Below the pieces are notes generated by a model. It searched no databases and had not been told where the DNA came from. It was given only the letters and a program-made list of their open reading frames with translations. Shown here one piece after another: positions 1 to 64,000 of a stretch of DNA of 64,000 bases (positions within the stretch are counted from its first letter, which is position 1; each line of letters opens with the position of its first letter). Made by a program: the position numbers and the translations under genes. Origin of the DNA: Escherichia phage EK8; the sequence record PQ805430.1; one strand, given 5' to 3'.

Positions 1-79
1 AACGCTTACTCGCACTTGAATCCAAATAATATAAGCCTCTTGGGGGGCTTTTCCATTGAGAATAACAACAGGAGCTACT

Positions 80-2089
80 ATGGAATCTCAATTCCGCCAA
101 CCAAAAAAAGTTATTAATGTCGAAGTTAATAAACAGAGTATTGCTCGTAACTTTGGCATTGGTGATAACGAGGTTTGCTACGCGAAAGCTGGGCAACCTC
201 TAGCAGGCTACAAAGCTATCTACGATAAAGCCAGCCAGCGAGCGTATATGCTTCCTGCTGGCTTGACTGGTACTGTTACGTCTTTTTCCACTGCGGGCGT
301 TCTGACGCATTCTGGTGGCACTGTAGACCTCAGTGCTCTGGCAGTAGAACGAGATGAATACTTTGATCTGAACCAGACGTTTACTTCTGGTGCTACGCTC
401 CAGCGTAAGAATGAGACTATTGGCCTCGGTGCTAAACGTTACCGCTGGGATGGGACACTTCCTAAGTCTATACCATCAGGATCCACCCCTACCTCTACGG
501 GTGGTGTAGGCATTGGAGCATGGATTTCTGTCGGCTATGCGTCATTACGGGAAAATCTTGACCAGAATGAATCTGATATTTCAGGACTGAAAACTACCAC
601 AACTAAAATACAGTCCCAGCACGGAAATAATCATCGGTATAAAGTGCTTTTCGAGTTGCCTTTAAAATTCAGCGCTTACGATGCAGTTTCCGTGGCAAAT
701 GGGTACGAATACTTATACGCAACTGGCCACGCTATTGATCATTCACAAAATGAATTGTGGGTTGTTTATCAGGCGTCTGGAGGTGATACGGCAAACTGGT
801 GGGTGGTATACGACCTTTTGACTCTCACCGAAAAAACATTTTTCAGGGCCGGGAAAAGATGGACAAAATGTTTTTCTCTTATTCATTCTGGTGGAGAAAG
901 ATTCATTTATGCCAGAAGTGCTTCTACTGGTTGGTTGGCTAAGTTTAATGTTACATCACTGCCGGCTTCTGGTACTACAATAACTGAAATGACACCTCCC
1001 AGAGATGAGGTGAAATACATTTACGCTTCTGAATTTAACGGGGAACTTCTTGTTCCTTATGACGCCCCAACTACAAATAGTACAGCGTATTCAAATACCT
1101 TTAATATTCTGGATAAAGATACCTGGGAAATTAAAAGAACTATAAGGATGGATACTATTGGGGCTGGCAACGAATACGGAGCAACGCCTTTACTGTATAA
1201 GAATCAGGGTACTGTAATGTGCGCTGACGGTATAGCTATGGCTTACGGCGGATATTATGACAGTGATAATCCAGGGACGGCAAGTAGTGACCTAAGGGTT
1301 GTTCAGGGTGTTGTTATAAAAAACCCTGATGGAGTGAATATTCTTAATGGATTGTTCGACCCAATCGGTGGAATGTCTATTTTAAACGCATTGGGCAGAT
1401 CAGCAAACAGGTTTGAGACGGAAGGTCTTTATTTTGATTCATACACCGGTAGGCTCACTACGCTTTGGCATTATACGGATGCTGCTGATGGTACGTTCCT
1501 GATTGTTGAGGCTTTTTCTGGTGATGTGAACGCTATCGACATGAAGCCAGCAGCCATAGAGTCGAGGCCACGAGTGCCTGACATTATCTCTCTGTGGCGT
1601 AGTGATTTCCAAAAAAACGTACCGTTAGATCCGAGTACAGGGCAGTCACTCCCGGATGTTATTGATATATGCAAGATGATGATTCGTTATGATCTCAGAA
1701 TGGCGGTATGGTATTCATCCAATTTCAGTGATTTGACATTTAATGGGGATACGTTTAATGGGAGCACTACATTTACATCATCCTCATTTGTAACTCTGGA
1801 AAGAGGAACGAATACTACGTTCTACCTCAGAATAAGAAATTCGGGGATGTATCAGGAATGGTTAATTTTAACCCCTGAGGCCACCCCTTCGTATAGCCAG
1901 TTAGGAATGGTGGCTACTCAGTACAGATTTCAGGGAACAAGCACAGGATTTTTCTGTGGCACCGGAAGCCCTGAGGGCGTTGTAACCGCGTCACCAGGTT
2001 CTATTTATTGCAACCGTTCTGGTGGTGCTTCTGGTAGTGTTTATTTTAAAACATCAGGTTCTGGTAATACGGGGTGGGTAGCTAAATGA
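80..2089 (+). CDS. large virion-associated protein, possible tail fiber/tailspike (function tentative)
   Basis: 670-aa ORF from ATG 80 with AGGAG upstream (track start 56 is TTG); Gly/Ser/Thr/Asn-rich composition; stop overlaps next start (ATGA); lies upstream of lysis cassette; no catalytic motif recognised. Confidence 0.4.
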   Translation: MESQFRQPKKVINVEVNKQSIARNFGIGDNEVCYAKAGQPLAGYKAIYDKASQRAYMLPAGLTGTVTSFSTAGVLTHSGGTVDLSALAVERDEYFDLNQTFTSGATLQRKNETIGLGAKRYRWDGTLPKSIPSGSTPTSTGGVGIGAWISVGYASLRENLDQNESDISGLKTTTTKIQSQHGNNHRYKVLFELPLKFSAYDAVSVANGYEYLYATGHAIDHSQNELWVVYQASGGDTANWWVVYDLLTLTEKTFFRAGKRWTKCFSLIHSGGERFIYARSASTGWLAKFNVTSLPASGTTITEMTPPRDEVKYIYASEFNGELLVPYDAPTTNSTAYSNTFNILDKDTWEIKRTIRMDTIGAGNEYGATPLLYKNQGTVMCADGIAMAYGGYYDSDNPGTASSDLRVVQGVVIKNPDGVNILNGLFDPIGGMSILNALGRSANRFETEGLYFDSYTGRLTTLWHYTDAADGTFLIVEAFSGDVNAIDMKPAAIESRPRVPDIISLWRSDFQKNVPLDPSTGQSLPDVIDICKMMIRYDLRMAVWYSSNFSDLTFNGDTFNGSTTFTSSSFVTLERGTNTTFYLRIRNSGMYQEWLILTPEATPSYSQLGMVATQYRFQGTSTGFFCGTGSPEGVVTASPGSIYCNRSGGASGSVYFKTSGSGNTGWVAK

Positions 2090-2289
2090 TTAAAACAACT
2101 GTTTTTCGTGATAAGAATGGAAGCGTAATCAATATTGGCCCATGGAATTACATGGAGATGCCAATGGTGGATGAAGAAAATGGCGAGCTAACGTGGGTAA
2201 TAAATAACCCACTACCGGAAGGGGCAACTTCAAGCGACGAGGACGTCATTCCTGATGGGCATGGGGGATTTATGGCTGTGAACCCCTAA
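2086..2289 (+). CDS. hypothetical acidic protein (67 aa)
   Basis: ATGA stop/start overlap with upstream gene; no motif recognised. Confidence 0.4.
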   Translation: MIKTTVFRDKNGSVINIGPWNYMEMPMVDEENGELTWVINNPLPEGATSSDEDVIPDGHGGFMAVNP

Positions 2290-2412
2290 TAGTCATCCTC
2301 AGCATCTTTTGACGCTGACCACATGATGACAGCAATGAGCACTATGACGGCAGGGATGCCGATTATCAACAGTGCTGTAAACATATGCGATTCCTTTTTA
2401 ATTGGAGGTTTT

Positions 2413-2889
2413 ATGCAACTTACTAATAATGAGCGAGCGTTTCTAAAAATGCTGACTGTTTCTGAAGGAACCAGTACCAGTAAATACACCAAAAATAACG
2501 GTTATGATGTAATCGTTAATGGTATTGGTGGTGAACCGAAGACCTTTACTGACTACAGCAAGCACCCCAATGTGCTGGTCACTGTAAACAACAAAGGTCT
2601 TAAGTCTACCGCTGCTGGGGCATATCAGATTCTTTATAAATACTGGGTTGCCTACAAAAAGCAGCTTGGACTTAAAGGATTCTATCCCGAAGATCAGGAT
2701 GCAATTGCAATGCAATTGATCAAAGAATGTAAGGCCCGTGACGACATTAACGCTGGTCGTATTGAGGCTGCTATCACTAAGTGTCGCTCCCGCTGGGCAT
2801 CTCTGCCTGGTGCAGGCTACGGCCAGTTTGAGCACAAGATGGATACTCTGGTTTCAGCGTATAAAAAAGCTGGGGGTACTGTAGCGTGA
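2413..2889 (+). CDS. endolysin, lambda R-type lytic transglycosylase
   Basis: 158-aa product from ATG 2413 (GGAGG upstream); blocks GYDVIV, KQLGLK, WASLPGAGYGQFEHK, KKAGGTV match lambda R as recalled. Confidence 0.85.
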   Translation: MQLTNNERAFLKMLTVSEGTSTSKYTKNNGYDVIVNGIGGEPKTFTDYSKHPNVLVTVNNKGLKSTAAGAYQILYKYWVAYKKQLGLKGFYPEDQDAIAMQLIKECKARDDINAGRIEAAITKCRSRWASLPGAGYGQFEHKMDTLVSAYKKAGGTVA

Positions 2890-3122
2890 AGCTGCGACTG
2901 GTACAAAACTGGCGATCAGCATGGAAGTGGTACTCAGTCCACATCATGATTGTAATCGTCGCTTTGCCAGAGATCTGGAGCTATTTTCCGCAGGAGTTCA
3001 AAGACTCCCTGCCTCCAGGTGCGTTGAAGTACGCCATGATGTTCCTGGGCGTATCAGCGATTCTGGCTCGCTTGTTCTCTCAGGAGAAGTCCAAAGATGA
3101 TGAACCTGATAAAGACGTATAA
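2886..3122 (+). CDS. putative holin
   Basis: 78 aa, two hydrophobic helices (YSVHIMIVIVALPEIW; ALKYAMMFLGVSAILARLF), charged C-terminus EKSKDDEPDKDV; start overlaps endolysin stop; sits between endolysin and spanins. Confidence 0.5.
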   Translation: MKLRLVQNWRSAWKWYSVHIMIVIVALPEIWSYFPQEFKDSLPPGALKYAMMFLGVSAILARLFSQEKSKDDEPDKDV

Positions 3123-3594
3123 GGTCTATATCGGTTTAGTCCTGGCCCTGGTTATAATAGCCGGGGCTTGTTGGCTAACGTGGACTGTCACGGATTCACG
3201 GTGGCAGTCGAAATATGATTCATTGGAAACACAGTATGCTGATGCTTCCGCAAAGGCCCAGAATGAAGCCAGGGCAAAGGAGTTGGAATATGACCTCAAT
3301 ATCTCTAAAGCCAATGCTGAGGGGGCTAAACGGGAAGCTGAGGCTAATACTGCTGCCGCTGATGCTAATGCTTCTGTTGTCCGGTTGCACCAACGACTCA
3401 ATACGCTACTTGCCAACACCAGCACCGAAACGACCGGCACTGGACTCAAGGGCAGAACCCCCAACGAAACCATCGTTCTGCTTACCAACGTGTTCCAAAA
3501 ATCTGTCGAACGAAATAGACAACTGGCTGAGTTCGCGGATAAAAGCTGGAACGCAGCTAAACAGTGTTATGACAGCTACAATTCGACACGATAA
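3097..3594 (+). CDS. i-spanin (Rz-like)
   Basis: N-terminal TM helix (IGLVLALVIIAGACWL) followed by Ala/Glu/Lys-rich helical periplasmic domain; carries an out-of-frame lipoprotein ORF. Confidence 0.7.
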   Translation: MMNLIKTYKVYIGLVLALVIIAGACWLTWTVTDSRWQSKYDSLETQYADASAKAQNEARAKELEYDLNISKANAEGAKREAEANTAAADANASVVRLHQRLNTLLANTSTETTGTGLKGRTPNETIVLLTNVFQKSVERNRQLAEFADKSWNAAKQCYDSYNSTR

Positions 3595-3616
3595 TTACGC
3601 TAATTATGTTGTTTAA
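3314..3616 (+). CDS. o-spanin (Rz1-like lipoprotein), overlapped with i-spanin gene
   Basis: ATG 3314 gives MLRGLNGKLRLILLPLMLMLLLSG-C: signal peptide with lipobox LSGC; Pro-rich mature part; starts inside Rz-like gene in another frame and ends 22 nt past it. Confidence 0.6.
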   Translation: MLRGLNGKLRLILLPLMLMLLLSGCTNDSIRYLPTPAPKRPALDSRAEPPTKPSFCLPTCSKNLSNEIDNWLSSRIKAGTQLNSVMTATIRHDNYANYVV

Positions 3617-3678
3617 ATTTTAATTAGTATTAAAATAAGACAGAGTTAACTTAACTATCTCTATAGAGGTTTAAATTT

Positions 3679-4134
3679 ATGGCTAATAAAGGTGTTTATA
3701 AAAAACCGGCACCTATCGGTTCTGGTGTAGTAACCACTGATGACGTTATCGCTCAGGGTTACGATTTCGTTTACCTGAAAATGGGCGGTATGCTCAAAGT
3801 TCAGGAAGCAACCGTTGAAGGCGATCTGACTATCAAAGGCGATACTGCCTATGAGCCTCCGGTTCCCCTGAGTCTGTCCACTGACCTGGCTGCAACTAAA
3901 TCTGTTGCTACCGGTGCCCAGTTGACTCTGACCGTTGCTGCTGCAAACGGCTTTGGTGATTACAGCTACCAGTGGTACAAAGACGGTGCTCCGATCTCTG
4001 GCCGTACTGGTGCGTCATTCTCCAAATCTTCTGCGGAAGCTGGCGATGCAGGTGATTATTACTGCGTGGCGACGGATAAGATGGGTGACACTGTTACCTC
4101 TAAAACTTGTAAAGTTACCGTTACTACTGCGTAA
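3679..4134 (+). CDS. Ig-like domain virion protein (possible capsid decoration protein)
   Basis: 151 aa; C-terminal YQWYKDG...GDAGDYYCVATD...KVTV resembles an Ig (I-set/BIG2-like) domain; AGAGG RBS. Confidence 0.55.
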   Translation: MANKGVYKKPAPIGSGVVTTDDVIAQGYDFVYLKMGGMLKVQEATVEGDLTIKGDTAYEPPVPLSLSTDLAATKSVATGAQLTLTVAAANGFGDYSYQWYKDGAPISGRTGASFSKSSAEAGDAGDYYCVATDKMGDTVTSKTCKVTVTTA

Positions 4135-4164
4135 GTGCTTCTACGTTGCTAAATATTGTAGACT

Positions 4165-4188
4165 AGCCCCCATTCGGGGGCTTTTTTA
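4165..4188 (+). terminator. rho-independent terminator closing the plus-strand lysis/structural unit
   Basis: GCCCCC-ATTC-GGGGGC hairpin followed by TTTTTT. Confidence 0.7.
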
Positions 4189-4440
4189 TAACATCTGCAC
4201 CCGGATATCCCGAACGTAGTGGTATCTTAACAGCCTGGCGGCTGTGTCCAGACTCATGAAGGTTCGAAGGCTATCATCGACACTATAGAGATGAAATTCC
4301 TCACCCTTATTGGGTTTACGAAACGCGATGTAATACTCGCTCATCCCGGTCTGTACGATATAGGCTGTCTTAATCTTAAGTCCGGTGATCTCTTTTTCAT
4401 AGATCCGTTTAAATACGGTCATTCTTCCCCCTTGCGGCAA
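4186..4440 (-). CDS. hypothetical protein
   Basis: ORF at distal end of leftward unit; start uncertain. Confidence 0.35.
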   Translation of the reverse strand: MPQGGRMTVFKRIYEKEITGLKIKTAYIVQTGMSEYYIAFRKPNKGEEFHLYSVDDSLRTFMSLDTAARLLRYHYVRDIRVQML

Positions 4441-4646
4441 CGGGAAAAGAATCCCGATTGACCGCCTACTATGTCTACCCTGCGAGCAGGGAGCACAACA
4501 CGGCTGGCCAGACGACCAGCCTTATCTTTCTGACGTTCGGCGTGAAGTGCCGTCCCAGGGGCGTACATGCGCTGCAATTCACGGGAGCATTTCCGGTGGT
4601 TCCCTACAGCTTTGGGCTTACCACAAATCTGACAGTTGAAGGCCAC
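4419..4646 (-). CDS. hypothetical protein with N-terminal CxxC motif
   Basis: MAFNCQICGKPKAVGNHRKC suggests a small zinc-binding module. Confidence 0.35.
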   Translation of the reverse strand: MAFNCQICGKPKAVGNHRKCSRELQRMYAPGTALHAERQKDKAGRLASRVVLPARRVDIVGGQSGFFSRCRKGEE

Positions 4647-4656
4647 GGTTTACTCC

Positions 4657-4842
4657 CTATGCTGCATTCTCCCGGAGGTCTTTGACCGTTCCGTCTACCA
4701 CCCATTCGTAAGGCACCAGCACTACGGCTGAACCTTTACTCACTGGTTTGATGGCGAACATGCTTTTGCATTGCACGATCCCAGATCCAATGATGGCATC
4801 GGTTGTACGCTTGGAGCGTAACTCAAAGTTGTATTCGAACAT
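4657..4842 (-). CDS. hypothetical protein
   Basis: 61-aa ORF directly downstream of dam. Confidence 0.35.
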   Translation of the reverse strand: MFEYNFELRSKRTTDAIIGSGIVQCKSMFAIKPVSKGSAVVLVPYEWVVDGTVKDLRENAA

Positions 4843-4848
4843 GGAGCC

Positions 4849-5655
4849 TCACTTTAATACGGCGATGATGTCGTTTACGGTTTCACGACTATCGGATTTG
4901 GCACTGATTGCCCGGCGAGCAGGTAGCTCAGTGATAGTAAAGCCAGATGACTCGTATAGGTCAATGATTCTTGGTGCCGAACTGTTTGTGATGACAGTCG
5001 GTACACCTTTCTTCCTGGCTTCCAGTGCCATAGTTACTAATCGCTTTTGGTCACCAAAACCGAAAGTCTTACCAGAATAAGTGGTAAAGCCTTTCTTGCC
5101 AGGCAGCGGTTCATACGGAGGATCGCAGAAGATAACATCACCTTCCTGGGCTAATGCCATATGGGTAGCGAAGTCCACGCAGAACGTCTTAGGCCGCAGG
5201 CCAGCGTTAACGTACTCTTCCAGTTCAGCACGCGGGAAGTAAGGCTGAGCCTTCTTGCCCCACGGCACATTGAACAGGCGATCATTGTTGTAACGGCAGA
5301 GGCCGTTAAAGCAGGTACGGTTAATGACCAGGAAGAACGCTGCCTGTGAGTAGGCTGAATAGCCCTCACTGTTCAGGCGATCCTGGACACGGTAATAATT
5401 CTCTTCCGAGTCCACCCACTTACAAAGCTGTTCAGCTTCGTTGATCAGTCGGTGGCCTTGATGGTTGAGGACGTTGTACAGATTGATGAGATCCGGGTTC
5501 ACGTCATTGATGAGGTTCTCTTCAAAACCAGCATTCATGAATACGGAACCGGCCCCAACAAAGGGTTCAATCAGGCGCTTACCTTTGGGAAGGTGGTGCA
5601 GAATTACAGGCAGTTGGCTATGTTTGCCACCCGCCCATTTCAGGAAGGGTTTCAT
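4849..5655 (-). CDS. dam: DNA adenine methyltransferase (Dam family, GATC-type)
   Basis: N-terminal FLKWAGGK...EPFVGAGSVF (AdoMet binding) and catalytic DPPY motif. Confidence 0.9.
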   Translation of the reverse strand: MKPFLKWAGGKHSQLPVILHHLPKGKRLIEPFVGAGSVFMNAGFEENLINDVNPDLINLYNVLNHQGHRLINEAEQLCKWVDSEENYYRVQDRLNSEGYSAYSQAAFFLVINRTCFNGLCRYNNDRLFNVPWGKKAQPYFPRAELEEYVNAGLRPKTFCVDFATHMALAQEGDVIFCDPPYEPLPGKKGFTTYSGKTFGFGDQKRLVTMALEARKKGVPTVITNSSAPRIIDLYESSGFTITELPARRAISAKSDSRETVNDIIAVLK

Positions 5656-5664
5656 AGATACCTC

Positions 5665-5688
5665 AATAAAAAAGCCCCTTACGGGGCT
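5665..5688 (-). terminator. rho-independent terminator (minus strand)
   Basis: AGCCCC-TTAC-GGGGCT hairpin with A-run on plus strand = U-run for minus transcripts. Confidence 0.55.
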
Positions 5689-6011
5689 GGTGGTGGTTTG
5701 GGTTTACCTAACTTTATACTGATGGCCAGTTCGGATAGCTGGAAAAATCTTCCCCCAAAGTGGGCACAAATTGCCACAAAGATGGGCAGGGTAACCCCTT
5801 TGGGCAAAGACTCTTTGTACTCAGGATAGGCTCCAGATGCCAGGTATCCGGCAAGCAGGCACGCAAGAAATTCGCAAAGCACCCACAAAACTGACGGGTC
5901 AGTTTCTCGCATAAATCTACGACCGACAGAGATAAAGCCACTCATCGCAGAGATGATCAGTACCCCAAACAAATCCCAGTATTGCTGATTTGGTTGGTTA
6001 TCTGGTGGCAT
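5679..6011 (-). CDS. hypothetical membrane protein
   Basis: multiple hydrophobic segments; Pro-rich C-terminus; start uncertain. Confidence 0.4.
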   Translation of the reverse strand: MPPDNQPNQQYWDLFGVLIISAMSGFISVGRRFMRETDPSVLWVLCEFLACLLAGYLASGAYPEYKESLPKGVTLPIFVAICAHFGGRFFQLSELAISIKLGKPKPPPAP

Positions 6012-6069
6012 ACCTACTCCAGGGTTAAAGATAGATGCTAAGAATTTTACATATATTTTGAGATAATAC

Positions 6070-6417
6070 CTAACCCTTACTGACGTTATGCTTGTTAGCT
6101 AACGCATTACGTAAACCTTTACTCATCTTAGCGTCATCATGGCCTTTAAATTCAAGATCCATAAAGATAAGATTAAAGCCTTTAACATTTACCTTAAGTT
6201 CACGTAAGTAGATGGGGCTATCTAAGGTTTCTTGATAAAAAGTTAAATCCTGATCATCCAGCTCTAACTTACCCATTACATACTTATCGTAGCCTTCTGC
6301 TATTTTCTGCTTATTGTAGGTAGGCGGGCTGATAGAAACTTGATCTCCTTCATCGCCATTATCACAAAAGAATCTGGCAGTAAGGAAAACACTAAGTTTA
6401 ATTTTTACTTCTGCCAT
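6070..6417 (-). CDS. hypothetical protein
   Basis: start moved to internal ATG 6417 to avoid 95-nt overlap with upstream gene. Confidence 0.4.
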   Translation of the reverse strand: MAEVKIKLSVFLTARFFCDNGDEGDQVSISPPTYNKQKIAEGYDKYVMGKLELDDQDLTFYQETLDSPIYLRELKVNVKGFNLIFMDLEFKGHDDAKMSKGLRNALANKHNVSKG

Positions 6418-6424
6418 ACTGATC

Positions 6425-6892
6425 TCACTTAAACGTGATGTGGTGCGGAATGAACTGCACCGAACGGTTGAACTGGAAACGTTCACAAAGCTGTTTGAGA
6501 GCAGGGAGATCGTCATCAAACATGTGAACTTCTACCGGGCCGGAATAAACCAGAAGGTTATACACCGTGGAGATTTTCCACTCTTTGGTTTTGCGGTTAT
6601 CGTCTGCACTACGCATATGATAACGGGCATCCGGGAAGCCGGAGTTTTTCAGGTAGATATGGGTGTCCTGCATGACGCTTTCGTCGCGGTTCGAGACAAC
6701 ACCAATTTCATAACCGGCACCGGCCATACAAGCGGCAGTGCGGATAAGACTCAGGTTGAGGCGCTCCATACGGAATGCCTTATGCCAACCCAACCAGGCT
6801 GCATTGTTGTTACGGTTTTCGGGGATGAGAGCACTACGAGCACTACTCGTATTGATTGTCCCATCCAGGTCGAACAGTGCCAGCTTACGCAT
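6425..6892 (-). CDS. HAD-superfamily phosphatase (possible nucleotidase)
   Basis: N-terminal LALFDLDGTI = HAD motif I (DxDGT). Confidence 0.6.
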   Translation of the reverse strand: MRKLALFDLDGTINTSSARSALIPENRNNNAAWLGWHKAFRMERLNLSLIRTAACMAGAGYEIGVVSNRDESVMQDTHIYLKNSGFPDARYHMRSADDNRKTKEWKISTVYNLLVYSGPVEVHMFDDDLPALKQLCERFQFNRSVQFIPHHITFK

Positions 6893-6894
6893 AG

Positions 6895-7056
6895 TTAACC
6901 TCTTGGTTTGCCCGCAGGCAGTTTATCGTTCAGGTTGTGCCGGTTGATGTACTCACGGCGTCCTTCGTGTAATTCCTTCACCTTTGCTTCCGCAATGGCG
7001 ATACGCATGTCGTAATTACGCAGCGTGTCTTCGTGATGCTTTTTCATCTCAGACAT
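6895..7056 (-). CDS. hypothetical small protein
   Basis: ATG 7056 with GAGGT RBS; track ORF extends to 7116 via alternative start. Confidence 0.35.
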   Translation of the reverse strand: MSEMKKHHEDTLRNYDMRIAIAEAKVKELHEGRREYINRHNLNDKLPAGKPRG

Positions 7057-7084
7057 AGTGACCTCAATAAAGCCCCCGAAGGGG

Positions 7085-7270
7085 CTAACCGATAAAGTAA
7101 TGTAGGATTTTGGCACCTACACCGAACATAACAGCAGTGGTGACACACGCTGTCAGGATGGCCATGATTACATCGCCAATCGACCATTCATCAAGTGCAT
7201 TGAAGAAAGTGGATACAGCAAAGAACCAGGCTACTGTCCAGTAGATGCCCCACATCATATTTGGATCCAT
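7085..7270 (-). CDS. small membrane protein
   Basis: 61 aa, two hydrophobic helices; immediately downstream of DNA polymerase. Confidence 0.45.
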   Translation of the reverse strand: MDPNMMWGIYWTVAWFFAVSTFFNALDEWSIGDVIMAILTACVTTAVMFGVGAKILHYFIG

Positions 7271-9982
7271 TTATGCTCCTGTCCACGTACCGTGGGCATC
7301 AACGTATTTAACCCAATCCTTCGGCTTCCACTTTGACGTGTCTTCCGCTGGTTTAGGGCATTTATAGGCTCCGGCCTCCGCCCACTTGATTTTGCGACGG
7401 TAGAGCATTTCAGCAGCTACAGCGTCACGGATCTCCTGCTCACTCAGGTTGTTGTCCAGCGTGATAGGCGTAGCCCAGTTCGGCCAATAGAGGTCGAGGT
7501 TGGCGGGCAACGGTACACGAGGGTCAGCAATCTCAGGCAGACCTTTCCAGGCCATTTCTTCGATCAGATGATCATTGGCGAATTTAACCGCTGTAATGTC
7601 TCTGCGAATAAGCAGGTAGATAGCATCGTGGATGAGTGCTACGGGGAGAATGTCATTACGGAAGGGACTTGCCCACACCTTCTGCATAAAAGCGTTTACA
7701 GCTCGGTTGGTGAGCAATCCGTATGACTGACCACTCACTGCGTTGCCGAGGCTCCGGCCTTCGGCCTCTGCCTCGCGCATCGTGCGTGAGCTTCCCATGA
7801 CGGAACGTTTGAGTAATGGTGTACGGATACGGAGGCCAAAGGCTCCGGTGCCATAACCATCCTCGGTTGCTTTCTGGATCTTGCCCTGTACCCACTTGCC
7901 CGATACTTCGTAGAGCTTGTGGAAGTTTTCTTCGATCCGCTGAGCTTCTTCTTTCGAGAAGCCGCAGTTCTTGACCAGGGTAAGCCAGGTGCCCAGATAT
8001 TGCAGAGCAAACGACACGGGCTTGGACTGACCACGCTCAGCTTTAAACTCTTCCTGGATTCGGTTAATCCCCTCAACGGTGTTCGGCAGGTGAGCAAATT
8101 TCTCCGGCCAGTATGCGTAGGTACGCATGGAGTGAGGGTCATACCCGTCCGTAAAGACTTTAATCTTGTTCGGATCCTGGGTGAGCAGAGCATTGATACG
8201 GTCTTCCAGAGCATTGAAGTCAGCCCCGGCAAAGATCCATCCATCGGGTGCCGAGAAGATGTATTTAATCAGCTTACCGAATGTAGAACCGGATGGGAGG
8301 TTTTGCAGGTTAGGATCTGACGAACTCAACCGCCCGGACAACGTACCGCCGAGGTTAAAGCAACCATGCAGATACCAGCGACCGTTACCTTTGTCGAAGC
8401 CAGCTTCAAACGCCGGAATGAACGACGACAAGATTTTGGAAACCTTGTTGTAGTCGATCAGTGCCCGCAGTAGAGCTTTGGCCTCTTCCGTCTTAGCATG
8501 GAACTCCAGCTTATCGATGGTGTCCGATGCAGCCGATGGCTGTTTGGTTTTGGTACGCTCAATCACCGGTAGCTGCATCACATCGTAAAGAAGGATGGCT
8601 ACCTGTTGATTACTGCCTGGGTTGAATTGAATGTGGCTAAAGTGCTCCAGCGGGTGCTGTTTCGTCTTGAGCTTGGCATTCGCAGCAACCATAGTGTTGG
8701 TCTGAATGATCTTCTCAGCCTGCTTCACGAAGCGGGTGCCACGCATTAACTGAATAGCGGCATTGAGGCCAGCCTCCAGCTTCTGTCTGGCTTCCTTGAT
8801 CTTCTCCGGTATCATTGGCATACCGGTAAGTTCGATTTGCAGGATGGTTTTCAACGACGGCAGGAATTGCTCTTTGTACAGCTTAAGCTGCCCATCCCGT
8901 ACCATGATCGGATAATACTTCTCCTTCACGTACATCGTTGACATGGTGTCAATGACGTTGTACTGGAGCAGTTCCGGCAACGGGATCGCCATGATGTTGT
9001 TGATATCGTCTTTGGCCCAGTTCCCGGCGAACTCGTGAGCCAGGGTTTTCAAGCCCAGTTCATTACCCGCAGTGGAGTTGGTAGCCAGATACGCGATGAG
9101 CTTGGTATCGTCGATGTTCTTGGTTAGGACTTCCAGACCTTCCAACAACCCGGCATTATCCAGAGGATCTGCCATATACAGGTTGTAGATGAGCACCTTG
9201 ATATCGTACCCGCCGTGGTGATAAACAACCTTACCGTTGTACGCTTCGAAGAACTTTTTCAGCTTATGGCGGAAGTAAGGATCGAAGATCCTGACGTTCT
9301 CTCCATTCTGCTGTATCAGGTCACAACGCATCCCGATACCACCAGTGGTATCTTTACTGAATGAGATCGTGCCGATACCGGCTTTAAACGGGTGCAGACT
9401 GAAAGTCTCAAGGTCAACTGCGACCTCATCCCACTTCATGATTTCGGCAAATGCCTTATCAATCTCACTGTCCGTTATCGGATAGTAAGCCCATTTCAGA
9501 ATGTCGTTACCCAGTGCCTCATACGTCCCTTTGAGGCTGGAAGCCAGGGTCTTAATGGATAAGTCCAGCTTTTCAGACACTGCCGGGTTATACGTCAGAG
9601 CCTGATAGTTGATGCCCAGGGTTACCTGGATATCTTCGTAGCCGGGGATTGCACACGGGAGCATGTAGCCTAATTGAGCCTCAGCCTTCGTATTCTTGGT
9701 CAAGACCTTGAAGTAGTTGGAGTCGGCACAATACACATGCTTGGTTTGCAGTTTCTTTAATGCTGGGAGTAGCTGTTCGAGGTACTTCTTGATATGCCCG
9801 ACAGGTGCTTTGTTATTGGGCTGATAGTCCAGCGTGAATACCACTAAATTCTCAGCTTTATAACCACTATCTTCCAGGGGATCAACATAGAAACGTTTTA
9901 TCTCAGATGGCTGCAATGCTGCCTCTTTGATAAGGATCGCCGTTTCATACGTTGGCCTGGTGGCATAAATGATGTGTCTCAT
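7271..9982 (-). CDS. DNA polymerase, family A, with 3'-5' exonuclease domain
   Basis: Exo motif VAVDLETFSL; pol motif A DFNALEDR; motif B RGQSKPVSFALQYLG; motif C LIHDAIYLL. Confidence 0.9.
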   Translation of the reverse strand: MRHIIYATRPTYETAILIKEAALQPSEIKRFYVDPLEDSGYKAENLVVFTLDYQPNNKAPVGHIKKYLEQLLPALKKLQTKHVYCADSNYFKVLTKNTKAEAQLGYMLPCAIPGYEDIQVTLGINYQALTYNPAVSEKLDLSIKTLASSLKGTYEALGNDILKWAYYPITDSEIDKAFAEIMKWDEVAVDLETFSLHPFKAGIGTISFSKDTTGGIGMRCDLIQQNGENVRIFDPYFRHKLKKFFEAYNGKVVYHHGGYDIKVLIYNLYMADPLDNAGLLEGLEVLTKNIDDTKLIAYLATNSTAGNELGLKTLAHEFAGNWAKDDINNIMAIPLPELLQYNVIDTMSTMYVKEKYYPIMVRDGQLKLYKEQFLPSLKTILQIELTGMPMIPEKIKEARQKLEAGLNAAIQLMRGTRFVKQAEKIIQTNTMVAANAKLKTKQHPLEHFSHIQFNPGSNQQVAILLYDVMQLPVIERTKTKQPSAASDTIDKLEFHAKTEEAKALLRALIDYNKVSKILSSFIPAFEAGFDKGNGRWYLHGCFNLGGTLSGRLSSSDPNLQNLPSGSTFGKLIKYIFSAPDGWIFAGADFNALEDRINALLTQDPNKIKVFTDGYDPHSMRTYAYWPEKFAHLPNTVEGINRIQEEFKAERGQSKPVSFALQYLGTWLTLVKNCGFSKEEAQRIEENFHKLYEVSGKWVQGKIQKATEDGYGTGAFGLRIRTPLLKRSVMGSSRTMREAEAEGRSLGNAVSGQSYGLLTNRAVNAFMQKVWASPFRNDILPVALIHDAIYLLIRRDITAVKFANDHLIEEMAWKGLPEIADPRVPLPANLDLYWPNWATPITLDNNLSEQEIRDAVAAEMLYRRKIKWAEAGAYKCPKPAEDTSKWKPKDWVKYVDAHGTWTGA

Positions 9983-10011
9983 ACAGAGCGACCTCTCTCG
10001 TCGATAAGCAT

Positions 10012-10038
10012 GAATAAAAAAGCCAGCCCGAAGGCTGG
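10012..10038 (-). terminator. rho-independent terminator (minus strand) after rIIB-like gene
   Basis: GCCAGCC-CGAA-GGCTGGC hairpin with adjacent A-run on plus strand. Confidence 0.6.
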
Positions 10039-10060
10039 CCAGGGTGATGCAGTTTACAGC

Positions 10061-12145
10061 TTACTTCGCCAGGGTTTCAATCATCGCAGCAACTTCGTCG
10101 CTGACGCCGAGTTTAGCCCAGGATTTCTTGGCCGAACGCTTAATAGCCAGTGCGTCACGCGCAATGCTTTCGTTGATGGTGCTGCCTTTCAGCAGAGCTT
10201 CCATCTGAGCTTTCGGTGAACCTGCTTTCGCTGGCTTAGCCTTTTTCTCAGTCAGGCCGTCAAAGTCATCGACTTTTTTAACGGCGACCGGAGGCTTAGC
10301 AGCATCAGCCGCTTCGGTAACAACTTTACCGATATCGTCGGACAGCCCAAGAGCAGTCCAGCTTTTCTTACTGGCTTTCTTAAACAGAGCCAGTTCGAGA
10401 GCTTTATTGCCCGCACCAGTGCTGGTCGTTGCAGACTTAAACTCAGCATACAGACGCTGAGCAGTCTGAGCTTTGGTTTCACGTTTCACGTCGTCACCTT
10501 TCGGTTTAACCGGGGTCAGGTTTTCAACAGAGTTGGCCTTAACCGGTTCCGGTTTCAGATCCGTTGCTTTCACTTCCGGGGAAGCTGGTGCAACCGGTAC
10601 ATGCTTTTCATCGCCAATCGGATCGATGTTGGTGTTACGGATATCACCTTCGACCAATTCGGCTACCGTGGTATCTACGCCGTCCAGATCGGTGATGGTC
10701 AGTTTGGAACCTTTCTGACCGCCAATCTGTACAGTCTGGATTACCGGGATGTGCTTACCGCGCAGGACTGCGTTGAGGATTTCAGCACCACCGTCGATAG
10801 ATGACAGCTTGCCACCACGGTTAACGTGATTGGCCTGCTTATCGTTCAGCAGAGCGACGATGTGATACCCGGCCACACGCATTTTATTGTTGTTGTACTC
10901 TGGCACCGCGATAACGTCTTCCGGGGCTACTTTACCAACAATGGTAAATTCACCAGAGAAGCCGCTCAGGTAGCTGAGTGCAGCAACATGCAGACCGTTG
11001 GAACAGTCCTGACGACGATCCGGGTCAACCAGAGATTCATCCATAAAGACACGGGAACCCACTTTCTGTTTGACGTTACGGGTGTGACAGTCAACCATGA
11101 TGCCCGCATCTTTTTCGGATTTAACACCGGATGCAGTCAGGCGTTTGTAGATCACGATGGAGCCATCGTCAGCAATCGGCAGATCGCCGTGCTTCATGAA
11201 CTTCATCAGGTCTTCAACGCTGAAACGGCGTTTGTGAACCACCGTACCCAGGCGTTCCAGGAATTTCTGGAAGCCAGTGAAGTCTTTCAGATCCGTGGCT
11301 GCTTTAACTTGTGCAGCCAGGTGCTGAGCTTCCGGGATGATGGTACGGCCACCGTTGGTAACCGCCACTACCGTTTCGTCTTCGGTCAGCTTTTCGTGGA
11401 ACTTCGGATCGGATGCAGGTACTGCTTCCTTCTCCAGAATGTCCAGTCGAGCATTGGCCTCAGCGATTTTCTGCTCATTGGTTTGAACCGGAGCAACCGG
11501 AGCCGGAGCATTGGCAGGCTTGTACGTTACCACACCGCCCAGGCGAGCCAGTTCGGTTACGAACAGCTTAACCCGTGCATCGTTAACATCATACGCCACG
11601 AGAACCGGCAGGCTGCTGGATACCAGGTCATGGGCTTCTTTCAGCCCAGCCCCGGCGACAGCACGGATAGCTTTGATAACAGCAACCTTCTGCCCCTGCG
11701 GGTATGCTTCCAGCATCACGTCATAGTTACCCGGAGGGATAACCACGTCGTCGAACTCAGTCTCTACCGACTCGCCGGGGATAACCCCCAGCTTGATCGG
11801 ATTGACATAAGCAGACGGTGCCGGTTGGGTAACCGCAGGCTGCTCAGGTTCATCACTGAACCAGTCAGCAATACGTTTTTTCGCCACTTTGAAGAAGCGA
11901 ACAACACCATTACTGGCTTTCTCTGCTTCATCAAATTCCGGCTGATGGACAACCGGTATAACCGGTGCCAGGGAGACTTCCACTGCACGAGGGGGAACCT
12001 CGGACAGCGGAGCCTTCACCGTTTCCATAATGCGGGTGACACGAGGATCACCCTGCTTTACGGTTACGGTATCACCGTCCTCGGTAAAGAGGACGATGTT
12101 CGCAGAGTCAACTGACACTGCGATCACCACAACTGAATTTTTCAT
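10061..12145 (-). CDS. rIIB: rIIB-like protein with N-terminal extension and C-terminal tandem repeats
   Basis: central DCSNGLHVAALSYL...VIAVPEYNNNKMRVAGYHIV resembles T4 rIIB core as recalled; adjacent to rIIA-like gene with 4-nt overlap; residues ~140-209 resemble ribosomal L7/L12 CTD; two ~35-aa repeats (KKSW..LG.SD) at C-terminus. Confidence 0.6.
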   Translation of the reverse strand: MKNSVVVIAVSVDSANIVLFTEDGDTVTVKQGDPRVTRIMETVKAPLSEVPPRAVEVSLAPVIPVVHQPEFDEAEKASNGVVRFFKVAKKRIADWFSDEPEQPAVTQPAPSAYVNPIKLGVIPGESVETEFDDVVIPPGNYDVMLEAYPQGQKVAVIKAIRAVAGAGLKEAHDLVSSSLPVLVAYDVNDARVKLFVTELARLGGVVTYKPANAPAPVAPVQTNEQKIAEANARLDILEKEAVPASDPKFHEKLTEDETVVAVTNGGRTIIPEAQHLAAQVKAATDLKDFTGFQKFLERLGTVVHKRRFSVEDLMKFMKHGDLPIADDGSIVIYKRLTASGVKSEKDAGIMVDCHTRNVKQKVGSRVFMDESLVDPDRRQDCSNGLHVAALSYLSGFSGEFTIVGKVAPEDVIAVPEYNNNKMRVAGYHIVALLNDKQANHVNRGGKLSSIDGGAEILNAVLRGKHIPVIQTVQIGGQKGSKLTITDLDGVDTTVAELVEGDIRNTNIDPIGDEKHVPVAPASPEVKATDLKPEPVKANSVENLTPVKPKGDDVKRETKAQTAQRLYAEFKSATTSTGAGNKALELALFKKASKKSWTALGLSDDIGKVVTEAADAAKPPVAVKKVDDFDGLTEKKAKPAKAGSPKAQMEALLKGSTINESIARDALAIKRSAKKSWAKLGVSDEVAAMIETLAK

Positions 12146-14580
12146 TTTTTATTTCCGTTTTTCATCGCGATTAAAACGAGGGATCGGAGAGCAGCTTTTC
12201 TCTCCGGGTACATGTCGGCAATCTCACGGACTTGCTCAATCGTTAATTTACGAATCACAATATCCGACTTGATGGCCTTAATTTGCTTGATCCAAGCAAA
12301 CTCGGTCAGGTGCAAGGTTTCAACAACCTTACACTGCTCGTACTCTTCTTCGGTCAAGACCTCATCGGTGTACAGGCGATAGAGGCTGCACTCGTCGATA
12401 GCTTTGATTACAGCTTCCAAATCCTTACGGAATGTTAGCTTCTTCAAGCCAGGGACTTTAATGTCCAGCTTCTCCAGCATACGCAATGTGCCAGATTCTA
12501 TGTTATGGGCAGTGGACAGATCCGATTGACGTTCTTTGGTCAGGTAGGTCTTCATCTCTTTGCTGAGATAAATCTCCAGCATAGGTTTGATGAAATACTG
12601 ATCTACCGGAACCGCACCACGGCGTGCTGCCATGTTACGCTCGATACCGTTACGGACTACCACTGCGTTATCCAGCAGATTGTCATCCAGCATGGATGGC
12701 GTGCAGAAACGGCCCAGCTTATTGTGCTTCACATCGTCGTACTCAACGTAGAACAGCGGAGCGTCGGTATTACCTTTCCACTCTTTAGCTGTCTTGATTT
12801 TCGAACGTGTGAACACCATAACGCCTTTGTCGCCAGTGTCCACCATGTTACGGATGGGCACCAGGCCATTTGCGATTACTGGTTTGGCTTCAGCAAGTTT
12901 TTTACGCTGCTTTTTGTACTTCTCGACCGGATCCCATTCATGATTCAGGGTCAGGTCAACGACAGTCCAGCCAGCGTCAGTGAAGGCTTTGATCGGTGCA
13001 ACCTTTGCATCCTTCTTCATGCCGATGTGGTAAATGTAATAGTTCTTACGGAAGTCAGAGCCATTAAAACCAGGCCACTGCTCGCAGGAATACTCTACTT
13101 CTTTCAGGCGGGTAGTGATGAACACCACACGCTGAGTCAGGCAGTAGAGATTGCTCAGGATTTCCATGTCCTTGTGGTACAGGTGGAAATTCTTTGCGGT
13201 CAGCGAACGATAGCCTTTGAACTGAACCACACGAAGTGATCTCAGATCCAGGTCTTTATGCTCAAAGACTTTGGCTACCGGCTTCCAGATGAACTGGTAA
13301 TGGAAACGACGTAACGCATCGTTGCGGCTGGTATTTTTAGCCACGTTAAGGGCACCCAGCAGGGCACTTTCGATGCTCGGATGAATATTCCGCTCCGCGA
13401 GGAACTTCTTATACGAAGCCAGTTCACAATTTTTGAAGTATTTACGCCAGTGCTCAACGAGATCTTTACCCAGAGGTGAGGTCAGATAACGCTGTTGCAG
13501 ATCGGAAAAGCCACGGATGAAGTGATACCAGTTTTTATCCTGCAAACGGTTGGCATTGACATCCCGCAGTTCCTCGCCAACTTTCATGGCTGTTACCGGA
13601 ATGCTGGCACGGATATCTTTTTCGACACGCTTGGTCAGGTTAACGCAGAGGTCAACGATACCGTTCTCCGTCATCTTCTGGCTTGACAGTGCCTCACGGC
13701 CCGGTGTTAAAGCCAGAGTGTCAGGAGCAGCCTGAACGAGCATACGACGGATGTTCACGATACGCATGAAACGACGGATGGTGTCCAGGGCAGGACGAGT
13801 TGCCGGGGTATCCAGTGCCGGATAAACGACGTTACCATAACGGATAAACACTGCGTGCTCACCCATATAATCGTCATACCAGCGGTTCGAGTCCATGTGA
13901 TAAGAACCTGGCTCGAAGGACATACCCAGTGTTTCCAGACGGCCAGTGGCACCACGGTAATAACCGGATACTTCCAGATCCACTTTCATTTCGCCATGCA
14001 GCGTGATGTAACGGATGTACTGGAGGAACTCGTACTCATCCCCATCTTCGACACGGATACGCACTTCCAGACCGGTTTCAGTGGTCGGAGCGTCCATGAT
14101 TTTGGTAATACCCGGACGGCCACCAGATTCTATTGAGGATTTAGTTATGTTGTATACCGTCTTAGTTCCCTGGTTATACGAGATAACCCGGAAGCTGTCG
14201 GTATACGCGAATGGTGATTTACAGCCCAGGCCAAAGCCACCAGTCACATTGCTGTTGGTCTTTTTGGTGGACGCACCATAGGTGCCGTACACTTCACCCA
14301 TTTTGTCATGGGGAATGCCTGTACCGAAGTCACGGAAGATGAGATCACCTTCTTCGTTGATGGATACTTTAACGGCTGTGTCTTTCAGGCCAGCCTCAAT
14401 ATGGGCATCCCAGGAGTTGCAGAGCGTTTCACGCACTACAGCTAATTTCTGGTTTGAATAGAGGTTGGCTGACAAAATCTGGAAGAACGCCGGATCGTCA
14501 GAGATACCGAAGTTGATGGTCTGGTTGGCACCGCCCAGAGTTGCGGAAGACGCCAGTTGTGTTGAGTCGGCTACCTGCAT
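12142..14580 (-). CDS. rIIA: rIIA-like protein (GHKL-type ATPase fold)
   Basis: FFQILSANLYSNQKLAVVRE, DFGTGIP and GGFGLGCKSPFAYTDSF match T4 rIIA N-terminal GHKL-like motifs as recalled. Confidence 0.75.
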   Translation of the reverse strand: MQVADSTQLASSATLGGANQTINFGISDDPAFFQILSANLYSNQKLAVVRETLCNSWDAHIEAGLKDTAVKVSINEEGDLIFRDFGTGIPHDKMGEVYGTYGASTKKTNSNVTGGFGLGCKSPFAYTDSFRVISYNQGTKTVYNITKSSIESGGRPGITKIMDAPTTETGLEVRIRVEDGDEYEFLQYIRYITLHGEMKVDLEVSGYYRGATGRLETLGMSFEPGSYHMDSNRWYDDYMGEHAVFIRYGNVVYPALDTPATRPALDTIRRFMRIVNIRRMLVQAAPDTLALTPGREALSSQKMTENGIVDLCVNLTKRVEKDIRASIPVTAMKVGEELRDVNANRLQDKNWYHFIRGFSDLQQRYLTSPLGKDLVEHWRKYFKNCELASYKKFLAERNIHPSIESALLGALNVAKNTSRNDALRRFHYQFIWKPVAKVFEHKDLDLRSLRVVQFKGYRSLTAKNFHLYHKDMEILSNLYCLTQRVVFITTRLKEVEYSCEQWPGFNGSDFRKNYYIYHIGMKKDAKVAPIKAFTDAGWTVVDLTLNHEWDPVEKYKKQRKKLAEAKPVIANGLVPIRNMVDTGDKGVMVFTRSKIKTAKEWKGNTDAPLFYVEYDDVKHNKLGRFCTPSMLDDNLLDNAVVVRNGIERNMAARRGAVPVDQYFIKPMLEIYLSKEMKTYLTKERQSDLSTAHNIESGTLRMLEKLDIKVPGLKKLTFRKDLEAVIKAIDECSLYRLYTDEVLTEEEYEQCKVVETLHLTEFAWIKQIKAIKSDIVIRKLTIEQVREIADMYPERKAALRSLVLIAMKNGNKK

Positions 14581-14619
14581 TTGAAATTCCTCAAGTAAGA
14601 TTTAGAAAGGCTTTTAGTA

Positions 14620-14644
14620 AGAAAAAGCCAGATTAAATCTGGCT
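14620..14644 (-). terminator. rho-independent terminator (minus strand)
   Basis: 8-bp stem AGCCAGAT/ATCTGGCT with TAA loop, A-run on plus side. Confidence 0.55.
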
Positions 14645-14651
14645 TATTGGG

Positions 14652-14984
14652 TTAGATTTTTGGCAGCTTACCCGCCATAGCTTGCAGTACAAATACGGCC
14701 ATATCTGATGCACGATCATCAGAAAGGTCAGATAATTGGAATCCCCAGTCTTCATCCCATTCATCAGCAATACGCTGAACTTCGGCCAGACCCGCCTGCA
14801 CCATATCCGGGGTCGGAGTGGTGAACGCTTCTTCTAACTGTTGAATACGCTGAACGAGGGCGAGAGCCAGATTATCTCCAGTAAGGTCGCGCCAAAGGTG
14901 GCCATTACGATGAGCAACGAAATGAGCACCGCAATCGTGAGAGACTTCATATTCGCCTACCTTCACAATGGTTTTGGTTGTCAT
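14652..14984 (-). CDS. hypothetical protein
   Basis: 110-aa ORF in replication gene block. Confidence 0.5.
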   Translation of the reverse strand: MTTKTIVKVGEYEVSHDCGAHFVAHRNGHLWRDLTGDNLALALVQRIQQLEEAFTTPTPDMVQAGLAEVQRIADEWDEDWGFQLSDLSDDRASDMAVFVLQAMAGKLPKI

Positions 14985-15508
14985 ACAAACACTCCTAAAG
15001 TGTTCTTGGTCGCACGCTGGAACAGCATATCCAGGTTATGCGCATGTTTGGTTTTAAACTCGGCTACCTGCTCATCACTGAGAGGCTGGAAGTGTTCCAG
15101 GTCGAGTTCCTCTTTGATGCCAATCTTCCGCATTTGTTCATGCAGAAGGCTCGGCAATAGTTGGTACAGGTGAGTTGCACTTTCACACCGGCCTACGGCA
15201 GCGATCAGTGCAGCATTAACGTAGGCACCTTCCTCATCCAGAATCTTCCGGCGTTTTGCCATCAGTTCGTGCATTTCGGGATACAGGAATTTGGCCAGTG
15301 TCTGGGGGAAACGTACCGGTTGCGATTCGAACCGGAATACTTCACCCCCGAACGTAAACGTTAATAACGGCGACTTTCTCGCTTCCTGGTTTCGCTGGGC
15401 AATCGACATGATCTTCTCATCGAAGTAGTCAATCGCCCCCTGAAACATGTAACGGTGCAATAGCTTCACCACAAGCTGGATATCTTTGGTTGTCAGGTCT
15501 TTGATCAT
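14981..15508 (-). CDS. hypothetical protein
   Basis: 175-aa ORF, overlapping stop/start with neighbours. Confidence 0.5.
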   Translation of the reverse strand: MIKDLTTKDIQLVVKLLHRYMFQGAIDYFDEKIMSIAQRNQEARKSPLLTFTFGGEVFRFESQPVRFPQTLAKFLYPEMHELMAKRRKILDEEGAYVNAALIAAVGRCESATHLYQLLPSLLHEQMRKIGIKEELDLEHFQPLSDEQVAEFKTKHAHNLDMLFQRATKNTLGVFV

Positions 15509-16860
15509 CAGTACAGATCCCCAGTAAGAAATAGCTGCTTACGGGCACGAGTGCAGGCCACATACAGAAGCCGCATACGGATTTCAGTGTCCACACAATA
15601 CCCGATATCAGCCAGGTCAATATAAACACGTCGGAAGGTGGAACCCTGTGACTTGTAGACTGTCTGGGCATAGACCGGGCGTAAGTCTACCCAGGTGTCT
15701 TTCACCTTACGCATCTGGTGCAGATAGGCTTCGGCTGCTTTAGGCTCCGGGGTATTCTCATACTCCCGGTACAGTCGGTTGATGATTTTGGAGATGGCCT
15801 TATGGTCATGTGGCATGAAGAACGTTCGTTCGTTCTCGTTGTTCATGTACACCCAATAGCCAGGCTCTCCATGCTGAACATCCTCTTCGAGGGCACTGAT
15901 ATAAACCAGGCCATCAGTACGGATGCCACCAGTGCCTTTCTTGCCAGCCACGTAGTGGTTGTTGATCGCATAATCCCCGGCCTGAAAGTCACGGCTACCG
16001 GTGATGATTCTGTTCATGCCTTTGTTGTAGGCTTGAACCCGGTTGTTACGAAAGGCCAGGAATTTGCTGGTGCTAAAGATCCAGTCGTCGGACGACATAT
16101 CCGCCAGCATTACCCGGTCGAACTGAGGACGTGGCATCCACACGATGTGTTTCCCGTCGATAGGACAGGGCGGGATACGCCAGTCCTTCGCCAGAATACG
16201 CTTACGCAGTTCCACGCTGAGTTTGAAGATGGGCGTATCAGTATCAAAACGCTCCACGATCTTAAGCTCAGCTTTACGGAAGCCAGATTCGAATGCAGGC
16301 ATCGACTTGGCATCGGCATTCTTCAACTGAGCAGGATCACCAACAAAGATAACTTTCGTATCCTTGCTGATTTTCTTCTTAATCCAGTCGAATAATTCCT
16401 CGTCGATATAGCTCGCCTCATCAATGATGAGGATGCACTTACCGGCCTTGAAATCGTATTTCCGGTCGGCCAGTCTGTCCTTCCTGGGATTGTTGGGATC
16501 CGGTGCCATAGTCAGCCCCAGATAGCTGTGAATAGTTTTCACCTCTGGATTCATGACAGTAATGTCATCACCAGTCACCGACGCATCCAGGCCACGGAGT
16601 TGAATCTCCATAGCCTCACATGCTTTATTGGTGGTGGCGGTGAAATTGATAGGCAGACCGGTTTTACCCTTCAAACCCAGCAGTCGCCGGGTCTTATGGA
16701 AGTCATGAAGGGTACGCACGAAGTGCTTTAGCACGAATGTCTTACCGGTTCCCCCGGCACCCTCCAGAACCATAAACTGTTCTGTGGAGCTACCGAGGAA
16801 CCCGTGCATTATCTGAATGGCCGATTCCTGATCGGCATTAAGTTTTACGTCTTCGGACAT
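15508..16860 (-). CDS. SF1 DNA helicase (RecD/Dda-like)
   Basis: Walker A LEGAGGTGKTF; Walker B LIIDEASYI; C-terminal YVACTRARKQLFL helicase motif. Confidence 0.8.
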   Translation of the reverse strand: MSEDVKLNADQESAIQIMHGFLGSSTEQFMVLEGAGGTGKTFVLKHFVRTLHDFHKTRRLLGLKGKTGLPINFTATTNKACEAMEIQLRGLDASVTGDDITVMNPEVKTIHSYLGLTMAPDPNNPRKDRLADRKYDFKAGKCILIIDEASYIDEELFDWIKKKISKDTKVIFVGDPAQLKNADAKSMPAFESGFRKAELKIVERFDTDTPIFKLSVELRKRILAKDWRIPPCPIDGKHIVWMPRPQFDRVMLADMSSDDWIFSTSKFLAFRNNRVQAYNKGMNRIITGSRDFQAGDYAINNHYVAGKKGTGGIRTDGLVYISALEEDVQHGEPGYWVYMNNENERTFFMPHDHKAISKIINRLYREYENTPEPKAAEAYLHQMRKVKDTWVDLRPVYAQTVYKSQGSTFRRVYIDLADIGYCVDTEIRMRLLYVACTRARKQLFLTGDLY

Positions 16861-16877
16861 GATTACCTCTTAGAGGA

Positions 16878-18047
16878 TCAATCGTCCTCCGGCATTTTAA
16901 AGTGTACAACCTGACCGAATGGCGGTGTGAAACCTGGGTTACCATAGACTGCCCAGATCACCGGTTTACGGGGGTTAGGAATGTTGTGCAGATTGTGGAT
17001 GTAACCATCCGTCAATACAACCAGCCAGCGGGACTGATCGGCAGCGTAGGATTCCATCAACTCGTCGATGACCGTACCACCACCGCCCTTCATCTCAATG
17101 TTCAGGAGAGCCTTGAGACTACGGACACGGTTTTTGCTACGCAGCACATGGTCAAACTGCATCACCTCGATATAGTCCGGGTTGAAGCCCTTCAATACGT
17201 GGTGAGTTTCACTGACGAAGAAGTTGAAGATCTTATCGGTTATTGATCCTGATGTATCCCAGCCGAAAGCACCTGGGCCTAAGCCAGGGGAATATTGACT
17301 CGGCAGATAGATACCCATCGGGTGATAACGACGGTTCGGACGCATCCAGTTGAAATCGCCTTTGGTCATGGCGAAAAACAGACGACGAAGCACACGCTGC
17401 CAGGGAATGGCAGGCTTAAGAATGCTGTCAATCAGTCGCTGTAAGTCTGGGCCAATATCGCTGGGCATTTTGCCAGCCATCTCAGCCATCGCCTTACCAC
17501 GCATGACAAGCTCTTGCACCTTCTGCTTAATTTCCTGTCTGGTTTCGGTCTGGTGAGGCCCGTTAGGTTCACGCAGATCCTTCATCGGCATACCGCCAAA
17601 CATATTGTCCGGGGTAGAGCCTTTACCATTCTCTTCCTCTTCATCCTGTAGCAGGCGATACACCTGCATAGTGGAGAGGTTACGGAAATCTTCACGCAGT
17701 AGACCACCCTTCGGCATTTTCAGGCCGACACGGGTGAGGATTAAGTTGATCACGTAATCCGCAGCTTTGTTCCAGAGGTCAGGATCCATACCCTGAGCAC
17801 GTTCAGTGCAGTGCTCCAGTGCGATATGCAGACCTTCATGGGCGACGATGAACTCACGCTCATCAGGGGTGAGGGATTTGAAAAATTCCTCGTTGTAGTA
17901 ACAGTTCAGCCCGTCCGTAAAGGCCGTGGCTTCTGTATTGTTAATGCTGTGCTTACAGCCCAGGATGATGTGAGTGAAGAACACCATCTCATCTTTTGTA
18001 AGTAGGCCGATCTTGGCCTTGCTCATAATTTTTTGGAAGTCCATCAC
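16878..18047 (-). CDS. vWA-domain protein with N-terminal HExxH motif (CobT-like)
   Basis: HEGLH within AHEGLHIALEH; MIDAS-like DTSGS; near AAA ATPase genes. Confidence 0.65.
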   Translation of the reverse strand: MMDFQKIMSKAKIGLLTKDEMVFFTHIILGCKHSINNTEATAFTDGLNCYYNEEFFKSLTPDEREFIVAHEGLHIALEHCTERAQGMDPDLWNKAADYVINLILTRVGLKMPKGGLLREDFRNLSTMQVYRLLQDEEEENGKGSTPDNMFGGMPMKDLREPNGPHQTETRQEIKQKVQELVMRGKAMAEMAGKMPSDIGPDLQRLIDSILKPAIPWQRVLRRLFFAMTKGDFNWMRPNRRYHPMGIYLPSQYSPGLGPGAFGWDTSGSITDKIFNFFVSETHHVLKGFNPDYIEVMQFDHVLRSKNRVRSLKALLNIEMKGGGGTVIDELMESYAADQSRWLVVLTDGYIHNLHNIPNPRKPVIWAVYGNPGFTPPFGQVVHFKMPEDD

Positions 18048-18588
18048 TGTTACCTTTCAGTAAGATCATGGTTTTAATTTCGAATGCCCGATCATTTATC
18101 AGCGACCAATCGAGTTGACGCAGATAATCGTCGAGCAGATATAGTTCACTTTTAATACCCTCATGGGTATCAACCACCATCCACTTATGTACCATGAACT
18201 CACTTTCGTCAGACCAGTAGTACATATCGCAATGCGCACGCATTGTTCTTGATGACTGTGGGTTGAATTTCTCCGTACTGATATTGATTATGCAGTGCGG
18301 AATGTAGGCTTGCCCCAGCAGCTTAGAAGGCGACGGGCTGGATGGTTTAATAAACCGGGAAAAGAGACAGAGAGGATTACGCTGGAATGACCACACGAGT
18401 GGCAACTGCATATCCTCTTGGATGGGTAGTATGATCCTCTGTGCCTCTTCTAAACGAGAATCGGGGACTACCACAAATATTTCTTCTGCCTTTTCGAATT
18501 GGGAAGCCCAGCTTTGTTCGTACTGTTCTTTCCATTCACGCCCGGAGGCCAGACGGGGCTGATCGTTTAGCCACGGATACTTGCTCAT
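17989..18588 (-). CDS. hypothetical protein
   Basis: 199-aa ORF between vWA and AAA genes. Confidence 0.5.
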   Translation of the reverse strand: MSKYPWLNDQPRLASGREWKEQYEQSWASQFEKAEEIFVVVPDSRLEEAQRIILPIQEDMQLPLVWSFQRNPLCLFSRFIKPSSPSPSKLLGQAYIPHCIINISTEKFNPQSSRTMRAHCDMYYWSDESEFMVHKWMVVDTHEGIKSELYLLDDYLRQLDWSLINDRAFEIKTMILLKGNSDGLPKNYEQGQDRPTYKR

Positions 18589-18603
18589 GATAGTCCCCTT
18601 TAC

Positions 18604-19236
18604 TTAGCCGACGATAGAACGGTCTTCTTTGCCGTGGCGTTTCACAATTTCAACGGCCATGTAATACGGCATTGCAGTGATGTTCAGGCTTTCCACTACA
18701 GCGGTTTTTCCGCCGTGCAGAATAGCGAACACATTAGGATTGTTACGGCTTTGGTAAACATCCACCGGGCCGGACATACCGTCCATACGAGTGATCTGCA
18801 CAAAACGCAGTTTGTTGGTCGGTTGTTTTGCTTCCGGCTTACCGAACATCGCGTTACATGCTTCGCAGTCGGTACGGCCACAATGCTTTTCAGGGATAGC
18901 CGCATCACGCAGAGCAGAGAACAGATAGCTCAGAGCGTCGATAGCATCATCCTGGCTTTGTGGATCAAAGATTTCGGGATCTTTATACTCCGGGTTCGGG
19001 CCAGCCGGTTCAGCCTGTTGATACGCAGTCTGGTCTTCGCCGGGTTTAGCCGGGTCAACAGCCACTTCGGGCATTACACCGACTTCCAGTGCAGCACCGG
19101 CAGCGACAACAGCCTCCTCTACGAGGTTACGCAGATTGGCTCGTTGATCCTGGCGAGCACGAGTGATTGCCAGTTCAATTGCCAGTTCTTGCAGGCTTTG
19201 TGGTAAAGAATTAAAGGTACGGATGGTATTAGACAT
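18604..19236 (-). CDS. hypothetical protein
   Basis: 210-aa ORF; CGRTDCEAC Cys cluster. Confidence 0.5.
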   Translation of the reverse strand: MSNTIRTFNSLPQSLQELAIELAITRARQDQRANLRNLVEEAVVAAGAALEVGVMPEVAVDPAKPGEDQTAYQQAEPAGPNPEYKDPEIFDPQSQDDAIDALSYLFSALRDAAIPEKHCGRTDCEACNAMFGKPEAKQPTNKLRFVQITRMDGMSGPVDVYQSRNNPNVFAILHGGKTAVVESLNITAMPYYMAVEIVKRHGKEDRSIVG

Positions 19237-19277
19237 TGACTGTCTCCAGTTAAAGTGGGGCCGAAGCCCCAGGGGGA

Positions 19278-20318
19278 TTAATGCCAGAGTTCTTTGCTGT
19301 TACGAGCGATCCAGTCCTTCATCGCTTCATGCTGGATGAGTGAATCGTCACGCGCCATGATGTGACGGAATGCGATTACCTGGTACTCCATCAGCATACG
19401 CTCGATGTACGGCACCAGTTTATCGATGTTGTCCTTATTGGCGTGCTGAGCCATTGAACCGGCTACAGCGTAAACCAGCGACGGATTATCATCGCTTTCC
19501 GGGCAACGGGCTTTCAGCGGGTCTGCCAGAATGTCAGCCAGCTTCGGCACCTGGTCGAAGATTTTACAGAATGCAATAAATTCAGCACCTACACCAGATG
19601 AGATACAGCCAGCCACCAGCGGCAGGTCAGCATCAGTTACCGGTTCGCCACGGATCAGCTTATCCAGGAACATCCAGGTACGCGGAGCAGCGAAGGTCAG
19701 GTCGTCGTGGTCAGGCTTGAAGTGATGCACATAGTCCGGTTTGAACTCCAGAAACGCAGCGATACGATAATCGATATTCTGCGTCAGGGCATACTTCATG
19801 AAGCAATCCAGGTTGGTATACACCTGGAAGTTGATCATACGAGACTGCAACGGAGTTGGTAACGGGTTAACGATGGCACCATCGTCTTCCATGTTACCGG
19901 CAGCGGCCAGGAGTGCATGGGAGTGCAGCTTACGCTGGCCTACCATTTTATCCAGGATCAGCTTGAATGCAGCAGCCTGTACGGACGGAGCCGCAGACGG
20001 CAGTTCATCCAGGAATACCAGCCAGCCTTTGTAGCCTTCGGGGATAGAATCCCCTTCGACCGGGAATACGTCGAACGGTACATACTCCGCAATGTTGCGG
20101 GCACCGGACGTGTTGAAGTATGGCAGACCGTTCATGTCAGCAGGGTCATACGTGCTCAGACGCACGTCAATGACCTTGAGGCTGAACTTTTCTGCGATGG
20201 TGCGAATGATATCGGATTTACCGATGGCAGGTGATCCATGCAGCATAGGCACCAGACGTTTTTTGAGCACACGTTCTACGAACGGGATGGAGTGATCCAG
20301 ACGGACTTGGGTTGTCAT
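19278..20318 (-). CDS. AAA+ ATPase (MoxR/CobS-like)
   Basis: Walker A LHGSPAIGKSD; Walker B LVFLDELP. Confidence 0.7.
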   Translation of the reverse strand: MTTQVRLDHSIPFVERVLKKRLVPMLHGSPAIGKSDIIRTIAEKFSLKVIDVRLSTYDPADMNGLPYFNTSGARNIAEYVPFDVFPVEGDSIPEGYKGWLVFLDELPSAAPSVQAAAFKLILDKMVGQRKLHSHALLAAAGNMEDDGAIVNPLPTPLQSRMINFQVYTNLDCFMKYALTQNIDYRIAAFLEFKPDYVHHFKPDHDDLTFAAPRTWMFLDKLIRGEPVTDADLPLVAGCISSGVGAEFIAFCKIFDQVPKLADILADPLKARCPESDDNPSLVYAVAGSMAQHANKDNIDKLVPYIERMLMEYQVIAFRHIMARDDSLIQHEAMKDWIARNSKELWH

Positions 20319-20320
20319 AA

Positions 20321-21088
20321 CTATACCTGTAAGAAGTAACGGTGAATGAGTTGATTCACAACACGGACGCCAATAGCATTCGTCTTGTAGACCATTTTAA
20401 GTTGGGCCTGCACTTCGTTGATGACCTTCTTCTTGTACTGGCTTAAGTTCTTGCCAGTACCGAACGCCTTAATGTACTCGTCCAGTAAACGAGACTCCGG
20501 CACCAGGTCGAGAAGGGATTGCAGGGACGGTCGGATGGTACTGAAATGCAGTGCCACACGTCCTAAAAATTCTGTACGCACACCCAGTTCACGCATACGG
20601 TCGTGGGTGAGGTTAGCTTCGCCATTGAAAGCACCAGCGAACACGAATAATACGTGCTCAACGGAGACTTTCTCGTACTTGCCATAGTCACCAAAGACAC
20701 TGGCGGTACTGCTTTCCAGCATGGTGAGGAACTCGTTCTGGACACCGGCCAGAGCTTCGTGAGTCTCACCGCCTACGCCATTGGTAAACAGCTTATCGAA
20801 CTCGTCTACGAAGATTACGATGCCGTTTACCCCGACCATTCCCCGGAGGGGAGCCAGGGCTTTGGATAACGAGTTACCCGATACACCTTCTTTGGTTAAA
20901 CCAGCAGCGTTGACTTCCAGCATCTGAATTTCACGCTCTTTGGCGAGAGTCGAGATCAGGTGAGATTTACCAGATCCTGATTCACCCGACAGGATGAAGT
21001 GAGGGCGGATCGCACCTTTAGATTTAGTGTAAGCATCAAAGACGCGGCCTAATACGCCCGCAACTTCTTCTTGTTCTGGGAGAATCAT
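20321..21088 (-). CDS. P-loop ATPase (AAA-like)
   Basis: Walker A SGESGSGKSHL; Walker B IVIFVDEFDKL. Confidence 0.65.
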   Translation of the reverse strand: MILPEQEEVAGVLGRVFDAYTKSKGAIRPHFILSGESGSGKSHLISTLAKEREIQMLEVNAAGLTKEGVSGNSLSKALAPLRGMVGVNGIVIFVDEFDKLFTNGVGGETHEALAGVQNEFLTMLESSTASVFGDYGKYEKVSVEHVLFVFAGAFNGEANLTHDRMRELGVRTEFLGRVALHFSTIRPSLQSLLDLVPESRLLDEYIKAFGTGKNLSQYKKKVINEVQAQLKMVYKTNAIGVRVVNQLIHRYFLQV

Positions 21089-21159
21089 AGATACCTCGAA
21101 TTAGGTTCAGGTGCCTACTCACGGTCGGCAGGGACTTTCATATTTCAGCACCAGAGGGA

Positions 21160-21552
21160 TTAACGACAGTCGAACGCAATACCGAATTGCTTCTGGCCTT
21201 CGTAGCGGAATACGCCATAGAAGCCCGCATACTGGCCTGTGCCTTTGCTGAACAGCAGACCAATGTTGTTGTAGCCCTGTATACCAGAAGGCTTCTGGAT
21301 GATGAGCTGAGGCGACACCATTGCTACTTTGCCTTTCGCGTTAATCACGGTGAATCGGTCACCCTGATCACGGATGAAGGAGATGGCCAACGGCTGATCC
21401 GGTTTACCCGTTTCAGTGCGAACAGCCTGACACCAGAGATCAGTAGCCGGGGCGGAGGCAACCGCCGTAACCTGCGTAGCAGGTGTAGGCTGGTTGACGA
21501 CGCACCCAGCAAGAGAAAAAACAGCGACAGCAACGAGAATAAGTTTTTTCAT
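21160..21552 (-). CDS. lipoprotein
   Basis: MKKLILVAVAVFSLAG-C signal peptide with lipobox LAGC; second Cys at C-terminus. Confidence 0.7.
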   Translation of the reverse strand: MKKLILVAVAVFSLAGCVVNQPTPATQVTAVASAPATDLWCQAVRTETGKPDQPLAISFIRDQGDRFTVINAKGKVAMVSPQLIIQKPSGIQGYNNIGLLFSKGTGQYAGFYGVFRYEGQKQFGIAFDCR

Positions 21553-21723
21553 TTCTTAACTTCCGGTACGAATTGCATTACACAATTCTGGTTTCGAGGT
21601 ATGTTGAGTTCGCACTCATCACGTTTTTGTGTAAGTTCACTAGTTACTGTCCAATAGGTCAGCAAACCCATAAGAAATGCTCCCAACACTAAACCAATAA
21701 CAAATTCCGGTTTATGATTCATC
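21552..21723 (-). CDS. small membrane protein (57 aa), coupled to lipoprotein gene
   Basis: hand-translated MNHKPEFVIGLVLGAFLMGLLTYW...; TGA overlaps lipoprotein ATG (ATGA); not in ORF track (<60 aa). Confidence 0.35.
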
Positions 21724-22044
21724 TTTGATGCCCCTTAAACCAGGGATTGAGTTAAGCCGGGAGATGTATTCACCGATGTAAAACAACTCATTAATTTCAT
21801 CTTGCGTACAAATTAATTTATTGCCTGCATCAGTGATGATTTCCCAGGTTGGTATGAATACTAAAGCCGGGATACCATTGCCTTCACGCAGAACGAACGC
21901 ATTACCGCAACGGCGACCATCTTTAGTGAAAAGCTGGCGACCAACCTCTACTACGCCATCAGGCTTATAAGCAGTGGCCCATTCGGGTAAAACTTCACGT
22001 TTGAATTGCTCATTTTGATCTTCAAAGTAATCTTCAAAGCTCAT
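21712..22044 (-). CDS. hypothetical protein
   Basis: 110-aa ORF. Confidence 0.5.
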   Translation of the reverse strand: MSFEDYFEDQNEQFKREVLPEWATAYKPDGVVEVGRQLFTKDGRRCGNAFVLREGNGIPALVFIPTWEIITDAGNKLICTQDEINELFYIGEYISRLNSIPGLRGIKDES

Positions 22045-22403
22045 ACCTGCTCCTTCTTGGCACGCTGCATTCGTTTACAATTCTCTTTCTGGCTTACCAG
22101 TTCGAGGTGTTCCGGATTACAGCAGAGACGGTTACGGCATTTATGATCCACCTGCTTATTGCCGGGGATGTAGCCGAAGTAATGGGTAGCCATGACGATG
22201 TGAGTAGCACACGTCTGGCTGTTAATACTGATACGGCCATAACCTCCACCACGTCCTTCGCCCGAAGTGGGGCCAGTCCAGATATGACAAGGGGATACGA
22301 CACCGTTAACGCGATAACCGCAGTCACGGATATCCACCCGCTTCATGATACGGTCGCAGATTTCCTGACGACGATCAGGATGGGGATGTTTTTTCGTGAT
22401 CAC
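22041..22403 (-). CDS. HNH endonuclease
   Basis: Cys/His-rich core QVDHKCRNRLCCNPEHLELVSQKEN. Confidence 0.8.
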   Translation of the reverse strand: MITKKHPHPDRRQEICDRIMKRVDIRDCGYRVNGVVSPCHIWTGPTSGEGRGGGYGRISINSQTCATHIVMATHYFGYIPGNKQVDHKCRNRLCCNPEHLELVSQKENCKRMQRAKKEQV

Positions 22404-22654
22404 TTTGAATCCAGAAATAGTAGGGCTTGCTCCAGATATAACCGAAGGTCAAGCAGTTCGTCATGATAGAGGAAGAGGCTATGAAACTTGTCGTGATACA
22501 TACTGCGCCCATGTTCAGTAGTCGAGTAATACTCTTCATGTAGTTCCAGTTTGTACCTGGAATCCTTCCTCCTGGTTTCTTTGGTGATTGTTACCGTCAC
22601 CGTACCATTGGTATGACGACGTTCGATCACTTGGGTCATACTGTCCATAAACAC
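22400..22654 (-). CDS. hypothetical protein
   Basis: 84-aa ORF, ATGA overlap with HNH gene. Confidence 0.45.
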   Translation of the reverse strand: MFMDSMTQVIERRHTNGTVTVTITKETRRKDSRYKLELHEEYYSTTEHGRSMYHDKFHSLFLYHDELLDLRLYLEQALLFLDSK

Positions 22655-22711
22655 TCCTGACTGTCTTACTCCCGAAGTGGGGAGATCGACTCATTGAGTG
22701 CCCGGAGGGCA

Positions 22712-22969
22712 CTACTCTTCGGGTTCAGCAATTTCCACTGAGAAGCCCTGCTGGGCTAACAGTGTGGCTACTTCACCGGTTTCGAGATAACGGGTAGGCT
22801 CGCAGTTCATGGTACGGCCTGCGGGCAGGTAGATGGTTTTGCCCACTTCTTTGATGAGGGTGTTGTGATACATCATCACCAGAGAGTGAACAGTGTTCTC
22901 ATCGTAGGGATACAGATGAGCTTTGATTTCGCTCAGGGCTTCGTCCAGGTTATTCGCTGTCCTGAACAT
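22712..22969 (-). CDS. hypothetical protein
   Basis: start placed at internal ATG to limit overlap; track ORF extends to 23026. Confidence 0.4.
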   Translation of the reverse strand: MFRTANNLDEALSEIKAHLYPYDENTVHSLVMMYHNTLIKEVGKTIYLPAGRTMNCEPTRYLETGEVATLLAQQGFSVEIAEPEE

Positions 22970-23543
22970 CGGCACCGGAGCCAGAGGGATCTTTGAAAGC
23001 ATTTGCATATACCTTAGCTGCAACACGACGCATTAAGGCAATGGCCTGTTCCTGCGTCATATCTTCCAGTTGTGAGTCGATATCCAGAGCACGTTCAAGC
23101 TGCTCAGGGGCGTAGATTTCTTTGTCGTGGAGAATGTCCAGCATTGCATGGCCAGACTTCTTCACATACTGGCTTAGGTAGCCCCAGAAAGCCGGTGTAG
23201 GCTGTCCTGACGGCGTAAAGAAGCCAGACAATACACGAGCTTCCAGACCAGCATAATCCGCATCGGATAATGTTTTATGGGCTTTAGCCAGTTGACAATT
23301 AGATTCTTTAAACAGGTCTTCTTGCAGACGTAAACCCATCTCCAGGGGAGTTTCCTGTTTACGTTTAGGGGCTAATAATTCATCGTACAGTTTGTCAATA
23401 GAAGTCTGGCCTTCATATGCCATCTGAACTTTGACAGCACGTACTGTAGCGACACGGAGGCCATACATGTTGGCTACCTGATACTCGCTGTACTGCAACA
23501 AAGCACGGCGAACCTTGTTTTCCATATCTTTGGTAAGTTGCAT
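22950..23543 (-). CDS. hypothetical protein, possible HTH DNA-binding regulator
   Basis: first gene after a 516-nt noncoding region; N-terminal ALLQYSEYQVANMYGLRVATVRA is helix-turn-helix-like. Confidence 0.45.
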   Translation of the reverse strand: MQLTKDMENKVRRALLQYSEYQVANMYGLRVATVRAVKVQMAYEGQTSIDKLYDELLAPKRKQETPLEMGLRLQEDLFKESNCQLAKAHKTLSDADYAGLEARVLSGFFTPSGQPTPAFWGYLSQYVKKSGHAMLDILHDKEIYAPEQLERALDIDSQLEDMTQEQAIALMRRVAAKVYANAFKDPSGSGADVQDSE

Positions 23544-23695
23544 TTTAATCTCCAGGGTTAAATTTAAGCCTATAGATAACCTGATTTGGTATATAGGATC
23601 GTTTAGTCAGACTGTCTCAAATGACTGTCTTCAACATATAGGTTTAAAACTTACGACACATACTATGTAAGGTCTAAAACTGTATGCTCAAAACT

Positions 23696-23720
23696 AAAAA
23701 CCCCTCACAAGGAGGGGTTT
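23696..23720 (-). terminator. hairpin terminator, potentially bidirectional
   Basis: AAAAA-CCCCTC-ACAAG-GAGGGG-TTT. Confidence 0.5.
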
Positions 23721-23964
23721 CTATTGCCATGTTTATCGTTGATTACAGGATCTGGAATCCTGCGCGTCTCAACCCTAGTGGGTCAGTCGCCGATTTCACT
23801 TTTACGACCAGAGGATCGTCTGTATGAACTACATCTGATACATGGCGGTACAGATGCAGCAACGATAAGATAAACCAGATTAGCATCAGGTATCCTCATC
23901 GTAAGGTGAATCACACTATGTAATTCACATTGGATTATATAACCATAATACAATGTAAACTAAG

Positions 23965-23995
23965 AAAAAGTAGGACACCCTAAGATGGGGTGTCC
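23965..23995 (-). terminator. rho-independent terminator (minus strand)
   Basis: 8-bp stem GGACACCC/GGGTGTCC, A-run on plus side. Confidence 0.55.
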
Positions 23996-24059
23996 TTTCA
24001 GAAAGTAAAAACTAAGTTATGCAGACGCAGAGCGTCATTCATTAAACGCACGGAGTGCG

Positions 24060-24305
24060 TCATTTAAGTTTAAAACGGAGCTTCTGGGTTCCACCCTGTT
24101 CATCGAATACGGACTGCACTTCCACTACACCCTCGTGATCCAGTACCAGTACCTTGTCAGCTTTATTGGTGAACTCACCCTCGATTTCAATGACCTTCAA
24201 GCCTAACAGCTTCTTGGTTTTGAACTCGTTCAGCTTATCTTCGGTGGTATAGATGACTCTGGTTTGTTGTGTAATATGTTGATAACCGCGAAATGGGTCG
24301 GCCAT
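24060..24305 (-). CDS. hypothetical protein
   Basis: 81-aa ORF. Confidence 0.5.
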   Translation of the reverse strand: MADPFRGYQHITQQTRVIYTTEDKLNEFKTKKLLGLKVIEIEGEFTNKADKVLVLDHEGVVEVQSVFDEQGGTQKLRFKLK

Positions 24306-24577
24306 TATTCCTCCAGGTATAGACGGATCAGCTTGTCCTCCCCGTCTTCGTAGACACTGACGCCAACCACGCCGAATACTGGCAGATTGATACGCATCCA
24401 GCCTTTCTCCAGCAGATCAGGAGTAATGCGGAACTCGGTCGGGTTAACTCCGGCCAGCATACTGGCCTTGACCGTCGAAACGAGAGAGGCGGGAACATTC
24501 AACCGGGCGACAGGCTTACCCGGTTGTGGCAGAGATTGCAGCAATTTCATAGTTACCTCGATTTGAAGGTGATGCAC
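24305..24577 (-). CDS. hypothetical protein
   Basis: 90-aa ORF. Confidence 0.5.
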   Translation of the reverse strand: MHHLQIEVTMKLLQSLPQPGKPVARLNVPASLVSTVKASMLAGVNPTEFRITPDLLEKGWMRINLPVFGVVGVSVYEDGEDKLIRLYLEE

Positions 24578-24798
24578 TTAAACGAGCCATAAACACTCTC
24601 ATACTGGATTGAGTCAGTATCTATGGGCATTAGTATGCAAGGGAATGTACGGTTAACCTCATCGATCCAGGCATTGGGTACGAGTACCTCATGATCCTTT
24701 ATACCGATGAGCATTTCAGTTCTGAGTTCATCCATGATATCGCCCGGCAACCGGACTTCTACCCTGGGATCTGAACCATTGGATATGAAGACAGCCAT
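24553..24798 (-). CDS. hypothetical protein
   Basis: 81-aa ORF. Confidence 0.5.
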   Translation of the reverse strand: MAVFISNGSDPRVEVRLPGDIMDELRTEMLIGIKDHEVLVPNAWIDEVNRTFPCILMPIDTDSIQYESVYGSFKCITFKSR

Positions 24799-24806
24799 AG
24801 GATCTC

Positions 24807-24953
24807 TTATCGTTTATACCAGTCTTTGATTTTGCAAGTAGTACAAACTGAGAATAGTTTTATGTATTGATTCGCTGTACCACCAAATTTTCTTGCACGT
24901 TCCTCAGCAGAAGGAACAAGTACAATTTCTTTATTACACTTCGAACATTTCAT
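24807..24953 (-). CDS. small Cys4 zinc-ribbon protein (48 aa)
   Basis: hand-translated MKCSKCNKEIVLVP...CTTCKIKDWYKR; CxxC...CxxC; GGAG RBS 8 nt upstream; not in ORF track (<60 aa). Confidence 0.45.
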   Translation of the reverse strand: MKCSKCNKEIVLVPSAEERARKFGGTANQYIKLFSVCTTCKIKDWYKR

Positions 24954-24971
24954 AGGATCTCCAAATGAAAT

Positions 24972-24992
24972 AGCCACCCCGAAGGGGTGGCT
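24972..24992 (-). terminator. hairpin terminator (minus strand)
   Basis: 9-bp stem AGCCACCCC/GGGGTGGCT with GAA loop immediately after upstream stop. Confidence 0.5.
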
Positions 24993-24997
24993 GGTGG

Positions 24998-25195
24998 TTA
25001 TTTCGGATACTTCGGGTCATTTTCTTTAAGCCAGATAACATGGCGATTGAAGGTATTAACCAGACGGTTGTATTCACCACCTGTGGCGACATTAATCATA
25101 TCAATGCCACATTCGAAGCTGCATGTTAGATTAGCAATCTGGATACTGGTCTTTCTGGCTTGTCGCTTATGCCACCAGATTTTAAGAAAGAGCAT
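24998..25195 (-). CDS. hypothetical small protein
   Basis: 65 aa from internal ATG 25195, 11 nt after RNAP II large subunit stop. Confidence 0.4.
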   Translation of the reverse strand: MLFLKIWWHKRQARKTSIQIANLTCSFECGIDMINVATGGEYNRLVNTFNRHVIWLKENDPKYPK

Positions 25196-26456
25196 AGTTT
25201 GAGTTCCTGATCTTATCGCCCAGGTCGTTGCTGAGCTTCTCGTAGACACCATCGGTGGTCTGATATAACTGGTTCATGAGCATAGCCAGCATGTCGCTAT
25301 CAGCGAAGTCAGCCATGATCTCTTTGTACCAGTAACGGGTGATATCGCAGTTGTTTGCATGGCAACCAAACGCATCATGCACCGTGATAATCGGGAACGG
25401 TTTGTACGTCAGCATGTCATCAGTGATAGACAGCAGCTTGGTAACAATCCACTCCGGCAGGCACATAACGTTGCTCCAGGTCAGCAGTGGCAGGATGGAC
25501 AGGTCAGCGATGTGAGCCTTTTCCATCAAAGCCAGAGCTTCAACCAGTTCAGCATGTACAGGCAGACGGTTAGCACCGTTGGCATACATGATTTGAGCAT
25601 TGGCCAGCATCTCATTCGCAGGGTGAACGATAGCCGGATCGTAGTTACAGCGACGTTCCATCCCACGCAGGAGATAGGCGTCACAACCGTGAATGGTATT
25701 GGCAACGTTGGCACGGCCACGCTCAGTACCTTCGTTCACCTTGTATTGCAGCGTGAACGTAGCGTGGTCGAGTTCGTCTACTTCAATCCTGGTTTCCTTC
25801 GACTCCATGACTTTCATCACGGCTACGAAGCCATCCGGGAACACCAGAGTGTGATCCAGTGCGAACGGACGCCAGGACTCCAGCAGTTCATCCATTAACT
25901 GGAATGCACCCGGAGCGATGATCATCGCAGCGTTGTAGAACACGTCCAGCATTTCACCTTCACCGAATACACGCTTTGGTACGGCCTTAGAGCCATAGCC
26001 AGAGGTCATCACGGCTTGTTTCACGTCCTTACGTGGAACAGTGATGGTAGCGTGACCGGTTTCCAGCAGGAGTTTATTCATCTCTGCTGTGGTGTTGCTG
26101 TACGCATCCATACGGGAGCGAGGGTCAATCATGCCAGTGTTGTAGGCACCAGAGATGCAGCCCGTGAGGGCTGACATAATCTGGATACCAGAGCAGCAGG
26201 CATCGAAGTGAACGATATGCCCAACAGGGATACCACGGCGAGCACGGTCAATGACCATTGCAGCCTTACGGAACAGGGCAGGTTCTTCTGCCTGATCCGC
26301 GATAGCTTCGAGGTTGTTGATGTTGTTCTGGATGAACTCGATACGAGTATCGAACAGTTCTTTATCCATACCAAAGTGGTTGGCAGCATCTATACAGAGG
26401 TATTCCCAGCCAGTGAACGTCTGGAACCCGGAACCGAAATTGATAGTCTTTTGCAT
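25182..26456 (-). CDS. phage RNA polymerase II, catalytic C-terminal subunit (T7-like single-subunit RNAP, split)
   Basis: motif A FDACCSGIQIMSAL; motif B RKDVKQAVMTSGYGSK; motif C VHDAFGC, all T7 RNAP-like. Confidence 0.85.
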   Translation of the reverse strand: MQKTINFGSGFQTFTGWEYLCIDAANHFGMDKELFDTRIEFIQNNINNLEAIADQAEEPALFRKAAMVIDRARRGIPVGHIVHFDACCSGIQIMSALTGCISGAYNTGMIDPRSRMDAYSNTTAEMNKLLLETGHATITVPRKDVKQAVMTSGYGSKAVPKRVFGEGEMLDVFYNAAMIIAPGAFQLMDELLESWRPFALDHTLVFPDGFVAVMKVMESKETRIEVDELDHATFTLQYKVNEGTERGRANVANTIHGCDAYLLRGMERRCNYDPAIVHPANEMLANAQIMYANGANRLPVHAELVEALALMEKAHIADLSILPLLTWSNVMCLPEWIVTKLLSITDDMLTYKPFPIITVHDAFGCHANNCDITRYWYKEIMADFADSDMLAMLMNQLYQTTDGVYEKLSNDLGDKIRNSNYALS

Positions 26457-26466
26457 AAGTTAATCC

Positions 26467-27468
26467 TCATTTTCTGAATTTATCAGGTACACCAATTACC
26501 GGCTCTTGATCGGCCAGGTTAATCATTGCTTTTTTGAAGCTGGTGCCCTGTGGGGTGATATGGTAGCCACAAGCGTACATGCGCCCGCGTTTGTCTACCT
26601 TGTTGCTGATATAGAACCGGTTACCCTGGTTCACCATCAGGCTGTAGAAGTAGTAGGACTGCTCCTTATAGGATGCCCAGTTCTCCTTCTGTTTGCGGAT
26701 CATATCCGCTATCTGCCAGTCACTGAGATCCTCATCAGACTCAATGCTATCCAGATCGTGAGTTGGTTCTTCCTCCACTGAGCATAGGAACTCAACGTCC
26801 AGGGACAGAGGAACACGATTGCGTGAATTAAGTACATCAAGGCAGATGTTTCCGTCATGATGGTTGAACCCTCCACCCAGAATGAGGCTATCGCTCTTGT
26901 GGGTATAGTAGGCAGTTGAACGGTTATTCGTGAGCTTACGAGGCTCACAAACCAGTGGTGGTAAATAGCATGAATATTCAATGAAGTTGCTTAATTCTTC
27001 ACTGAACTGAATGTTACTGATTATCTGGATTGGGCTGTTACGGTGATGCTTGTTCAGGTCGAACACGTCGGTTGTAGCGAGTACAGCCAGCACCTCAGCG
27101 ATGGTCTGCACGCTATCACGTTTGTCATCGAAGCCCAGACGGGAAGCCAGTTGACCGATGGCATTGACCAGAGGCGTTTCAGCCTGGAAGTAGGTCACAC
27201 CAACGAAGATCTCTTTGACGAGATTCTCCAGGTCAAGCTGGGCTAAGTGATGCAGCCGGACAGCTTTGCTGTCGTAATACTGCTCACTCATCCACTGCTT
27301 CAATAACTCAACGCCCTGCTCCACTTCTGGCAGCAGGTTCTCGGTGCCCTCAAATAACTCCTTACGGATGTATCCGTCGATATGACGGCGATTGAACTGA
27401 CGTTCGTTTACGAGTTGTAACTCTTTTGGTGGCAACCACTTATGTTCCATAATTCCCTCTAATCTCAA
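26467..27468 (-). CDS. phage RNA polymerase II, N-terminal subunit (T7-like RNAP, split)
   Basis: DKRGRMYACGY matches T7 RNAP DWRGRVYA region; directly upstream of catalytic subunit with 10-nt gap. Confidence 0.8.
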   Translation of the reverse strand: MRLEGIMEHKWLPPKELQLVNERQFNRRHIDGYIRKELFEGTENLLPEVEQGVELLKQWMSEQYYDSKAVRLHHLAQLDLENLVKEIFVGVTYFQAETPLVNAIGQLASRLGFDDKRDSVQTIAEVLAVLATTDVFDLNKHHRNSPIQIISNIQFSEELSNFIEYSCYLPPLVCEPRKLTNNRSTAYYTHKSDSLILGGGFNHHDGNICLDVLNSRNRVPLSLDVEFLCSVEEEPTHDLDSIESDEDLSDWQIADMIRKQKENWASYKEQSYYFYSLMVNQGNRFYISNKVDKRGRMYACGYHITPQGTSFKKAMINLADQEPVIGVPDKFRK

Positions 27469-27501
27469 ATAAAGAGGCCAACCCTAAGGTTGGCCGATTG
27501 G

Positions 27502-27801
27502 TTACGCGAGTTCGAACTTTGCACCTTCCGGCGTGGCTTCGCCATACGACAGGACGATGCGGGATGCCAGCGCTTTCAGTTGTTTCTCAACGTCAGCCTC
27601 AGACTTACAGTCTTTCAGCATGTCGATGATCATCCCTTCCAGGGGATGAGACTCACGCAGGCCAATACCCTGACCACCCAGACGTTTCAGACCTTGTTTG
27701 GTCATCACGCCGATGTTCAGATAGCCAGCGATTTTGTTGCGGTTAGCATCAGCAGCAGGAGCGGAGTTGTTAGAACCAGAAGAACGACGATTGAAAGCCA
27801 T
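27502..27801 (-). CDS. hypothetical protein, possible RNAP II accessory/DNA-binding factor
   Basis: 99 aa, basic Gly-rich N-terminus; directly upstream of RNAP II genes; GAGGT RBS. Confidence 0.4.
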   Translation of the reverse strand: MAFNRRSSGSNNSAPAADANRNKIAGYLNIGVMTKQGLKRLGGQGIGLRESHPLEGMIIDMLKDCKSEADVEKQLKALASRIVLSYGEATPEGAKFELA

Positions 27802-27864
27802 GATATATACCTCGAAGAATGAGTAGATGAATGATATTTAAAGGATTGGGGGGTTTTCCCCTCT

Positions 27865-27879
27865 GAGGCGCTATGCGCC
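27865..27879 (-). promoter_or_regulatory. candidate hairpin promoter (GC stem, TAT loop)
   Basis: AGGCGC-TAT-GCGCCT, ~65 nt upstream of 27801 start. Confidence 0.3.
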
Positions 27880-27881
27880 TT

Positions 27882-28163
27882 CTAACAGATGATGAGGCAG
27901 CTAACAGCGTCCCTCCAGGCTGCATAGAGCACCGGATTGCTGTTGACCTCATCATTGTATTGGGACAGGTCTTCGAACGCTTCACGACCCAGGTGGGCAG
28001 CAGCAATCTCGACCTGAATTTCCAGCGATATGTCTTCCATCACAAGCTGTGACAGACCTTTACGAAACAGGAACAATGCCAGAGCACGCATCTCCCCGTC
28101 TTTCCATGCACGGGAAGCCCAACGAAGGTTGGTTTGAGCGTGGTCAATATTCATATTTGGCAT
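27882..28163 (-). CDS. hypothetical early protein
   Basis: 93-aa ORF. Confidence 0.45.
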   Translation of the reverse strand: MPNMNIDHAQTNLRWASRAWKDGEMRALALFLFRKGLSQLVMEDISLEIQVEIAAAHLGREAFEDLSQYNDEVNSNPVLYAAWRDAVSCLIIC

Positions 28164-28230
28164 ACAGATAGTCCTTAAGGGTGAGCGAGGATCCCAGCAG
28201 CCCTGGAATCCCCGGTAGTTATTCTGTTCG

Positions 28231-28245
28231 ACGCGCTATGCGCGT
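28231..28245 (-). promoter_or_regulatory. candidate hairpin promoter (GC stem, TAT loop)
   Basis: ACGCGC-TAT-GCGCGT, ~70 nt upstream of 28163 start. Confidence 0.3.
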
Positions 28246-28529
28246 TTTCCTTCCAGAGTGACGTAGGACATTTCAACCGTGATAGTGGAGTAGACACCCA
28301 GCAAACACTTTGTGGCTATGGCATAACGCTCATCCCTACGCAGGGTAAATGCGTAGTAAACGTTATCCTGTTTGAACTGGTAGCTCTCGTTGATATCCAG
28401 CTTCGAGGGTGTATAGGCATAGATGCTCACATCAGCTAACACCACGCCTTCAATGGCATCGGTTATCTGGTTTATATCCCAGTCGATCACTGCGGTTAAG
28501 TCTTTGGATTTATACGTATGCTCGGCCAT
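28236..28529 (-). CDS. hypothetical early protein
   Basis: 97-aa ORF. Confidence 0.45.
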   Translation of the reverse strand: MAEHTYKSKDLTAVIDWDINQITDAIEGVVLADVSIYAYTPSKLDINESYQFKQDNVYYAFTLRRDERYAIATKCLLGVYSTITVEMSYVTLEGKRA

Positions 28530-28843
28530 TACATGCCCTTAATAGTTGCCTCCACCATTGTTACCTCTGGCTTCTTGAGCATGTGATGCGTCACGTAGAC
28601 AGCCAGGATGACAAACTTGTTGTCGATACCCGGTATGGTAACGATGGTCTGAATGGTTCCACCCAGGTTATTCGGGCCTAAACTGACGTTGGCCAGGTTA
28701 ACCGGGAAGGTGTCCTTGTACACGAATTTGGGGCTTATCAGCCGCATTGTACGAAGATGATCATACTGCTCAGCACTCAGCCAGCCTATGGCTTCACCAT
28801 CGTTTACCTTACGGATTTCGTACTCACGTACCTTAGTAGTCAC
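28529..28843 (-). CDS. hypothetical early protein
   Basis: 104-aa ORF, overlapping start/stop with neighbours. Confidence 0.45.
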   Translation of the reverse strand: MTTKVREYEIRKVNDGEAIGWLSAEQYDHLRTMRLISPKFVYKDTFPVNLANVSLGPNNLGGTIQTIVTIPGIDNKFVILAVYVTHHMLKKPEVTMVEATIKGM

Positions 28844-29205
28844 TCGGCTTCTCCTGTAAGTTTCAGCGGTGGTTTATATTTCAGAAACCAGCGTGAGATG
28901 ATACGGCGATTAACCTGTGGAATTAACTCACCACGGTCTACAGCACGTCCACGCCAGTCTTCCGGGCAGTCCATAAATATGGGCTTAGGCGGATCGCCTC
29001 CGTCATACCAGTACACGATGGACGGTAGTTCGAACACCGTATCGGGAGTTATCAACGTAGTGGTACGCATGGCATCAAACTCTTCCTGAGTTATCTTGGC
29101 CTCAACGATGAGGCTAATACCATTCGGGCTTCGTTGTAATATATCCCGTAAGTAAATTGATTTTGACATTAAAAGGGTATCTCCTTGGTGAAGTTGAATA
29201 CCCAC
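28840..29205 (-). CDS. hypothetical early protein
   Basis: 121-aa ORF. Confidence 0.45.
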   Translation of the reverse strand: MGIQLHQGDTLLMSKSIYLRDILQRSPNGISLIVEAKITQEEFDAMRTTTLITPDTVFELPSIVYWYDGGDPPKPIFMDCPEDWRGRAVDRGELIPQVNRRIISRWFLKYKPPLKLTGEAE

Positions 29206-29462
29206 GTCATCGGTTGAATAACATCTTCGATACGTTCGTATTCTTCACTGGTTAAAGTATCAGGACGACCTTCGAGATATAAATCTTCGGTCACATTCAG
29301 ATAGCTGGATACACCAAAGTCAGATTTGAATGTATCTACCACTTTACGGTATACAGCGCCTTCACCTAATAAGGTTAAAGCAGTACGTATAGCATCTACT
29401 TCATTCTGGCTTAACTGACATACCACACGAGAGAACCCTCTAGATCTTAGTTCGTATCCCAT
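29169..29462 (-). CDS. hypothetical early protein
   Basis: 97-aa ORF. Confidence 0.4.
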   Translation of the reverse strand: MGYELRSRGFSRVVCQLSQNEVDAIRTALTLLGEGAVYRKVVDTFKSDFGVSSYLNVTEDLYLEGRPDTLTSEEYERIEDVIQPMTWVFNFTKEIPF

Positions 29463-29785
29463 GGTGTATTAAACCTCGCTATTAGTTGACCGTTCTTTTC
29501 AAAGTACAGGAAATTAATACGGACTGAATCCAGATATAGAAGGCTGCTATTACCGGACACTAATAAATGCGGTACAGCCAGTTCTTCTTTTTTAAAAATA
29601 GGCACATCCAGGATGCAGTCCTCCACACCTAATAAGTGTTGAGTACGCATGTTTAATATCAGATCATCATTAATCTCGAAATAACGATGACCATTATCAT
29701 TAACGCTGGTGGCACGACAATAACGTTTCATGCACCCTCCACTCGAACAAAGTGATACATTTCCTGCACCGAAGGTGTAGGCCAT
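29447..29785 (-). CDS. hypothetical early protein
   Basis: 112-aa ORF. Confidence 0.4.
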   Translation of the reverse strand: MAYTFGAGNVSLCSSGGCMKRYCRATSVNDNGHRYFEINDDLILNMRTQHLLGVEDCILDVPIFKKEELAVPHLLVSGNSSLLYLDSVRINFLYFEKNGQLIARFNTPWDTN

Positions 29786-30039
29786 TCGAACTGGGAATTA
29801 GAGCATGGCTCTAATGTAATACGTAATTCAGTACCAGGTATCTGATATTGCATATATACGTTGGTCTGGATTAAGTGAATTTGTTCGGGTTTTAATATCG
29901 TCAATGAATCACGATAATTTATCATTCGATTGCCCAACAAATAGTTGGTACGAATAACCCCAATATCCTCTTCACTTAATTTACGTGAGATCAGATAACC
30001 ATGCTGTATGGCAGCAAGTATTATCTCGTTCACTTGCAC
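29728..30039 (-). CDS. hypothetical early protein
   Basis: 103-aa ORF. Confidence 0.4.
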   Translation of the reverse strand: MQVNEIILAAIQHGYLISRKLSEEDIGVIRTNYLLGNRMINYRDSLTILKPEQIHLIQTNVYMQYQIPGTELRITLEPCSNSQFEWPTPSVQEMYHFVRVEGA

Positions 30040-30689
30040 TCCTTATAACAGTAGGCAACGATTTCAACATCGACCTCTTTACGCCGGGCAACCATATCTT
30101 CATGCTCTTGAATACGAGCACGACCATACGGTGACAGCCAGTCATCAGGATCAGCTTTAGCGTAACGGGCTTCGATACAGCCACGACGCCACTTGATCAA
30201 ATAGCGATGAGCAGCCAGATATGACTTGAAGAACTGAGCACGATAAACGCACTCTTCATCAAACTCTCTGGCTTCATCACCCATTACACGGTTGGAGATA
30301 AACTTATCGGTAAGGAACTTACCGGTGCCAACCTCACGCAGGAAATACATGGTCTTGAATTGGGTATCACCCCCACGATATTCATGCAGTCGCAACATCG
30401 TGATTTCCATATCCTCACGTTGACGTGTGGGTACAGGAATAGGTTTACCCGGATAAGTCCAGTAATAGCTGTGGTATTCATCGCCATCCCAGTCTTCTTC
30501 ACGAGGGATCTGACCTTGCAGCCAGATGGTGAGATAGATTTTGGCATGGCGTAATTCCGGGAATACACGCGGATATGCTAACCGTGGATCAATGGGTTCA
30601 ACCCATGAACCACCACGCATACGACTGGACTTGGGTTTAGGCAGAAACTCCTTACGTCGTTTAATGGCATACACATGCTGAGTTAACAT
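30030..30689 (-). CDS. hypothetical early protein (219 aa)
   Basis: largest ORF in early block; Trp/Tyr/Arg-rich. Confidence 0.5.
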   Translation of the reverse strand: MLTQHVYAIKRRKEFLPKPKSSRMRGGSWVEPIDPRLAYPRVFPELRHAKIYLTIWLQGQIPREEDWDGDEYHSYYWTYPGKPIPVPTRQREDMEITMLRLHEYRGGDTQFKTMYFLREVGTGKFLTDKFISNRVMGDEAREFDEECVYRAQFFKSYLAAHRYLIKWRRGCIEARYAKADPDDWLSPYGRARIQEHEDMVARRKEVDVEIVAYCYKECK

Positions 30690-30928
30690 TAACGAAACCT
30701 CATTTGTGTTACAGGTTCAATGTGGAATTGCCAGTGGTTATTACCCAGGTATTCCACGGAATAGTAATTACCCATATGGTGGGTTTTATCCTTACCCATA
30801 TGGTTAATACTTACAGCCGGTGCATCAATGACATTAATACCCAGTAGTTTGAATATACGCATTTGATCCATCATGGCTTTAGTTAGCCAGATGCCTTTAC
30901 CGGTCTTACTACATCTGAGCTTTTGCAT
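30689..30928 (-). CDS. hypothetical early protein
   Basis: 79-aa ORF. Confidence 0.4.
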   Translation of the reverse strand: MQKLRCSKTGKGIWLTKAMMDQMRIFKLLGINVIDAPAVSINHMGKDKTHHMGNYYSVEYLGNNHWQFHIEPVTQMRFR

Positions 30929-31199
30929 AGGCTTCCTCTACTAATAAACGTAGAGCGTGCATAGCCTGATTACAGGTTTCACCCTCTTTGGTGATGTGGA
31001 TAATGTCAGCCGGTGTACCGTCTTCCAGGGTTTTACCAATATCCGCATACAGAATGTAATTACCACGGCCATCGGATTCCATAGACAGCTTTACGTCTTT
31101 CTCTTTGAAATAACGCTCATCATCTTCGTCGATAGCGTTAATTTCTGTATTGGTTCGATTACCGAAAGGACGGGTATAGATTAAGCAATTAATTGGCAT
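30909..31199 (-). CDS. hypothetical early protein
   Basis: 96-aa ORF. Confidence 0.4.
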   Translation of the reverse strand: MPINCLIYTRPFGNRTNTEINAIDEDDERYFKEKDVKLSMESDGRGNYILYADIGKTLEDGTPADIIHITKEGETCNQAMHALRLLVEEAYAKAQM

Positions 31200-31321
31200 A
31201 AGATTTACCTTTTAACCATGCAGCTTTATAGATATCCCATAAGTCTATCTCAATAGCTTTAGGGCCATAATTAGCAGTGAGCCACATTCTGTAATCACTG
31301 CGGCATTGAATGAGTTCTTGT

Positions 31322-31570
31322 TCAGTCACGGAATAATTGCTCCATATCGGTTAACAATTCGTATTTAAGGCTGACCTGCACTTCCATTGGAATGGGTTGA
31401 GGTGTCACGCCTAACATAAGCTGGGTTCGATGCTGACTTATAAAGTCCTCATCAATAATTTTGGTAATGAGTTGAGTTATATCTAACTCCACTTCACCAT
31501 CTTTAAGGTAATACCTTAAGATAATTGGTTTAAGTTTACTCATACGATTAGTCCAGGACGGGAAACTCAT
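31322..31570 (-). CDS. hypothetical early protein
   Basis: 82-aa ORF. Confidence 0.4.
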   Translation of the reverse strand: MSFPSWTNRMSKLKPIILRYYLKDGEVELDITQLITKIIDEDFISQHRTQLMLGVTPQPIPMEVQVSLKYELLTDMEQLFRD

Positions 31571-31590
31571 AAATATGGCCGGAGGCCATA

Positions 31591-31618
31591 AAAAATAAGA
31601 TAAGCCCCGAAGGGCTTA
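31591..31618 (-). terminator. rho-independent terminator (minus strand)
   Basis: TAAGCCC-CGAA-GGGCTTA hairpin with A-run on plus side. Confidence 0.55.
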
Positions 31619-31622
31619 TTTA

Positions 31623-31793
31623 GATTTAAACAAAGATATGGGATAACCAATCATAAATATCACAAAGCCCATTACGAGAATGAAGGCAGTGAATACCAGT
31701 TCAGCAATAAGCATGGCAATGGCAAACACAAACGGCAGCAGGCCAGTGAAGTAAAGTACGACCATTACGATCAGGAATGTGATCATTCAAATG
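31623..31793 (-). CDS. small membrane protein (~56 aa)
   Basis: hand-translated MITFLIVMVVLYFTGLLPFVFAIAMLIAELVF...; not in ORF track; coordinates approximate. Confidence 0.3.
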
Positions 31794-32175
31794 TTACCTT
31801 TTTCCAATACTGCATATTGATATAACCACCCTTACGAATATGTTTATCGATACGGTTAAGCGTATGCTCCACCTGAGCTTTAAGTTCTGGCTTGCAGCCG
31901 TCACGGTACTCAGCGGAATGCGCGAGGTAATAATCCTCGCCATAGATCGTTATCTCGATCCGATTGATGTAATACTGCTGTCCCAGGTGCGTCTGCATCA
32001 GACGACGAGCAATACGAGGGAATGTCAATGCGCGAGCATGTTCACGCTCTAAACGCATTTCGAAGCCCGCAGCACGGGCTTTAACGATTTCGTCATGTAC
32101 CATTAAATGTGATTGCATAATATGTCCCCAGTCCCGAAGCGATGATGAACAACCATACAGCGAGAATAATGGCAA
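31783..32175 (-). CDS. hypothetical early protein
   Basis: 130-aa ORF. Confidence 0.45.
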   Translation of the reverse strand: MPLFSLYGCSSSLRDWGHIMQSHLMVHDEIVKARAAGFEMRLEREHARALTFPRIARRLMQTHLGQQYYINRIEITIYGEDYYLAHSAEYRDGCKPELKAQVEHTLNRIDKHIRKGGYINMQYWKKVTFE

Positions 32176-32383
32176 TAATGCCTATCTCCAGTGCATGGTT
32201 AGGTTTGGTTCCGAACATGCGAGCACGTTCTTCCTCATGCCGAATACCCCAATAGAGCATCGGCACAACGATGATAGTGAACAACGCAAAGCCTAAGAGG
32301 TAACCCATACTTAGTCCTCGTACTGATTCATGCTTACCAGACGGACAGCAGCGAAGGTTGCTACTACGGATACAGCAGCCCAT
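32093..32383 (-). CDS. small membrane protein
   Basis: 96 aa with two hydrophobic helices. Confidence 0.45.
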   Translation of the reverse strand: MGCCIRSSNLRCCPSGKHESVRGLSMGYLLGFALFTIIVVPMLYWGIRHEEERARMFGTKPNHALEIGIIAIILAVWLFIIASGLGTYYAITFNGT

Positions 32384-32443
32384 ACGAGCAGACCGGTTAA
32401 AATAGTCATAATTAATACCTCTGGTTTAAATGGAATCACCCGA

Positions 32444-32456
32444 CTCGCTATGCGAG
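32444..32456 (-). promoter_or_regulatory. candidate hairpin promoter (GC stem, TAT loop)
   Basis: CTCGC-TAT-GCGAG in intergenic gap, ~35-60 nt upstream of next gene start. Confidence 0.3.
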
Positions 32457-32471
32457 CCAGGTTTTGATTAT

Positions 32472-33026
32472 TTATGCACGGATGACAAGTTGCATGTCTG
32501 GTACAGTCAAAGCAGCGTTCGTGTCCTGCACGTAGACTGCGTTATGTGGGTCACCCTCTTCCAGTGTCTTCTGTAACTTTTGACGACCACCATACGCATA
32601 TCCCTGGGCCATATAGAACAGAGTACCATCAGGTAGGTCACCAAACCGCTCCACACGCGGTAAATCGCTTGCACCTACATCAACTACAGGCAGATTGAGT
32701 TCAGTCGCTCTGTGAGCGATACAGGCGCTTTTAGAGGGATTGACCATCTCGCTACGCTCAATGGTCGCTTCGCTGCACTTCATGCAATTACAAGCATCAC
32801 CACATACAGATAAGTCAGTAAGTGGTTTGATTGGACGACAGAACTCAATAACATCTGACCAGCCATCTACAGGCTCATTATCACCGTGGAACAGTGTGAT
32901 GTAGTGGAAGTCAGATTCACGCTGTCCTAACAGCCATGCGTATACAGATGCTTTATCTTCAAACTCTTTCTCTGTCGAGTGAGTTGCATCAAAGGTCAGA
33001 TAGTCCAGTACGAATAACGTAGTCAT
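32472..33026 (-). CDS. first early protein (Cys-rich)
   Basis: ATG 33026 with GGAG RBS (track start 33095 alternative); CGDACNCMKCSE Cys cluster; first gene of leftward unit. Confidence 0.5.
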   Translation of the reverse strand: MTTLFVLDYLTFDATHSTEKEFEDKASVYAWLLGQRESDFHYITLFHGDNEPVDGWSDVIEFCRPIKPLTDLSVCGDACNCMKCSEATIERSEMVNPSKSACIAHRATELNLPVVDVGASDLPRVERFGDLPDGTLFYMAQGYAYGGRQKLQKTLEEGDPHNAVYVQDTNAALTVPDMQLVIRA

Positions 33027-33122
33027 AGTATGTCTCCAATAAGTTAAGTGTATTACTTCACTTAAAGTGCTATGCACTACTACCGGTCGTAACACTACGG
33101 TACTACGTACCTACGTGTTACT

Positions 33123-33174
33123 GACTAACCAATACTTCGTACTACGCTTCGCTACGTACTCGTATTGGTTAGTC
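33123..33174. repeat. perfect 13-bp inverted repeat flanking a 26-nt TACG-rich core
   Basis: GACTAACCAATAC (33123-33135) and GTATTGGTTAGTC (33162-33174); spacer TTCGTACTACGCTTCGCTACGTACTC. Confidence 0.6.
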
Positions 33175-33202
33175 TTACATCCCTAGTTATGTATACACAT
33201 AC

Positions 33203-33384
33203 TAATAGTAAGGTTATTAGATATAAGGTAGATATGAGTTATAGATATAGGATAGGTATAGGTATAGAGATAGTAGTTGATAGGGTATAGGTAGAGATAA
33301 GTGATATAGATATAGATAAAGTAGTAGTAAGAGTAAGTAGTAACAAAGTAGTAAGTAAGTAGAGATAGTAGTAACAGGTAGATA
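33203..33384. repeat. strand-asymmetric low-complexity tract almost devoid of C on the plus strand
   Basis: ~180 nt of GTA/TAG/GATA-type units with only two C residues by manual count. Confidence 0.6.
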
Positions 33385-33461
33385 CTAAACATAAGTAAGT
33401 AGTGTTTTACTCAGTAAATACATCCTAATCTCTGTCAACCTTTTCCACTAATATAAATTTC

Positions 33462-33476
33462 CGATAAGGGTTATCG
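33462..33476 (-). promoter_or_regulatory. hairpin with 3-nt purine loop (candidate promoter/regulatory element)
   Basis: CGATAA-GGG-TTATCG upstream of leftward early unit. Confidence 0.25.
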
Positions 33477-33610
33477 ATAAAAGTGGTATAGGAAACTTAC
33501 TGTATGATTTCTGACCGTCATACCTAGCGCGAGTAAAAGCTGTAAAGTTTTGGTAACTTATAGCGCGCCTTACTGTCTCAGTGGTGAGTTGTGTAATGTG
33601 TAATTGTGTA

Positions 33611-33641
33611 GAAAAGAAATAGCCTACTCCGAAGAGTAGGC
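33611..33641 (-). terminator. rho-independent terminator (minus strand)
   Basis: 8-bp stem GCCTACTC/GAGTAGGC, CGAA loop, A-run on plus side. Confidence 0.6.
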
Positions 33642-33648
33642 ATTGATG

Positions 33649-33903
33649 TTATGCAGTAGCAGTAGCTGATGCAGCCAGAGCTTTGACTTGGTTATCAAGC
33701 TCAGACTTAGCTGCGTTGTAAATCATCTGGTCTTTGATTTCGATGAGTTCACCGAAGCGTTTAGCTTTGTTCTCTGCTACCTTAGCCAGCTCATCACCAG
33801 CAGTAGCCAGACGATTGACTGCGGTTGCAGTTGTGGTGACAGTGGATACGGTTGCAACTACAGCACCAGTGAGAGCAGCGAACAGACCTTGTGGTTGGGA
33901 CAT
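33649..33903 (-). CDS. hypothetical protein (84 aa, Ala/Thr-rich)
   Basis: stand-alone ORF with its own terminator inside the switch region. Confidence 0.45.
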   Translation of the reverse strand: MSQPQGLFAALTGAVVATVSTVTTTATAVNRLATAGDELAKVAENKAKRFGELIEIKDQMIYNAAKSELDNQVKALAASATATA

Positions 33904-34217
33904 GAGTAATACTCCATAGCTATTGGATTAATGTAAGGGATGAAGGCATCTCACCTTCAAGACTCTGAAGCCTCCCACATCGCAGAGCTACGATTGTGGG
34001 TGCATACATGTGATTAATCTCAAGCAGACAATGTATGAAAACACTGAATGAGATGGATACGTATATCCATATGATGGCCTATGGCCTGAATTGTGTAAGG
34101 CGTAGTAAGAATCCTTTTTCAGCCAGCACTATGGAGGGGGTATCCACCCAAAGCTACAGCCAGAGTAGTAAGTTGAGCACTCGTACCTAAATTAAAAAAT
34201 TTTATAAAAGTTTTCCC

Positions 34218-34418
34218 TTAAACTTTTTTATCTCTATCCAGCGGAGCTATCCTGTTTACCCACCCTTCAAACTTATCCCTGAGTTTATCCATACCGTTCC
34301 AAATACTTTCAAAGATATAAGCAAGCACTAACGCTATACCACCCACCAACCATATCACTAACCAAACTGGCAGCAGAGAGATACGGATAGCCTTGCTCTT
34401 GGTACTCATGCGATACAT
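34218..34418 (-). CDS. small membrane protein
   Basis: 66 aa; hydrophobic LLPVWLVIWLVGGIALVLAYIF. Confidence 0.4.
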   Translation of the reverse strand: MYRMSTKSKAIRISLLPVWLVIWLVGGIALVLAYIFESIWNGMDKLRDKFEGWVNRIAPLDRDKKV

Positions 34419-34506
34419 AAAATTTTCCTCATAAAATTTTTAAAAATTGCCCAACCTTTCGACCCTATTTATACTCTGGCTTAGAACCTATAGGGAGACT
34501 ATATCA

Positions 34507-35193
34507 ATGGCATTGCTCGATTTAAATACACTCAAAGCTGCGTTGCCTGACAACATCCGTAAGACTATCACTGATGAAGTGTTGAATGGGATTAACGCTG
34601 CTGTGGCTGACCCCCAGTTTTACGAGTATTACCGTAACAACCTGTTGAGCTATGGCCATGTGCTGAAAGAAGGGAAGTTTACGGTTAAGCAGTACAGTGC
34701 AGCAGTCCGGTATGTGTCGTATAAGCTGATGGGCTTAACGAACCAGGAAGCGTGGATGAAGACCTTCCCGGACAAGTATGCGTACTTCGCTCAGAAGGGC
34801 ACCAGTGCAAAAGACATTTCAAGTTACGTCCATGCGTACCATAATACTAAACTGGTAAACCTGGTAATGGAGCAGTCGCTTGTTCCTGTGCATGTGGTAG
34901 GCCGTGACCTGTTCTGGAAAGCTCTCAACGTTCAGGCTGAGTTAATGGTCAGTGCTACCAGTGAAAAGGTACGCAGCGATGCTGCGAACAGCGTACTGAA
35001 CACGTTGCGCCCGCCTGAGACTAAGAAGATGGAACTGGATATCAACCACAAGGACGATGGTACGCTGGAGGCGTTGCGTGCTGCTACGCAGGCTCTGGTA
35101 GACCAGCAATCGAATGCGATTGCTAGTGGGACAGTAACAGCAGGGCAGGTGGCCGCGTACCGTGTCATTGAAGCGGAGAAACTCGATGAGTAA
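34507..35193 (+). CDS. hypothetical protein, possible terminase small subunit (position only)
   Basis: ATG 34507 with GGGAG RBS (track start 34447 is TTG); first gene of rightward late unit, upstream of terminase large subunit. Confidence 0.35.
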   Translation: MALLDLNTLKAALPDNIRKTITDEVLNGINAAVADPQFYEYYRNNLLSYGHVLKEGKFTVKQYSAAVRYVSYKLMGLTNQEAWMKTFPDKYAYFAQKGTSAKDISSYVHAYHNTKLVNLVMEQSLVPVHVVGRDLFWKALNVQAELMVSATSEKVRSDAANSVLNTLRPPETKKMELDINHKDDGTLEALRAATQALVDQQSNAIASGTVTAGQVAAYRVIEAEKLDE

Positions 35194-35356
35194 GCCAGAA
35201 CTGATAGTGACACTGTTTGGGATAGGTGCGTTTTTACTGGGTGCATTCATGGCCTGGCTTAAGCGTTGTCGGCATTCATATTACTTTGTACGCACGGCCA
35301 CTGATGGAAAAAAGGTGCTGTGCTGTGCGAAATGCGGGAAGGTTAAAGTCCAATGA
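35186..35356 (+). CDS. small membrane/Cys-motif protein (56 aa)
   Basis: TM helix LIVTLFGIGAFLLGAFMAWL then CCAKCGK; overlapping start/stop with both neighbours. Confidence 0.35.
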   Translation: MSKPELIVTLFGIGAFLLGAFMAWLKRCRHSYYFVRTATDGKKVLCCAKCGKVKVQ

Positions 35357-35496
35357 TTACCTTATGGCCCGATTTCAAAGATCAATCCCTGGCTTTCAAC
35401 GAAGAAGAAGGTAAGTGGGAATTTAATAGCCGCCTCTACAGACGTAGGGGCCAGGCCGAAAAAGCAGCCTGGAAAGCATGGAATAAGATGCGATGA
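35353..35496 (+). CDS. small hypothetical protein (47 aa)
   Basis: hand-translated MITLWPDFKDQSLAFNEEEGKWEF...; stop overlaps terminase ATG (ATGA). Confidence 0.3.
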   Translation: MITLWPDFKDQSLAFNEEEGKWEFNSRLYRRRGQAEKAAWKAWNKMR

Positions 35497-37106
35497 AAGA
35501 CCTGGTAATGGGAGAACAGATCACCGCCCGCACCGTGGATAGCTGGTTGGCAGACGTTGACTATAACGACGATCCGACTTACCAGCCGTCCCGGTTCGCG
35601 CTGGAATTTGTGCTGTTCATCAAGATGGTGAACGGCGGGCAGGGGGAGGAAAACAAATCCCCCGTCCTGCACTACAAAATGTTGGATCAGGTTGTGTCCG
35701 GCGATACCCGTATCGCCAACATGATTCACCGTGGTGCCGCTAAGACGACCATCATGGGTGAATACCTGTTCCTGTATATCGGCGTTTATGGGGAGATCCC
35801 CGGCTTCGGTAAAATTGAACTGGCCTTGTACGTGTCGGACTCCATCGATAACGGCGTGAAGAACATGCGTAAGAACCTGGAGTTCCGCTATGAGAACAGC
35901 CCGTTCTTGCAGCAGTACATCCCGGTAGCGAAGTTCACTGATATCCGCTGGGAGTTCCAGAACGTCGATGGTAATAAGTTCGTGGTCAAGGGCTACGGTG
36001 CGAAGACCGGCGTTCGTGGTACGAAAGAAATGGGTAAACGTCCCCGTCTGGCGGTACTCGATGACCTGGTTTCGGATGAGGACGCACGTTCTCCGACTGT
36101 TATCGCGGCCATCGAAGATACCATCTACAAGGCAGTGGAATACGCCCTCCACCCTGAACGTAACATGATGATCTGGTCGGGTACGCCGTTTAACGCATCC
36201 GATCCACTGTACAAAGCAGTCGAGTCCGGTGCCTGGTCGGTTAACGTCTACCCGGTGTGCGAGCGTTTCCCCTGCACGAAAGAAGATTTCCGGGGTAGCT
36301 GGCCTGACCGTTTCCCGTATGAGTACGTCAAACGCCAGTACGATAAGGCGTTACAGGCCGGAATGATTTCGATGTTTAACCAGGAGCTTATGCTTCGCAT
36401 TATGTCCGACGAGGATCGCCTGATCGCAGATGGTGATATTCGTTGGTACAAAATCGACCTGGTTAAAAATAACCCGACCAACTTCAACTTCTACATCACC
36501 ACTGACTTTGCGACCGGCGAGAAGCAGGCGAATGACTTCTCGGTTATCTCCGTGTGGGCTTATAACAACAACGGTGACTGGTTCTGGGTAGACGGGATCT
36601 GTAAACGACAGGATATGGCCAAGAACATTGATGACCTCTTCCGGCTCAATGCAAAATACAGGCCAATCTCCGTGGGTGTTGAAGTCTCCGGGCAACAGCA
36701 GGGCTTTATCTCAATCATCCAGGAGCGTATGGGCCGAACCAACAACTGGTTCACTCTGGCTTCAAACGAGAACTCAAACCAGCCTGGTATCAGGCCGAAT
36801 ACGAACAAGCTGCAACGCTTTAACGTAGTCGTGCCCTGGTTTAAGGCCGGTAAGATGTATTTCCCGATTGAGCACAAACATGAAGCCCCGCTCATGGAAA
36901 TGATGGATGAACTTAAGCTGGCCTCAGTCGGAGGGTTTAAGTCCAAGCACGATGACGCCGTTGATACCATCTCCATGCTCGCCAGCATGAAACCGTTCAA
37001 GCCGAGCGAAGAAAGCACGCAGACAACCTGGGAGGATGGTAATATTTGGGATCAGAAAGTTGATGATGGTTGGGGCGATAGTGGCCTTAACTCCTACCTA
37101 CCGTGA
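35493..37106 (+). CDS. terminase large subunit
   Basis: Walker A-like HRGAAKTT; Walker B LAVLDDLVSDE; nuclease-domain block ITTDFATGEKQANDFSVISVWAY. Confidence 0.85.
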   Translation: MKDLVMGEQITARTVDSWLADVDYNDDPTYQPSRFALEFVLFIKMVNGGQGEENKSPVLHYKMLDQVVSGDTRIANMIHRGAAKTTIMGEYLFLYIGVYGEIPGFGKIELALYVSDSIDNGVKNMRKNLEFRYENSPFLQQYIPVAKFTDIRWEFQNVDGNKFVVKGYGAKTGVRGTKEMGKRPRLAVLDDLVSDEDARSPTVIAAIEDTIYKAVEYALHPERNMMIWSGTPFNASDPLYKAVESGAWSVNVYPVCERFPCTKEDFRGSWPDRFPYEYVKRQYDKALQAGMISMFNQELMLRIMSDEDRLIADGDIRWYKIDLVKNNPTNFNFYITTDFATGEKQANDFSVISVWAYNNNGDWFWVDGICKRQDMAKNIDDLFRLNAKYRPISVGVEVSGQQQGFISIIQERMGRTNNWFTLASNENSNQPGIRPNTNKLQRFNVVVPWFKAGKMYFPIEHKHEAPLMEMMDELKLASVGGFKSKHDDAVDTISMLASMKPFKPSEESTQTTWEDGNIWDQKVDDGWGDSGLNSYLP

Positions 37107-37114
37107 GGTGAGGC

Positions 37115-38023
37115 ATGAAATTAAGACTGTCCGACGTATTGGATAACCTTCTGGTCGGAGAGTTCGCACAAACAGGCTGGGCACAAGATGGTGAGTTTTC
37201 CGTAGCGACGGTGAACAAGATTATCATCCTGCTCAATGCTGCATTGGGCGATATCTCTTCTCGGTTCTGGATTAAGAGGAAAGAAGTCTTCCTCCAGACC
37301 TGCCGGGGCCAGACGCTGTACGTGATCGATAACTCGGTCGCAAGTGCCCAGATGAAATTGCAGGGTGGCAACTGTAATTTAACCACCAGCACTGGTGAAG
37401 TCTGGGAAGATGATCTCCAGCAGATCTATGAAGTCTATGACTGCAACGGGAATGAGATGCCTCTCGCGCACGACGTAGGTTCGCCGCACGCCAGTGCAAG
37501 GCGAACCTGCAAGTGCGGGGCACCGATTAGCCCGGAAGAACTGGATGAGATGTGTTACAAATGCCGTAACGCCCGGTTCAGTAAAACCGTGGATAAACCA
37601 GGTACGATTGTTACCCGGCACCATCCGTTTGGTGTACCGAACATTCGTCCGGGCGACTCGTGCTCTATCCAGCTTGCAGCGTATAACACGATCCGTGTAC
37701 CGGATAACCTGACTCCGCAGAAACTGCGTGTCGTGTACCGGGCAACGGCGAAGCGTGTTAAGAAAATTGAAAACAACGGTGTCCCATATGACCCAACTCG
37801 AATTTTTATTGATGTGCCTTACGAGTATCTCCAGGCGATTCTTTTTTATATTGCTTCTCGTAAGTTCAACTCTAATAAATCCGGGGTACAGGGTGGGATG
37901 CACGAAGGGAACAACTACTACCAAAAATACATTGCAGCCTGTACACTACTGCAAGACCAGGGAGCCGGTGTCGAACCGGTAGGGAACTCAGGAAGTAAGT
38001 TCGAACAGAACGGATTTGTATAA
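37115..38023 (+). CDS. hypothetical virion/packaging-associated protein
   Basis: 302 aa; CKCGAPISPEELDEMCYKCRN Cys motif; start 9 nt after terminase stop. Confidence 0.45.
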   Translation: MKLRLSDVLDNLLVGEFAQTGWAQDGEFSVATVNKIIILLNAALGDISSRFWIKRKEVFLQTCRGQTLYVIDNSVASAQMKLQGGNCNLTTSTGEVWEDDLQQIYEVYDCNGNEMPLAHDVGSPHASARRTCKCGAPISPEELDEMCYKCRNARFSKTVDKPGTIVTRHHPFGVPNIRPGDSCSIQLAAYNTIRVPDNLTPQKLRVVYRATAKRVKKIENNGVPYDPTRIFIDVPYEYLQAILFYIASRKFNSNKSGVQGGMHEGNNYYQKYIAACTLLQDQGAGVEPVGNSGSKFEQNGFV

Positions 38024-38045
38024 TAAAAAGCCCCTCATTGAGGGG
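38014..38045. terminator. bidirectional terminator between convergent genes
   Basis: AAAAA-GCCCCTC-ATT-GAGGGGC-TTAATTATTT. Confidence 0.6.
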
Positions 38046-38054
38046 CTTAATTAT

Positions 38055-38501
38055 TTAAATGCTACAGGCACCGCTTTCACACTTGTTGTTCTCAGCAAAC
38101 TCAGCCAGTGCAGCTTTGGTCTGAATTTCTTCAAACAGACGCTGTTTCAGGCGATAACCTTCCACCAGCCAGATCTTCTCAATGGCGTTTTCACGGGCAA
38201 CATCGCAGCCAATGGAGAAGTTAAAGTTCTCCGGGCTGGCGCAGGCAGAATGACCAATCACGGTGAAGCCGTTTTCCAGAGTCAGTACGCAGATGGTCAC
38301 CAGCTTATGGGACTCCAGCGTTTCCTGGGTGGTATCCGGGGAATCACTGTTCTGGTTTGCACCGGAGATACCTTCGGCAGCGGTGAAGAAGACTTCGGAT
38401 TTAATCAGGGACTTGATGTAATCCGGGGTAAGACGCGGAGCTTTATCGGCACCAGCAGCAACAATTTTCTGTTCGAGATCAGACATTGGGTTTCTCTTCA
38501 T
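38055..38501 (-). CDS. hypothetical protein (island gene)
   Basis: 148-aa ORF on reverse strand inside late module; alternative start 38486. Confidence 0.45.
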   Translation of the reverse strand: MKRNPMSDLEQKIVAAGADKAPRLTPDYIKSLIKSEVFFTAAEGISGANQNSDSPDTTQETLESHKLVTICVLTLENGFTVIGHSACASPENFNFSIGCDVARENAIEKIWLVEGYRLKQRLFEEIQTKAALAEFAENNKCESGACSI

Positions 38502-38596
38502 AGAGTGGTTTCATGGAATAGCCGAACATGACTGCATTGTCATACTCGACACTGTTGGCAAATACCAGGTACTTCTTGCCACGGCGATCCGTGACT

Positions 38597-38782
38597 TCAT
38601 AAGCATAAGGTATCGGCATAATTTGTACCTTTTCTTACCCGTGAGAGTATACGTCTGCACATGGATTTAGTGATCGGGGAGCTATGCTCAAAGAACATTA
38701 GCTTATTACACATTGTTACCACAGCGAGACAGAATACTCCCTGCTCATCTGGTTTAGTCCGGTAATAACGTTTAATTTTCAT
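38597..38782 (-). CDS. hypothetical small protein (61 aa)
   Basis: start moved to internal ATG 38782 (AAGGA RBS) because the longer track ORF runs through a terminator hairpin. Confidence 0.35.
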   Translation of the reverse strand: MKIKRYYRTKPDEQGVFCLAVVTMCNKLMFFEHSSPITKSMCRRILSRVRKGTNYADTLCL

Positions 38783-38795
38783 AGGTATCCTTAAT

Positions 38796-38820
38796 GGAAA
38801 AAGCCCCTCCAAAGAGGGGC
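38796..38820 (-). terminator. rho-independent terminator (minus strand)
   Basis: GCCCCTC-CAAA-GAGGGGC hairpin with A-run on plus side. Confidence 0.55.
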
Positions 38821-38920
38821 TATTCCAGGCTTGCAGGTGCATAGGCGCTTTTATATTCCCTATGCGGATAACCTTGTCGGGTATTTCCAACCATTACGCA
38901 CCAGGCGTAACGACGGGAAC

Positions 38921-39166
38921 TTATAAGCCAGCCTTGATAACTTCCAACTGGCTTTTCATCATCACCCAGAATACGGCTGGTATCTTCTCGTAACCGAGGT
39001 TTATAAACATGTCACGTATCTGAATGTTATGAATACGTTTGGCTATAAGCAGACTACAACATCTGAGCTTATCGTCAACGGGTTCGTTATACTTTTTTGC
39101 CATAGCAATACAGAGATCTACCGTATCCACGGCATCAAGAAACTCATCAATAGGATCGGGGAACAT
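38921..39166 (-). CDS. hypothetical protein
   Basis: 81-aa ORF upstream of tRNA pair. Confidence 0.45.
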   Translation of the reverse strand: MFPDPIDEFLDAVDTVDLCIAMAKKYNEPVDDKLRCCSLLIAKRIHNIQIRDMFINLGYEKIPAVFWVMMKSQLEVIKAGL

Positions 39167-39198
39167 GATTGTTACTCTGGTTTAGGGAGGGTATGAAT

Positions 39199-39274
39199 TG
39201 GATGGGGTATCTGGATTCGAACCAGAGAATGCCGATATCAAAGACCGGTGCCGTAACCACTTGGCTATACCCCA
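39199..39274 (-). tRNA. tRNA-Gln (anticodon UUG)
   Basis: hand-folded cloverleaf: acceptor TGGGGTA/TACCCCA, anticodon loop CTTTGAT, T-arm CTGGTTCGAATCCAG, encoded CCA; close to E. coli tRNA-Gln as recalled. Confidence 0.8.
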
Positions 39275-39279
39275 GAAGG

Positions 39280-39355
39280 TGGCGATGGGATGGAGATTCG
39301 AACTCCAATGTCGCGGATTAACAGTCCGGTGCTTTACCGAGTTAGCTATCCCATC
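39280..39355 (-). tRNA. tRNA-Asn (anticodon GUU)
   Basis: hand-folded: acceptor GATGGGA/TCCCATC, anticodon loop CTGTTAA, T-arm TGGAGTTCGAATCTCCA, discriminator G and encoded CCA; 5-nt spacer to tRNA-Gln. Confidence 0.8.
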
Positions 39356-39464
39356 TTATTAATTAAGACACTCTGTTACCTGCCGATCCATGTGGCTGCA
39401 TGGAATGATAACACACTGAGATTAGGGTATGAGCCTGTTCAATGTTGAGTGTCCTAATTAATAA
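39356..39464. repeat. 18-bp inverted repeat (17/18) enclosing a 73-nt spacer, abutting tRNA-Asn
   Basis: TTATTAATTAAGACACTC (39356-39373) vs complement GAGTGTCCTAATTAATAA (39447-39464). Confidence 0.5.
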
Positions 39465-39745
39465 GCCCCCTGTAAAGCCGGGGGGGCAACTCCGAGTTCG
39501 GTAATCTGGTTCTGGTTCCAGAGCACTCCAGGTATTAAGCCTTTGTGCAGGGACGGGTCACTGCCCGTATTATCAAATCGTATTCCCAAAGTAGAACATG
39601 GTTCTTAGTCGCTGGCGTCACCGGTGCTTCTAAGCATCAACACACTCGTAAGTATGTTCAGGTTTAAAAGCTCCCCCATCGCTGAGGGAGAAAATTGATA
39701 ATGCAGGTGGTGTAAGTTAAGTATTACCGCACCCGCAGCCAGATA

Positions 39746-40294
39746 TCAAGCCTGGTTTGGAAGAAGTTGAGAAAAATCTGGTTCGGTGAAAGTCACCATG
39801 TTTTTCAGGAACTTCCCTTCCGGGTAGAATTTACCGTTCAGTTTGATATCACGCTTAACCTTAATGCACATAGTCGGGTAGTTACCGTGCAGATACAGGT
39901 CGTCAGGCTGGAAGCCCAGATCATAGTAATAAGCCAGGGCTTTAATCTTGTCGCCTTCGCTGCTAATGAACTTAGACATGTTAGATTCATGCACCAGGTC
40001 ATAGCAGGAGTTACCATCGAAACCAGCCACATGAGCTACTCCGTCGTTAACGGTGGTCAGGTCACCCTGTGCATCCAGGATACCGGGCATATCGATACTG
40101 GTTTCATCCGTATCGCCATTCAGATCCCAGACTACCTTCATACCAGGGTGTGCAGCTTCGACCATTTCGATAGCTTCCTCTAAACAAAGCATTGCCTGTT
40201 TACGGATAGCCTTAACGTTAGGGTTGTTCAGATCGCCTTTCGCGTTACCAAATGCTAAATTAAGTGCAGTAACTTTTTCGAAAGTAGTTTTCAT
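39746..40294 (-). CDS. possible MazG/HisE-like nucleotide pyrophosphohydrolase
   Basis: 182 aa; helical Glu-rich LCLEEAIEMVEA resembles EExxE metal-binding motif. Confidence 0.4.
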   Translation of the reverse strand: MKTTFEKVTALNLAFGNAKGDLNNPNVKAIRKQAMLCLEEAIEMVEAAHPGMKVVWDLNGDTDETSIDMPGILDAQGDLTTVNDGVAHVAGFDGNSCYDLVHESNMSKFISSEGDKIKALAYYYDLGFQPDDLYLHGNYPTMCIKVKRDIKLNGKFYPEGKFLKNMVTFTEPDFSQLLPNQA

Positions 40295-40359
40295 GAAAGG
40301 TTTCCTTTCTCTTTAAATTGACAATAATGGGTGAAATTATTCACCAGAGCAGAGGACAT

Positions 40360-42597
40360 ATGACTGACCTTGCCCCCGATGACGTACAGATTGCTGCTGG
40401 GGTAGAGGTGCCTAAGCTGACCGACTGGTCGCGTGAACCGACGCTTTCCATTTTCAAACAGGACTTGCAGAGTTGCGAATCCTCGCACCAGGCTCAGATG
40501 AGCAAGGTCGAAGAATGGAATGACTATCGGAATGCGACCGGTAAAGCGGCACCGAAAACCACTAAAGGGCAATCCAAAGTTCAGCCTAAACTTATTCGTA
40601 AGCAGGCTGAGTGGCGGTATGCTGCATTATCGGAGCCGTTCTTAGCAAGCCCAGATCTGTTTAAAGTCTCCCCGATTACCTGGGAAGATAAGAAGGGGGC
40701 TGTTCAGAACGAACTCCTGTTGAACATGCAGTTTACTAACAAGATGAACCGTGTTGCTTTTATCGATGAGTACGTTCGTGCTGCTGTCGATGAGGGCACC
40801 GTTGTGCTGCGTACTGGTTGGGACTTCGAAGAGGTTGAAGAAACCGTCGAAGAACCTATTTACCAGGGTATGGTTGATCCTCGCATGAGCGATATCTATC
40901 AGCAGATGCAGCAACTGGAAATGGAAAACCCAGTCCAACTGCTCAGTCTTGACCAATCACTGCAAGACGGATATGCCCAGTTCAAACAGACTGGCTTACC
41001 AATCCGTTTAATTCAAACCGGCGTGCGTATGGTTAAAAAGATGCGCACCGTCAAAAATCAGCCAACTCTGGAAGTATGTCGGTTGGCAAACCTCTATATT
41101 GATCCTTCATGTAATGGTGATATTAAAAAGGCCAACTTTGTAGTTTATGCCTTCGAAACCTCCATCGCGGAATTGAAGGCAGAGGGCCGTTACCGAAACC
41201 TGGAGAAACTCAATGTCTCATCTGAATCGCCTTTATCGGCTGCTAACTTCACCCCGAATGCTGCCCCCGATTTCCAGCCAGCAGGTAAATCCCGTAAGAG
41301 AATTGTTGCTTACGAGTATTGGGGATATTGGGATATTGACGGTAGCGGTCGTCTTACTGCAATTGTCGGCACATGGGTAGGTGATACCCTCATCCGTCTG
41401 GAAGAGAACCCTTTCCCTGACGGTGAACTTCCATTCACTATCGTGCAATACCTGCCGGTGCGTAAGGCCGTATACGGTGAACCCGATGGCGAACTCCTGA
41501 AAGATAACCAGGATATCGCTGGTGCTGTAACCCGTGGGATGATTGACCTGCTCGGCAAATCGGCTAACTCGCAGACTGGCTTCGCCAAGTCTCTGCTCGA
41601 TAGCCTCAACAAGAAACGTTACCAGCAGGGACTCGACTATGAGTTTAACCCTGGGGTATCACCGGAAAATGGTATCTATAGCCACAAGTACCCGGAGATT
41701 CCGGTATCTGCTCAGTACATGCTGAGCCTGATGAATACCGAAGCCGAATCCATGACAGGTGTTAAAGCGTTTGCCAATACCGGTCTGGACGGTGACTCCC
41801 TGGGTGGTACTGCTACGGCAGTCCGTGGGGCACTGGATGCAGCATCCAAACGTGAGATGGGTATCCTCCGTCGTTTATCCACTGGCTTAGTGGAAGTGGC
41901 CCGTAAGGTCATTGCCATGAATGCTGTATGGCTGGACGAGGAAGAGGTAGTCCGTGTTACCGAAGATGAGTTTATCCCGGTACGTCGTGACGATCTGAAA
42001 GGTGAGTTTGACCTCAAGGTCACTATCTCCACCGCAGAAGCCGATGAGCAACAAGCTCAGGATCTGGCATTCATGCTCCAGACTCTGGGTAACAATATCG
42101 ACTTCGGTATGACTCAGATGATCCTCGGTGAGATTGCCCGTCTGCGTAAGATGCCTGATCTGCAACACAAGATCATGTCCTTCCAGCCGCAGCCTGATCC
42201 GATGCAGCAAGCTATCCAGCAAGCTCAGCTTGAACTGCTGCAAGCTCAGATTGAACTTACCCGTGCTCAGGCTCTCGAAGCTGGTACTAAAGGTTCTCTC
42301 AACCAGAGCAAGGTTCCTGTTGAACAGGCTCGTGCTAACCACATTCAATCCAGTGCGGATAAAAACAATCTGGATTTCCTCCAGGAACAGAATGGGGTTA
42401 AACACCAGCAACAACTGGAACTTACCCGGACGAAAACTGATGAGCAAATGGCACTCGCTGAGTTGCAAAGTAACCATCAATCCACGTTGGCTAAGCTCAC
42501 CCATAACTTAAATCTGTTGCAGGAACATGCGAAGGCTGGCTTAAACAGACAGACTCAACGTATGAATAACGCTGGACGAAGCCCAGCAACTGCGTAA
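40360..42597 (+). CDS. portal protein
   Basis: 745 aa from ATG 40360 (GAGG RBS); Gln-rich coiled-coil C-terminus; two genes upstream of major capsid gene as in N4. Confidence 0.6.
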   Translation: MTDLAPDDVQIAAGVEVPKLTDWSREPTLSIFKQDLQSCESSHQAQMSKVEEWNDYRNATGKAAPKTTKGQSKVQPKLIRKQAEWRYAALSEPFLASPDLFKVSPITWEDKKGAVQNELLLNMQFTNKMNRVAFIDEYVRAAVDEGTVVLRTGWDFEEVEETVEEPIYQGMVDPRMSDIYQQMQQLEMENPVQLLSLDQSLQDGYAQFKQTGLPIRLIQTGVRMVKKMRTVKNQPTLEVCRLANLYIDPSCNGDIKKANFVVYAFETSIAELKAEGRYRNLEKLNVSSESPLSAANFTPNAAPDFQPAGKSRKRIVAYEYWGYWDIDGSGRLTAIVGTWVGDTLIRLEENPFPDGELPFTIVQYLPVRKAVYGEPDGELLKDNQDIAGAVTRGMIDLLGKSANSQTGFAKSLLDSLNKKRYQQGLDYEFNPGVSPENGIYSHKYPEIPVSAQYMLSLMNTEAESMTGVKAFANTGLDGDSLGGTATAVRGALDAASKREMGILRRLSTGLVEVARKVIAMNAVWLDEEEVVRVTEDEFIPVRRDDLKGEFDLKVTISTAEADEQQAQDLAFMLQTLGNNIDFGMTQMILGEIARLRKMPDLQHKIMSFQPQPDPMQQAIQQAQLELLQAQIELTRAQALEAGTKGSLNQSKVPVEQARANHIQSSADKNNLDFLQEQNGVKHQQQLELTRTKTDEQMALAELQSNHQSTLAKLTHNLNLLQEHAKAGLNRQTQRMNNAGRSPATA

Positions 42598-42663
42598 AAC
42601 TATAGGCAGGTTGGATAATTTATTGTATTGTCCACCTGCCTTAACTCTATATGAGGTTACCGT

Positions 42664-42984
42664 ATGTCTTTAGAAACCGAACTCGAAAGCCAGATTAGCC
42701 GTGATACAAAAGTCATGGAGAAAGGTAAAGCGTTACGACGACTCCTTAATAGCTCCGACTTTAAATCCGTAATCATTAACGGCTTCCTTCGTGAATATGC
42801 GCTCCACCTGGTTTACCAGCGTGCGGAATCCACGGAAGATGGGGATAAAGTTTCTCGTAAGATCGATGCAGTAGCCGAATTTAAAGCGTACATCGATAAA
42901 GTATTATTGGACGCTGCAACCGCAGAGAAGACAGTTGGCGAAGCCAGCGAAGCACTTCTCTCTATTCGAAATAACGAGGAATAA
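42664..42984 (+). CDS. hypothetical head-assembly protein
   Basis: 106-aa ORF between portal and scaffold-like genes. Confidence 0.45.
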   Translation: MSLETELESQISRDTKVMEKGKALRRLLNSSDFKSVIINGFLREYALHLVYQRAESTEDGDKVSRKIDAVAEFKAYIDKVLLDAATAEKTVGEASEALLSIRNNEE

Positions 42985-42986
42985 GC

Positions 42987-44171
42987 ATGAGTGGAAACGC
43001 CGAGCAACTAGGTCAGGACGTTGACGTATTCGCAATGTCGGATGACGAATTAAGCCGGTTGGATATCTCTCAATACCTGGGTGGTGCAGAACCGTCCCCG
43101 AAAGAAGATCCCCAACCTGAACAAACTACCGTTACCGAACCGGAACCGGAAACTCCGAACCCGGATGATAACGGTGAAGTTGTAGAGACAGGTGAGGGCG
43201 ACCCAAAACCGGGTGACGATGCTGAAGCACCTAAACCGGGTGAAGGCGAAGATGAGCCGAAGCCGGAGGCGGAGCCGGAAGGCAAGGCGAAATCTGAGCC
43301 GGATGCTGATCCTAAAAAGCCTGATCCTTCATCTCAGAATGTACCGGATTACAAAGCGTTTTATGAGCAACTCACCAAACCCTTTAAAGCCAATGGGCGT
43401 GACCTGACTCTCTCCAGCCCGGAAGAGATGATTACGCTTATGCAGATGGGCGCGAACTACAACGCGAAGATGGCTGCTCTGAAACCCAACCGTCGCTTTA
43501 TGAAGATGCTTGAGCAGAACGAACTGCTGGACGAAGGTAAGCTCGGTTTCCTTATCGACCTGAGCAAGCGTGATCCTAAAGCAATCGCCAAGCTGGTGAA
43601 GGACAGCGGATTTAATTTCGACGAGTATGATCCTGATGCCGAAGTGGACTATCAGTCCAAGCACACTGCACCTCCGGTTGAACAGATCGACCTCGAAGAT
43701 GTTGTTACTGAACTCGGCCAGCAACCTGGTTTCGCAGATATGCTGAACGTGGTTACTACTGGCTGGGATGCTGCAAGCCAGGAAATCGTTGGTAAGAACC
43801 CGCAGATTCTGCGTGTCCTCCAGCAACAAAAAGCCCTGGGCCACTTTGACCTGATCCAGGCAGAAGTAGATCGCTCCGCATTGTTAGGTAAAGCCAATGG
43901 CATGACCACGCTTCAACTGTACTCTGCTGCTGAGCAAAAACTGATGCAGGAAGGTAAGCTGGGTGTTGCACCGCAACCTCAACCTACCCCTGCTCAGCAA
44001 GCTGCACCGGTAGTAACTGCTCCGGCTAAGAAGGACAATACTGCTGCTAAAAAAGCTGCTGCTGCACCGAAGCAAACCGTACAGGGCAAAACCTCTGCAC
44101 CGGTAAGTGATAATTTATTTTCACTTTCTGATGAAGAGTTTGCTAAGATTGACCCAACTAAATTTAAGTAA
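42987..44171 (+). CDS. scaffolding-like protein
   Basis: 394 aa; acidic Pro/Glu-rich low-complexity N-terminus, helical remainder; immediately upstream of major capsid gene. Confidence 0.45.
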   Translation: MSGNAEQLGQDVDVFAMSDDELSRLDISQYLGGAEPSPKEDPQPEQTTVTEPEPETPNPDDNGEVVETGEGDPKPGDDAEAPKPGEGEDEPKPEAEPEGKAKSEPDADPKKPDPSSQNVPDYKAFYEQLTKPFKANGRDLTLSSPEEMITLMQMGANYNAKMAALKPNRRFMKMLEQNELLDEGKLGFLIDLSKRDPKAIAKLVKDSGFNFDEYDPDAEVDYQSKHTAPPVEQIDLEDVVTELGQQPGFADMLNVVTTGWDAASQEIVGKNPQILRVLQQQKALGHFDLIQAEVDRSALLGKANGMTTLQLYSAAEQKLMQEGKLGVAPQPQPTPAQQAAPVVTAPAKKDNTAAKKAAAAPKQTVQGKTSAPVSDNLFSLSDEEFAKIDPTKFK

Positions 44172-44185
44172 GAGGCTGACTATTT

Positions 44186-45358
44186 ATGGTTATGCAATAT
44201 AAAGACCCCGCTAATGGGCGTGAGTCCAGTGTTGGCCCGCAGATTATCACTGCGTACTACCAGCGCCAGGCTTTGACCGAACTGCGTAAAGAGCAGTTCT
44301 TCACCCAGTTGGCTAACGCTCAATCTATTCCGTCGAACTACGGTAAGAAAATTAAGCGTTTCCACTACATGCCGATCCTCGACGAACGCAATATTAACGA
44401 CGAAGGTATCGACGCAACCGGTGCGAAAATCGTTAACGGTAACCTGTACGGCTCCAGCAAAGATATCGGCTCTGTGCCGAACAAGCTGCCGGTACTGGGC
44501 GAAAACGGTGGTCGTGTTAACCGCGTTGGTGTTACCCGTCTGGAACTGGAAGGCACCTTTGAGAAGTTCGGCTTCTTCACTGAGTACACCCGTGACTCTC
44601 TGAACTTCGACACTGATGCTGACCTGTTGATGCACATCAACCGCGAACTGCTGACTGCCGCGAACCAGATCACCGAAGATGCCCTGGGCATCGACCTGAT
44701 CAACAACGCCGGTACAATCCGTTATGCGGGCGAAGCAACCCAGCGTAGTGAAATCGGCCAGGGTGACGTGGTTACCTACGTTGACCTGATGCGTCTGTCT
44801 ATCGACCTCGATAACAACCGCACTCCGAAACACACCACGATCCTGACTGGTACTCGTAACATCGATACCAAAGTCGTTCCGGCTGCACGTTATGCGTACA
44901 TCGGTTCCGAACTGATCCCAACCCTTCGCGCGATGACTGACCTGCATGGTAATCCGGCGTTTATTTCTGCCGAGCATTACGCTGCTGGTACTACCCTGGC
45001 GACCGGTGAAGTTGGCCAGATCGACCAGTTCCGTTTCATCGTTAACCCGAACATGTTCAAGTGGGAAGGTGCCGGTGCGACTCTGGAATCTGGCGATGAC
45101 GCTGTGTACTACAACAACGGCGAGAACTATGACGTGTTCCCGATTCTGGTTGTTGGTGACGAGTCCTTTGCGACCATCACTTTCCAGACTTCCGGTAACT
45201 CCGTTAAGTTTGAAATCAACCACAAGAAACCGGGCGAAAACCTCGACCGTCTTGACCCGTATGGCGAAACTGGCTTCATCTCTATTCGCTGGTTCTACGG
45301 CTTCATGGCACTGCGTCCTGAGCGTATCGCACTGGTTCAAACTGCTGCCAAGATGTAA
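44186..45358 (+). CDS. major capsid protein
   Basis: 390 aa; AAGAGG RBS; high-expression-type codon usage; followed by strongest terminator in window. Confidence 0.65.
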   Translation: MVMQYKDPANGRESSVGPQIITAYYQRQALTELRKEQFFTQLANAQSIPSNYGKKIKRFHYMPILDERNINDEGIDATGAKIVNGNLYGSSKDIGSVPNKLPVLGENGGRVNRVGVTRLELEGTFEKFGFFTEYTRDSLNFDTDADLLMHINRELLTAANQITEDALGIDLINNAGTIRYAGEATQRSEIGQGDVVTYVDLMRLSIDLDNNRTPKHTTILTGTRNIDTKVVPAARYAYIGSELIPTLRAMTDLHGNPAFISAEHYAAGTTLATGEVGQIDQFRFIVNPNMFKWEGAGATLESGDDAVYYNNGENYDVFPILVVGDESFATITFQTSGNSVKFEINHKKPGENLDRLDPYGETGFISIRWFYGFMALRPERIALVQTAAKM

Positions 45359-45391
45359 TTCTGGCTTCGGCTTGTGAGATGAGCTAAAGTA

Positions 45392-45422
45392 AGACCGGGG
45401 ATAATACCCCGGTCTTTTTTTA
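45392..45422 (+). terminator. rho-independent terminator after major capsid gene
   Basis: 9-bp stem AGACCGGGG/CCCCGGTCT, loop ATAATA, then TTTTTTT. Confidence 0.8.
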
Positions 45423-45446
45423 TTTAATCAATGAGGTATTTACTTT

Positions 45447-46022
45447 ATGTCACAGTTTGATGAAACCACCGACCAGGGCGAGATCCCGGAACAAGATGAA
45501 CGTGCAGCCCTTGAAGCCCGTGCTAAAGTGCTGAACATTTCCTATCACACCAATATTTCTACCGAGAAGCTGCGTGAACGTGTTAACGCTGCAATCTCCG
45601 GTACTCGTGAACAAGACTCCGAACGTCCGGCAAAAGATGAGTCTGACGTTGCACGTCGTAGCCGACTGAAAAAGAAAGCCAGTCGCCTGATTCGTGTACG
45701 TATCCACTGTAATGACCCGGCTAAAAAAGACTGGCCCGGTGAGTATATTACCGTGGGCAATAACGCGGTTGGTACGTATCGTAAGTACGTTCCGTACAAC
45801 CAGGACGAACCTTTCCACCTGCCGGAAATCATCGTCAATGCTCTGCGTGAAAAGCGCGTTCAGGTGTTTGCCACCAAGAAAAGCAAGAACGGTATTCCGG
45901 TACGTGAATCCAAATCCATCGCTGCTTACGCTATCGAAGTCGTTCAGCCTCTGACCGAAGAAGAACTGACTCAGTTGGCGAACTCCCAGATGGCCCGTAA
46001 CGCTTTAAGCGATAACGTTTAA
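45447..46022 (+). CDS. virion protein (hypothetical)
   Basis: 191-aa ORF in capsid-to-vRNAP block. Confidence 0.5.
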   Translation: MSQFDETTDQGEIPEQDERAALEARAKVLNISYHTNISTEKLRERVNAAISGTREQDSERPAKDESDVARRSRLKKKASRLIRVRIHCNDPAKKDWPGEYITVGNNAVGTYRKYVPYNQDEPFHLPEIIVNALREKRVQVFATKKSKNGIPVRESKSIAAYAIEVVQPLTEEELTQLANSQMARNALSDNV

Positions 46023-46033
46023 GGTAATCGACA

Positions 46034-46801
46034 ATGGCAGAGATTATTACCCCACCAGACGTAACTAGTGATCCGCTAAACATCACGGATCTGACGTTAA
46101 AGACACTGGATGGTACTGGTGTTCTGGATCAGATGCTGGCTACGATGCGTGTGCATTTAGGTGAGCAGTTTGAAAAGGAACGAATCCAGGGTACTGAGTA
46201 TGCTGAGGTTTACCTCGGTGCATTCCAGTCAACGTTGGCTGCTGCCATTCAGTTCCTTCTGGCACGTCGTAAGTTGGGACTTGACCTTAAGCTACAGGAA
46301 GCACAAATCAGTCTGACCACTGCTCAGGAAGAACAGATTCGGGCTGAGATGCAGAAGATCCCTTATGAGATCCAGGCGCTCCAGAAACAACTTGAACTGG
46401 CTGATAAGCAGATTGCCCAGGCTGATAAGCAACTGGAACTGACCGAAGCTCAGATTCAGGTTCAACTGAAACAGCTCGACCTGATGGCTGAACAGCTCGA
46501 ACAGGCTAAAGCCCAGACTGCCTACTATGAGCAACGCACCATTACGGAGAAAGCTCAGACCTCGGCTGGTGTGGCTGCAACTGGTTCTGTTATTGGTACT
46601 CAGGTTGCACTGATGAATAAACAGGCTGATGGTTACGACCGTAACGCTGAACAGCAAGCTGCTCAGATTATCACTAACACCTGGAACGTTCGTCGTCAGA
46701 CTGATGAAGATACGTCTGCCAACACCACCAACAAACTGGATGATGCCTCTGTCGGGGCGGTTATTTCTAAACTGGCCGCAGGTATAAACGTGGTTCTGTA
46801 A
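46034..46801 (+). CDS. virion protein with coiled-coil (hypothetical)
   Basis: 255 aa; heptad-like Q/L/E repeats. Confidence 0.5.
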   Translation: MAEIITPPDVTSDPLNITDLTLKTLDGTGVLDQMLATMRVHLGEQFEKERIQGTEYAEVYLGAFQSTLAAAIQFLLARRKLGLDLKLQEAQISLTTAQEEQIRAEMQKIPYEIQALQKQLELADKQIAQADKQLELTEAQIQVQLKQLDLMAEQLEQAKAQTAYYEQRTITEKAQTSAGVAATGSVIGTQVALMNKQADGYDRNAEQQAAQIITNTWNVRRQTDEDTSANTTNKLDDASVGAVISKLAAGINVVL

Positions 46802-46827
46802 TCACTCTGGTTTAAAGGTATACTCAA

Positions 46828-46848
46828 GGGAGCTTCGGCTCCCTTTTC
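46828..46848 (+). terminator. rho-independent terminator
   Basis: GGGAGC-TTCG-GCTCCC followed by TTTTC. Confidence 0.6.
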
Positions 46849-46863
46849 ATTGTGAGGTTCCCG

Positions 46864-49638
46864 ATGGGATTATTCGGCAGTAAGAAAAAGACCTACCGTG
46901 ACCTGTCGTATTCCCGGCTTATCGAAGATGACTATCTGCCGGATGTTATCGGCCAGGCCATTACCACCTATGTACTTGACGAAGACAACACGTCCAGCCT
47001 TGCTGACCTGATGATTGAGTATGGGTGGAAAAGTAACGCAGTTAAATGGAATGCTGCTTATCGCTGGGCAAGTAAACCAGGTAAGTATGCTTATGGCGTG
47101 CCATCGGCATCCATCGTAAACCAGACGGATTTTACCGGGGCTGCATCCCTCAATGAGGTATTGGAGTCACTGACCGGGCAGACCAATCTGAATTACATCT
47201 ACAGCAAATTCGGCTCCATCAACATGCGTCATGCCATGTGGCAGTTGCTGATTAGCCAGTATTCCTATAACCCAACTACCAACCAGCTTAACGGGCTGAA
47301 TGCTTCGTTGGGGGCTACGGCATATCTGTACTCAGCCAAATCATTCTTCAATGCACAAGTCTGGTTACTGGCAGATCCGTTTACTCTGGAACACTGGGGC
47401 TTCTCCCCGGAATCCGGTGCAACGCAGAACCGTGCTCAGAACCTGGCCGCTGCTGATGTGCCCGATGGTACTGCCATTGGCCAAGAGAACTATACCCGTG
47501 TGGAATACACCTTCCGCTTCACTGGTTTGACCAAGACTGACGTTGTGACGACCACGGAAGTAGAGACTACCGTTCGTACACCGAATGAATCTGGTGGCTA
47601 CGACAATGAGACTACGACCACCAGCAGTGATTCTACAACCTCGACGACGGATAATAACGGGCAGACTCTGCCTCCAGCATCCAACATCATAAGCCAGGAT
47701 AAGACAGTAACGGATACCACTACCAATACTGAAACTGACGATCCTACCACCACCACGACTACTGACCCGGATACCGGCGTCATTACCATTGTGAAGACTA
47801 CCGTTAGCCGTAAGACTACGGTTACGACTTCCAGCAATGATGTGGTGGCATTTTTCAATATGGGCTTCGGCCAGTACGATTATTCTTCTGATCTGTTCGT
47901 CGATACCACAACGGTACTGGACGACAACGATATGAATAACTATGACCCGAATGCTGTACTGGATCCGTCCGGGGAAAGTGTGGGTGGGGATGATGACTAT
48001 TTCCAGGTGCTGTATACCTATGCCGTGGGTGATACTACACACATCGGTTATTTCACCTATCAGTATGGTTCCGGTAACTATCCAGACCTGGATGGCATCT
48101 CTGATACTACAGTAACGGATTTTGGTAAGTCATACCCTCGAATGTATTTCCGACTGAATGGCAACAAGTTATCCGATTCACGTTATGTGGATACGGCTGC
48201 TTATAAGACCTCCATCAAGTTCGGCAAGAAACTTGATATGGACTGGCTTGAGATCTTGGGCAAGATTTATGACAGTCTCAGTTCTTTGAAAAAAATTCGT
48301 GACGTACTGATGATCCAGTGTGTTCCGGCCAATACCAGTAACAAACTGGAGCAGGAATATCTGTTCCGTTATTTCAAAACGCTATATGGCATCCGACCTG
48401 TTATAACCGATTCGAATATCGGTACAACGACCGTAATGGGTGACGGTGGGGGTAGTTCTACCCGTCCAACCACTGATTACGATACGTATGCTGCTCATGC
48501 CGGTACGACTATGAAGTCCACTGATGGGACGATTAACGTCTACAACTCAATGGATGCTATCGGCTGGCGAAGCATTACAGGAACGATTGGCCCGGTCGGT
48601 TCAGTGGCCTCCGGGCGGGGTACTGGTACTAAGCTCGTAATTTACAAGCGTACTACCAGTGACGACCGAGGTAAGACCTCAACCCAGACGACATATGGCA
48701 CGGCAAACACCAGCTACCACTACTACCGTATGCAGGTTTCTGCCACGGTATACGAGGAAGTCCGGGTGTATGAGTTAAGTCATAAAGTCGATGTAGGTGG
48801 TAAAGGGGTAGGGCGATCCGGTGACAGTGATGAACTGATGGTTCCACTGGATTACGCCTTCCGTAAAGAGTTCTCCCCACATGAGCGTGAAACCCTCTAT
48901 GCACGGGCAACCCACATTCTGATCTGTACGGAATACACGGTTAAAACCAAATGGTATCAATCGGGTATTTTCAAAGCAGTAGTTGTGGTGATTGCTGTTG
49001 TGCTGTCCTGGTGGACAGGAGGTGCGTCTCTTACGCTCATCGGTGCGGTTACTGCTGCTGCTACAGCGATAGGGGCTATGATAGTTATGTCCCTGCTCAG
49101 CAAATATGTGTTCAGTAAGCTGGGTGGGGTATTTGCTATTATCGCTACCGTGGTAGCTATAGCTGTTGCTATATACACTGGTTATCTATATCTGACTAGC
49201 ACAACAGGGCCGTTCAGTGTTACAGCCACTCAAATGATGCAGGTAAGTAATGTTGCATTCCAAGCGGCTCAGTCTGCTCAGCAAGGTGCTATCGCCAAAG
49301 AAATGCAGAAAATTGCTACGCTGGAAGAAGAGATCGCCGATAAGCAAGAAGCGTTGAAAGTAGCCCAGAAGGAACTAACTAATCCTTACAATACCATCGA
49401 AGATGGTGTGTTTCTTAAAGCGCTTCAAGGTTACGCTTACCTGGGAGAGAAACCGCAGGAATACTATGCTCGTACCCTAAATACTAACATTGGTGCTGAA
49501 ACAAATAACCTGGTTGAAATGTATTACAGCCAATCTATCCAGCTTCCTTCGGATGTGGCTATTAACCAGCTTATACTGCAAAATATACAAAGACCGTTCG
49601 AACTCTTCAATGAGTTAAGCAATCTTATTAACCAATAG
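46864..49638 (+). CDS. large virion protein, Thr-rich with C-terminal TM helices (possible ejection protein)
   Basis: 924 aa from ATG 46864 (track start 46852 is GTG); long Thr/Ser-rich tract; hydrophobic VVVIAVVLSWW / LTLIGAVTAAATAIGAMIVM / VFAIIATVVAIAVAIY near C-terminus. Confidence 0.55.
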   Translation: MGLFGSKKKTYRDLSYSRLIEDDYLPDVIGQAITTYVLDEDNTSSLADLMIEYGWKSNAVKWNAAYRWASKPGKYAYGVPSASIVNQTDFTGAASLNEVLESLTGQTNLNYIYSKFGSINMRHAMWQLLISQYSYNPTTNQLNGLNASLGATAYLYSAKSFFNAQVWLLADPFTLEHWGFSPESGATQNRAQNLAAADVPDGTAIGQENYTRVEYTFRFTGLTKTDVVTTTEVETTVRTPNESGGYDNETTTTSSDSTTSTTDNNGQTLPPASNIISQDKTVTDTTTNTETDDPTTTTTTDPDTGVITIVKTTVSRKTTVTTSSNDVVAFFNMGFGQYDYSSDLFVDTTTVLDDNDMNNYDPNAVLDPSGESVGGDDDYFQVLYTYAVGDTTHIGYFTYQYGSGNYPDLDGISDTTVTDFGKSYPRMYFRLNGNKLSDSRYVDTAAYKTSIKFGKKLDMDWLEILGKIYDSLSSLKKIRDVLMIQCVPANTSNKLEQEYLFRYFKTLYGIRPVITDSNIGTTTVMGDGGGSSTRPTTDYDTYAAHAGTTMKSTDGTINVYNSMDAIGWRSITGTIGPVGSVASGRGTGTKLVIYKRTTSDDRGKTSTQTTYGTANTSYHYYRMQVSATVYEEVRVYELSHKVDVGGKGVGRSGDSDELMVPLDYAFRKEFSPHERETLYARATHILICTEYTVKTKWYQSGIFKAVVVVIAVVLSWWTGGASLTLIGAVTAAATAIGAMIVMSLLSKYVFSKLGGVFAIIATVVAIAVAIYTGYLYLTSTTGPFSVTATQMMQVSNVAFQAAQSAQQGAIAKEMQKIATLEEEIADKQEALKVAQKELTNPYNTIEDGVFLKALQGYAYLGEKPQEYYARTLNTNIGAETNNLVEMYYSQSIQLPSDVAINQLILQNIQRPFELFNELSNLINQ

Positions 49639-49646
49639 GAGGATTC

Positions 49647-50060
49647 ATGGGTGAATTAACTTCTCTCATCCAGAACCTGTTTGGTGGGGGTACTCAGGCA
49701 GACACGGTGCCTATTACTCCTAATATGGCAGGGGCAAGTATCAGCTCTAATGCCTCACCGAATGCGTTCAATACCCCGACTATTACTGACACCCTCAGTA
49801 ATGGTATGTCTGGTTTGCAGATCGGCCAGCTTGGACTGGGTGCTGCTAATGGCCTGCTCAATGGTTATCTTGGTTTCCAGAACCTCAGACTTGCTAAAAG
49901 CCAGGCACGTCAAGCTCAACAGAACTGGGATAAACAGTGGTCTGCCAATGTGAAGAACACTAATGCTGCGCTGTCTGACCGACAGGCTGCTCGTGTCGCT
50001 TCTAACCCTAATGCGTATGAGTCCGTGGACTCCTACATGAAAAAATACGGGATCAGCTAA
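49647..50060 (+). CDS. virion protein (hypothetical)
   Basis: 137 aa, Gly/Asn/Leu-rich. Confidence 0.5.
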   Translation: MGELTSLIQNLFGGGTQADTVPITPNMAGASISSNASPNAFNTPTITDTLSNGMSGLQIGQLGLGAANGLLNGYLGFQNLRLAKSQARQAQQNWDKQWSANVKNTNAALSDRQAARVASNPNAYESVDSYMKKYGIS

Positions 50061-51223
50061 TGGCAACTATTCGGACACAACAACTGGCTCCGGTAAACTT
50101 CGGTGATTCCAATCAACTCCTGCGGGTTGCACAACAGCTCATTCAGCAGGGTGCTGGTGGCCTCGTCGATACCTTCGGACAGTTACGTCAGAATGTTGTG
50201 GATCGAAACACTGCTAATGCGGTTAACCTGCTTACTGGTGCTCAGTCAACCGATGAGTTGGCTCAGCGTCAGGGGCAGGTTGCCCAGATTCTCCAGGCTG
50301 CAAATGGGGATATCAACAACGAAGCAGTGCAACGAGCGCAACTGACCATGCCGGATACACTGTTAGGCCGTCAGCTTAACACCAACCGGATTACGGAGTT
50401 CAACCAACAACAACATGACCAGCCTCTGTTAAACCAGGCTATGGCTCTGTACGCTGCTGGCGATAAAGCCGGTGCTCAGCAAATTCTGTCTGGTGTTCAG
50501 GGTGATGCTTCCAAAGCATTGACCTTTGGTGCCAGCCGGGAAGACGCTGCTGCTCAGCGTAGTCTGCAAGAACGTCAGCTTGGTATTCAGGCTGCTGGTT
50601 TGGCATTACGTCGTCAGGCCGCTGCACAACGTGCTGCTGCTGCGGGGAATAGCAGTAAACAGTTACAGGGGATGCTTAATAAGATCCTCGGTATCACTGG
50701 TGATGCGAATATCGCTTCTACCGAAGCTGCGGTCAAAGAAGAGAACGCTCGTTTGAAGGATGCGGAGAGTAACAACCCTCTGCTGAATCCGAACAACGAC
50801 TCTACTGCGGCTGCTGCTAAGATCACCAATGACAACCGGTCTGTATTGACCAGTTTGCTTCCTAACTCCTGGCGTAGTGACCGGGGCGGTCGTCTTTTAG
50901 GACTCATTGATCAACTGGATCCTGATAAGAAGCTCACCGAAAAAGAACGCACCAACATGCTTAAGGGCATGAACGATGTGTTTGAGAACGCGAACCTTAA
51001 CGAAGATCCAGATAAAGCTGCTTTAGACTGGGGTAAAAAAGCTCTGGATAACTTAGGTAAAGTTCGTACCCAGCGATTGCAAAATACTCAATCTCAGATT
51101 GATCAGAAGAAGGCTACCCGACTCGCTCAAATGCAGGTATTATTACAAAGCATGTTAGCGAACGGTAATGGTCAACTCGACCCAATGGCCCTTCAACTGC
51201 TCAATCAAGATTATGAGGAATAG
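50060..51223 (+). CDS. virion protein (hypothetical), Gln/Ala-rich
   Basis: 387 aa; immediately upstream of vRNAP gene. Confidence 0.5.
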   Translation: MATIRTQQLAPVNFGDSNQLLRVAQQLIQQGAGGLVDTFGQLRQNVVDRNTANAVNLLTGAQSTDELAQRQGQVAQILQAANGDINNEAVQRAQLTMPDTLLGRQLNTNRITEFNQQQHDQPLLNQAMALYAAGDKAGAQQILSGVQGDASKALTFGASREDAAAQRSLQERQLGIQAAGLALRRQAAAQRAAAAGNSSKQLQGMLNKILGITGDANIASTEAAVKEENARLKDAESNNPLLNPNNDSTAAAAKITNDNRSVLTSLLPNSWRSDRGGRLLGLIDQLDPDKKLTEKERTNMLKGMNDVFENANLNEDPDKAALDWGKKALDNLGKVRTQRLQNTQSQIDQKKATRLAQMQVLLQSMLANGNGQLDPMALQLLNQDYEE

Positions 51224-51225
51224 CA

Positions 51226-54200
51226 ATGGCAGACTCTCTGTTGTCCCAGGCTCTTAATGCTTTAAGCAACGGCGAGTTCACCAATCCTACCGAAGCTGTT
51301 TCCGTTCCGCAGGCTGCTCCCCAGCAGCCTGTCTCCAAAGATTCTCAAGTCCTTGACGCCACCCAACGTATTAATACTGGCTTTGCTGCTAAGGGCATCT
51401 ATCCGTCTATCTCTGGTGAAATCGAACGTTTAAATCAGCAAAAAGCAGGACGTGAACAAGTCGTTCAAGCATACGAAGAAGATATGCAACGTCTGGTTCC
51501 AACCAACGCTTTAGAGTCTGGTTCCCCGGTAATTCGCACCGGTGCCCAGATTACCAACGCAATGGCTGGTTTCGGCAGTTCAATTGCACGTATCGCTCTC
51601 CAGGTGAAAAACCTTAACAATCTCGGTGCTGTAGCTGCCGGGATGGACGGTGCCACCGATGAAGAAAAACTCGCCTTTAACCGTGAAGCCACTCAACGTG
51701 GTGCTGAGGCTGCTGCACTGGTAGGCAATAATGCCCGTCGTGTTCAGGATATCCTCGGCGGTGTTCCGGGTGCGTCTGCTAAGGCGATTGCCGAAGCATC
51801 TGAAATCCCGAATCAGCTTAAGGCTTACCCTTCTGATACCAACCTGCTTGACCGTGAGATTCCTCGTGGTGCAGCAAAAATTCCTTCTGCAACTCAGGAC
51901 GATTCTCTTCTGGGTTCGGTAGGTCAATACTTCAATAACCTGAATGATCGACTTGTCGGATCGGTAAATGGCATGACTGGTGAAGACCAGACCGGCCAGA
52001 CTGAATCTGTACGTGACCGACTGCAACGTGCTCAGACTGCCCTTACCCAAACTCAGAAATCCCTGGGTAACACTGCACAAGGCGTCGATAACGAATGGGG
52101 AACGGACTCCTGGGTTAACCGTGAACAAACTCAACGTATGGCTCAGCAACTGGAAGAAGAGAATAAAGATCTCTCCATCCCTGGTGCTATTGCTAACACT
52201 GTTGGGGAATATCTGGCTAACCCTTCACTGGTTATCCAATCTGCCGCAGAGTCCTTACCTTACGCACTTGGTCGTGTCGGTATCATTGCCGGTACTACCG
52301 GTCAGGCGGTACAAAACCAGACTGATGGTTACCGTGGTCAGGCAGATGGACAGCTTCCTACTGATGAGCAAATCAGTGATGTAACCCGACTCAATGCGTT
52401 GCATTCTGGTTTGAACTTTGTGGAGAACGTAGTCAATGCACGCGCTCTTACCGGTCTTAGCAATGCTGCTATCACTGCTCCACTTCGCCGTGGTGGTGAA
52501 GCACTGGCTGATACTGCCCTCGGACGAGCGATTACCAACGCTGTCGCTCGGAATGGCGTATCTCGTGCTGCTCTGGCAGCAGGGCGAGCAATTACTCCCG
52601 AACCTGTTAGGGAACTTGGCCTGACTATGGCCATTAACGGTCTGACCGAAGCTGCACAAAATCAGATCGAAACTCGCAACCTGCTCGGTGATGATCGCTG
52701 GGATACCGAAGGCAACATCAATGCTGGTGTGCTTGGTGCCCTGTCTGCTGGTGTAATGACTGGCCCATCTACTCTGGCGGCTGGTGCCGGTGCCGTAGGT
52801 GAGCGTATTGCCCGTGCTGCTCAGGAACGTCGTGACGCTGCTAACCCACAAGCTGCCGAAGCTCGTCGTGCTGCACAAGACGCTGCTAAGCCGTTTGAAG
52901 ATCTGACCAACCCGGAACATGCGGATTACAACCCGCAGGCTGCTATTCGCCAACAGACCAACGTGTTTGCTGATGAATCAACTACTCCTGAAGTACGTCA
53001 GGCTGCTATCGACCGTGCTCAGTCCGTCCGTGATTCTGCCGAACAGAACCTGGCTTCGGTTACTGATGAAGTACGCCAAATCCAGAAAGATATGGCTACC
53101 CGTCAGGAAATCGAACGTCGTCTGGAAGATATCCAGACCAACCCGGATTCTGAGTACAAAGGTAGCGAAGCTCAACTGACCACTATCCGTGACCAGATTG
53201 ATGAGCGTATGCCGGATGAAGCTGCTCAACAGGATCTGGTTTCCCGCTTCCAGGCTGCAAACGAAAACGTTGAACGTGTGCGTAGTGCCTACGATCAGTT
53301 TGAGAATGCTGCTGGTCTGCGTGAACGTCAGGCTCCAGAAGAAGCTCAGGCTCAGATGGATACTGCTACCAATCCTGATGCAACTCAGGAACAGGTTGAT
53401 ACGGCTGCTGACCATGTGGTTACGCACCCTATGCAGTACACCCCGGAACAACTCCGTACTCTGGCCGATGATACGACCAACCGTTTCAGCGACACTCAGC
53501 GTGAAGCGATTCGTAAACTGGCTGATGCCCGTGTTGCCCAGAACAACCTGAAAGATGATCTGCGTGTAAACCAGGATATTATGCAGGGTGGTAAGGGCTA
53601 CCGTTCCCTGGGTGAATACACCTCTGCTTATGCTGCTGCTATCCGTTCCGGTGATAAGACTATGGCTACCAACCTGCGTGAGCAGTTAGGTCGCTTCCAG
53701 GCTTCTCATGAACAGAAAGCTGCCGTTGCTCAGCAAATGATGGACTCTGGTAACTACGGCCAGCTTATCCGTCAGAACAGTCAGTGGGTGGCTAACGAAG
53801 GTAAGAAACTTCGTGGTAAAGATAAGACCCGTAACGGTGCTCTGGATATTCATTCTGGCTCCGGTCGTCTGGTTGCTCGTCTTCAAGAAGAAGCCGAAGC
53901 AATCCGTGCAACTTCCGCTGCCCTGGATGCAATGTCTCAGGCTCGTCCGGCTGCTCCCGCTACCGCTCCGCAGCCGTCCTCCCCTGCACCAGCGAACGAC
54001 GCAACCACAACGGTGGAGGCGAAGCCGGAACCGGCAGTGGTGGAGTCGGAAGCGACTGTTACCAAATCATCCCTCTCTCACTATGCCAATGACGGCGTAC
54101 TGACTCAGGATGCTGATGGTGATATGGCTCTGCGTCTGGATCAGTTCTCTCCGGCTGAACAACAGTTCCTGCGTGACAACAATATGGTTGATGCTCAGAA

Positions 54201-57200
54201 CATGGTTAAAGCTGCTTTCTTACGCCGTGCTGAACCGCGTAAAGATGACGCCCATAAACCACGTACTCTGAACCAGCAAGACCGCATTGCCCCGGCAGAA
54301 CAACAGACTCAGCAAGAGCAGGTACAGGCTCAGGATACCAATGAGAATGACCCTACTCCGGCCAGCACTGTAGAAACCGACACCAACGTAACTACCGATC
54401 AGACTACGGCAACGAAGACTGACGAGAACACGAAGGCAGACGGTGCTACCCGTGTCCTACGTCCAGAAGGTAAATCTCTGGAGACTGCCCGTACCGAAGA
54501 ACGAGCTAAGCCATTCTCAGAACAGAACCTTGTTCTCACTGGTTTCGTTCAGCGTGTCCGTGAAGGTTTCGTTAACCCACTGGTTACCGTTGAAAACTTC
54601 ATGTCCAGCGTTATGGATAAAGCTGACTGGTCTGGTCGCTTCACCGAAGTGAACCGTTACCTTGCTCAGCCGATGAACGCTGCCCAGAAGAATCTGGTCG
54701 GTATGTTCACCAAATTCCATAAAGCAGTGGAAGGTGATATCGATCCTGCTATTAAACAGAAGATCGGTAAAACCCGTGGTGGTCTGGATCGCTCTGCTTA
54801 TAACTACCAGGATTTTGTCCAGTTTCTTACCACTGACGGTAAACTGGATGAAAACACGAAGACGGCCCTGACCGCCTCTATGTTCACCTGGCTTGCAGAG
54901 AACGGTAACAAGCTCATCGCCACTCGTGACGATATGGCTGGCCTGTTCCATATGGATAAAGGTGAAGTACCGGTAGAGATCCATAATCGCTTCTCTGAGA
55001 TCGGTTCTTCTCAGCGTGCTGTTATCCAGTCCCTTGGCCAACGTGCTTACCAGATGCTGGGCTTCAAGGTACTGAAAGACGTTGACCCTAACCGTGCTGG
55101 ACGTATGCAGCAAGCTCTCGGCATGTACGCAATGCACGTTATGATGAAACGTGGCTACCTGGAGCAGACAACTATGACTGCTCGTGAGTACGCCGACGTT
55201 ATCACTACTGGTTTGGATCCTGAAGCTGCTCAGGCTAAACGTGCAGAGTTTGCTCGTGACTTCCTGAATGGTGAGTCCATCGATAAAGCGAAAGAGACAT
55301 TCAACTTTGTTCGTGTACCACGTAAAGAAGTAAACGGTAAACTCGTACCGGCAGATAACATTGCCCGTATCGTTGAAGCCAACAAAGGGACTTCCGGGGT
55401 TATGAGCAAGCTGTTTAGCTTTGACTCATCCCAGACTTTCCCGTTGACTAAGAAGCCAGGTAAATTCATTCAGAATACCGTAGGTGACTTTGGTCAGCAG
55501 GTTCCTTCTGAATTGGCAGAACGTCTGACTAAAGCCCAGCAACAACCGTACCGGATCAATGAGTCCCTGGTTAACGCCATGAACACGATCCGCAATGTGG
55601 ATGAAGCTGCATTGCTGCACATGATGGGTGTTCGTACTGAGACAGAAACTCCGTTCATGCACGCTCGTGACCGTATCGGGCAGCAGGCCAAAAACGACGA
55701 TATCATTCGTGCTCTGGCTAATGCTGATGAGGTAATGGGTACTCTGGATTCCATCGACCAGCAGATCTATATGCCGCTGGCAGTATGGAGTAACAACCGT
55801 GTCGGCGTAGCGTCCAACATGCTCAACCCGCAGGGGAACAAAGTTCACCGTGCAATGGTAGGCATGGAAGCACACCGTGTTGATATCCCGGTAAACCAGG
55901 CACCAATCGACGCCAACGGTAACATCACTGAGTACGGCCAGTTCTTACTGACTGTGGCTCAGGGTATGGAAGAGGCGCCGATCAAGAAACCAGGCACTAC
56001 TGATAAGATGCCTACGGTTGATAAAGTGACTGGTGGTACTTATCTGCAAGGTATGCAGGAATACCTGAAAAGTGACAGCGTTCGTGCTGGCATTAAAGCC
56101 ATGCAGAATATCGTTGAGGGTAACTCCACTCCGCGTGATATCGAAACCGTTAAGCAAACCGTTGCCGAATTTGGCATGGGGCCACACTCCTTCCAGTCAC
56201 TCCATGCACTGGCTCTGGTTAACCAGGCTCGTGAACAGGGTGCTGAAAAAGTGCAGGTTGCTATCGGTGGCGAATCAGATGGTGTCACCAACGGGCCGAT
56301 CCTTACCAATGTGCTCTATGGTACGGCAGACACTGACCTTCTCGCTCGTGGTGGCCTTTACACTGCTGACGCTGGTGTTACCAACGTACCGCAGTACCGC
56401 GAACAAGGTGGGCAGGACTACTACCAGTTATTGGGGACAGCTCAGAAGGAAGCATGGGATGCCATGTATCCTCCGACGACTGGCCGGGTAACGGATCAGA
56501 ACCAGAAGTTCCGTCGTGCAATTGATTACTTATCTCCTGGTTTCGGCTCTCGTTCGAAAGCCAAAGTACAGGCTACCCCATTCAACTACGGTTCCGGTAT
56601 GGACTCGCTCAAGCGAGCAAGTGCCAGAGACACCATTGATAGTGTCTACGGTCATATCACTGATATTGCCGAAGCCTATAGCCGTTCCAAAGTTGAGGGT
56701 GATTTTGCTCGCCATAAACTGGAGAAAGCAATCGAGATCGTACTGGCCCAGGGCAAGACGCTAGGGATTAAAGTTCCCGCATTTTCCGGCCTGGGTAAAA
56801 CGGAATCACTGTTAACCACCGAATTGCCACGTCCAATTGTGGACGCGATTATGCAGATCGATATGGCTATCCGTGGTGAAGCATCCGAGACTGCGATTGA
56901 GCGTGTTGCTGCTCACTACATCAAAACCCGTGACACTAACACTGCGATTACTAATGCAGCGTTTGAAGTGGGCAAAGTTGTACGTGACCGTGCAGAGGCT
57001 CTGGCTCTGGAACAGGCAGTTAAAGACGGGCAAGTAGGTTCCATCAACGATATCGCCGTAGAAGGCTTATCGACTGATGCAAAAGCTAACCTGTCTGAAC
57101 AACTGCGTGAAGCCAGTGCTATCGTCCCTACCGCTACCGGATCCCTTTCCAAAAATAAACTGGAATCAGGTTACGTGGCTGCTAAGGTCGGTACTACCTT

Positions 57201-60200
57201 CAAAACCAATGACCCAACCACCGAGGTATATGCCTCGTTCCGTGAGGGTGCTAACCCTACTGGTACTGGCTTAACCAACACCAAACCGACGACCTTTAAG
57301 GACGTAAGATCTGGCGCTCAGGTTAAAGAACAGATCGCTCCGGGTGTGTCTACAAGTGCATTGGTTGTGCAGGGTACTGATGCTGCAATCTCAACTCGTG
57401 TTATCGCTGAGCGTCCGGCTCAGAACTTCCATGATGCGAACCTGTTCGCTATTACGGATATGATTGAAGGTGCCAAAGCGCAGAACAAAGCCATGTGGGA
57501 TACAGTGGTCGGTTATGACTCTCAGTTAGCGAATACCGAAGCATTAATCCGCACCCTAGAAGGTGTTACCCAACAAGACGGATTAACGTCACTGGATTGG
57601 ATTAATATTGCCGGGTCTTTGCAACAACTGGCTTTCAAGGCTGAACTAATTGGATCCCCTAAAGAGTCCGTATCGGCGGTAGCCGTACTTGGACGGGTAG
57701 TCGGTGATGCTTATAACCGTGAGATTGCCAAGCTCAACACACTCAACGAAGTTGAGTATGTAAACCAGTATGGTTATGAGGGTGGTGAATACCAGGTTAC
57801 TGCTGCCGACCGTAAAGCTCTGGCTGACAAAATTGACTCTCTACGCATATCACGGGATAAAGCGGTTGATAAGGCAATGACTCTTGGCGGTGAACTAAAT
57901 ACCCTGCTACAGCAAGGTACAACCACATCCAAGCGTAAAGCCGATGCTGTTAATGCTGCTCAACGCCGTCAGGCTATTGAACAAGCTGCTGCTGATAGCG
58001 TACCGGTTACCCGTGATGCCAAAGGCAAGAACGCTCTTGAGCGTTTCCTGACTGAAAGCAAAGACGGCACCGTTAATGCTAAAGACCTGATGAACTTTAC
58101 CGTTAAGTCCCTGGCTTCCGGTCGTACTGATGGTTCAGCACTGCAAAGCCGTATGCGTACCACTTACAGCGAACTTGCTAAAGTGCTCGCAGCGACTCTG
58201 CCGGAAAACCTGACCGTTAATATCCTGTCTGCTCAACATAATCCAAAAGGGGTTATGGGTGCTGAGCAGAACGTTAACTCACGAGCATGGTTTTATAGTG
58301 ACGGTAAGGTAAACCAGATCAACATCAAGATGGATGGCCCGGAAGCACCGGGGCTGGAAGTTGTGCTGCATGAAATGCTTCACGCTGCCACTGCCCGTGC
58401 TCTGGATGCTGCTCGCCGTGATCCTAAAGCTAACCCGGCTCTGACCGAAATCGTTGGCCGACTGGAATCACTGCGTAGCGAGATCGAACAGTCCGTACAG
58501 AGTATGCCTCAGTTTGCACCGGCAGTCCGTAACGTGGACGAGTTAATCTCGTGGGGTATGACTAATCCGGCATTTCAGCAACATCTTGATGGTTTGCAGT
58601 CCTCCATGTACCCACGTCAACGCGAAGGTGTACGTGGTCGTCTGGGTTCCATGTTTAAACAGTTTGCCAACACTGTGCTGCGTGCGGTCTACGCCTTTAC
58701 TGGTCGTAAGCCTTCCGCTAAACAGATGACGGCAATGGAAGCCCTAATTCTGGATACTGCTGACGTACTCCAGACTGCCACGGTTAATCCGGGCAATGCT
58801 GGTAACGTTAATCTGGCAATGGCCTCATCTACCCGTGCAGCACAAACTGCCGGACAGTACACCCATCGCCAGATATTCGATGCTCTGTCGTCCTCGACTG
58901 CTGGTAAGCGGAACACTTCTGCCTTTACCGGAAATCTGGGTAAGATCATCGAAAATGTATCGGATAAACTGTTTAGTCAAATTGGTGGTGATCACCTGAC
59001 CAACCTTCCGGCAGGTCACGGTTATACACCGGGCCAGGTATGGGCGAATGCTCTTACCGGGGGCAAGGCACCGTTCACTACCAAAGCATTGGCTGCTGGT
59101 TTCCACATGACTGACCAGGAAGCATTCGCTATCGAGTCCATTGAGACTGCGGTTGCTGCTGCTCTGGATTCTGGTTTCGGTACTGCTGTGAACCGTGAGA
59201 TCCGTAAATCCTGGGAAGCTGCCCGTAAGCAGGTAACCCCGGAACAGTTCCATAACGGTAACTGGAATACGGCTACCCCGGCAGAGAAAGCTGCTGCACA
59301 AGCAAAGTGGGATCACCTGTTCAAACTGGAAGCCAGCCAGAACGGTAAGAACCGCTACCTCGCACAGTTTGTGGCAATGACTCTGGGTCATGAAGAAACC
59401 AGTAAACTGATGGGCTTCACCAATGAAGTTGCCGATGCTAACGCTCCGGTCACTCCGTTCGAGAAAGCTGCTGCCTTCTTTAACCATTCGGTTAACTGGG
59501 CATCGGGTTACCTGACTCGCACCAACAATGGCCAACTGGTAAACCAGAAGGCTCAGGCACTGGCTCAACAGTTGATTGAAATCGACTTGAAGAACCGTGA
59601 CAAATCCGTTGATGCACTTGAGAAAGCGTTTATCTACGTCAGCGATCTGGGTGAGAAAGCTGGTAATAAAATCTGGGATGCTGCTCATGCAACTGCTGAT
59701 GCGAAACTGATTCGTGAGAACCCTCTCGGTATCGTTCGTATGGCCGGGTCTATTACCCGTCTGGCTGCTAAGCGTAATCTGGATGTGCTGAGCGATACCA
59801 TTCGTCAGGTACGTGATATGAATAACCCGAATACCGCTGATGGTTGGGCTGCTCAAATCCTGTCTGATATCGCTAACCCGGATAAAGTACGTAGTGCGTT
59901 CGAATCGCTGCAACGACACACGAACCTCATTGAACAACGTCGCCGTAATTTCGCAGAAATTACTCGTGGCAACGTGATGGGAGCGTTCGAAAATAACGGT
60001 GAGTATCTGACCAACGAAGATAAAACTGCGTTGTCTTATACCCTGCTGCGAACCGAAGCACACTCACTGCTCAATACCCGCTCCCTGGATGACGTTCAGC
60101 AACTGGTTTCCAGCAAAGCTAAACGTAATGCAGAGATTCGTAATCTGGAGCAAATCGTATTGGCAGATCCGAATGGTAATGATATGGTTATCCGCGCTAA

Positions 60201-62316
60201 AGCACTCGGCTATTATATGGTGACTGGGAAACCAACTGATGTAGGTTTAGCTAAGAATGCACAAGCCATTGCTTCTGGAGCTGGTACTCACTACGTCACG
60301 ACTGGTTTAGCAGACCGCAATGGTGCCCTGACAGAGGCAATAGATCAACTGGCTACTCTGTACGCCATAGACTACTCAAAACCAGAGCATTTATCGGCTA
60401 CTGCTGCCGTCATGAAACGTGAGATGGCTAACCCTTACAATGGCATTAAAGCGTTGCTGAATGTGCATAAAGTGCTGGCCGAGGACGCAGCCTCTACCCT
60501 GTTCCAGGATAACGAGATCTCCCGGATTAAAGGCTACGTTCCAGAGGTAACCAACCCTTATCGTGATGTGAAGATTGTTGAAGAGGGTGACCGTGCTCAA
60601 CGTTCAGAGCTTGAGGCAATGGGGTATCAGTTTGTAGGCATGGTGCCGACTGATCCGACTATCCCAAGCATGGGCAAGAAAGCAATGTACGCCACTAAGG
60701 ACAACGGCTCTCAACGTTACGTGTCTGGTGCTGTGAGCTTAACCAGCAATCAACGTAAAGGTTCGTCGGCTATCCGTAACCAGAACTACCGCAAAGGGCA
60801 AGGCCCGACTGTGGCCGATGGCAGCAAAGCTGTGTATGCCGCTGCTCGTCGCCGTGCTCAAATGAGTTATAAAGACTTTGACCCTACTCAGGTTAAAGAT
60901 ACTTATATGATTCCGGTGTTCGGAACTGATGGCCGTATTATGGACTTCCAGTACGAGATGAATGCCACTAACCGTGACACTCTGCTGGATCGTAACAATG
61001 ACTTTGCACACCTGCTGGGTCAGTACGCAGGGCAGAACTTCGATAAGCTGCATAGCCCGACTCAGAACCGAGTCATTATGGAAGCTTTACACGAAGACTA
61101 CCGATCCAACTACGCTGCCAATCCAGAGCGTTACGTTGCAATTGGGCCACAAGTTGCTGATGCCCGCTCCAGAGAAATCTGGGCTATGCTGCCGCAACAG
61201 ACCCGTTACGACGCTGAATCAATCTGGGGTGCAGGCGAACCTATGCAGGTACGCAGTGATCTGGTCAACCTCGTGTTCGGTTTCCGTAAGCTGACAGTGG
61301 CGAATGCCTTTGATAAGGATGCCCAGGATCGCAATATGGCCGAGTCTTTAGCGACCTCCGTTTTCAACACTCTGGGCCTCCTGACCAATTCCAACGGGAA
61401 AGTCATGGCTGCTCAGACTGAACGTGGTGTTCAAGGGGGTGTTGAACTACTGAAAGATATTATCGTGATCCGTAACGTCACCACTTTGATGCGCAACCTA
61501 GTGGGTAATGCAGCATTGCTGAAAGCCTATGGCGTGTCTCCGACTGATATTGTGAAGGACACCAAGACTGCTTTACAGGCTGGTTTGAGCTACCGCAAAA
61601 ACACTGCACTGCTGCTGAAATACCAACAGCAACAACGTGCAGGTATCGGTAACTACGAACAGCTTGAGCAGAAGATCATTCAACTGGAAGACCAGCTTGC
61701 TCGTAACCCGATCAAGGACTTCATCGAAGCCGGTACTATGCCGAGCATAGTTGATGATGTAGATACTTCTGATACTGCGTATACTTTTACGTCAGGCTTA
61801 CAGCAGAAGATCTCTGGTGTGACTGATAAAATCCCGGCATCTGTACGGACGGCGGCTAAGTGGGCGTTTGTGACTAAAGACACACCGCTTTACAAATTCC
61901 TGTCCAATACCGCTCAGTTCGGTGACTTTACGTCGAAATATGTGCTGTACAAATACAGTATGAATAAGGCGGATACTAAACTGAACCACGCAGAAGCGGT
62001 ACAGCGTGCAACCGATGCGTTCGTTAACTACGACCTGCCGACTTCGCCAGAGTTGCAGTATATGAACGACATGGGTTTGTTCATGTTTACGAAGTATCGT
62101 CTGCGGATCCAGCGTGCAATGCTGACCCTGATGAAGGAACGTCCGGGCACTGCACTGGCTCAATCCGTACTGGTGTCGCGCTTTACCGATGCACCTCCGG
62201 CACTGGAGCCTAACTTAATTACTGGTTTGGGTAATCCGTTCTCATCCGGCGTATTGCAGTTGCCGAATGCACTGACCCAGCCGATGCCGATTAAGTTAAT
62301 CCTCGGATCGCTGTAA
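51226..62316 (+). CDS. virion-encapsidated RNA polymerase (N4 vRNAP-like giant protein)
   Basis: uninterrupted 3696-aa ORF; size and position at end of late structural unit match N4 gp50; catalytic motifs not mapped by eye. Confidence 0.8.
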   Translation: MADSLLSQALNALSNGEFTNPTEAVSVPQAAPQQPVSKDSQVLDATQRINTGFAAKGIYPSISGEIERLNQQKAGREQVVQAYEEDMQRLVPTNALESGSPVIRTGAQITNAMAGFGSSIARIALQVKNLNNLGAVAAGMDGATDEEKLAFNREATQRGAEAAALVGNNARRVQDILGGVPGASAKAIAEASEIPNQLKAYPSDTNLLDREIPRGAAKIPSATQDDSLLGSVGQYFNNLNDRLVGSVNGMTGEDQTGQTESVRDRLQRAQTALTQTQKSLGNTAQGVDNEWGTDSWVNREQTQRMAQQLEEENKDLSIPGAIANTVGEYLANPSLVIQSAAESLPYALGRVGIIAGTTGQAVQNQTDGYRGQADGQLPTDEQISDVTRLNALHSGLNFVENVVNARALTGLSNAAITAPLRRGGEALADTALGRAITNAVARNGVSRAALAAGRAITPEPVRELGLTMAINGLTEAAQNQIETRNLLGDDRWDTEGNINAGVLGALSAGVMTGPSTLAAGAGAVGERIARAAQERRDAANPQAAEARRAAQDAAKPFEDLTNPEHADYNPQAAIRQQTNVFADESTTPEVRQAAIDRAQSVRDSAEQNLASVTDEVRQIQKDMATRQEIERRLEDIQTNPDSEYKGSEAQLTTIRDQIDERMPDEAAQQDLVSRFQAANENVERVRSAYDQFENAAGLRERQAPEEAQAQMDTATNPDATQEQVDTAADHVVTHPMQYTPEQLRTLADDTTNRFSDTQREAIRKLADARVAQNNLKDDLRVNQDIMQGGKGYRSLGEYTSAYAAAIRSGDKTMATNLREQLGRFQASHEQKAAVAQQMMDSGNYGQLIRQNSQWVANEGKKLRGKDKTRNGALDIHSGSGRLVARLQEEAEAIRATSAALDAMSQARPAAPATAPQPSSPAPANDATTTVEAKPEPAVVESEATVTKSSLSHYANDGVLTQDADGDMALRLDQFSPAEQQFLRDNNMVDAQNMVKAAFLRRAEPRKDDAHKPRTLNQQDRIAPAEQQTQQEQVQAQDTNENDPTPASTVETDTNVTTDQTTATKTDENTKADGATRVLRPEGKSLETARTEERAKPFSEQNLVLTGFVQRVREGFVNPLVTVENFMSSVMDKADWSGRFTEVNRYLAQPMNAAQKNLVGMFTKFHKAVEGDIDPAIKQKIGKTRGGLDRSAYNYQDFVQFLTTDGKLDENTKTALTASMFTWLAENGNKLIATRDDMAGLFHMDKGEVPVEIHNRFSEIGSSQRAVIQSLGQRAYQMLGFKVLKDVDPNRAGRMQQALGMYAMHVMMKRGYLEQTTMTAREYADVITTGLDPEAAQAKRAEFARDFLNGESIDKAKETFNFVRVPRKEVNGKLVPADNIARIVEANKGTSGVMSKLFSFDSSQTFPLTKKPGKFIQNTVGDFGQQVPSELAERLTKAQQQPYRINESLVNAMNTIRNVDEAALLHMMGVRTETETPFMHARDRIGQQAKNDDIIRALANADEVMGTLDSIDQQIYMPLAVWSNNRVGVASNMLNPQGNKVHRAMVGMEAHRVDIPVNQAPIDANGNITEYGQFLLTVAQGMEEAPIKKPGTTDKMPTVDKVTGGTYLQGMQEYLKSDSVRAGIKAMQNIVEGNSTPRDIETVKQTVAEFGMGPHSFQSLHALALVNQAREQGAEKVQVAIGGESDGVTNGPILTNVLYGTADTDLLARGGLYTADAGVTNVPQYREQGGQDYYQLLGTAQKEAWDAMYPPTTGRVTDQNQKFRRAIDYLSPGFGSRSKAKVQATPFNYGSGMDSLKRASARDTIDSVYGHITDIAEAYSRSKVEGDFARHKLEKAIEIVLAQGKTLGIKVPAFSGLGKTESLLTTELPRPIVDAIMQIDMAIRGEASETAIERVAAHYIKTRDTNTAITNAAFEVGKVVRDRAEALALEQAVKDGQVGSINDIAVEGLSTDAKANLSEQLREASAIVPTATGSLSKNKLESGYVAAKVGTTFKTNDPTTEVYASFREGANPTGTGLTNTKPTTFKDVRSGAQVKEQIAPGVSTSALVVQGTDAAISTRVIAERPAQNFHDANLFAITDMIEGAKAQNKAMWDTVVGYDSQLANTEALIRTLEGVTQQDGLTSLDWINIAGSLQQLAFKAELIGSPKESVSAVAVLGRVVGDAYNREIAKLNTLNEVEYVNQYGYEGGEYQVTAADRKALADKIDSLRISRDKAVDKAMTLGGELNTLLQQGTTTSKRKADAVNAAQRRQAIEQAAADSVPVTRDAKGKNALERFLTESKDGTVNAKDLMNFTVKSLASGRTDGSALQSRMRTTYSELAKVLAATLPENLTVNILSAQHNPKGVMGAEQNVNSRAWFYSDGKVNQINIKMDGPEAPGLEVVLHEMLHAATARALDAARRDPKANPALTEIVGRLESLRSEIEQSVQSMPQFAPAVRNVDELISWGMTNPAFQQHLDGLQSSMYPRQREGVRGRLGSMFKQFANTVLRAVYAFTGRKPSAKQMTAMEALILDTADVLQTATVNPGNAGNVNLAMASSTRAAQTAGQYTHRQIFDALSSSTAGKRNTSAFTGNLGKIIENVSDKLFSQIGGDHLTNLPAGHGYTPGQVWANALTGGKAPFTTKALAAGFHMTDQEAFAIESIETAVAAALDSGFGTAVNREIRKSWEAARKQVTPEQFHNGNWNTATPAEKAAAQAKWDHLFKLEASQNGKNRYLAQFVAMTLGHEETSKLMGFTNEVADANAPVTPFEKAAAFFNHSVNWASGYLTRTNNGQLVNQKAQALAQQLIEIDLKNRDKSVDALEKAFIYVSDLGEKAGNKIWDAAHATADAKLIRENPLGIVRMAGSITRLAAKRNLDVLSDTIRQVRDMNNPNTADGWAAQILSDIANPDKVRSAFESLQRHTNLIEQRRRNFAEITRGNVMGAFENNGEYLTNEDKTALSYTLLRTEAHSLLNTRSLDDVQQLVSSKAKRNAEIRNLEQIVLADPNGNDMVIRAKALGYYMVTGKPTDVGLAKNAQAIASGAGTHYVTTGLADRNGALTEAIDQLATLYAIDYSKPEHLSATAAVMKREMANPYNGIKALLNVHKVLAEDAASTLFQDNEISRIKGYVPEVTNPYRDVKIVEEGDRAQRSELEAMGYQFVGMVPTDPTIPSMGKKAMYATKDNGSQRYVSGAVSLTSNQRKGSSAIRNQNYRKGQGPTVADGSKAVYAAARRRAQMSYKDFDPTQVKDTYMIPVFGTDGRIMDFQYEMNATNRDTLLDRNNDFAHLLGQYAGQNFDKLHSPTQNRVIMEALHEDYRSNYAANPERYVAIGPQVADARSREIWAMLPQQTRYDAESIWGAGEPMQVRSDLVNLVFGFRKLTVANAFDKDAQDRNMAESLATSVFNTLGLLTNSNGKVMAAQTERGVQGGVELLKDIIVIRNVTTLMRNLVGNAALLKAYGVSPTDIVKDTKTALQAGLSYRKNTALLLKYQQQQRAGIGNYEQLEQKIIQLEDQLARNPIKDFIEAGTMPSIVDDVDTSDTAYTFTSGLQQKISGVTDKIPASVRTAAKWAFVTKDTPLYKFLSNTAQFGDFTSKYVLYKYSMNKADTKLNHAEAVQRATDAFVNYDLPTSPELQYMNDMGLFMFTKYRLRIQRAMLTLMKERPGTALAQSVLVSRFTDAPPALEPNLITGLGNPFSSGVLQLPNALTQPMPIKLILGSL

Positions 62317-62323
62317 AAAATAA

Positions 62324-62349
62324 AGCCTCCCTATTCGGGAGGCTTTTTA
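62324..62349. terminator. bidirectional terminator after vRNAP gene
   Basis: AGCCTCCC-TATTC-GGGAGGCT followed by TTTTT, A-run upstream. Confidence 0.7.
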
Positions 62350-62510
62350 CTTTCATGGTGCTCTTTCAATGCAGCCACGATAAAAGCGGCAACGATAATG
62401 ACTGCCGCTAAAAGTCCAACCCCATACAGGATGAACTTAAATACCATGAGCGCACCTATCAGAGCCAGGGCACCAAAGATGCCCAATATCCAGTAGATGA
62501 CACTGAGCAT
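62337..62510 (-). CDS. small membrane protein (~57 aa)
   Basis: hand-translated MLSVIYWILGIFGALALIGALMVFKFILYGVGLLAAVIIVAAFIVAAL...; stop inside terminator hairpin; not in ORF track. Confidence 0.3.
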
Positions 62511-62519
62511 CTATGCTCC

Positions 62520-63281
62520 TTAATCAAACAGATCCAACACTGCATCACCGCCAGCCGGTTTTACAAAACCTTCCTCAGTGGAGGTGACAGGTTTACCTGC
62601 ATCCTGAGTCGGAGCCGGGTCAGAAAACAGATCGAGGCTGTCTTCCGATACCTCCGTCTGCTGTTCACCGCCGAACGGATTGGATGCTGCCGTAGTGCTT
62701 TCAGCTTCGCCTTCATCTGCGAACAGATTTTCCGTCTGAGTTTCCACCGACTGCTCGGCTACGCTGCCTGACTGAGTATCAGCGAACAGATCAGTTGCTG
62801 CTTCTGTTCCTGCTCCTGCTGCCGCCGCAACCGTACTCGCTGCCGTCGTCGCTTTATCTGATCCCGTTTCAGGTTTGGTTTCCAGAACTGTTTCGGTTTC
62901 CGTACCTTTGGTTTCAGGCTGCTGCGCGTCCTGGCTTTCGCCTGCGGCTTCGCCAGACGCTTGCTGTGGTTGCTGAGTTTCTGCTGCTTGTTTAGCTTTC
63001 GCTTCATCGGCTGCAATTTCCTCTTTGGTGCGACGTTTACGACGCTTACGCGGAGTTGCAGGTTCAGCTTCACCAGTCGGTTTAGCTTCGCTTTCAGCTA
63101 CCGGATCAGTGTCGTCATCGTCGAAAGTGCCCTGGGGAACTTCCTCACCGACGCCAGCTACCGCTTTGATTTCGCCACCAATCGGGCCGATGTGAATTTC
63201 AACCGGTGCCAGGCCAGTTTCGGATTTCAGACCTAACAGTACCAGACGTAGAATGTCGTCGGTATTCAAAATGATTTGCAT
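62520..63281 (-). CDS. acidic, largely disordered protein with repeated D-L-F motifs
   Basis: 253 aa; ~45-aa N-terminal module, then Asp/Glu/Thr/Ala-rich low-complexity tail with TDLFAD, ENLFAD, LDLFSD, VLDLFD; basic RKRRKRR patch. Confidence 0.5.
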   Translation of the reverse strand: MQIILNTDDILRLVLLGLKSETGLAPVEIHIGPIGGEIKAVAGVGEEVPQGTFDDDDTDPVAESEAKPTGEAEPATPRKRRKRRTKEEIAADEAKAKQAAETQQPQQASGEAAGESQDAQQPETKGTETETVLETKPETGSDKATTAASTVAAAAGAGTEAATDLFADTQSGSVAEQSVETQTENLFADEGEAESTTAASNPFGGEQQTEVSEDSLDLFSDPAPTQDAGKPVTSTEEGFVKPAGGDAVLDLFD

Positions 63282-63286
63282 CTGGA

Positions 63287-63850
63287 TTATTCCTTCTTGG
63301 CTACCATAGCCATAGTTTTAAAGAGATCGGTTTCCATCGCTGCGTAGATCGCTGCAATGGCATCAGCCATGTGTTCAGCGAGGCTTGCATTCACCTCGCC
63401 CCGGTGCATAGGCCACGGTGCCTCCGGGTGCTTAGCCATTGCCCAAGCAATTGCCTGGGCTTTGGTTGCTTCCCTGGTGCCGGTAATTACCATTCTGGTT
63501 TCGATAGCGTTAACTTCGATCAGAGGTACGCGGGTATTTGAAGCCAGACTGAGTATACCGATACAAACGCCATACCCGGCCATAGCACGGGCAGATTGAC
63601 TACCATGAGGGACTTCGGCTGCGATGAGGTCACTTACCCTCATCCTGTCGATAAAGCCCTTAGAGAGCTGTTTAGCGCGGTTTAAATCGATAGCACTCTG
63701 CCGAGTTTGTTTACCCTTTGGAGTTACCGGTCGGATAACGTCCAGCCGTTCAATGATCAGCTTAGACGTTTCCGGGTTGTACAGACCTTCGGCAATGCCC
63801 CAGTTACTAAATGAGGGGTCACACCCCAGGATCCGTAAACCTTTAGGCAT
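63287..63850 (-). CDS. RuvC-like Holliday junction resolvase
   Basis: ATG 63850 (AAGGTGA RBS; track start 63877 alternative); LRILGCDPSFSNWG resembles RuvC N-terminal catalytic-Asp motif; C-terminal EHMADAIAAIYAA resembles RuvC acidic helix. Confidence 0.55.
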   Translation of the reverse strand: MPKGLRILGCDPSFSNWGIAEGLYNPETSKLIIERLDVIRPVTPKGKQTRQSAIDLNRAKQLSKGFIDRMRVSDLIAAEVPHGSQSARAMAGYGVCIGILSLASNTRVPLIEVNAIETRMVITGTREATKAQAIAWAMAKHPEAPWPMHRGEVNASLAEHMADAIAAIYAAMETDLFKTMAMVAKKE

Positions 63851-64000
63851 CGGTATCACCTTCAACCGCTTGCTCAATTTCCTGCTCTACGAACTGGAAC
63901 GGCAGCGTTTTGAAGATGGCACCGGCTACCTGCACACCGGCGATGAACGCATCACGCTCATTAGGTGTCAGCACTTTTTCCTTCCCACGGATGGTGGCTT
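63843..64000 (-). CDS. hypothetical protein, 5'-truncated at window edge
   Basis: open frame running off window end; stop overlaps resolvase start region. Confidence 0.4.
   Translation of the reverse strand, partial: ATIRGKEKVLTPNERDAFIAGVQVAGAIFKTLPFQFVEQEIEQAVEGDTDA

What the first reader, a model, noticed from the sequence alone, without database searches (positions are those of the whole stretch)
46864..49638. 924-aa Thr-rich virion protein with C-terminal transmembrane helices
This late gene combines a long Thr/Ser/Asp-rich tract with three strongly hydrophobic helices near the C-terminus followed by a coiled-coil-like tail. Its position three genes upstream of the vRNAP makes it a candidate for the channel that passes the polymerase and DNA across the host envelope.
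Basis: inference. Interest (0 to 1): 0.4.

Follow-up and report, generated by a model that had tools for sequence, protein, structure and literature searches.

The report
Tail plug of an N4-like phage

Summary
Window 46864-49638 (+) is a 924-aa ORF. It has a Thr-rich tract (aa ~205-340), three strongly hydrophobic helices (aa ~701-778) and a long predicted C-terminal helix. It is the third gene upstream of a 3696-aa vRNAP. The "coiled coil" was not demonstrated.

The window is a Cbunavirus-like Schitoviridae phage, about 86% nt identical to Horatius, Possum and CB1. The protein is the ortholog of the tail plug N4 gp53 / DEV gp74:
- PDB profile hits: 9ZE4_M (E 3e-124) and 9YFT_FA (E 2e-33).
- Foldseek: 9ZE4_M (E 2.7e-30).
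- Full-length hhalign against the N4 family: E 2.8e-51.
- Gene order is identical: tube, plug, gp52-like, gp51-position, vRNAP.

In N4 one gp53 copy seals the dodecameric tube. A "hydrophobic knot" corks it. This knot aligns with the query's aa 28-56 and with the first hydrophobic helix plus the start of the second. The remaining C-terminus lies in the lumen as a proposed "ripcord".

AlphaFold2 predicts the Thr-rich tract as a long beta-sheet (pLDDT 84-93) at the site of N4's beta-feather. Sequence homology of that insert is not detectable.

The channel interpretation is not supported: the protein is the gate, not the conduit. Post-release membrane insertion of the helices remains untested.

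The parts
46864..49638 (+). Tail plug gene (N4 gp53 / DEV gp74 ortholog), 924 aa plus stop
   Evidence: PHROG 2220 E 3e-200; 94% aa identity to CB1_80 and Horatius_00086
46853..46856 (+). Shine-Dalgarno-like GAGG, 7 nt before the ATG
   Evidence: read directly from the sequence
46864..46893 (+). Family-wide conserved N-terminus MGLFGSKKKT; function unknown
   Evidence: M1, G2 and K7 invariant in A1; F4 invariant in A2; same start in N4 and DEV; MG[LIVMF]F in 81 of 132 distant full-length relatives
46945..47031 (+). aa 28-56: N-terminal helices aligned to N4 gp53 residues 29-56, one half of the hydrophobic knot
   Evidence: alignment; AF2 helices H28-38 and H46-55; knot residues from PMC13434306
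46864..47463 (+). aa 1-200: N-terminal part of the globular plug core
   Evidence: region-wise hhalign against the N4 family, prob 96.5%; phmmer domain 1 to 9ZE4_M residues 1-190
47476..47883 (+). aa 205-340: Thr-rich insert, predicted as a long antiparallel beta-sheet (feather-like protrusion)
   Evidence: AF2 strands 210-240, 246-263, 275-291 and 307-334 with pLDDT 84-93; insert length fixed at 200-210 aa in 47 relatives of 47-96% identity; no detectable profile similarity to the N4 feather (prob 0.4%)
47884..47997 (+). aa 341-378: conserved acidic (Asp-rich) loop, predicted disordered
   Evidence: D up to 25%; pLDDT 40-44; 62% mean identity among close relatives and many near-invariant positions
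47998..48948 (+). aa 379-695: second part of the globular plug core
   Evidence: phmmer domain 2 to 9ZE4_M; region-wise hhalign of aa 379-520 against the N4 family, prob 98.5%; pLDDT mostly 80-94
48949..48975 (+). aa 696-704: KWYQSGIFK, the signature motif that opens the hydrophobic region (identical in N4; PWYASGFFK in DEV)
   Evidence: K694, W697, Y698 and F703 invariant in A1
48964..49197 (+). aa 701-778: three hydrophobic, Gly/Ala-rich helices. The first helix and the start of the second align to N4 knot residues 670-716; the rest corresponds to the luminal segment unresolved in N4
   Evidence: TMHMM = 3 in the orthologs
   Evidence: AF2 H788-839 at pLDDT below 50; weak heptad signal
49381..49635 (+). 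aa 840-924: polar helical C-terminal tail. Together with aa 660-839 it forms the C-terminal module conserved across the family
   Evidence: C-terminal module hits 1180 50%-identity clusters (383 at E <= 1e-10), always at the protein C-terminus; hhalign prob 99.9% against the N4 family
46034..46801 (+). Neighbour: tail tube gene (N4 gp54 / DEV gp75 homolog), the dodecamer that the plug seals
   Evidence: PDB 9BGM gp75 E 1.6e-41 and N4 Gp54 E 1.9e-15
46826..46845 (+). Terminator-like hairpin between the tube and plug genes
   Evidence: 8-bp stem, TTCG loop, weak T tail
49647..50060 (+). Neighbour: gp52-like ejection protein (137 aa)
   Evidence: PDB 8VXQ_A 'N4 gp52-like protein' E 8e-12 and N4 16.5 kDa protein E 3e-4
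50060..51223 (+). Neighbour: virion protein in the gp51 position (387 aa); no detectable homology to N4 gp51 or DEV gp72
   Evidence: all-alpha AF2 model with no fold match; the ortholog CB1_78 is MS-confirmed
51226..62316 (+). Neighbour: virion RNA polymerase (3696 aa)
   Evidence: ORF; annotated vRNAP in Horatius and CB1 at the syntenic position

Best explanation
The gene encodes the tail plug of a Cbunavirus-like N4-type podophage.

Proposed mechanism, carried over from the solved N4 and DEV structures:
- One copy caps the distal opening of the dodecameric tail tube, which is the product of the gene immediately upstream.
- A globular core (aa ~1-200 plus ~379-695) sits outside the tube.
- A ~135-aa Thr-rich insert forms a long, solvent-exposed beta-sheet protrusion.
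- The N-terminal helices (aa 28-56), together with the first hydrophobic helix and the start of the second (aa ~705-735), fold into a hydrophobic knot that corks the tube.
- The remaining ~190 residues (the rest of the second helix, the third helix, and the amphipathic and polar tail) run up the tail lumen, where copies of the gp52-like ejection protein are stored.
- When a receptor-binding tail protein engages the host, the plug is displaced sideways. Its luminal C-terminus is pulled out like a ripcord. The gp52-like protein, the gp51-position protein, the vRNAP and the DNA then leave.

What is shown here: homology, synteny, fold of the core, position and conservation of the hydrophobic module, and the beta-sheet prediction for the insert.

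What is inferred from the N4 and DEV structures: copy number, location at the tail tip, the knot, the luminal tail, and the unplugging sequence.
For: Sequence:
- phmmer to 9ZE4_M (DEV 'N4 gp53-like protein') E 8.6e-51, and to 9YFT_FA (N4 Gp53) E 3.8e-11.
- Profile A1 gives 3.2e-124 and 1.7e-33 for the same two chains.
- hhalign of this clade against the N4 clade: prob 100%, E 2.8e-51, 801 columns end to end.
- By region: N-core 96.5%, middle 98.5%, C-terminus 99.9%.

Fold:
- Foldseek of the AF2 model against the PDB gives one significant hit, 9ZE4_M 'Asymmetric Tail Gating Complex of Pseudomonas Phage DEV' (E 2.7e-30, prob 1.0, TM-score normalised to the target 0.57).
- Significant BFVD hits are almost all proteins of N4-like or unclassified podophages; rank 14 (prob 0.10) is a myophage protein.

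Synteny:
- The order portal, gp58, gp57, MCP, gp55, tube, plug, gp52, gp51-position, vRNAP is the same as in N4 and DEV.

Knot mapping:
- N4 residues 670-716 align to query ~705-735, directly after the shared KWYQSGIFK motif. N4 residues 29-56 align to query 28-56.

C-terminal module:
- It is found in 1180 clusters, always C-terminal.

Literature:
- N4 gp53 is a monomeric plug with a knot, a feather and a luminal C-terminus described as a 'ripcord' (PMC13434306).
- DEV gp74 is the plug and is held by a receptor-binding fibre (PMC12892993).
Against: - The ortholog CB1_80 was not among the ten proteins detected by MS in CB1 virions, although its neighbours CB1_78, 79 and 81 were.
- No homolog of either known plug-holding partner (N4 gp64/gp65, DEV gp54-56) is present in the 64-kb window. 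The trigger side of the mechanism is therefore unknown for this genus.
- AF2 gives pLDDT below 50 for aa 695-924, so neither the knot nor the luminal conformation could be reproduced here.
- The N4 and DEV models were themselves built from AlphaFold models fitted into 3.6 A and 8.5 A focused maps.
Confidence: 0.88

Rival explanations
1. The protein is an ejected internal virion protein, and its three C-terminal transmembrane helices form the conduit, or a main part of it, through which vRNAP and DNA cross the host envelope.
For: - Three segments have TM-grade hydrophobicity, and TMHMM gives 3 in the orthologs.
- In this phage, in N4 and in DEV, the plug is the only protein of the vRNAP/gp51/gp52/gp53 cassette with KD19 above 1.6.
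- Horatius annotates the ortholog as 'putative internal virion protein'.
Against: - The solved orthologs are single-copy and mostly external at the tail tip. The plug is retained on empty N4 particles.
- The resolved hydrophobic residues form a cork inside the tube.
- Recombinant gp51 and gp52 of N4 form pores in bilayers, and DEV gp72:gp73 form a nonameric post-ejection complex (PMC13434306, PMC11445570).
- A gp52 homolog is encoded next door.
- Three helices from one chain cannot line a ~35 A channel (inference).
Confidence: 0.04
2. Dual-role plug. The protein is the plug as above. After displacement, its luminal C-terminal helices refold from the knot into membrane-spanning helices and insert into the outer membrane. 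There they anchor the tail or nucleate the gp52-like pore, acting as a pilot or anchor and not as the channel itself.
For: - The hydrophobic block is the best-conserved part of the protein, with 74% mean identity among close relatives, and is conserved family-wide.
- It is longer than the part seen in the N4 knot. The third helix, which is the most hydrophobic in this protein (aa 753-771, KD 2.51), lies beyond the knot-aligned region.
- It has a Gly/Ala-rich small-xxx-small composition.
- It is the first polypeptide to leave the lumen in the published ripcord model.
Against: - There is no experimental indication of membrane insertion.
- The N4 plug re-seats on empty particles in vitro. This argues that the knot is a stable fold that can re-form, not a one-shot fusion-type spring.
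- Conservation is equally well explained by packing inside a conserved tube.
Confidence: 0.07
3. The Thr/Ser/Asp-rich tract is an intrinsically disordered, mucin-like or glycosylated linker, or a slippage-prone hypervariable region, and not a folded domain.
For: - Extreme composition: up to 47% Thr per 40 aa.
- The adjacent Asp-rich stretch (aa 341-378) is predicted disordered.
Against: - AF2 predicts 17-31-residue beta-strands with pLDDT 84-93 across aa 210-334.
- Insert length is fixed at 200-210 aa over 47 relatives down to 47% identity, with 53% mean identity.
- There is no tandem DNA repeat and Thr codons are mixed.
- N4 has an experimentally seen beta-feather at the same site.
Confidence: 0.05

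Closest known systems
Pseudomonas phage DEV gp74 (= LIT1 gp74, 'N4 gp53-like protein'), tail plug; PDB 9ZE4 chain M
   Same: - Closest solved relative (phmmer E 8.6e-51; profile E 3.2e-124; Foldseek E 2.7e-30).
- Same N-terminus (MGLFSSKKKT).
- Same core and same WY.SG.FK motif followed by three hydrophobic helices and a polar tail.
- Same position, between the tube gene and the gp52-like gene.
   Different: - DEV gp74 is 740 aa and lacks the ~135-aa Thr-rich beta-sheet insert. The anchor-to-anchor distance is 74-81 aa in DEV-type relatives, against 206 aa here.
- Its holding partners gp56, gp55 and gp54 have no homolog in this window.
Escherichia phage N4 gp53, tail plug of the tail-gating complex; PDB 9YFT chain FA
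   Same: - Full-length profile homology (E 2.8e-51).
- Similar length (885 aa against 924 aa).
- A long beta-sheet protrusion at the same insertion site.
- Identical KWYQSGIFK motif.
- The hydrophobic knot residues align.
- About 160-190 C-terminal residues lie beyond the knot.
   Different: - Only the C-terminal third is detectable by single-sequence search.
- The feather inserts show no detectable sequence similarity (hhalign prob 0.4%, equal to controls).
- N4's sheath partner gp65/gp64 is absent here.
Tail needle or plug of P22-like podophages (gp26), and siphophage tail-tip plugs that are displaced laterally
   Same: Functional analogy only: a distal element that seals the DNA channel and is removed on receptor engagement. 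The N4 and DEV papers themselves cite this analogy.
   Different: - There is no sequence or fold relationship (no such hit).
- gp26 is a trimeric coiled-coil needle. This protein is a monomeric globular cap with a hydrophobic cork.
Podophage ejection proteins (N4 gp51/gp52, DEV gp72/gp73, T7 gp14/15/16)
   Same: They are encoded in the same cassette next to the vRNAP gene, are hydrophobic or membrane-active, and are involved in the same delivery step.
   Different: Those proteins are multi-copy, are stored in the capsid or lumen, are expelled, and oligomerise into the conduit. This protein is homologous to none of them. The gp52 homolog is the next gene.

Membership tests
Schitoviridae tail plug (N4 gp53 / DEV gp74) | Significant sequence homology to the structurally characterised plug proteins over the whole length | tested here: met
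   E 3.2e-124 and 1.7e-33; hhalign E 2.8e-51, 801 columns; N-core, middle and C-terminus each significant
Schitoviridae tail plug (N4 gp53 / DEV gp74) | Globular core with the fold of the solved plug | tested here: met
   The AF2 model (core pLDDT 80-94) matches 9ZE4_M at E 2.7e-30, prob 1.0, TM-score normalised to the target 0.57. The next hit has E above 3e-3.
Schitoviridae tail plug (N4 gp53 / DEV gp74) | [quoted passage not shown] | tested here: met
Schitoviridae tail plug (N4 gp53 / DEV gp74) | Hydrophobic knot elements: N-terminal helices (~29-56) plus a hydrophobic C-proximal segment after the WYQSGIFK motif | tested here: met
   Both segments are present and align, and helices are predicted. 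The knotted 3D arrangement itself could not be reproduced (pLDDT below 60).
Schitoviridae tail plug (N4 gp53 / DEV gp74) | C-terminal ~160-190 residues beyond the knot (luminal 'ripcord' tail) | tested here: met
   aa ~736-924 are present and homologous (hhalign prob 99.9%). The module is always C-terminal in 1180 clusters. Luminal location is not testable here.
Schitoviridae tail plug (N4 gp53 / DEV gp74) | One copy per virion, located at the distal tail tip and sealing the dodecameric tube | not testable with these tools
   Known for N4 and DEV from cryo-EM. In CB1 virion MS the ortholog was not detected.
Schitoviridae tail plug (N4 gp53 / DEV gp74) | Plug held by a receptor-binding protein (N4 gp65/gp64 sheath or DEV gp56-55-54 fibre) to form a tail-gating complex | tested here: not met
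   phmmer with N4 gp64-66 and DEV gp53-56 against all window ORFs of at least 60 aa found nothing. The partner differs between N4 and DEV too, so this does not define the plug family. It leaves the gating partner in Cbunavirus unknown.
N4-type beta-feather subtype of the plug | Long beta-sheet protrusion inserted between the N-core and the middle domain | tested here: met
   AF2 strands of 17-31 residues, pLDDT 84-93, at the same insertion site
N4-type beta-feather subtype of the plug | Insert homologous in sequence to the N4 feather | tested here: not met
   Insert-only hhalign prob 0.4%, E 0.17, the same as the negative controls
Podophage ejection proteins forming the DNA-ejectosome channel (N4 gp51/gp52, DEV gp72/gp73) | Homology to gp51/gp72 or gp52/gp73 | tested here: not met
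   This ORF matches only the plug proteins. The gp52 homolog is the ORF at 49647-50060.
Podophage ejection proteins forming the DNA-ejectosome channel (N4 gp51/gp52, DEV gp72/gp73) | Multi-copy, stored inside the capsid or lumen, lost from emptied particles, oligomerises into a pore | not testable with these tools
   For the N4 ortholog the opposite is reported: a single copy, retained on empty particles.

The most novel reading that the evidence does not exclude
The plug has a second role beyond sealing the tube. Its conserved C-terminal module carries the only classical TM-grade helices in the whole vRNAP/gp51/gp52/gp53 cassette of this phage, of N4 and of DEV. On unplugging, this module would be released from the tube lumen and insert into the host outer membrane, where it would anchor the tail or prime the gp52-type pore. 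In parallel, the exposed insertion site (Thr-rich beta-sheet here, N4 feather, Big_6 Ig domain in other relatives, nothing in DEV) would be a swappable host-surface-sensing module that tunes the trigger to the host.
Probability: 0.12. Interest if true: 0.55.

Novelty: new member of a known kind. Interest (0 to 1): 0.22.

Why it matters
The practical result is a correction of annotation. Public records call this protein 'hypothetical' or 'putative internal virion protein', PHROG 2220 lists it as 'unknown function', and no Pfam family covers it. It can now be named the tail plug across Cbunavirus and related Klebsiella, Kosakonia and Erwinia phages, some of which are being considered for soft-rot biocontrol.

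Two modest additions to what is published:
- The plug has a fixed insertion site that carries different exposed modules in different clades. The site holds a Thr-rich beta-sheet here, the N4 feather (not detectably homologous to it), an Ig-like Big_6 domain in other relatives, and nothing in most of the family.
- The known plug-holding partners are absent here, so Cbunavirus must gate its tail through a third, unidentified partner.

Neither point changes the general picture of N4-type genome delivery.

Tried and rejected
- Pfam scan of the protein gave no family. PHROGs gave only 'unknown function'.
- PDB hit 9L9P_A 'putative tail assembly protein' (E 0.018) covers only the hydrophobic stretch 694-756. 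I treated it as composition-driven.
- Weak Foldseek hits to the f1 secretin pIV and to staphylococcal beta-barrel pore-forming toxins (E 4e-3 to 0.2, prob at most 0.54) come from the long beta-hairpins. The Thr-rich strands have no alternating hydrophobic face, so I rejected a beta-pore reading.
- I tested whether the Thr-rich insert is homologous to the N4 feather. It is not detectably so.
- I tested for a coiled coil by heptad occupancy. The signal was weak.
- I tried to show that the gp51-position protein (50060-51223) is a gp51/gp72 or T7 gp15-type ejection protein. There was no sequence match. The AF2 model is all-alpha with helices up to 87 residues but has pLDDT 64, and Foldseek found nothing (E above 1). 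The result is inconclusive.
- I searched the window for homologs of the DEV and N4 plug-holding proteins and found none.
- I checked for tandem repeats or slippage in the Thr tract and found none.
Full report
OBSERVATION

Window 46864-49638 (+) is an uninterrupted 924-codon ORF.
- The mechanical ORF begins at a GTG at 46852. The ATG at 46864 is the real start because it is preceded by GAGG at a 7-nt spacing and yields MGLFGSKKKT, the same N-terminus as N4 gp53 and DEV gp74.
- Thr makes up 12.6% of the protein and is concentrated in aa ~201-340, at 30-47% per 40-aa window. An Asp-rich stretch follows at aa 341-380.
- The maximum of 42 Thr in 120 aa was never reached in 5000 shuffles (mean 22.8 +/- 2.0).
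- The tract is not a DNA tandem repeat and uses mixed Thr codons.
- Hydropathy shows three adjacent peaks at aa 708-726, 723-741 and 753-771 (KD19 1.85-2.51). Summed insertion free energies with a Hessa-type scale recalled from memory are 0.93, 0.08 and -1.28. Nothing in aa 1-690 exceeds KD 0.69.
- The 80-aa mean KD of 1.63 was never reached in 5000 shuffles (0.45 +/- 0.15).
- The CB1/CB3/CB4 paper lists 3 TMHMM v2.0 helices for the 94%-identical orthologs (PMC6027278 supplementary tables).
- The 'coiled-coil-like tail' is weaker. AF2 predicts one 52-residue helix (788-839), but with pLDDT below 50, and the best heptad register has only 56% hydrophobic a/d positions.
- The gene is the third upstream of a 3696-aa vRNAP ORF.

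WHAT THE WINDOW IS

The region is about 86% nt identical to the Pectobacterium phages Horatius, Possum, CB1, CB3, CB4 and Nepra (genus Cbunavirus, family Schitoviridae). The protein is about 94% identical to their 'hypothetical' or 'putative internal virion' proteins. LIT1 annotates its homolog as 'N4 gp53-like'.

WHAT THE PROTEIN IS

1. Sequence
- phmmer against PDB sequences finds 9ZE4 chain M ('N4 gp53-like protein', 740 aa; E 8.6e-51, two stretches covering aa 1-194 and 378-896).
- It also finds 9YFT chain FA (N4 'Gp53', 885 aa; E 3.8e-11, over aa 627-896).
- A profile of 53 relatives raises these to 3.2e-124 and 1.7e-33.
- Profile-profile comparison of this clade with a 38-sequence N4-clade alignment gives probability 100%, E 2.8e-51, with 801 aligned columns from the first residue almost to the last.

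2. Fold
- An AlphaFold2 model built from the 53-sequence alignment has mean pLDDT 70.6, with the core mostly at 80-94.
- It has a single significant PDB match, 9ZE4_M 'Asymmetric Tail Gating Complex of Pseudomonas Phage DEV' (Foldseek E 2.7e-30, prob 1.0, TM-score normalised to the target 0.57).
- Thirteen of the 14 BFVD matches with E <= 1e-3 have probability 1.0 and are proteins of N4-like or unclassified podophages. The 14th (prob 0.10) is a myophage protein.

3. Synteny
- The order portal, gp58-like, gp57-like, MCP, gp55-like, tube, this gene, gp52-like, gp51-position, vRNAP is that of N4 gp59 to gp50 and DEV gp80 to gp71.
- The upstream ORF matches the solved tube proteins DEV gp75 (E 1.6e-41) and N4 gp54 (E 1.9e-15).
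- The downstream ORF matches the solved gp52-type ejection protein (8VXQ_A, E 8e-12).

WHAT THE FAMILY DOES (literature)

Bellis et al. (Nat Commun 2026; PMC13434306) report the following for N4:
- Residues 29-56 and 670-716 form a 'hydrophobic knot' of six short helices that corks the tube base.
- The last ~160 residues disappear into the tail lumen.
- The receptor-binding sheath protein gp65 holds the plug core, giving a 12:6:1 'tail-gating complex'.
- The plug is still present on empty particles.
- The authors propose that its displacement pulls the C-terminus out as a 'ripcord' for the luminal gp52 copies.
- The conduit itself is assigned to gp52, gp51 and the vRNAP N-terminal domain. The abstract and the discussion of that paper differ on which of gp51 and gp52 is the outer-membrane part.

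The DEV study (mBio 2026; PMC12892993) maps the DEV plug to gp74, held laterally by the gp56-gp55-gp54 receptor-binding fibre.

Orthologs were detected in virions by MS in LIT1/PEV2 (gp74, 5 peptides; PMC3715699), N4 and Moo19 (gp70; PMC11654681).

MAPPING ONTO THIS PROTEIN

- The N4 knot segment 670-716 begins directly after the motif KWYQSGIFK, which is identical here at aa 696-704.
- That segment aligns to query aa ~705-735, which is the first hydrophobic helix and the start of the second.
- N4 residues 29-56 align to query aa 28-56, where AF2 places two helices.
- The rest of helix 2, helix 3 (the most hydrophobic in this protein), the long amphipathic helix and the polar tail (aa ~736-924) correspond to the part that is unresolved and luminal in N4.
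- A search of 1.84 billion cluster representatives with aa 660-924 found 1180 clusters at E <= 1e-3 (383 at E <= 1e-10). In those listed (the top 150) the module sits at the C-terminus, mostly of 700-800-aa proteins.
- The module is therefore a universal, position-fixed feature of a large family and not a chance hydrophobic patch.
- It is also the best-conserved part of the protein among close relatives (74% identity, against 53% for the Thr tract).

THE THR-RICH TRACT

- AF2 predicts aa 210-334 as very long antiparallel strands (210-240, 246-263, 275-291, 295-300, 307-334) with pLDDT 84-93.
- It sits between the same conserved anchors as the N4 feather.
- The anchor-to-anchor length (R190-Y396) is 200-210 aa in all 47 relatives from 47% to 96% identity. 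It is 74-81 aa in DEV-type proteins, and 163-194 aa in three distant relatives, where Pfam sees a Big_6 Ig-like domain. Only one of those three (P0063) reaches the Pfam cut-off.
- Insert-only profile comparison with the N4 feather region gives probability 0.4%, the same as the negative controls. The flanking N-core (96.5%), middle (98.5%) and C-terminal (99.9%) regions are clearly homologous.
- The tract is therefore best read as a folded, solvent-exposed beta-sheet protrusion occupying a swappable insertion site. It is architecturally like the N4 feather but not demonstrably homologous to it.
- The high Thr content fits a sheet exposed on both faces (inference from general protein chemistry).
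- Its function is unknown in N4 as well.

MECHANISM AND HOW SURE

I commit to the plug, cork and ripcord mechanism described above, with confidence about 0.88 that this is the protein's role.
- Shown here: homology, core fold, synteny, presence and alignment of both knot segments, the conserved C-terminal module, and the beta-sheet prediction.
- Inferred from the N4 and DEV structures: single copy, tail-tip location, the knot, the luminal tail, and lateral displacement on receptor binding.

POINTS AGAINST, AND GAPS

- CB1 virion MS listed ten proteins, including the tube, gp52-like, gp51-position and vRNAP proteins, but not CB1_80. This fits a one-copy, partly very hydrophobic protein analysed from gel bands, but it is not positive evidence.
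- No homolog of N4 gp64, gp65 or gp66, or of DEV gp53-56, exists in the window. Cbunavirus adsorption is ascribed to an SGNH tail fibre plus a connector (PMC9569702). What holds and releases the plug is therefore unknown.

- Right: this is a virion protein with TM-type helices that is involved in letting vRNAP and DNA out.
- Wrong: that it is the channel. It is the gate.
- A residual version cannot be excluded. In this phage, N4 and DEV alike, the plug is the only member of the vRNAP/gp51/gp52/gp53 set with KD19 above 1.6. Here the gp52-like protein reaches 0.83, the gp51-position protein 0.52, and the vRNAP 1.19.
- Post-release insertion of its C-terminal helices into a host membrane, as an anchor or pilot, therefore remains a testable idea. 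I rate it at about 0.07-0.12.

COMPARISON AND NOVELTY

- The protein passes every testable membership criterion of the gp53/gp74 tail-plug family.
- It differs from DEV gp74 by the large insert, and from N4 gp53 by an insert of unrelated sequence and by lacking the gp65 partner.
- It is a new member of a known kind.
- The family's function was published only in 2026, and the public annotations of the close relatives checked here (hypothetical, 'putative internal virion protein') still lack it, so the main value is correct naming.
- Two small new points are the modular insertion site and the missing gating partner in Cbunavirus.

Interest: 0.22.

Noticed in passing
window 46864-46893 (aa 1-10): The N-terminus MGLF(G/S)SKKKT is almost invariant across the whole plug family. 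It is identical in style in N4, DEV and this phage, and MG[LIVMF]F occurs in 81 of 132 distant relatives. It resembles a eukaryotic N-myristoylation/polybasic motif. Residues 1-8 are not modelled in the N4 structure, and no function has been proposed.
   Followed up: partly
window 46826-46845 and 45391-45416: Terminator-like hairpins lie after the tail tube gene (AAGGGAGC-TTCG-GCTCCCTT with a weak T tail, just before the plug gene) and after the major capsid gene (10-bp stem, strong T run). Partial termination would fit the falling stoichiometry of capsid, then 12 tube copies, then 1 plug copy.
   Followed up: no
window 50060-51223: The 387-aa virion protein in the position of N4 gp51 / DEV gp72 has no detectable sequence or fold similarity to them. 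It is Gln/Ala-rich, is predicted all-alpha with helices up to 87 residues, and lacks any hydrophobic segment (max KD19 0.52). N4 gp51 is reported to have predicted membrane-spanning helices (MemBrain, PMC13434306), although its KD19 maximum here is also only 0.65. It may be a non-orthologous replacement of the periplasmic-tunnel ejection protein.
   Followed up: partly
window 49647-50060, 50060-51223, 51226-62316; L001, L002: In this phage, N4 and DEV, the plug is the only protein of the vRNAP/gp51/gp52/gp53 cassette with classical TM-grade hydrophobic segments (KD19 above 1.6). The gp52-type proteins have only weak Gly-rich hydrophobic stretches (KD19 0.83-1.42).
   Followed up: partly
window 47884-47997 (aa 341-378): This is a conserved Asp-rich loop (D up to 25%, many near-invariant positions) that AF2 leaves disordered (pLDDT ~40). 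It lies between the beta-sheet insert and the core. It could be a partner-binding or metal-binding segment.
   Followed up: no
relatives P0061, P0063, P0065: In distant plug homologs, Pfam sees a Big_6 Ig-like domain at the insertion site that holds the Thr-rich sheet here. Only P0063 reaches the Pfam cut-off (29.7 against 27.6 bits); P0061 (26.4 bits) and P0065 (16.7 bits) fall below it. Most family members (700-800 aa) have no large insert. The site behaves as a swappable exposed module.
   Followed up: partly
whole window (1-64000): No homologs of N4 gp64, gp65 or gp66, or of DEV gp53-gp56, were found. The protein that holds the plug and transmits receptor binding in Cbunavirus is therefore unidentified. 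At about 86% nt identity to known Cbunavirus genomes, the window appears to be a new species-level relative.
   Followed up: partly
PMC13434306 (literature): The N4 paper's abstract assigns gp51 to the outer-membrane complex and gp52 to the periplasmic tunnel, while its discussion and Fig. 8 legend assign them the other way round. Its DEV gp72/gp73 correspondences also look swapped relative to the protein lengths in the DEV record (gp73 is 155 aa, gp72 is 521 aa).
   Followed up: no

Follow-up and report, generated by a model that had tools for sequence, protein, structure and literature searches.

The closest described systems to the protein studied here are the virion-encapsidated RNA polymerases (vRNAPs) of phage N4 and of Pectobacterium phage vB_PatP_CB1 (CB1). 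The vRNAP of N4 is gp50, a protein of 3500 aa. According to the N4 cryo-EM papers, its C-terminal domain (CTD) is required for packaging into the virion and keeps the polymerase autoinhibited. The early-gene promoters of Schitoviridae vRNAPs are single-stranded DNA hairpins with a stem of 5-7 bp and a 3-nt loop with a central purine. In CB1, the vRNAP CB1_77 (3693 aa) was found in purified virions by MS/MS with 37 unique peptides, and the product of the neighboring gene, CB1_78, was also found in virions by MS (PMC6027278). A zincin-like metallopeptidase (MPTase) assignment in N4 vRNAP, the spread of this module among phage polyvalent proteins, and the idea of autoprocessing were proposed in 2017 (PMC5512222).

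Here, we analyzed a stretch of 64,000 nucleotides of DNA from Escherichia phage EK8 (PQ805430.1), which is called the window below. A preliminary description had assigned a giant open reading frame (ORF) in the window to the virion-packaged RNA polymerase of an N4-like phage. The full-length match of the ORF to a virion RNA polymerase family and its 85.5% identity to the CB1 vRNAP support this assignment, and we consider it very likely that the ORF at 51226-62316 encodes a virion-encapsidated RNA polymerase of the N4 gp50 family in a Cbunavirus-like schitovirus.

A giant ORF closes the late unit

The gene and its flanking signals are as follows.

51226..62316, plus strand: vRNAP gene (gp50 homolog), from the ORF, PHROG 2206, and CB1 vRNAP identity
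51215..51219, plus strand: Shine-Dalgarno sequence GAGGA, 6 nt 5' of the vRNAP ATG, from the sequence
62322..62346, both strands: bidirectional intrinsic terminator with a 10-bp stem, 6 GC pairs, and T-runs on both strands

The ORF listing shows one ATG start followed by 3696 aa and a stop codon over 11.1 kb, and the translation of 51226-62316 has no internal stop, as the preliminary description had stated. The chance of an open frame of 3696 codons at 50% GC is about (61/64)^3696, or about e^-177. The start of the EK8 vRNAP matches the annotated start of the CB1 vRNAP residue for residue, and the gene 5' of it ends with a TAG stop at 51221-51223, 2 nt before the vRNAP ATG. The terminator comes after the vRNAP stop and ends the late rightward block, and the genes beyond it are convergent on the minus strand. 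The ORF was thus correctly described as closing the late unit.

We did not accept the 412-aa antisense ORF at 58825-60063 as a gene: it lies in the codon-aligned antisense frame, in which a stop can arise only opposite the rare sense codons TTA, CTA, and TCA (1.6% of codons), and in CB1 it is interrupted twice.

The EK8 vRNAP belongs to the N4 gp50 family

When the EK8 vRNAP was compared with PHROG 2206 ("virion RNA polymerase"), aa 84-3692 aligned to positions 14-3402 of the 3406 profile positions with an E value of 0, and N4 gp50 matched this profile over the same span. The family profile also found N4 vRNAP in the PDB with an E value of 8e-175. In pairwise BLASTP with N4, only the CTD and a short stretch around motifs A and B aligned, and family profiles were therefore needed for the comparison. 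A word-indexed search for homologs of the central 1150 aa yielded one 659-aa fragment only; the exhaustive HMMER search used instead found 629 homologous clusters for the central region, nearly all within proteins of 3300-6000 aa. Representatives of the vRNAP family reach 5963 aa, with a median of 3531 aa among those listed.

Among described phages, the closest relatives belong to Cbunavirus. The EK8 protein has 85.5% amino acid identity with CB1_77 (3696 and 3693 aa, respectively), with 3 gaps, and the gene has 82-83% nucleotide identity with 16 annotated vRNAP genes of Cbunavirus phages. The Cbunavirus vRNAPs (CB1, CB3, CB4, phiA41, Nepra, Possum, Horatius, and Kosakonia Kc283) have the same gene neighborhood as that in EK8. 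The EK8 and CB1 proteins diverge by about 15%, most of all in linker 2 (67% identity) and around aa 800-900 (69%). Elsewhere in the window, coverage by the Cbunavirus relatives is 45-79% at 78-84% identity, and this low coverage and identity indicate a distinct species-level phage. The closer relatives, with 94-95% nucleotide identity over the structural genes, are metagenomic contigs only.

The EK8 vRNAP and N4 gp50 (PDB 2PO4, 3C2P, 9PNQ/9PNR, and 11FW) have the same layout of N-terminal domain (NTD), linker, polymerase (Pol) domain, linker, and CTD (C1 + C2), identical catalytic residues, an HExxH motif, and the same place at the end of the structural operon, although only 16-20% of the residues in aligned columns are identical.

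The polymerase domain retains the catalytic residues

The Pol domain and its motifs are located as follows.

54442..57900, plus strand: single-subunit (T7-like) RNA polymerase domain, aa 1073-2225, from the family HMM, AF2, and Foldseek
55798..55800, plus strand: R1525, equivalent to N4 R424, in the T/DxxGR motif (here W-S-N-N-R, with NPQ next), from the MSA, invariant in 48 sequences
56278..56280, plus strand: D1685 (DGVTNGP), the catalytic Asp of motif A, equivalent to N4 D559, from the HMM and MSA
56551..56589, plus strand: motif B R1776...K1780...Y1788 (YGSG), equivalent to N4 R666/K670/Y678, from the HMM and MSA
57433..57435, plus strand: D2070 (NFHDAN), the catalytic Asp of motif C, equivalent to N4 D951, from the MSA

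The family HMM of the central third matched N4 gp50 1324-1874 with an E value of 3e-46. In the columns of N4 R424, D559, R666, K670, Y678, and D951, EK8 has the identical residues, and none of these columns varies among 48 sequences except that of Y678, which has Y or F; H997/D998 of motif C are likewise invariant in alignments A1 and A2. The T/DxxGR motif is degenerate in EK8 (WSNNR; TRVGR in N4), with the Arg invariant. A counterpart of the promoter-stacking W129 of N4 was not reliably alignable in the EK8 vRNAP.

Using AF2 with 21 sequences, we obtained a predicted structure of aa 1073-2225 with a pLDDT of 87.9 and a pTM of 0.84. In a Foldseek search with this model, the top 10 matches were all N4 vRNAP (E values of 2e-30 to 1e-25; TM of 0.67-0.72), and mtRNAP and T7 RNAP followed after N4 mini-vRNAP (E values of 1e-10 to 1e-12; TM of 0.33-0.42). 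This high-confidence model suggests that the Pol domain adopts the N4 mini-vRNAP fold. T7 RNAP and POLRMT/Rpo41 share with EK8 the predicted right-hand Pol fold, the aspartates of motifs A and C, and the R/K/Y of motif B. Unlike these T7-like RNAPs, the EK8 Pol domain forms part of a 3696-aa virion protein and presumably uses single-stranded DNA hairpin promoters.

It had been proposed that residues ~1000-2100 be compared with T7-like RNAP sequence profiles, and that the lack of a T7-like core in the central third would speak against the assignment. The sequence profiles gave nothing: no Pfam match to the whole protein was found at an E value of ≤1, and the EK8 vRNAP lies below the sequence-profile threshold of PF00940 (RNA_pol). 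The core itself is present in the N4 Pol HMM match, the catalytic residues, and the predicted fold, and is visible only by family-profile and fold comparison. The N4 vRNAP likewise goes undetected by Pfam-type sequence profiles. The EK8 vRNAP thus has a predicted T7-type RNAP fold and is not a sequence-level member of Pfam RNA_pol.

N-terminal domain and linkers

The regions flanking the Pol domain include the NTD and two linkers.

51226..53925, plus strand: N-terminal domain, aa 1 to ~900, presumed membrane/ejectosome anchor, from phrog_2206 and hydropathy
53926..54441, plus strand: linker 1, aa ~901-1072, low-complexity and P/A/T/Q/E-rich, equivalent to N4 907-1007, from the sequence and MSA
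57901..58008, plus strand: linker 2, aa 2226-2261, the part least conserved with CB1, from the alignment

The NTD alone matched positions 14-909 of phrog_2206 with an E value of 6e-95, and N4 covers the same profile. No match between the NTD of the EK8 clade and the N4 NTD was found by local HMM, phmmer, or jackhmmer, and the two are linked through the PHROG profile only. The hydropathy scan revealed segments of weak hydrophobicity, rich in Gly/Ala, at aa 107-127, 335-362, 402-420, and 496-525. Their Kyte-Doolittle maxima are 0.86-1.19, compared with 1.29-1.47 in N4; three NTD segments reach 1.2 in N4 and none in EK8. For linker 1, the N4 boundaries were taken from PMC13434306, and N4 G1008 maps to EK8 G1073 in the MSA.

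The C-terminal domain contains an HExxH module

The CTD is composed of two subdomains.

58009..58782, plus strand: subdomain C1 of the CTD, aa 2262-2519, putative zincin-like metallopeptidase module
58369..58383, plus strand: HExxH motif H2382-E2383-M-L-H2386, invariant in alignment A4 and in 48 sequences
58540..58542, plus strand: E2439, putative third ligand of the HExxH module, invariant in alignment A4
58783..62313, plus strand: CTD subdomain C2, aa 2520-3696, alpha-helical, putative autoinhibitory/encapsidation domain by analogy with N4, from phmmer and HMM

The CTD matched the full-length N4 chains by phmmer with E values of 1e-44 to 1e-47. The CTD HMM matched N4 2427-3451 with an E value of 5e-138 for C2, and C1 matched with an E value of 1e-15. 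By these matches, the CTD is a homolog of its N4 counterpart, and this includes the zincin-like module. In the AF2 segment model of C1, the HExxH motif lies in helix 123-144 and E185 in helix 183-192 (segment numbering). The model thus has the motif on one helix and the downstream Glu on a later one, as in an ATLF/M34-like gluzincin. In the literature that we found, including PMC5512222, no zinc-binding or proteolytic activity of the N4 module has been reported.

The C1 family profile also matched ejection proteins of phiKMV-like and PhiM1-like podophages that are equivalent to gp16 (E value of 9e-14). The gp16-type proteins of Autographiviridae phiKMV gp37 (PDB 9sfn_G) and PhiM1 gp48 share with the EK8 vRNAP an HExxH zincin-like module of ~100-130 aa, and no similarity to them was detected outside this module. 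At 1263-1337 aa, they are shorter than the 3696-aa EK8 vRNAP, and they lack a polymerase domain. With gp16-type proteins, as presumably with the EK8 vRNAP, the last gene of the ejection-protein operon encodes the largest protein that is ejected (PMC13434306). The likeness between C1 and phiKMV gp37 was not retained as a new observation, since the zincin-like assignment and its spread were already published in 2017.

As a tentative and rather doubtful reading, the HExxH...E module may be an active metallopeptidase, and the vRNAP may be a gp16-type inner-membrane ejection protein that gained a T7-like polymerase, the two being related by common descent; the peptidase would then process the vRNAP or a host target after ejection. 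This reading concerns the whole vRNAP family and not EK8 alone.

The additional length is dispersed over the protein

The preliminary description had put the EK8 protein at about 200 aa longer than the N4 vRNAP, and the difference is 196 aa. It had also been expected that an alignment with N4 gp50 would locate the extra sequence. The alignment shows instead many indels in both directions and in all domains, each of ≤52 aa, with net gains of 65 aa in the NTD and linker 1, 56 aa in Pol, 15 to 18 aa in linker 2, and 57 to 60 aa in the CTD. A discrete extra domain behind the additional 196 aa was rejected on the basis of this dispersal. The length is normal for the EK8 clade, as the CB1 protein shows.

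Gene order and the early and middle transcription genes

The virion genes upstream of the vRNAP gene are as follows.

40318..45358, plus strand: portal (gp59-like), gp58-like, gp57-like, and major capsid protein (gp56-like) genes, from PHROGs and synteny
49647..50060, plus strand: homolog of gp52, 137 aa, an ejection protein of the outer-membrane complex, from a PDB match
50060..51223, plus strand: 387-aa virion protein occupying the gp51 position, phrog_24558

The portal at 40318-42597 matches phrog_1216, and the major capsid protein at 44186-45358 matches phrog_1357. The order is portal, two genes, major capsid protein, five genes, and vRNAP, which is the order of N4 gp59 to gp50 and that of CB1. 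The 137-aa protein matched the "N4 gp52-like protein" (PDB 8vxq) with an E value of 8e-12 and the N4 16.5-kDa protein with an E value of 3e-4. The protein in the gp51 slot, the ortholog of CB1_78, showed no detectable similarity to N4 gp51 (BLASTP E value of 0.89) and no match among solved ejection proteins. The N4 gp50-gp59 order claimed for EK8 thus holds in gene counts and order, and the gene in the gp51 slot is syntenic with N4 gp51 without being detectably homologous to it.

The middle-transcription polymerase that had been postulated is also encoded in the window.

25182..27468, minus strand: adjacent genes for the split RNAP II subunits of 333 aa and 424 aa, homologs of gp15/gp16, from PHROGs

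The 333-aa subunit matched phrog_2166 (E value of 6e-118) and the 424-aa subunit matched phrog_2051 (E value of 4e-151).

For the hairpin promoters proposed for the early genes, there are candidates. On the plus strand of the window, there are four perfect TAT-loop hairpins with a stem of at least 5 bp, all in the early region and on the template strand, and these candidate promoters resemble the predicted promoters of CB1. Their loop centers are at 27873, 28238, 32450, and 33072, and transcription from them would run on the minus strand. The 11-mer motif was not statistically enriched. The hairpin core GCGCATAGCGC has two exact occurrences, which are not significant alone, as 24 of 100 shuffles reached two at ≤1 mismatch. 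When the four hairpin contexts were aligned, no extended common promoter sequence was found. The loops of the candidate EK8 promoters are TAT, with an A at the center, in contrast to the -11G of N4.

DISCUSSION

Could the giant ORF be an assembly or frame artefact that fuses adjacent genes, or the remnant of a pseudogene? The ORF is of unusual size, and no exact copy of the protein occurs in a collection of 15 billion proteins. However, the protein is colinear with the CB1 vRNAP over its full length, 16 further phage records align at 98-100% coverage, and a metagenomic contig is colinear at ~89.5% nucleotide identity over the 5' 2.8 kb. Together with the single PHROG alignment over the whole protein and the lack of internal stops, this leaves the artefact or pseudogene with a negligible probability, and the EK8 vRNAP gene is a normal, intact copy and an ordinary finding. 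It may also be supposed that the protein is mainly a gp16-type ejection protein or "polyvalent" effector with a degenerate, inactive polymerase, and that another polymerase carries out early transcription. The catalytic residues, those in motifs A, B, and C as well as the T/DxxGR Arg, are nevertheless all intact and invariant in the family, the entire Pol fold is predicted at high confidence to resemble that of the active N4 enzyme, and the N4 protein also escapes Pfam-type detection. Moreover, ejection and polymerase roles coexist in the N4 protein (PMC13434306), and we regard an inactive polymerase as highly improbable.

The additional length raises another alternative, that the extra ~200 aa represent an added functional domain, e.g., an ART, lysozyme, or RNase module. 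Such fusions occur in N4-like vRNAPs (PMC5512222), and members of the family can be far longer, up to 5963 aa. Against this, Pfam searches were empty in every part of the protein (the NTD, C1, and C2 searched separately gave nothing above noise), the additional residues are spread over many small indels, and the length is the norm of the clade. The chance that an added domain accounts for them is extremely small.

The role of the EK8 protein as an active virion RNA polymerase can be sketched by analogy, with packaging, ejection, use of hairpin promoters, autoinhibition, and membrane anchoring inferred from experiments with N4 and CB1. By homology, the vRNAP would be a single-chain protein of three parts, of which a few copies would be packaged in the head. 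It would be expelled through the tail after the ejection proteins encoded by the gp52 homolog and the gene in the gp51 slot, and its NTD and long, presumably disordered linker may anchor it to the inner membrane or ejectosome after ejection. It would next use single-stranded hairpin promoters for the transcription of the early genes, among them those of the split RNAP II, which would take over middle transcription.

The EK8 vRNAP neither opens nor closes any outstanding question. Its sequence enlarges by one diverged member a family of vRNAPs for which a full-length structure became available only in 2025-2026, and it may aid the comparison of conserved residues of the NTD, the plug/motif-B loop, and the CTD interface. 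Unlike the zincin assignment, the explicit link between vRNAPs and gp16-type ejectosome proteins may be under-appreciated, given the statement in PMC13434306 that sequence similarity of the ejection proteins to T7 gp14-16 is not detectable. The gene is of use mainly for annotation, since it marks the window as Cbunavirus-like schitovirus DNA and assigns roles to the neighboring ejection and structural genes, to the early region, and to RNAP II.

The gene closing the late block

The window holds a single ORF at 51226..62316 (plus strand), with an ATG start and 3696 codons in the ORF listing, and its translation contains no internal stops. A ribosome-binding site (GAGGA) is found 6 nt 5' of the ATG, which begins 2 nt past the end of the preceding gene's stop codon. 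At 50% GC, chance cannot account for a frame of 3696 codons. The preliminary description was correct in its coordinates, its length and its neighbour counts. The gene also closes the rightward late block as described, since a strong bidirectional intrinsic terminator with a 10-bp stem (62322-62346) lies 3' of its stop codon and the genes downstream converge on the minus strand. The terminator sits between that stop codon and the convergent gene for a 59-aa membrane protein (62331-62510, minus strand) and overlaps its 3' end.

An antisense ORF of 412 aa was found within the gene at 58825-60063 (minus strand). It occupies the codon-aligned antisense frame, where a stop arises only opposite TTA, CTA or TCA, all rare in the sense frame, and chance alone would give about 0.08 such runs. 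We judged it spurious as a gene because it is interrupted twice in Pectobacterium phage vB_PatP_CB1 (CB1).

Late genes preceding the virion RNA polymerase (vRNAP) gene, in order:
40318-42597, plus strand: portal
between portal and major capsid protein: gp58-like and gp57-like genes
44186-45358, plus strand: major capsid protein
after the major capsid protein: gp55-, gp54-, gp53- and gp52-like genes
50060-51223, plus strand: 387-aa virion protein in the gp51 slot, directly before the vRNAP gene

The N4 order from gp59 to gp50 was thus reproduced, as it is in CB1, and the gp52 homolog was confirmed against solved structures. The 387-aa protein, however, showed no detectable similarity to N4 gp51 (644 aa, periplasmic tunnel) or to any solved ejection protein, so that synteny in this slot is positional only. 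Its N-terminal 226 aa weakly matched the 'lytic tail fiber' PHROG phrog_28504 (E = 2e-8), and the protein may have replaced the tunnel protein without being its ortholog. The gp57 homolog (42987-44171, plus strand) is labelled 'tail length tape measure protein' in PHROG and RefSeq. Since it has 394 aa and is encoded between portal and capsid in a short-tailed phage, the label is probably a propagated misannotation, and a scaffold-like role is more plausible.

Early region and genome arrangement

The split RNAP II genes were present at 25182-27468 (minus strand), as the preliminary description had it. When the plus strand of the whole 64 kb was searched for perfect hairpins with a TAT loop and stems of at least 5 bp, only four were found, all between 27866 and 33078 in the early region.

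TAT-loop hairpins (plus strand, each with a GC-TAT-GC core):
27866-27880
28231-28245
32444-32456
33066-33078

The minus-strand early genes use the plus strand as template. The four hairpins are similar to the predicted promoter hairpins of CB1, and two of them lie about 45-50 nt 5' of starts with a Shine-Dalgarno sequence and ATG. They are plausible candidates for vRNAP promoters, or possibly for terminators. About 400 nt 5' of the RNAP II small-subunit gene (27469-27881) contain no minus-strand ORF. This stretch, bordered by one of the above hairpins (GCGC-TAT-GCGC), holds just one plus-strand ORF of 110 aa, which is probably spurious.

At about 33400-35500, the minus-strand early region adjoins the plus-strand terminase-side late block. 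In the CB1 record, by contrast, these blocks stand at opposite physical ends, with direct terminal repeats of ~650 bp. Hence the window, like the phiA41 record, derives from an assembly that was permuted or circularised. Immediately 5' of the terminase large-subunit gene (35356-35493), about 136 bp are missing in two metagenomic relatives, L004 and L005, which are 94-98% identical to the window on both sides of the gap.

A T7-like polymerase core

No Pfam model matched the window vRNAP, and BLASTP against N4 aligned only a short motif A/B stretch within the central third; both outcomes are expected for the vRNAP family. When aa 1101-2250 were searched exhaustively with HMMER, 629 homologous clusters were recovered, nearly all with the match at an equivalent relative position within proteins of 3300-5963 aa. 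An HMM built from the central-region hits matched N4 gp50, the 3500-aa vRNAP of N4, at residues 1324-1874 (E = 3e-46), within the crystallised polymerase domain, and the full family profile matched N4 vRNAP chains at E = 8e-175. Catalytic residues were mapped through a full-length alignment of 48 sequences.

Catalytic residues, N4 to window (all identical; columns of the 48-sequence alignment):
R424 to R1525: invariant
D559 to D1685: invariant
R666 to R1776: invariant
K670 to K1780: invariant
Y678 to Y1788: Y or F
D951 to D2070: invariant

The AlphaFold2 model of aa 1073-2225 had a mean pLDDT of 87.9 and a pTM of 0.84. Its ten best PDB matches were all N4 vRNAP (E = 2e-30 to 1e-25, TM 0.67-0.72), followed by yeast and human mitochondrial RNAP and T7 RNAP (E = 1e-10 to 1e-12). 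By family HMM, catalytic residues and predicted fold, the T7-like core proposed for the central third is thus present, and it looks competent for catalysis.

Where single-subunit RNAPs carry the T/DxxGR motif, the window has W-S-N-N-R (55786-55800, aa 1521-1525), with the Arg alone kept; the clade consensus at this site is VWxNQRVG. The stretch corresponding to the promoter-stacking W129 of N4 was unalignable, and HMM alignment suggests a Tyr at about aa 1194 as a possible counterpart. The search also returned much longer representatives with the same core (4200-5963 aa; P0020, P0077, P0123 and others), which would fit the fusion of further effector domains in part of the family.

Domain organization

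We projected the N4 boundaries (PMC13434306, PMC13492108) through the full-length alignment.

Domain map, window and N4 residues (difference):
N-terminal domain (NTD) plus linker 1: 1-1072, N4 1-1007 (+65)
Pol: 1073-2225, N4 1008-2104 (+56)
linker 2: 2226-2261, N4 2105-2122 (+18)
C-terminal domain (CTD): 2262-3696, N4 2123-3500 (+57)

Identity to N4 in aligned columns was 16-20% in each domain. The excess of about 200 aa over N4 proved true (196 residues) and is what remains when many insertions and deletions are summed; the largest (48-52 aa) are in the NTD, in linker 1 and in Pol at about residue 1334. Because the indels are scattered, no added Pfam domain was detectable, and the length is that of the clade and within the family range, the excess is unremarkable.

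The NTD by itself matched PHROG 2206 over the first 900 positions (E = 6e-95), which identifies it at the sequence level as of the vRNAP-family type; local profiles found no direct link to the N4 NTD. Its first 525 residues contain four weakly hydrophobic, Gly/Ala-rich segments, like in kind to the predicted membrane-spanning helices of N4 (PMC13434306) but weaker, so that membrane anchoring is only inferred.

The CTD matched N4 in phmmer (E = 1e-44 to 1e-47) and by HMM (E = 5e-138 for subdomain C2, aa 2520-3696; E = 1e-15 for C1, aa 2262-2519), and by these scores is clearly homologous to the N4 CTD. In N4, encapsidation depends on this domain, which also locks the plug and the motif-B loop and thereby keeps the polymerase autoinhibited (N4 structure papers, including PMC13492108 and PMC13434306). 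The HExxH zincin-like module in C1 matched, at the sequence level, a 1337-aa 'Internal virion protein' (PDB 9sfn_G; E = 1e-5, family profile E = 9e-14), and phiKMV gp37, a gp16-equivalent ejection protein, aligned over 97% of the 116-aa query. The similarity to internal virion proteins was not retained as a new link, because the module is already known: Iyer et al. (2017) placed N4 residues 2130-2448 among the zincin-like metallopeptidases (top HHpred match: lethal factor), presented the domain as a hub in the 'polyvalent proteins' of phages and suggested autoprocessing (PMC5512222), and the motif is also remarked in a 2026 N4 structure paper. What may be under-appreciated is only the explicit likeness of the module to gp16-type ejectosome proteins, since the N4 ejection proteins were reported to lack detectable similarity to T7 gp14-16 (PMC13434306).

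Family and relatives

A single alignment to PHROG 2206 'virion RNA polymerase' covers residues 84-3692 of the window vRNAP, and the same profile matches N4 gp50 at residues 25-3499. The gene shares 82-83% DNA identity over 98-100% of its length with the vRNAP genes of Pectobacterium phages CB1, CB3, CB4, phiA41, Nepra, Possum and Horatius and of Kosakonia phage Kc283. Aligned with the 3693-aa CB1 gp77, the protein shows 85.5% identity and only three gap positions; CB1_77 was represented by 37 unique peptides in MS/MS of purified virions (PMC6027278). The remainder of the window is 78-84% identical to the same Cbunavirus-type phages with partial coverage, which marks it, by sequence comparison, as a distinct Cbunavirus-like schitovirus. 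The only closer relatives are metagenomic contigs, whose nucleotide identity is 94-95% in the structural genes and about 89.5% in the 5' portion of the vRNAP gene. The exact protein sequence was absent from a collection of 15 billion proteins.

These results confirmed the observation of a giant vRNAP gene and supported its N4-like interpretation. The gene fits the known pattern of Cbunavirus and N4-like phages throughout; it is a normal, intact vRNAP gene that adds a new but close relative to a well-studied family.

Follow-up and report, generated by a model that had tools for sequence, protein, structure and literature searches.

Genomic setting of the locus

The window analysed here, a stretch of 64,000 nucleotides from Escherichia phage EK8 (PQ805430.1), belongs to an N4-like phage of the Schitoviridae, close to Cbunavirus. 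The open reading frame under study (the main ORF, 62520–63281 on the minus strand, as are the neighbouring genes and protein features given with coordinates below) starts with ATG, is preceded at 9 nt by the ribosome-binding site AAGGA, and encodes a protein of 253 residues with a pI of 4.1. Its upstream neighbour (63287–63877) is a RuvC-like Holliday-junction resolvase equivalent to N4 gp46, identified by its match to phrog_159 (E 7e-33) and by annotations in relatives. Downstream lies a gene for a 59-residue membrane protein (62331–62510, phrog_22030), the last of the operon, and a bidirectional intrinsic terminator, recognised from its sequence (62322–62346, no strand assigned), stands between the operon and the converging vRNAP gene.

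This order, i.e. RuvC-like resolvase, main ORF, membrane protein, terminator and vRNAP, recurs in Nepra, Kc283, N4 and 17 other phages, and a small hydrophobic ORF lies 3′ of the gp47-like gene in many Schitoviridae. The main ORF occupies the slot of N4 gp47, right after the resolvase at the end of the replication/recombination (middle) operon, and a gp47-like gene directly follows the resolvase in all genera inspected. In three genera (represented by Pseudomonas ZC03, Rhizobium RHph_N38 and Sinorhizobium ort11) the two are joined, with a RusA-type resolvase fused to a gp47-like module.

Architecture of the main protein

The main protein is rich in Ala, Glu, Thr, Gly and Asp (37, 32, 28, 23 and 20 residues, respectively), is devoid of Trp, Tyr and Cys, and carries 52 acidic (D+E) against 19 basic (K+R) residues, for a net charge of −33. 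On the basis of sequence and of an AlphaFold2 model, it is predicted to comprise a small folded N-domain, a conserved basic arm with an adjoining helix, and then an extended acidic part, disordered and bearing an array of motifs. The model gives pLDDT values of about 90 for residues 1–60 and below 50 for residues 65–78 and 104–199; the first-pass annotation had proposed a short N-terminal module followed by a disordered remainder, and this description agrees with the pLDDT profile. The N-domain (residues 1–55, 63117–63281, pLDDT about 90) would consist of a helix (7–22) and a β-hairpin (29–42). Beyond it, the basic arm PRKRRKRR (residues 77–84) runs into the helix TKEEIAADEAKAKQAAET (arm and helix together residues 77–102, 62976–63053); the pattern RRxRRT..I.ADEA is invariant in the family, and arm and helix are kept also in relatives that lack the overlapping +1-frame ORF described below. 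The earlier description of an acidic protein with a basic RKRRKRR stretch is borne out by the pI and by the position of this patch.

The acidic region contains six short motifs. Four resemble SSB tails: TDLFAD (residues 163–168, 62778–62795), ENLFAD (184–189, 62715–62732), which is the least conserved copy in the family alignment, SLDLFSD (215–221, 62619–62639), and the C-terminal VLDLFD-COOH (248–253, 62523–62540), which corresponds to the xLF tail found at the end of nearly every gp47-like protein examined. These are the four D-L-F motifs of the first-pass annotation, all found where it had placed them, although strictly three are DLF and one is NLF. Two further invariant motifs had been overlooked, namely SNPFGG (200–205, 62667–62684), which matches the DNPF[LM]-COOH tails of the SSBs of some relatives, and GFVKP (238–242, 62556–62570), in which G-F-x-K-P is invariant and around which the AlphaFold2 model places short β-strands at pLDDT 60–70. 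In composition-preserving shuffles of the main protein, four [DN]LF motifs arose in none of 200,000 trials, and four LF pairs within residues 55–253 in 1 of 200,000. The motifs are conserved across 55 homologues, down to about 30% identity, with F166, P202-F203, L218-F219, G238-F239, P242 and L251-F252 invariant; among the family members examined, every Phe of the disordered part belongs to some short conserved motif, with very few exceptions [DN][LIM]F, xPF or GFxKP.

Searches beyond the family returned little. The main protein matched no Pfam family at E ≤ 1, matched only the function-unknown family phrog_27468 among the PHROGs, and in a PDB sequence search gave only a trivial alignment (E 0.19) of its basic arm to the N-terminal arm of the Pit-1 homeodomain. 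Comparison of the N-domain with solved folds and viral predicted folds gave no significant match outside its own subfamily, and significant Foldseek matches in BFVD were confined to the family or subfamily itself. An N-domain HMM run against 1.8 billion sequences likewise recovered its own subfamily and did not reach the N4-type proteins. Direct hhalign comparison with N4 gp47-type N-domains did, at probabilities of 83% (E 8.5e-6) and 87% (E 4e-6), over just 27–32 columns. The best explanation of this 27–32-column profile match, together with the synteny, is that the main ORF represents the N4 gp47 family, itself uncharacterised, in its Cbunavirus-type form. The protein called ‘gp47’ in a 2026 Migulavirinae preprint is unrelated, being a tail-fibre chaperone.

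With N4 gp47 (YP_950525) and its Schitoviridae homologues the EK8 protein shares its place after the resolvase gp46 and before the small membrane protein and converging vRNAP gene, and a plan in which a putatively homologous N-domain of about 55 residues, starting MQ[IV]xL..[DE]I, is followed by a basic patch and by a disordered acidic linker with xLF at its C-terminal end. The plan of N-domain, linker and C-terminal xLF is repeated in 17 proteins of the N4 type, as well as in most minimal versions (64–105 residues) inspected, with ends such as ...SLFAGLKR in the N4 type and ...KPLFS or ...ALFDG in the minimal forms; the C-terminus recorded for N4 gp47 itself is aberrant and may not be real. 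The EK8 protein is, however, about 100 residues longer than N4 gp47; it has four to five motif copies where N4-type proteins have one or two, a strongly acidic tail context (DLF/NLF) in place of a basic one (KSLFxxLK), and the invariant RRxRRT..I.ADEA arm and GFxKP element typical of its own type. Its gene also contains an embedded +1-frame ORF that N4-type genes lack.

Co-variation with the cognate SSB tail

The motif sequence matches the tail of the cognate phage SSB and changes with it between phages. For 20 phages we compared the SSB with the cognate gp47-like protein over the five residues that precede the last Phe of each. Cognate pairs had a mean BLOSUM score of 11.8, against 6.5 for non-cognate pairs; none of 100,000 permutations scored as high, and 19 of 100,000 did so once the three Cbunavirus-like pairs had been removed, these being statistics that ignore shared ancestry in a set where several pairs come from related genera. 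Tails correspond by type, DLF with DLF, NLF with NLF, SLF with SLF and MSLF with MSLF, as in the SSB/gp47-like pairs PTKSLF/PTKSLF, NGMSLF/EKMSLF, QRTSLF/QSRSLF, GQSDLF/KVLDLF and GQDNLF/DAINLF, and SSBs that end in DNPF[LM] are paired with relatives that have NPF-type motifs (four xPF in P0055, two in P0040). The EK8 SSB gene lies outside the window, and the relative L012 (93–95% identical, SSB tail ...AGQNDLFL) stood in for it. Within the replication module of Nepra, a [DN]LF motif in a disordered tail occurs in the SSB and the gp47-like protein alone, and no terminal [DN]LF motif was found in other credible genes of our window. The correspondence is not complete: gp47-like motifs include one more hydrophobic residue, a Leu at −3 (at +3 in the N4 type), that is absent from the SSB tail, so the receptors of the SSB tail and of the gp47-like motifs need not be identical.

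An embedded +1-frame reading frame

Codons ~92–174 of the main ORF appear to encode a second protein, of 82 residues, MKRKLNKQQKLSNHSKRLAKPQAKARTRSSLKPKVRKPKQFWKPNLKRDQIKRRRQRVRLRRQQEQEQKQQLICSLILSQAA, in the +1 frame (62759–63007), with its own ATG (63005–63007) and a Shine-Dalgarno-like GAGG core 12 nt 5′ of it (63020–63023). The product would be strongly basic (pI 12.0, 28 K+R, 3 D+E), and the ORF is unannotated in the genome records inspected. An open +1 frame is by itself weak evidence, a stop-free frame being expected from the composition. The pattern of substitution says more. Of the 71 third positions of the main frame in the centre of the gene, 4 differ, compared with 69 of the 148 flanking ones (Fisher p = 1e-10), and central variability falls in the order position 1 > position 2 > position 3, as +1-frame coding predicts. 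Where residues are identical, so are 93–100% of their codons in the centre, against 33–61% in the N-domain, and amino-acid identity is higher in the +1 frame than in the main frame in all 28 pairs. Codon usage was only mildly informative in distinguishing the frames, with main-frame codon adaptation lost in the overlap. Judged by these comparisons, purifying selection within the overlap acts mainly on the +1 frame and is stronger there than on the main frame; much of the acidic low-complexity middle of the main protein is less constrained than the ORF that overlaps it.

The presence of the ORF tracks that of its translation signals. Eleven genes have an embedded ORF of 79–96 residues from the conserved ATG and five family members do not; GGAG, GAGG or AGGAG is present in 11/11 of the former and 0/5 of the latter, two of which have also lost the ATG. 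In P0033 both the Shine-Dalgarno sequence and the ATG are gone through the synonymous changes GAG>GAA and GAT>GAC, respectively, which keep KEEIAADEA, whilst in others without the long ORF the loss of the Shine-Dalgarno sequence came with a change in a neighbouring residue too. The spacing to the ATG is long (10–12 nt). We found no conserved comparable +1 ORF in N4-type gp47 genes and no Pfam or PHROG match for the embedded product, which among 5.8 billion proteins corresponds to one entry, a fragment-derived prediction. Neither the main nor the embedded product is listed in the CB1 virion proteome (PMC6027278).

It is unlikely, though a reading to be taken seriously, that the signal reflects no gene, and that synonymous change was suppressed instead by an RNA or DNA element or erased by recent recombination. 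P0031–P0039, which combine divergent N-domains with a nearly identical central peptide, could be mosaics. However, the constraint is not uniform but has a three-base period, ordered as +1 coding predicts, and it persists at 22–28% main-frame identity, beyond what recombination explains. An Rfam scan of 62200–63400 returned no family at threshold, only sub-threshold terminator-like matches, and the Shine-Dalgarno-like sequence follows the long ORF, down to its synonymous removal in one ORF-less relative. A second gene, as favoured here, would resemble known overprinted phage genes such as lambda Rz1 within Rz or the phiX174 overlaps, in being a complete small +1 ORF with its own Shine-Dalgarno sequence and ATG inside a longer gene, in lying within a disordered part of biased composition, and in being restricted to one subclade. 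Unlike Rz1 the embedded product is polybasic and soluble-looking, is no lipoprotein, and has no known functional link to the main product.

Discussion

We consider the main protein most likely to be, on the evidence of its sequence, a multivalent mimic of the phage’s own SSB tail; the full proposal, which joins a gp47-like SSB-tail mimic with a resolvase partnership and an embedded 82-residue gene, we hold to be somewhat more probable than its negation. The first-pass annotation had suggested a hub or bait with SSB-tail-like partner binding, an idea that the co-variation with the cognate phage SSB supports more literally than foreseen. From the observed architecture, motif conservation, tail co-variation and resolvase linkage and fusion, we infer that whichever surface or surfaces read the SSB tail would also receive these motifs, and docking would then either tether the N-domain and its partner to the SSB-tail receptor or compete with SSB. 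For this partner the likeliest candidate is the Holliday-junction resolvase encoded next to it; gp47-like modules are fused to resolvases in three genera. Candidate receptors may include the phage DNA polymerase, a Sak4-like annealase, the SSB core and host RNAP β′.

There is precedent for such tails. T7 gp2.5 and gp4 both end in an acidic tail with a terminal Phe, which binds T7 DNA polymerase, so that two different proteins of one phage carry the same tail, as proposed here, and in T7, in E. coli SSB (DDDIPF) and in the HK620 SSB, as in EK8, a Phe-containing hydrophobic peptide ends a flexible linker. In HK620 the last six residues of the cognate SSB are needed by the recombination protein Sak4 (PMC5928155). 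The EK8 case differs from these hubs in that the second tail-bearer is a small resolvase-linked domain and no replisome enzyme, the motif also recurs internally, Phe never stands at the very end, and any receptor is putative.

N4 itself offers a further parallel. The motif that gp47-like proteins copy ends the gp45-type SSB, and in N4 the C-terminal residues of this SSB are indispensable to its protein–protein function in late transcription, i.e. activation of RNAP via β′ (PMC4496689). One receptor choice within the mimic model, quite unlikely in our judgement, is accordingly that the motifs bind RNAP β′, with the effect of tuning or titrating late transcription. Among the partner interactions of N4 SSB that were retrieved, only the one with β′ depends on the C-terminal residues (PMC4496689), and the tail motif is common to SSB and gp47-like protein. 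The EK8 combination of features also recalls lambda N, which likewise has a basic arm together with disordered partner-binding motifs. However, the interaction is shown for N4 itself, with its basic tail, alone, so that the argument draws on N4 late transcription and not on Cbunavirus; nothing ties gp47-like proteins to transcription, and neither the constant linkage to a resolvase nor the repeated fusion would be explained. Moreover, N4-type tails (KSLFGKK, from an E. coli phage) are basic and Cbunavirus-type tails (Pectobacterium/Kosakonia) acidic, even though β′ is presumably highly conserved among these hosts, which makes one conserved host receptor for all unlikely.

A mimic of the host SSB is less plausible still, and we give it a low probability: the acidic D-[LP]-F motifs would imitate the DDDIPF tip and soak up host SSB-binding nucleases and helicases. 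The motifs do run from acidic through hydrophobic to Phe in a multivalent array, some relatives’ SSBs end in DNPF[LM], which is near DIPF, and a Gam-like end-protection gene is nearby. Yet the host tip requires the carboxylate of a C-terminal Phe, and we rejected the bacterial tip (DDDIPF-COOH) as the model because no copy has a C-terminal Phe with a free carboxylate; Phe is internal or penultimate in all, and Pro-Phe occurs in SNPFGG alone. Most gp47-like tails are in any case basic (KSLFxxLK), unlike any bacterial SSB tip, and the co-variation is with the phage SSB.

Very unlikely, in our estimate, is sequestration or recruitment of the host β sliding clamp DnaN by the four motif copies. SLDLF and VLDLF fit positions 2–5 of the clamp-binding consensus QL[SD]LF, with which the EK8 motifs share an xL[DS]LF core, and Cbunavirus SSB tails read Q-x-x-L-F. 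We set the clamp motif aside, however, because the defining Gln is missing from the EK8 motifs: among 80 family motifs Gln is not one of the seven commonest residues at position 1, Leu occupies position 2 in just 24, and the N4-type tails AKSLF and RPSLF fit worse. N4 moreover replicates without need of Pol III, its gp8 blocks the clamp loader, and this group of phages is not known to use the host clamp.

The other suggestion of the first-pass annotation, a DNA-mimic anti-restriction protein, is not supported and most improbable: the net charge of −33 recalls the high negative charge of Ocr and ArdA, but these are rigid folded mimics made early, whereas the acidic region of the motif-driven EK8 protein is predicted to be disordered (pLDDT below 50) with no rigid DNA-shaped fold, there is no match to Ocr/ArdA or another Pfam family and no informative PDB sequence match, the gene sits beside a resolvase in the middle replication/recombination operon and not among early anti-defence genes, conservation centres on hydrophobic motifs and not on acidic-residue spacing, and some of the acidic sequence either arises as a by-product of the overlapping +1 ORF or is subordinate to it.

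Returning to the SSB-tail mimic, one may speculate, with little expectation of being right, that a single 762-bp locus yields, from overlapping frames, two oppositely charged disordered proteins, a polyacidic scaffold that presents the SSB tail in four to five copies and a polybasic 82-residue product, which with tail-bearing SSB on ssDNA and the resolvase would undergo charge-driven multivalent assembly into a replication/recombination hub or condensate. Such an assembly might also control access of the SSB tail to host RNAP, so that in N4-like phages late transcription and packaging would be coupled to recombination and to the resolution of branches.

In the embedded polybasic ORF we see a clean candidate for overprinting of recent date, with natural knock-outs at hand in relatives whose main-frame sequence is unchanged but whose Shine-Dalgarno sequence and ATG are gone. 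For the gp47-like proteins, present in every Schitoviridae genome inspected and annotated as hypothetical, the analysis assigns a testable role, and peptides, Phe mutants and the natural DLF/NLF/NPF/SLF swaps offer handles for mapping the interactions of the SSB tail. Activation of host RNA polymerase by the N4 SSB C-terminus is a classic case that still awaits a structural explanation; a second conserved family with a co-evolving SSB-like tail, attached or fused to a resolvase, points to an SSB-tail interaction network in the Schitoviridae.

Genomic setting and anatomy of the protein

A 3,696-aa virion RNA polymerase (vRNAP) ORF (51226-62316, plus strand) and ~82% identity of 61800-64000 to Pectobacterium phages CB1/CB3/CB4, Nepra and phiA41 and Kosakonia phage Kc283, all Schitoviridae of the genus Cbunavirus, identify EK8 as an N4-like phage. 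On the strand of the gene studied here (62520-63281, minus strand) the order is primase, Sak4-like ATPase, HNH, SSB (the phage single-stranded-DNA-binding protein), Gam-like, RuvC-like resolvase, the gene itself and a 59-aa membrane protein. The resolvase (63287-63877, minus strand) adjoins it upstream and the membrane protein (phrog_22030; 62331-62510, minus strand) downstream, and a bidirectional terminator (62322-62346) faces the vRNAP gene. Upstream of the resolvase, the Gam-like end-protection gene is cut by the window end, which leaves its C-terminal part (63843-64000, minus strand); the SSB gene therefore lies outside, and the SSB tail was read from relatives. The equivalent position in N4, behind the resolvase gp46, is occupied by gp47. 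In many Schitoviridae the gp47-like gene is followed by a small hydrophobic ORF (46-62 aa); that of N4 (locus L003, 12133-12300) is unannotated, in what looks like a gap of 1.5 kb from gp47 to gp48. One metagenomic relative (L032) carries a 72-aa gene (571-789) with an Acb2/Tad1-hairpin Pfam match (an anti-CBASS/Thoeris sponge family), flanked on one side by the presumed SSB gene, which the contig end truncates, and on the other by a 100-aa gene that takes the place of the Gam-like gene of relatives.

The gene starts at an ATG with an AAGGA ribosome-binding site and encodes 253 aa; it is labelled 'hypothetical protein' in 16 of 16 matching GenBank records, and its family is phrog_27468 (function unknown), with no match in Pfam. 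The product is acidic (D+E 52 vs K+R 19) and devoid of W, Y and C. The motifs of the first-pass annotation all occur, as TDLFAD, ENLFAD, SLDLFSD, PRKRRKRR and, at the C-terminus, VLDLFD, and none of 200,000 composition-preserving shuffles yields four [DN]LF. Its description as a short N-terminal module preceding a disordered acidic remainder is borne out by AlphaFold2: residues 1-60, with a helix at 7-22 and a hairpin at 29-42, reach pLDDT ~90, residues 65-78 and 104-199 stay under 50, residues 86-102 form a moderate helix, and residues 233-252 lie at 60-70.

Across 55 homologues, with identity down to ~30%, the N-terminal ~55 residues, an F-D pair, RRxRRT..I.ADEA, the first LF motif, N-P-F, the third LF motif, G-F-x-K-P and the C-terminal L-x-L-F are invariant or nearly so. 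Within the disordered part of 23 divergent members, aromatic residues other than Phe are all but absent (two members have one W or Y). Each Phe is set in a short conserved motif context, in nearly all cases [DN][LIM]F, xPF or GFxKP, and the number of copies differs among members.

A candidate overprinted gene

Within the 'low-complexity' middle, the segment QAAETQQPQQASGEAAGESQDAQQPETK is unexpectedly conserved, which codon analysis attributes to probable coding in the +1 frame. Over aa 70-174, codons are identical for 93-100% of the residues identical between the window and its relatives; for the N-domain this share is 33-61% and for the C-terminal part 55-70% (relatives below 90% identity). 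Variability by main-frame codon position is inverted over aa 101-174 (0.17/0.14/0.06 and 0.49/0.38/0.27 against related loci L013 and L014, respectively), the flanks show the usual position-3 excess (0.46-0.72), and position 3 differs at 4 of 71 central sites versus 69 of 148 flanking ones (p = 1e-10). Since main-frame position 1 is the wobble position of the +1 frame, the inverted pattern fits selection on that frame; main-frame codon adaptation declines in the overlap.

The ORF indicated by this codon-position pattern (62759-63007, minus strand; 82 aa, pI 12.0) begins at an ATG formed by the main-frame D92-E93 codons (GAT GAA), preceded by AAAGAGGAAA (12 nt upstream). Among eight relatives its product shows 50-90% identity, and in 28 of 28 pairs identity is higher in the +1 frame than in the main frame of the same bases (e.g. 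0.64 vs 0.39). GGAG, GAGG or AGGAG precedes the ATG in all 11 genes with a long embedded ORF and is missing from all five family members without one, two of which also lack the ATG; homologue P0033 keeps main-frame KEEIAADEA, so that the signals were lost there by synonymous changes. A stop-free +1 frame is expected from composition alone. The embedded product has no Pfam or PHROG match and one corresponding entry, a fragment-derived prediction, among 5.8 billion proteins; the records inspected do not annotate it, and N4-type gp47 genes contain nothing comparable. On this sequence evidence, the candidate is quite probably a real gene. Homologues P0031-P0039 of alignment A1 have N-domains ~35% identical to that of the window and a nearly identical central peptide (aa 97-140), which would fit constraint from the embedded ORF and might also reflect mosaic exchange of the central segment.

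The functional parts are the N-domain, basic arm and C-terminal motif array (aa 163-253), which evolve like ordinary coding sequence of the main frame. Between them the acidic Q/E/T-rich middle serves largely as a linker, and the other frame dictates its sequence.

Linkage of the gp47-like family to resolvases

The first ~50 residues of N4 gp47 have counterparts in 104 records, from phages of Escherichia, Achromobacter, Erwinia, Pseudomonas, Rhizobium, Stenotrophomonas, Klebsiella, Salmonella and Xanthomonas, and in every locus inspected the counterpart lies directly 3' of a RuvC-type or RusA-type resolvase. In phages of three genera, Pseudomonas ZC03 (L007, 1099-1941), Rhizobium RHph_N38 (L011, 1207-1902) and Sinorhizobium ort11 (L020, 2190-3005), one polypeptide comprises a RusA-type resolvase and, as its C-terminal half, the gp47-like module. 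Pylas, SP-076 and Pollock encode the two in separate genes that abut or overlap, and RuvC-type resolvases are always separate. Minimal gp47-like proteins (64-105 aa) mostly comprise only the N-domain, a short linker and ...xLF.

The N4 reference gp47 (L003, 11679-12113) ends ...EEEKKYRKKRLKNQYKPNLLCLQV, which, save one residue, is the +1 frame of other Enquatrovirus genes (compared with phage PMBT57, L004, 1501-1944); these end ...EEEKEVQEEEAKEPVQAKPSLFAGLKR, with the SLF tail of the family, and only the two N4 records match the reference protein at full length. A 1-nt frameshift, whether error or strain mutation, has probably removed its tail motif.

Co-variation with SSB tails

The gp47-like tails follow those of the cognate SSB. 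SSB and gp47-like proteins end, respectively, AAKSLFGKK and AKPSLFAGLKR in the N4 group, PTKSLFAK and PTKSLFARN in Pollock and SP-076, NGMSLFD and EKMSLFGDL in QDWS595, QRTSLFGNKG and QSRSLFGGLK in ort11, GQSDLFL and KVLDLFS (with internal DLF copies) in the Cbunavirus phages Nepra, Kc283 and phiA41, GQNDLFL and AVLDLFD in the closest relative of the window (L012), and GQDNLFM and DAINLFA in the divergent relatives L014-L017, where internal copies are also NLF. In two relatives the SSB ends DNPFM or DNPFL, and the homologue from one of them, P0055, bears four xPF motifs, including EDNPFADA. The DLF, NLF, NPF, MSLF and PTKSLF states are separate changes. For 20 cognate pairs the mean BLOSUM score of the five residues before Phe was 11.8, versus 6.5 for non-cognate pairs, a value reached by 0 of 100,000 permutations, or by 19 of 100,000 once Cbunavirus-like pairs were removed, in a test that ignores shared ancestry. 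In the Nepra replication module a disordered-tail [DN]LF occurs only in SSB and the gp47-like protein, and no other credible gene of the window has such a motif at either terminus.

N4-type SSB N-termini also bear the motif (MSNLFGNL, MSLFGNL, MSTLFGNL or MSNPFGNL; L003, L006, L018-L022, L024), and the gp47-like C-terminus SLF[AG][GN]L is closer to these than to the SSB C-terminus; xLF thus stands at both ends of these SSBs, possibly for self-association. A 928-aa late-region ORF (46852-49638, plus strand) starts MRFPMGLFGSKK, similar to the N4-type SSB tail KSLFGKK, maybe by coincidence.

Proposed mechanism

SSB tails are docking peptides, and T7 gp2.5 and gp4 have a common tail that binds the polymerase. 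N4 SSB activates host RNAP through beta', for which its C-terminal residues are essential (PMC4496689), and a phage Sak4 annealase requires the six C-terminal residues of its cognate SSB (PMC5928155). From these precedents we infer that the protein is a multivalent mimic of the SSB tail, whose motifs would bind the surface that reads that tail; the folded head, and the resolvase through fusion or adjacency, would be tethered to this surface or compete for it. With their additional Leu at -3 (+3 in N4-type tails), the motifs could have a higher affinity than SSB. The earlier idea of an SSB-tail-like hub is supported in sharper form; what the sequences show directly is the anatomy, the conservation, the SSB-tail co-variation and the resolvase linkage.

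Host RNAP beta' is a possible receptor, in keeping with the role of the N4 SSB tail, but tails switch charge between the N4 type and the Cbunavirus type, which would favour a phage receptor that co-evolves with them over a conserved one in the host. The reading as a decoy for the host SSB interactome does not hold, as the motifs do not follow the terminal-Phe rule, and neither does that as a clamp binder, as they are missing Gln. The suggested DNA mimicry found no support, the acidic region being disordered, without homology and in the wrong operon. The SSB-tail mimic proposed here is a new, elaborated variant of a widespread and uncharacterised Schitoviridae family.
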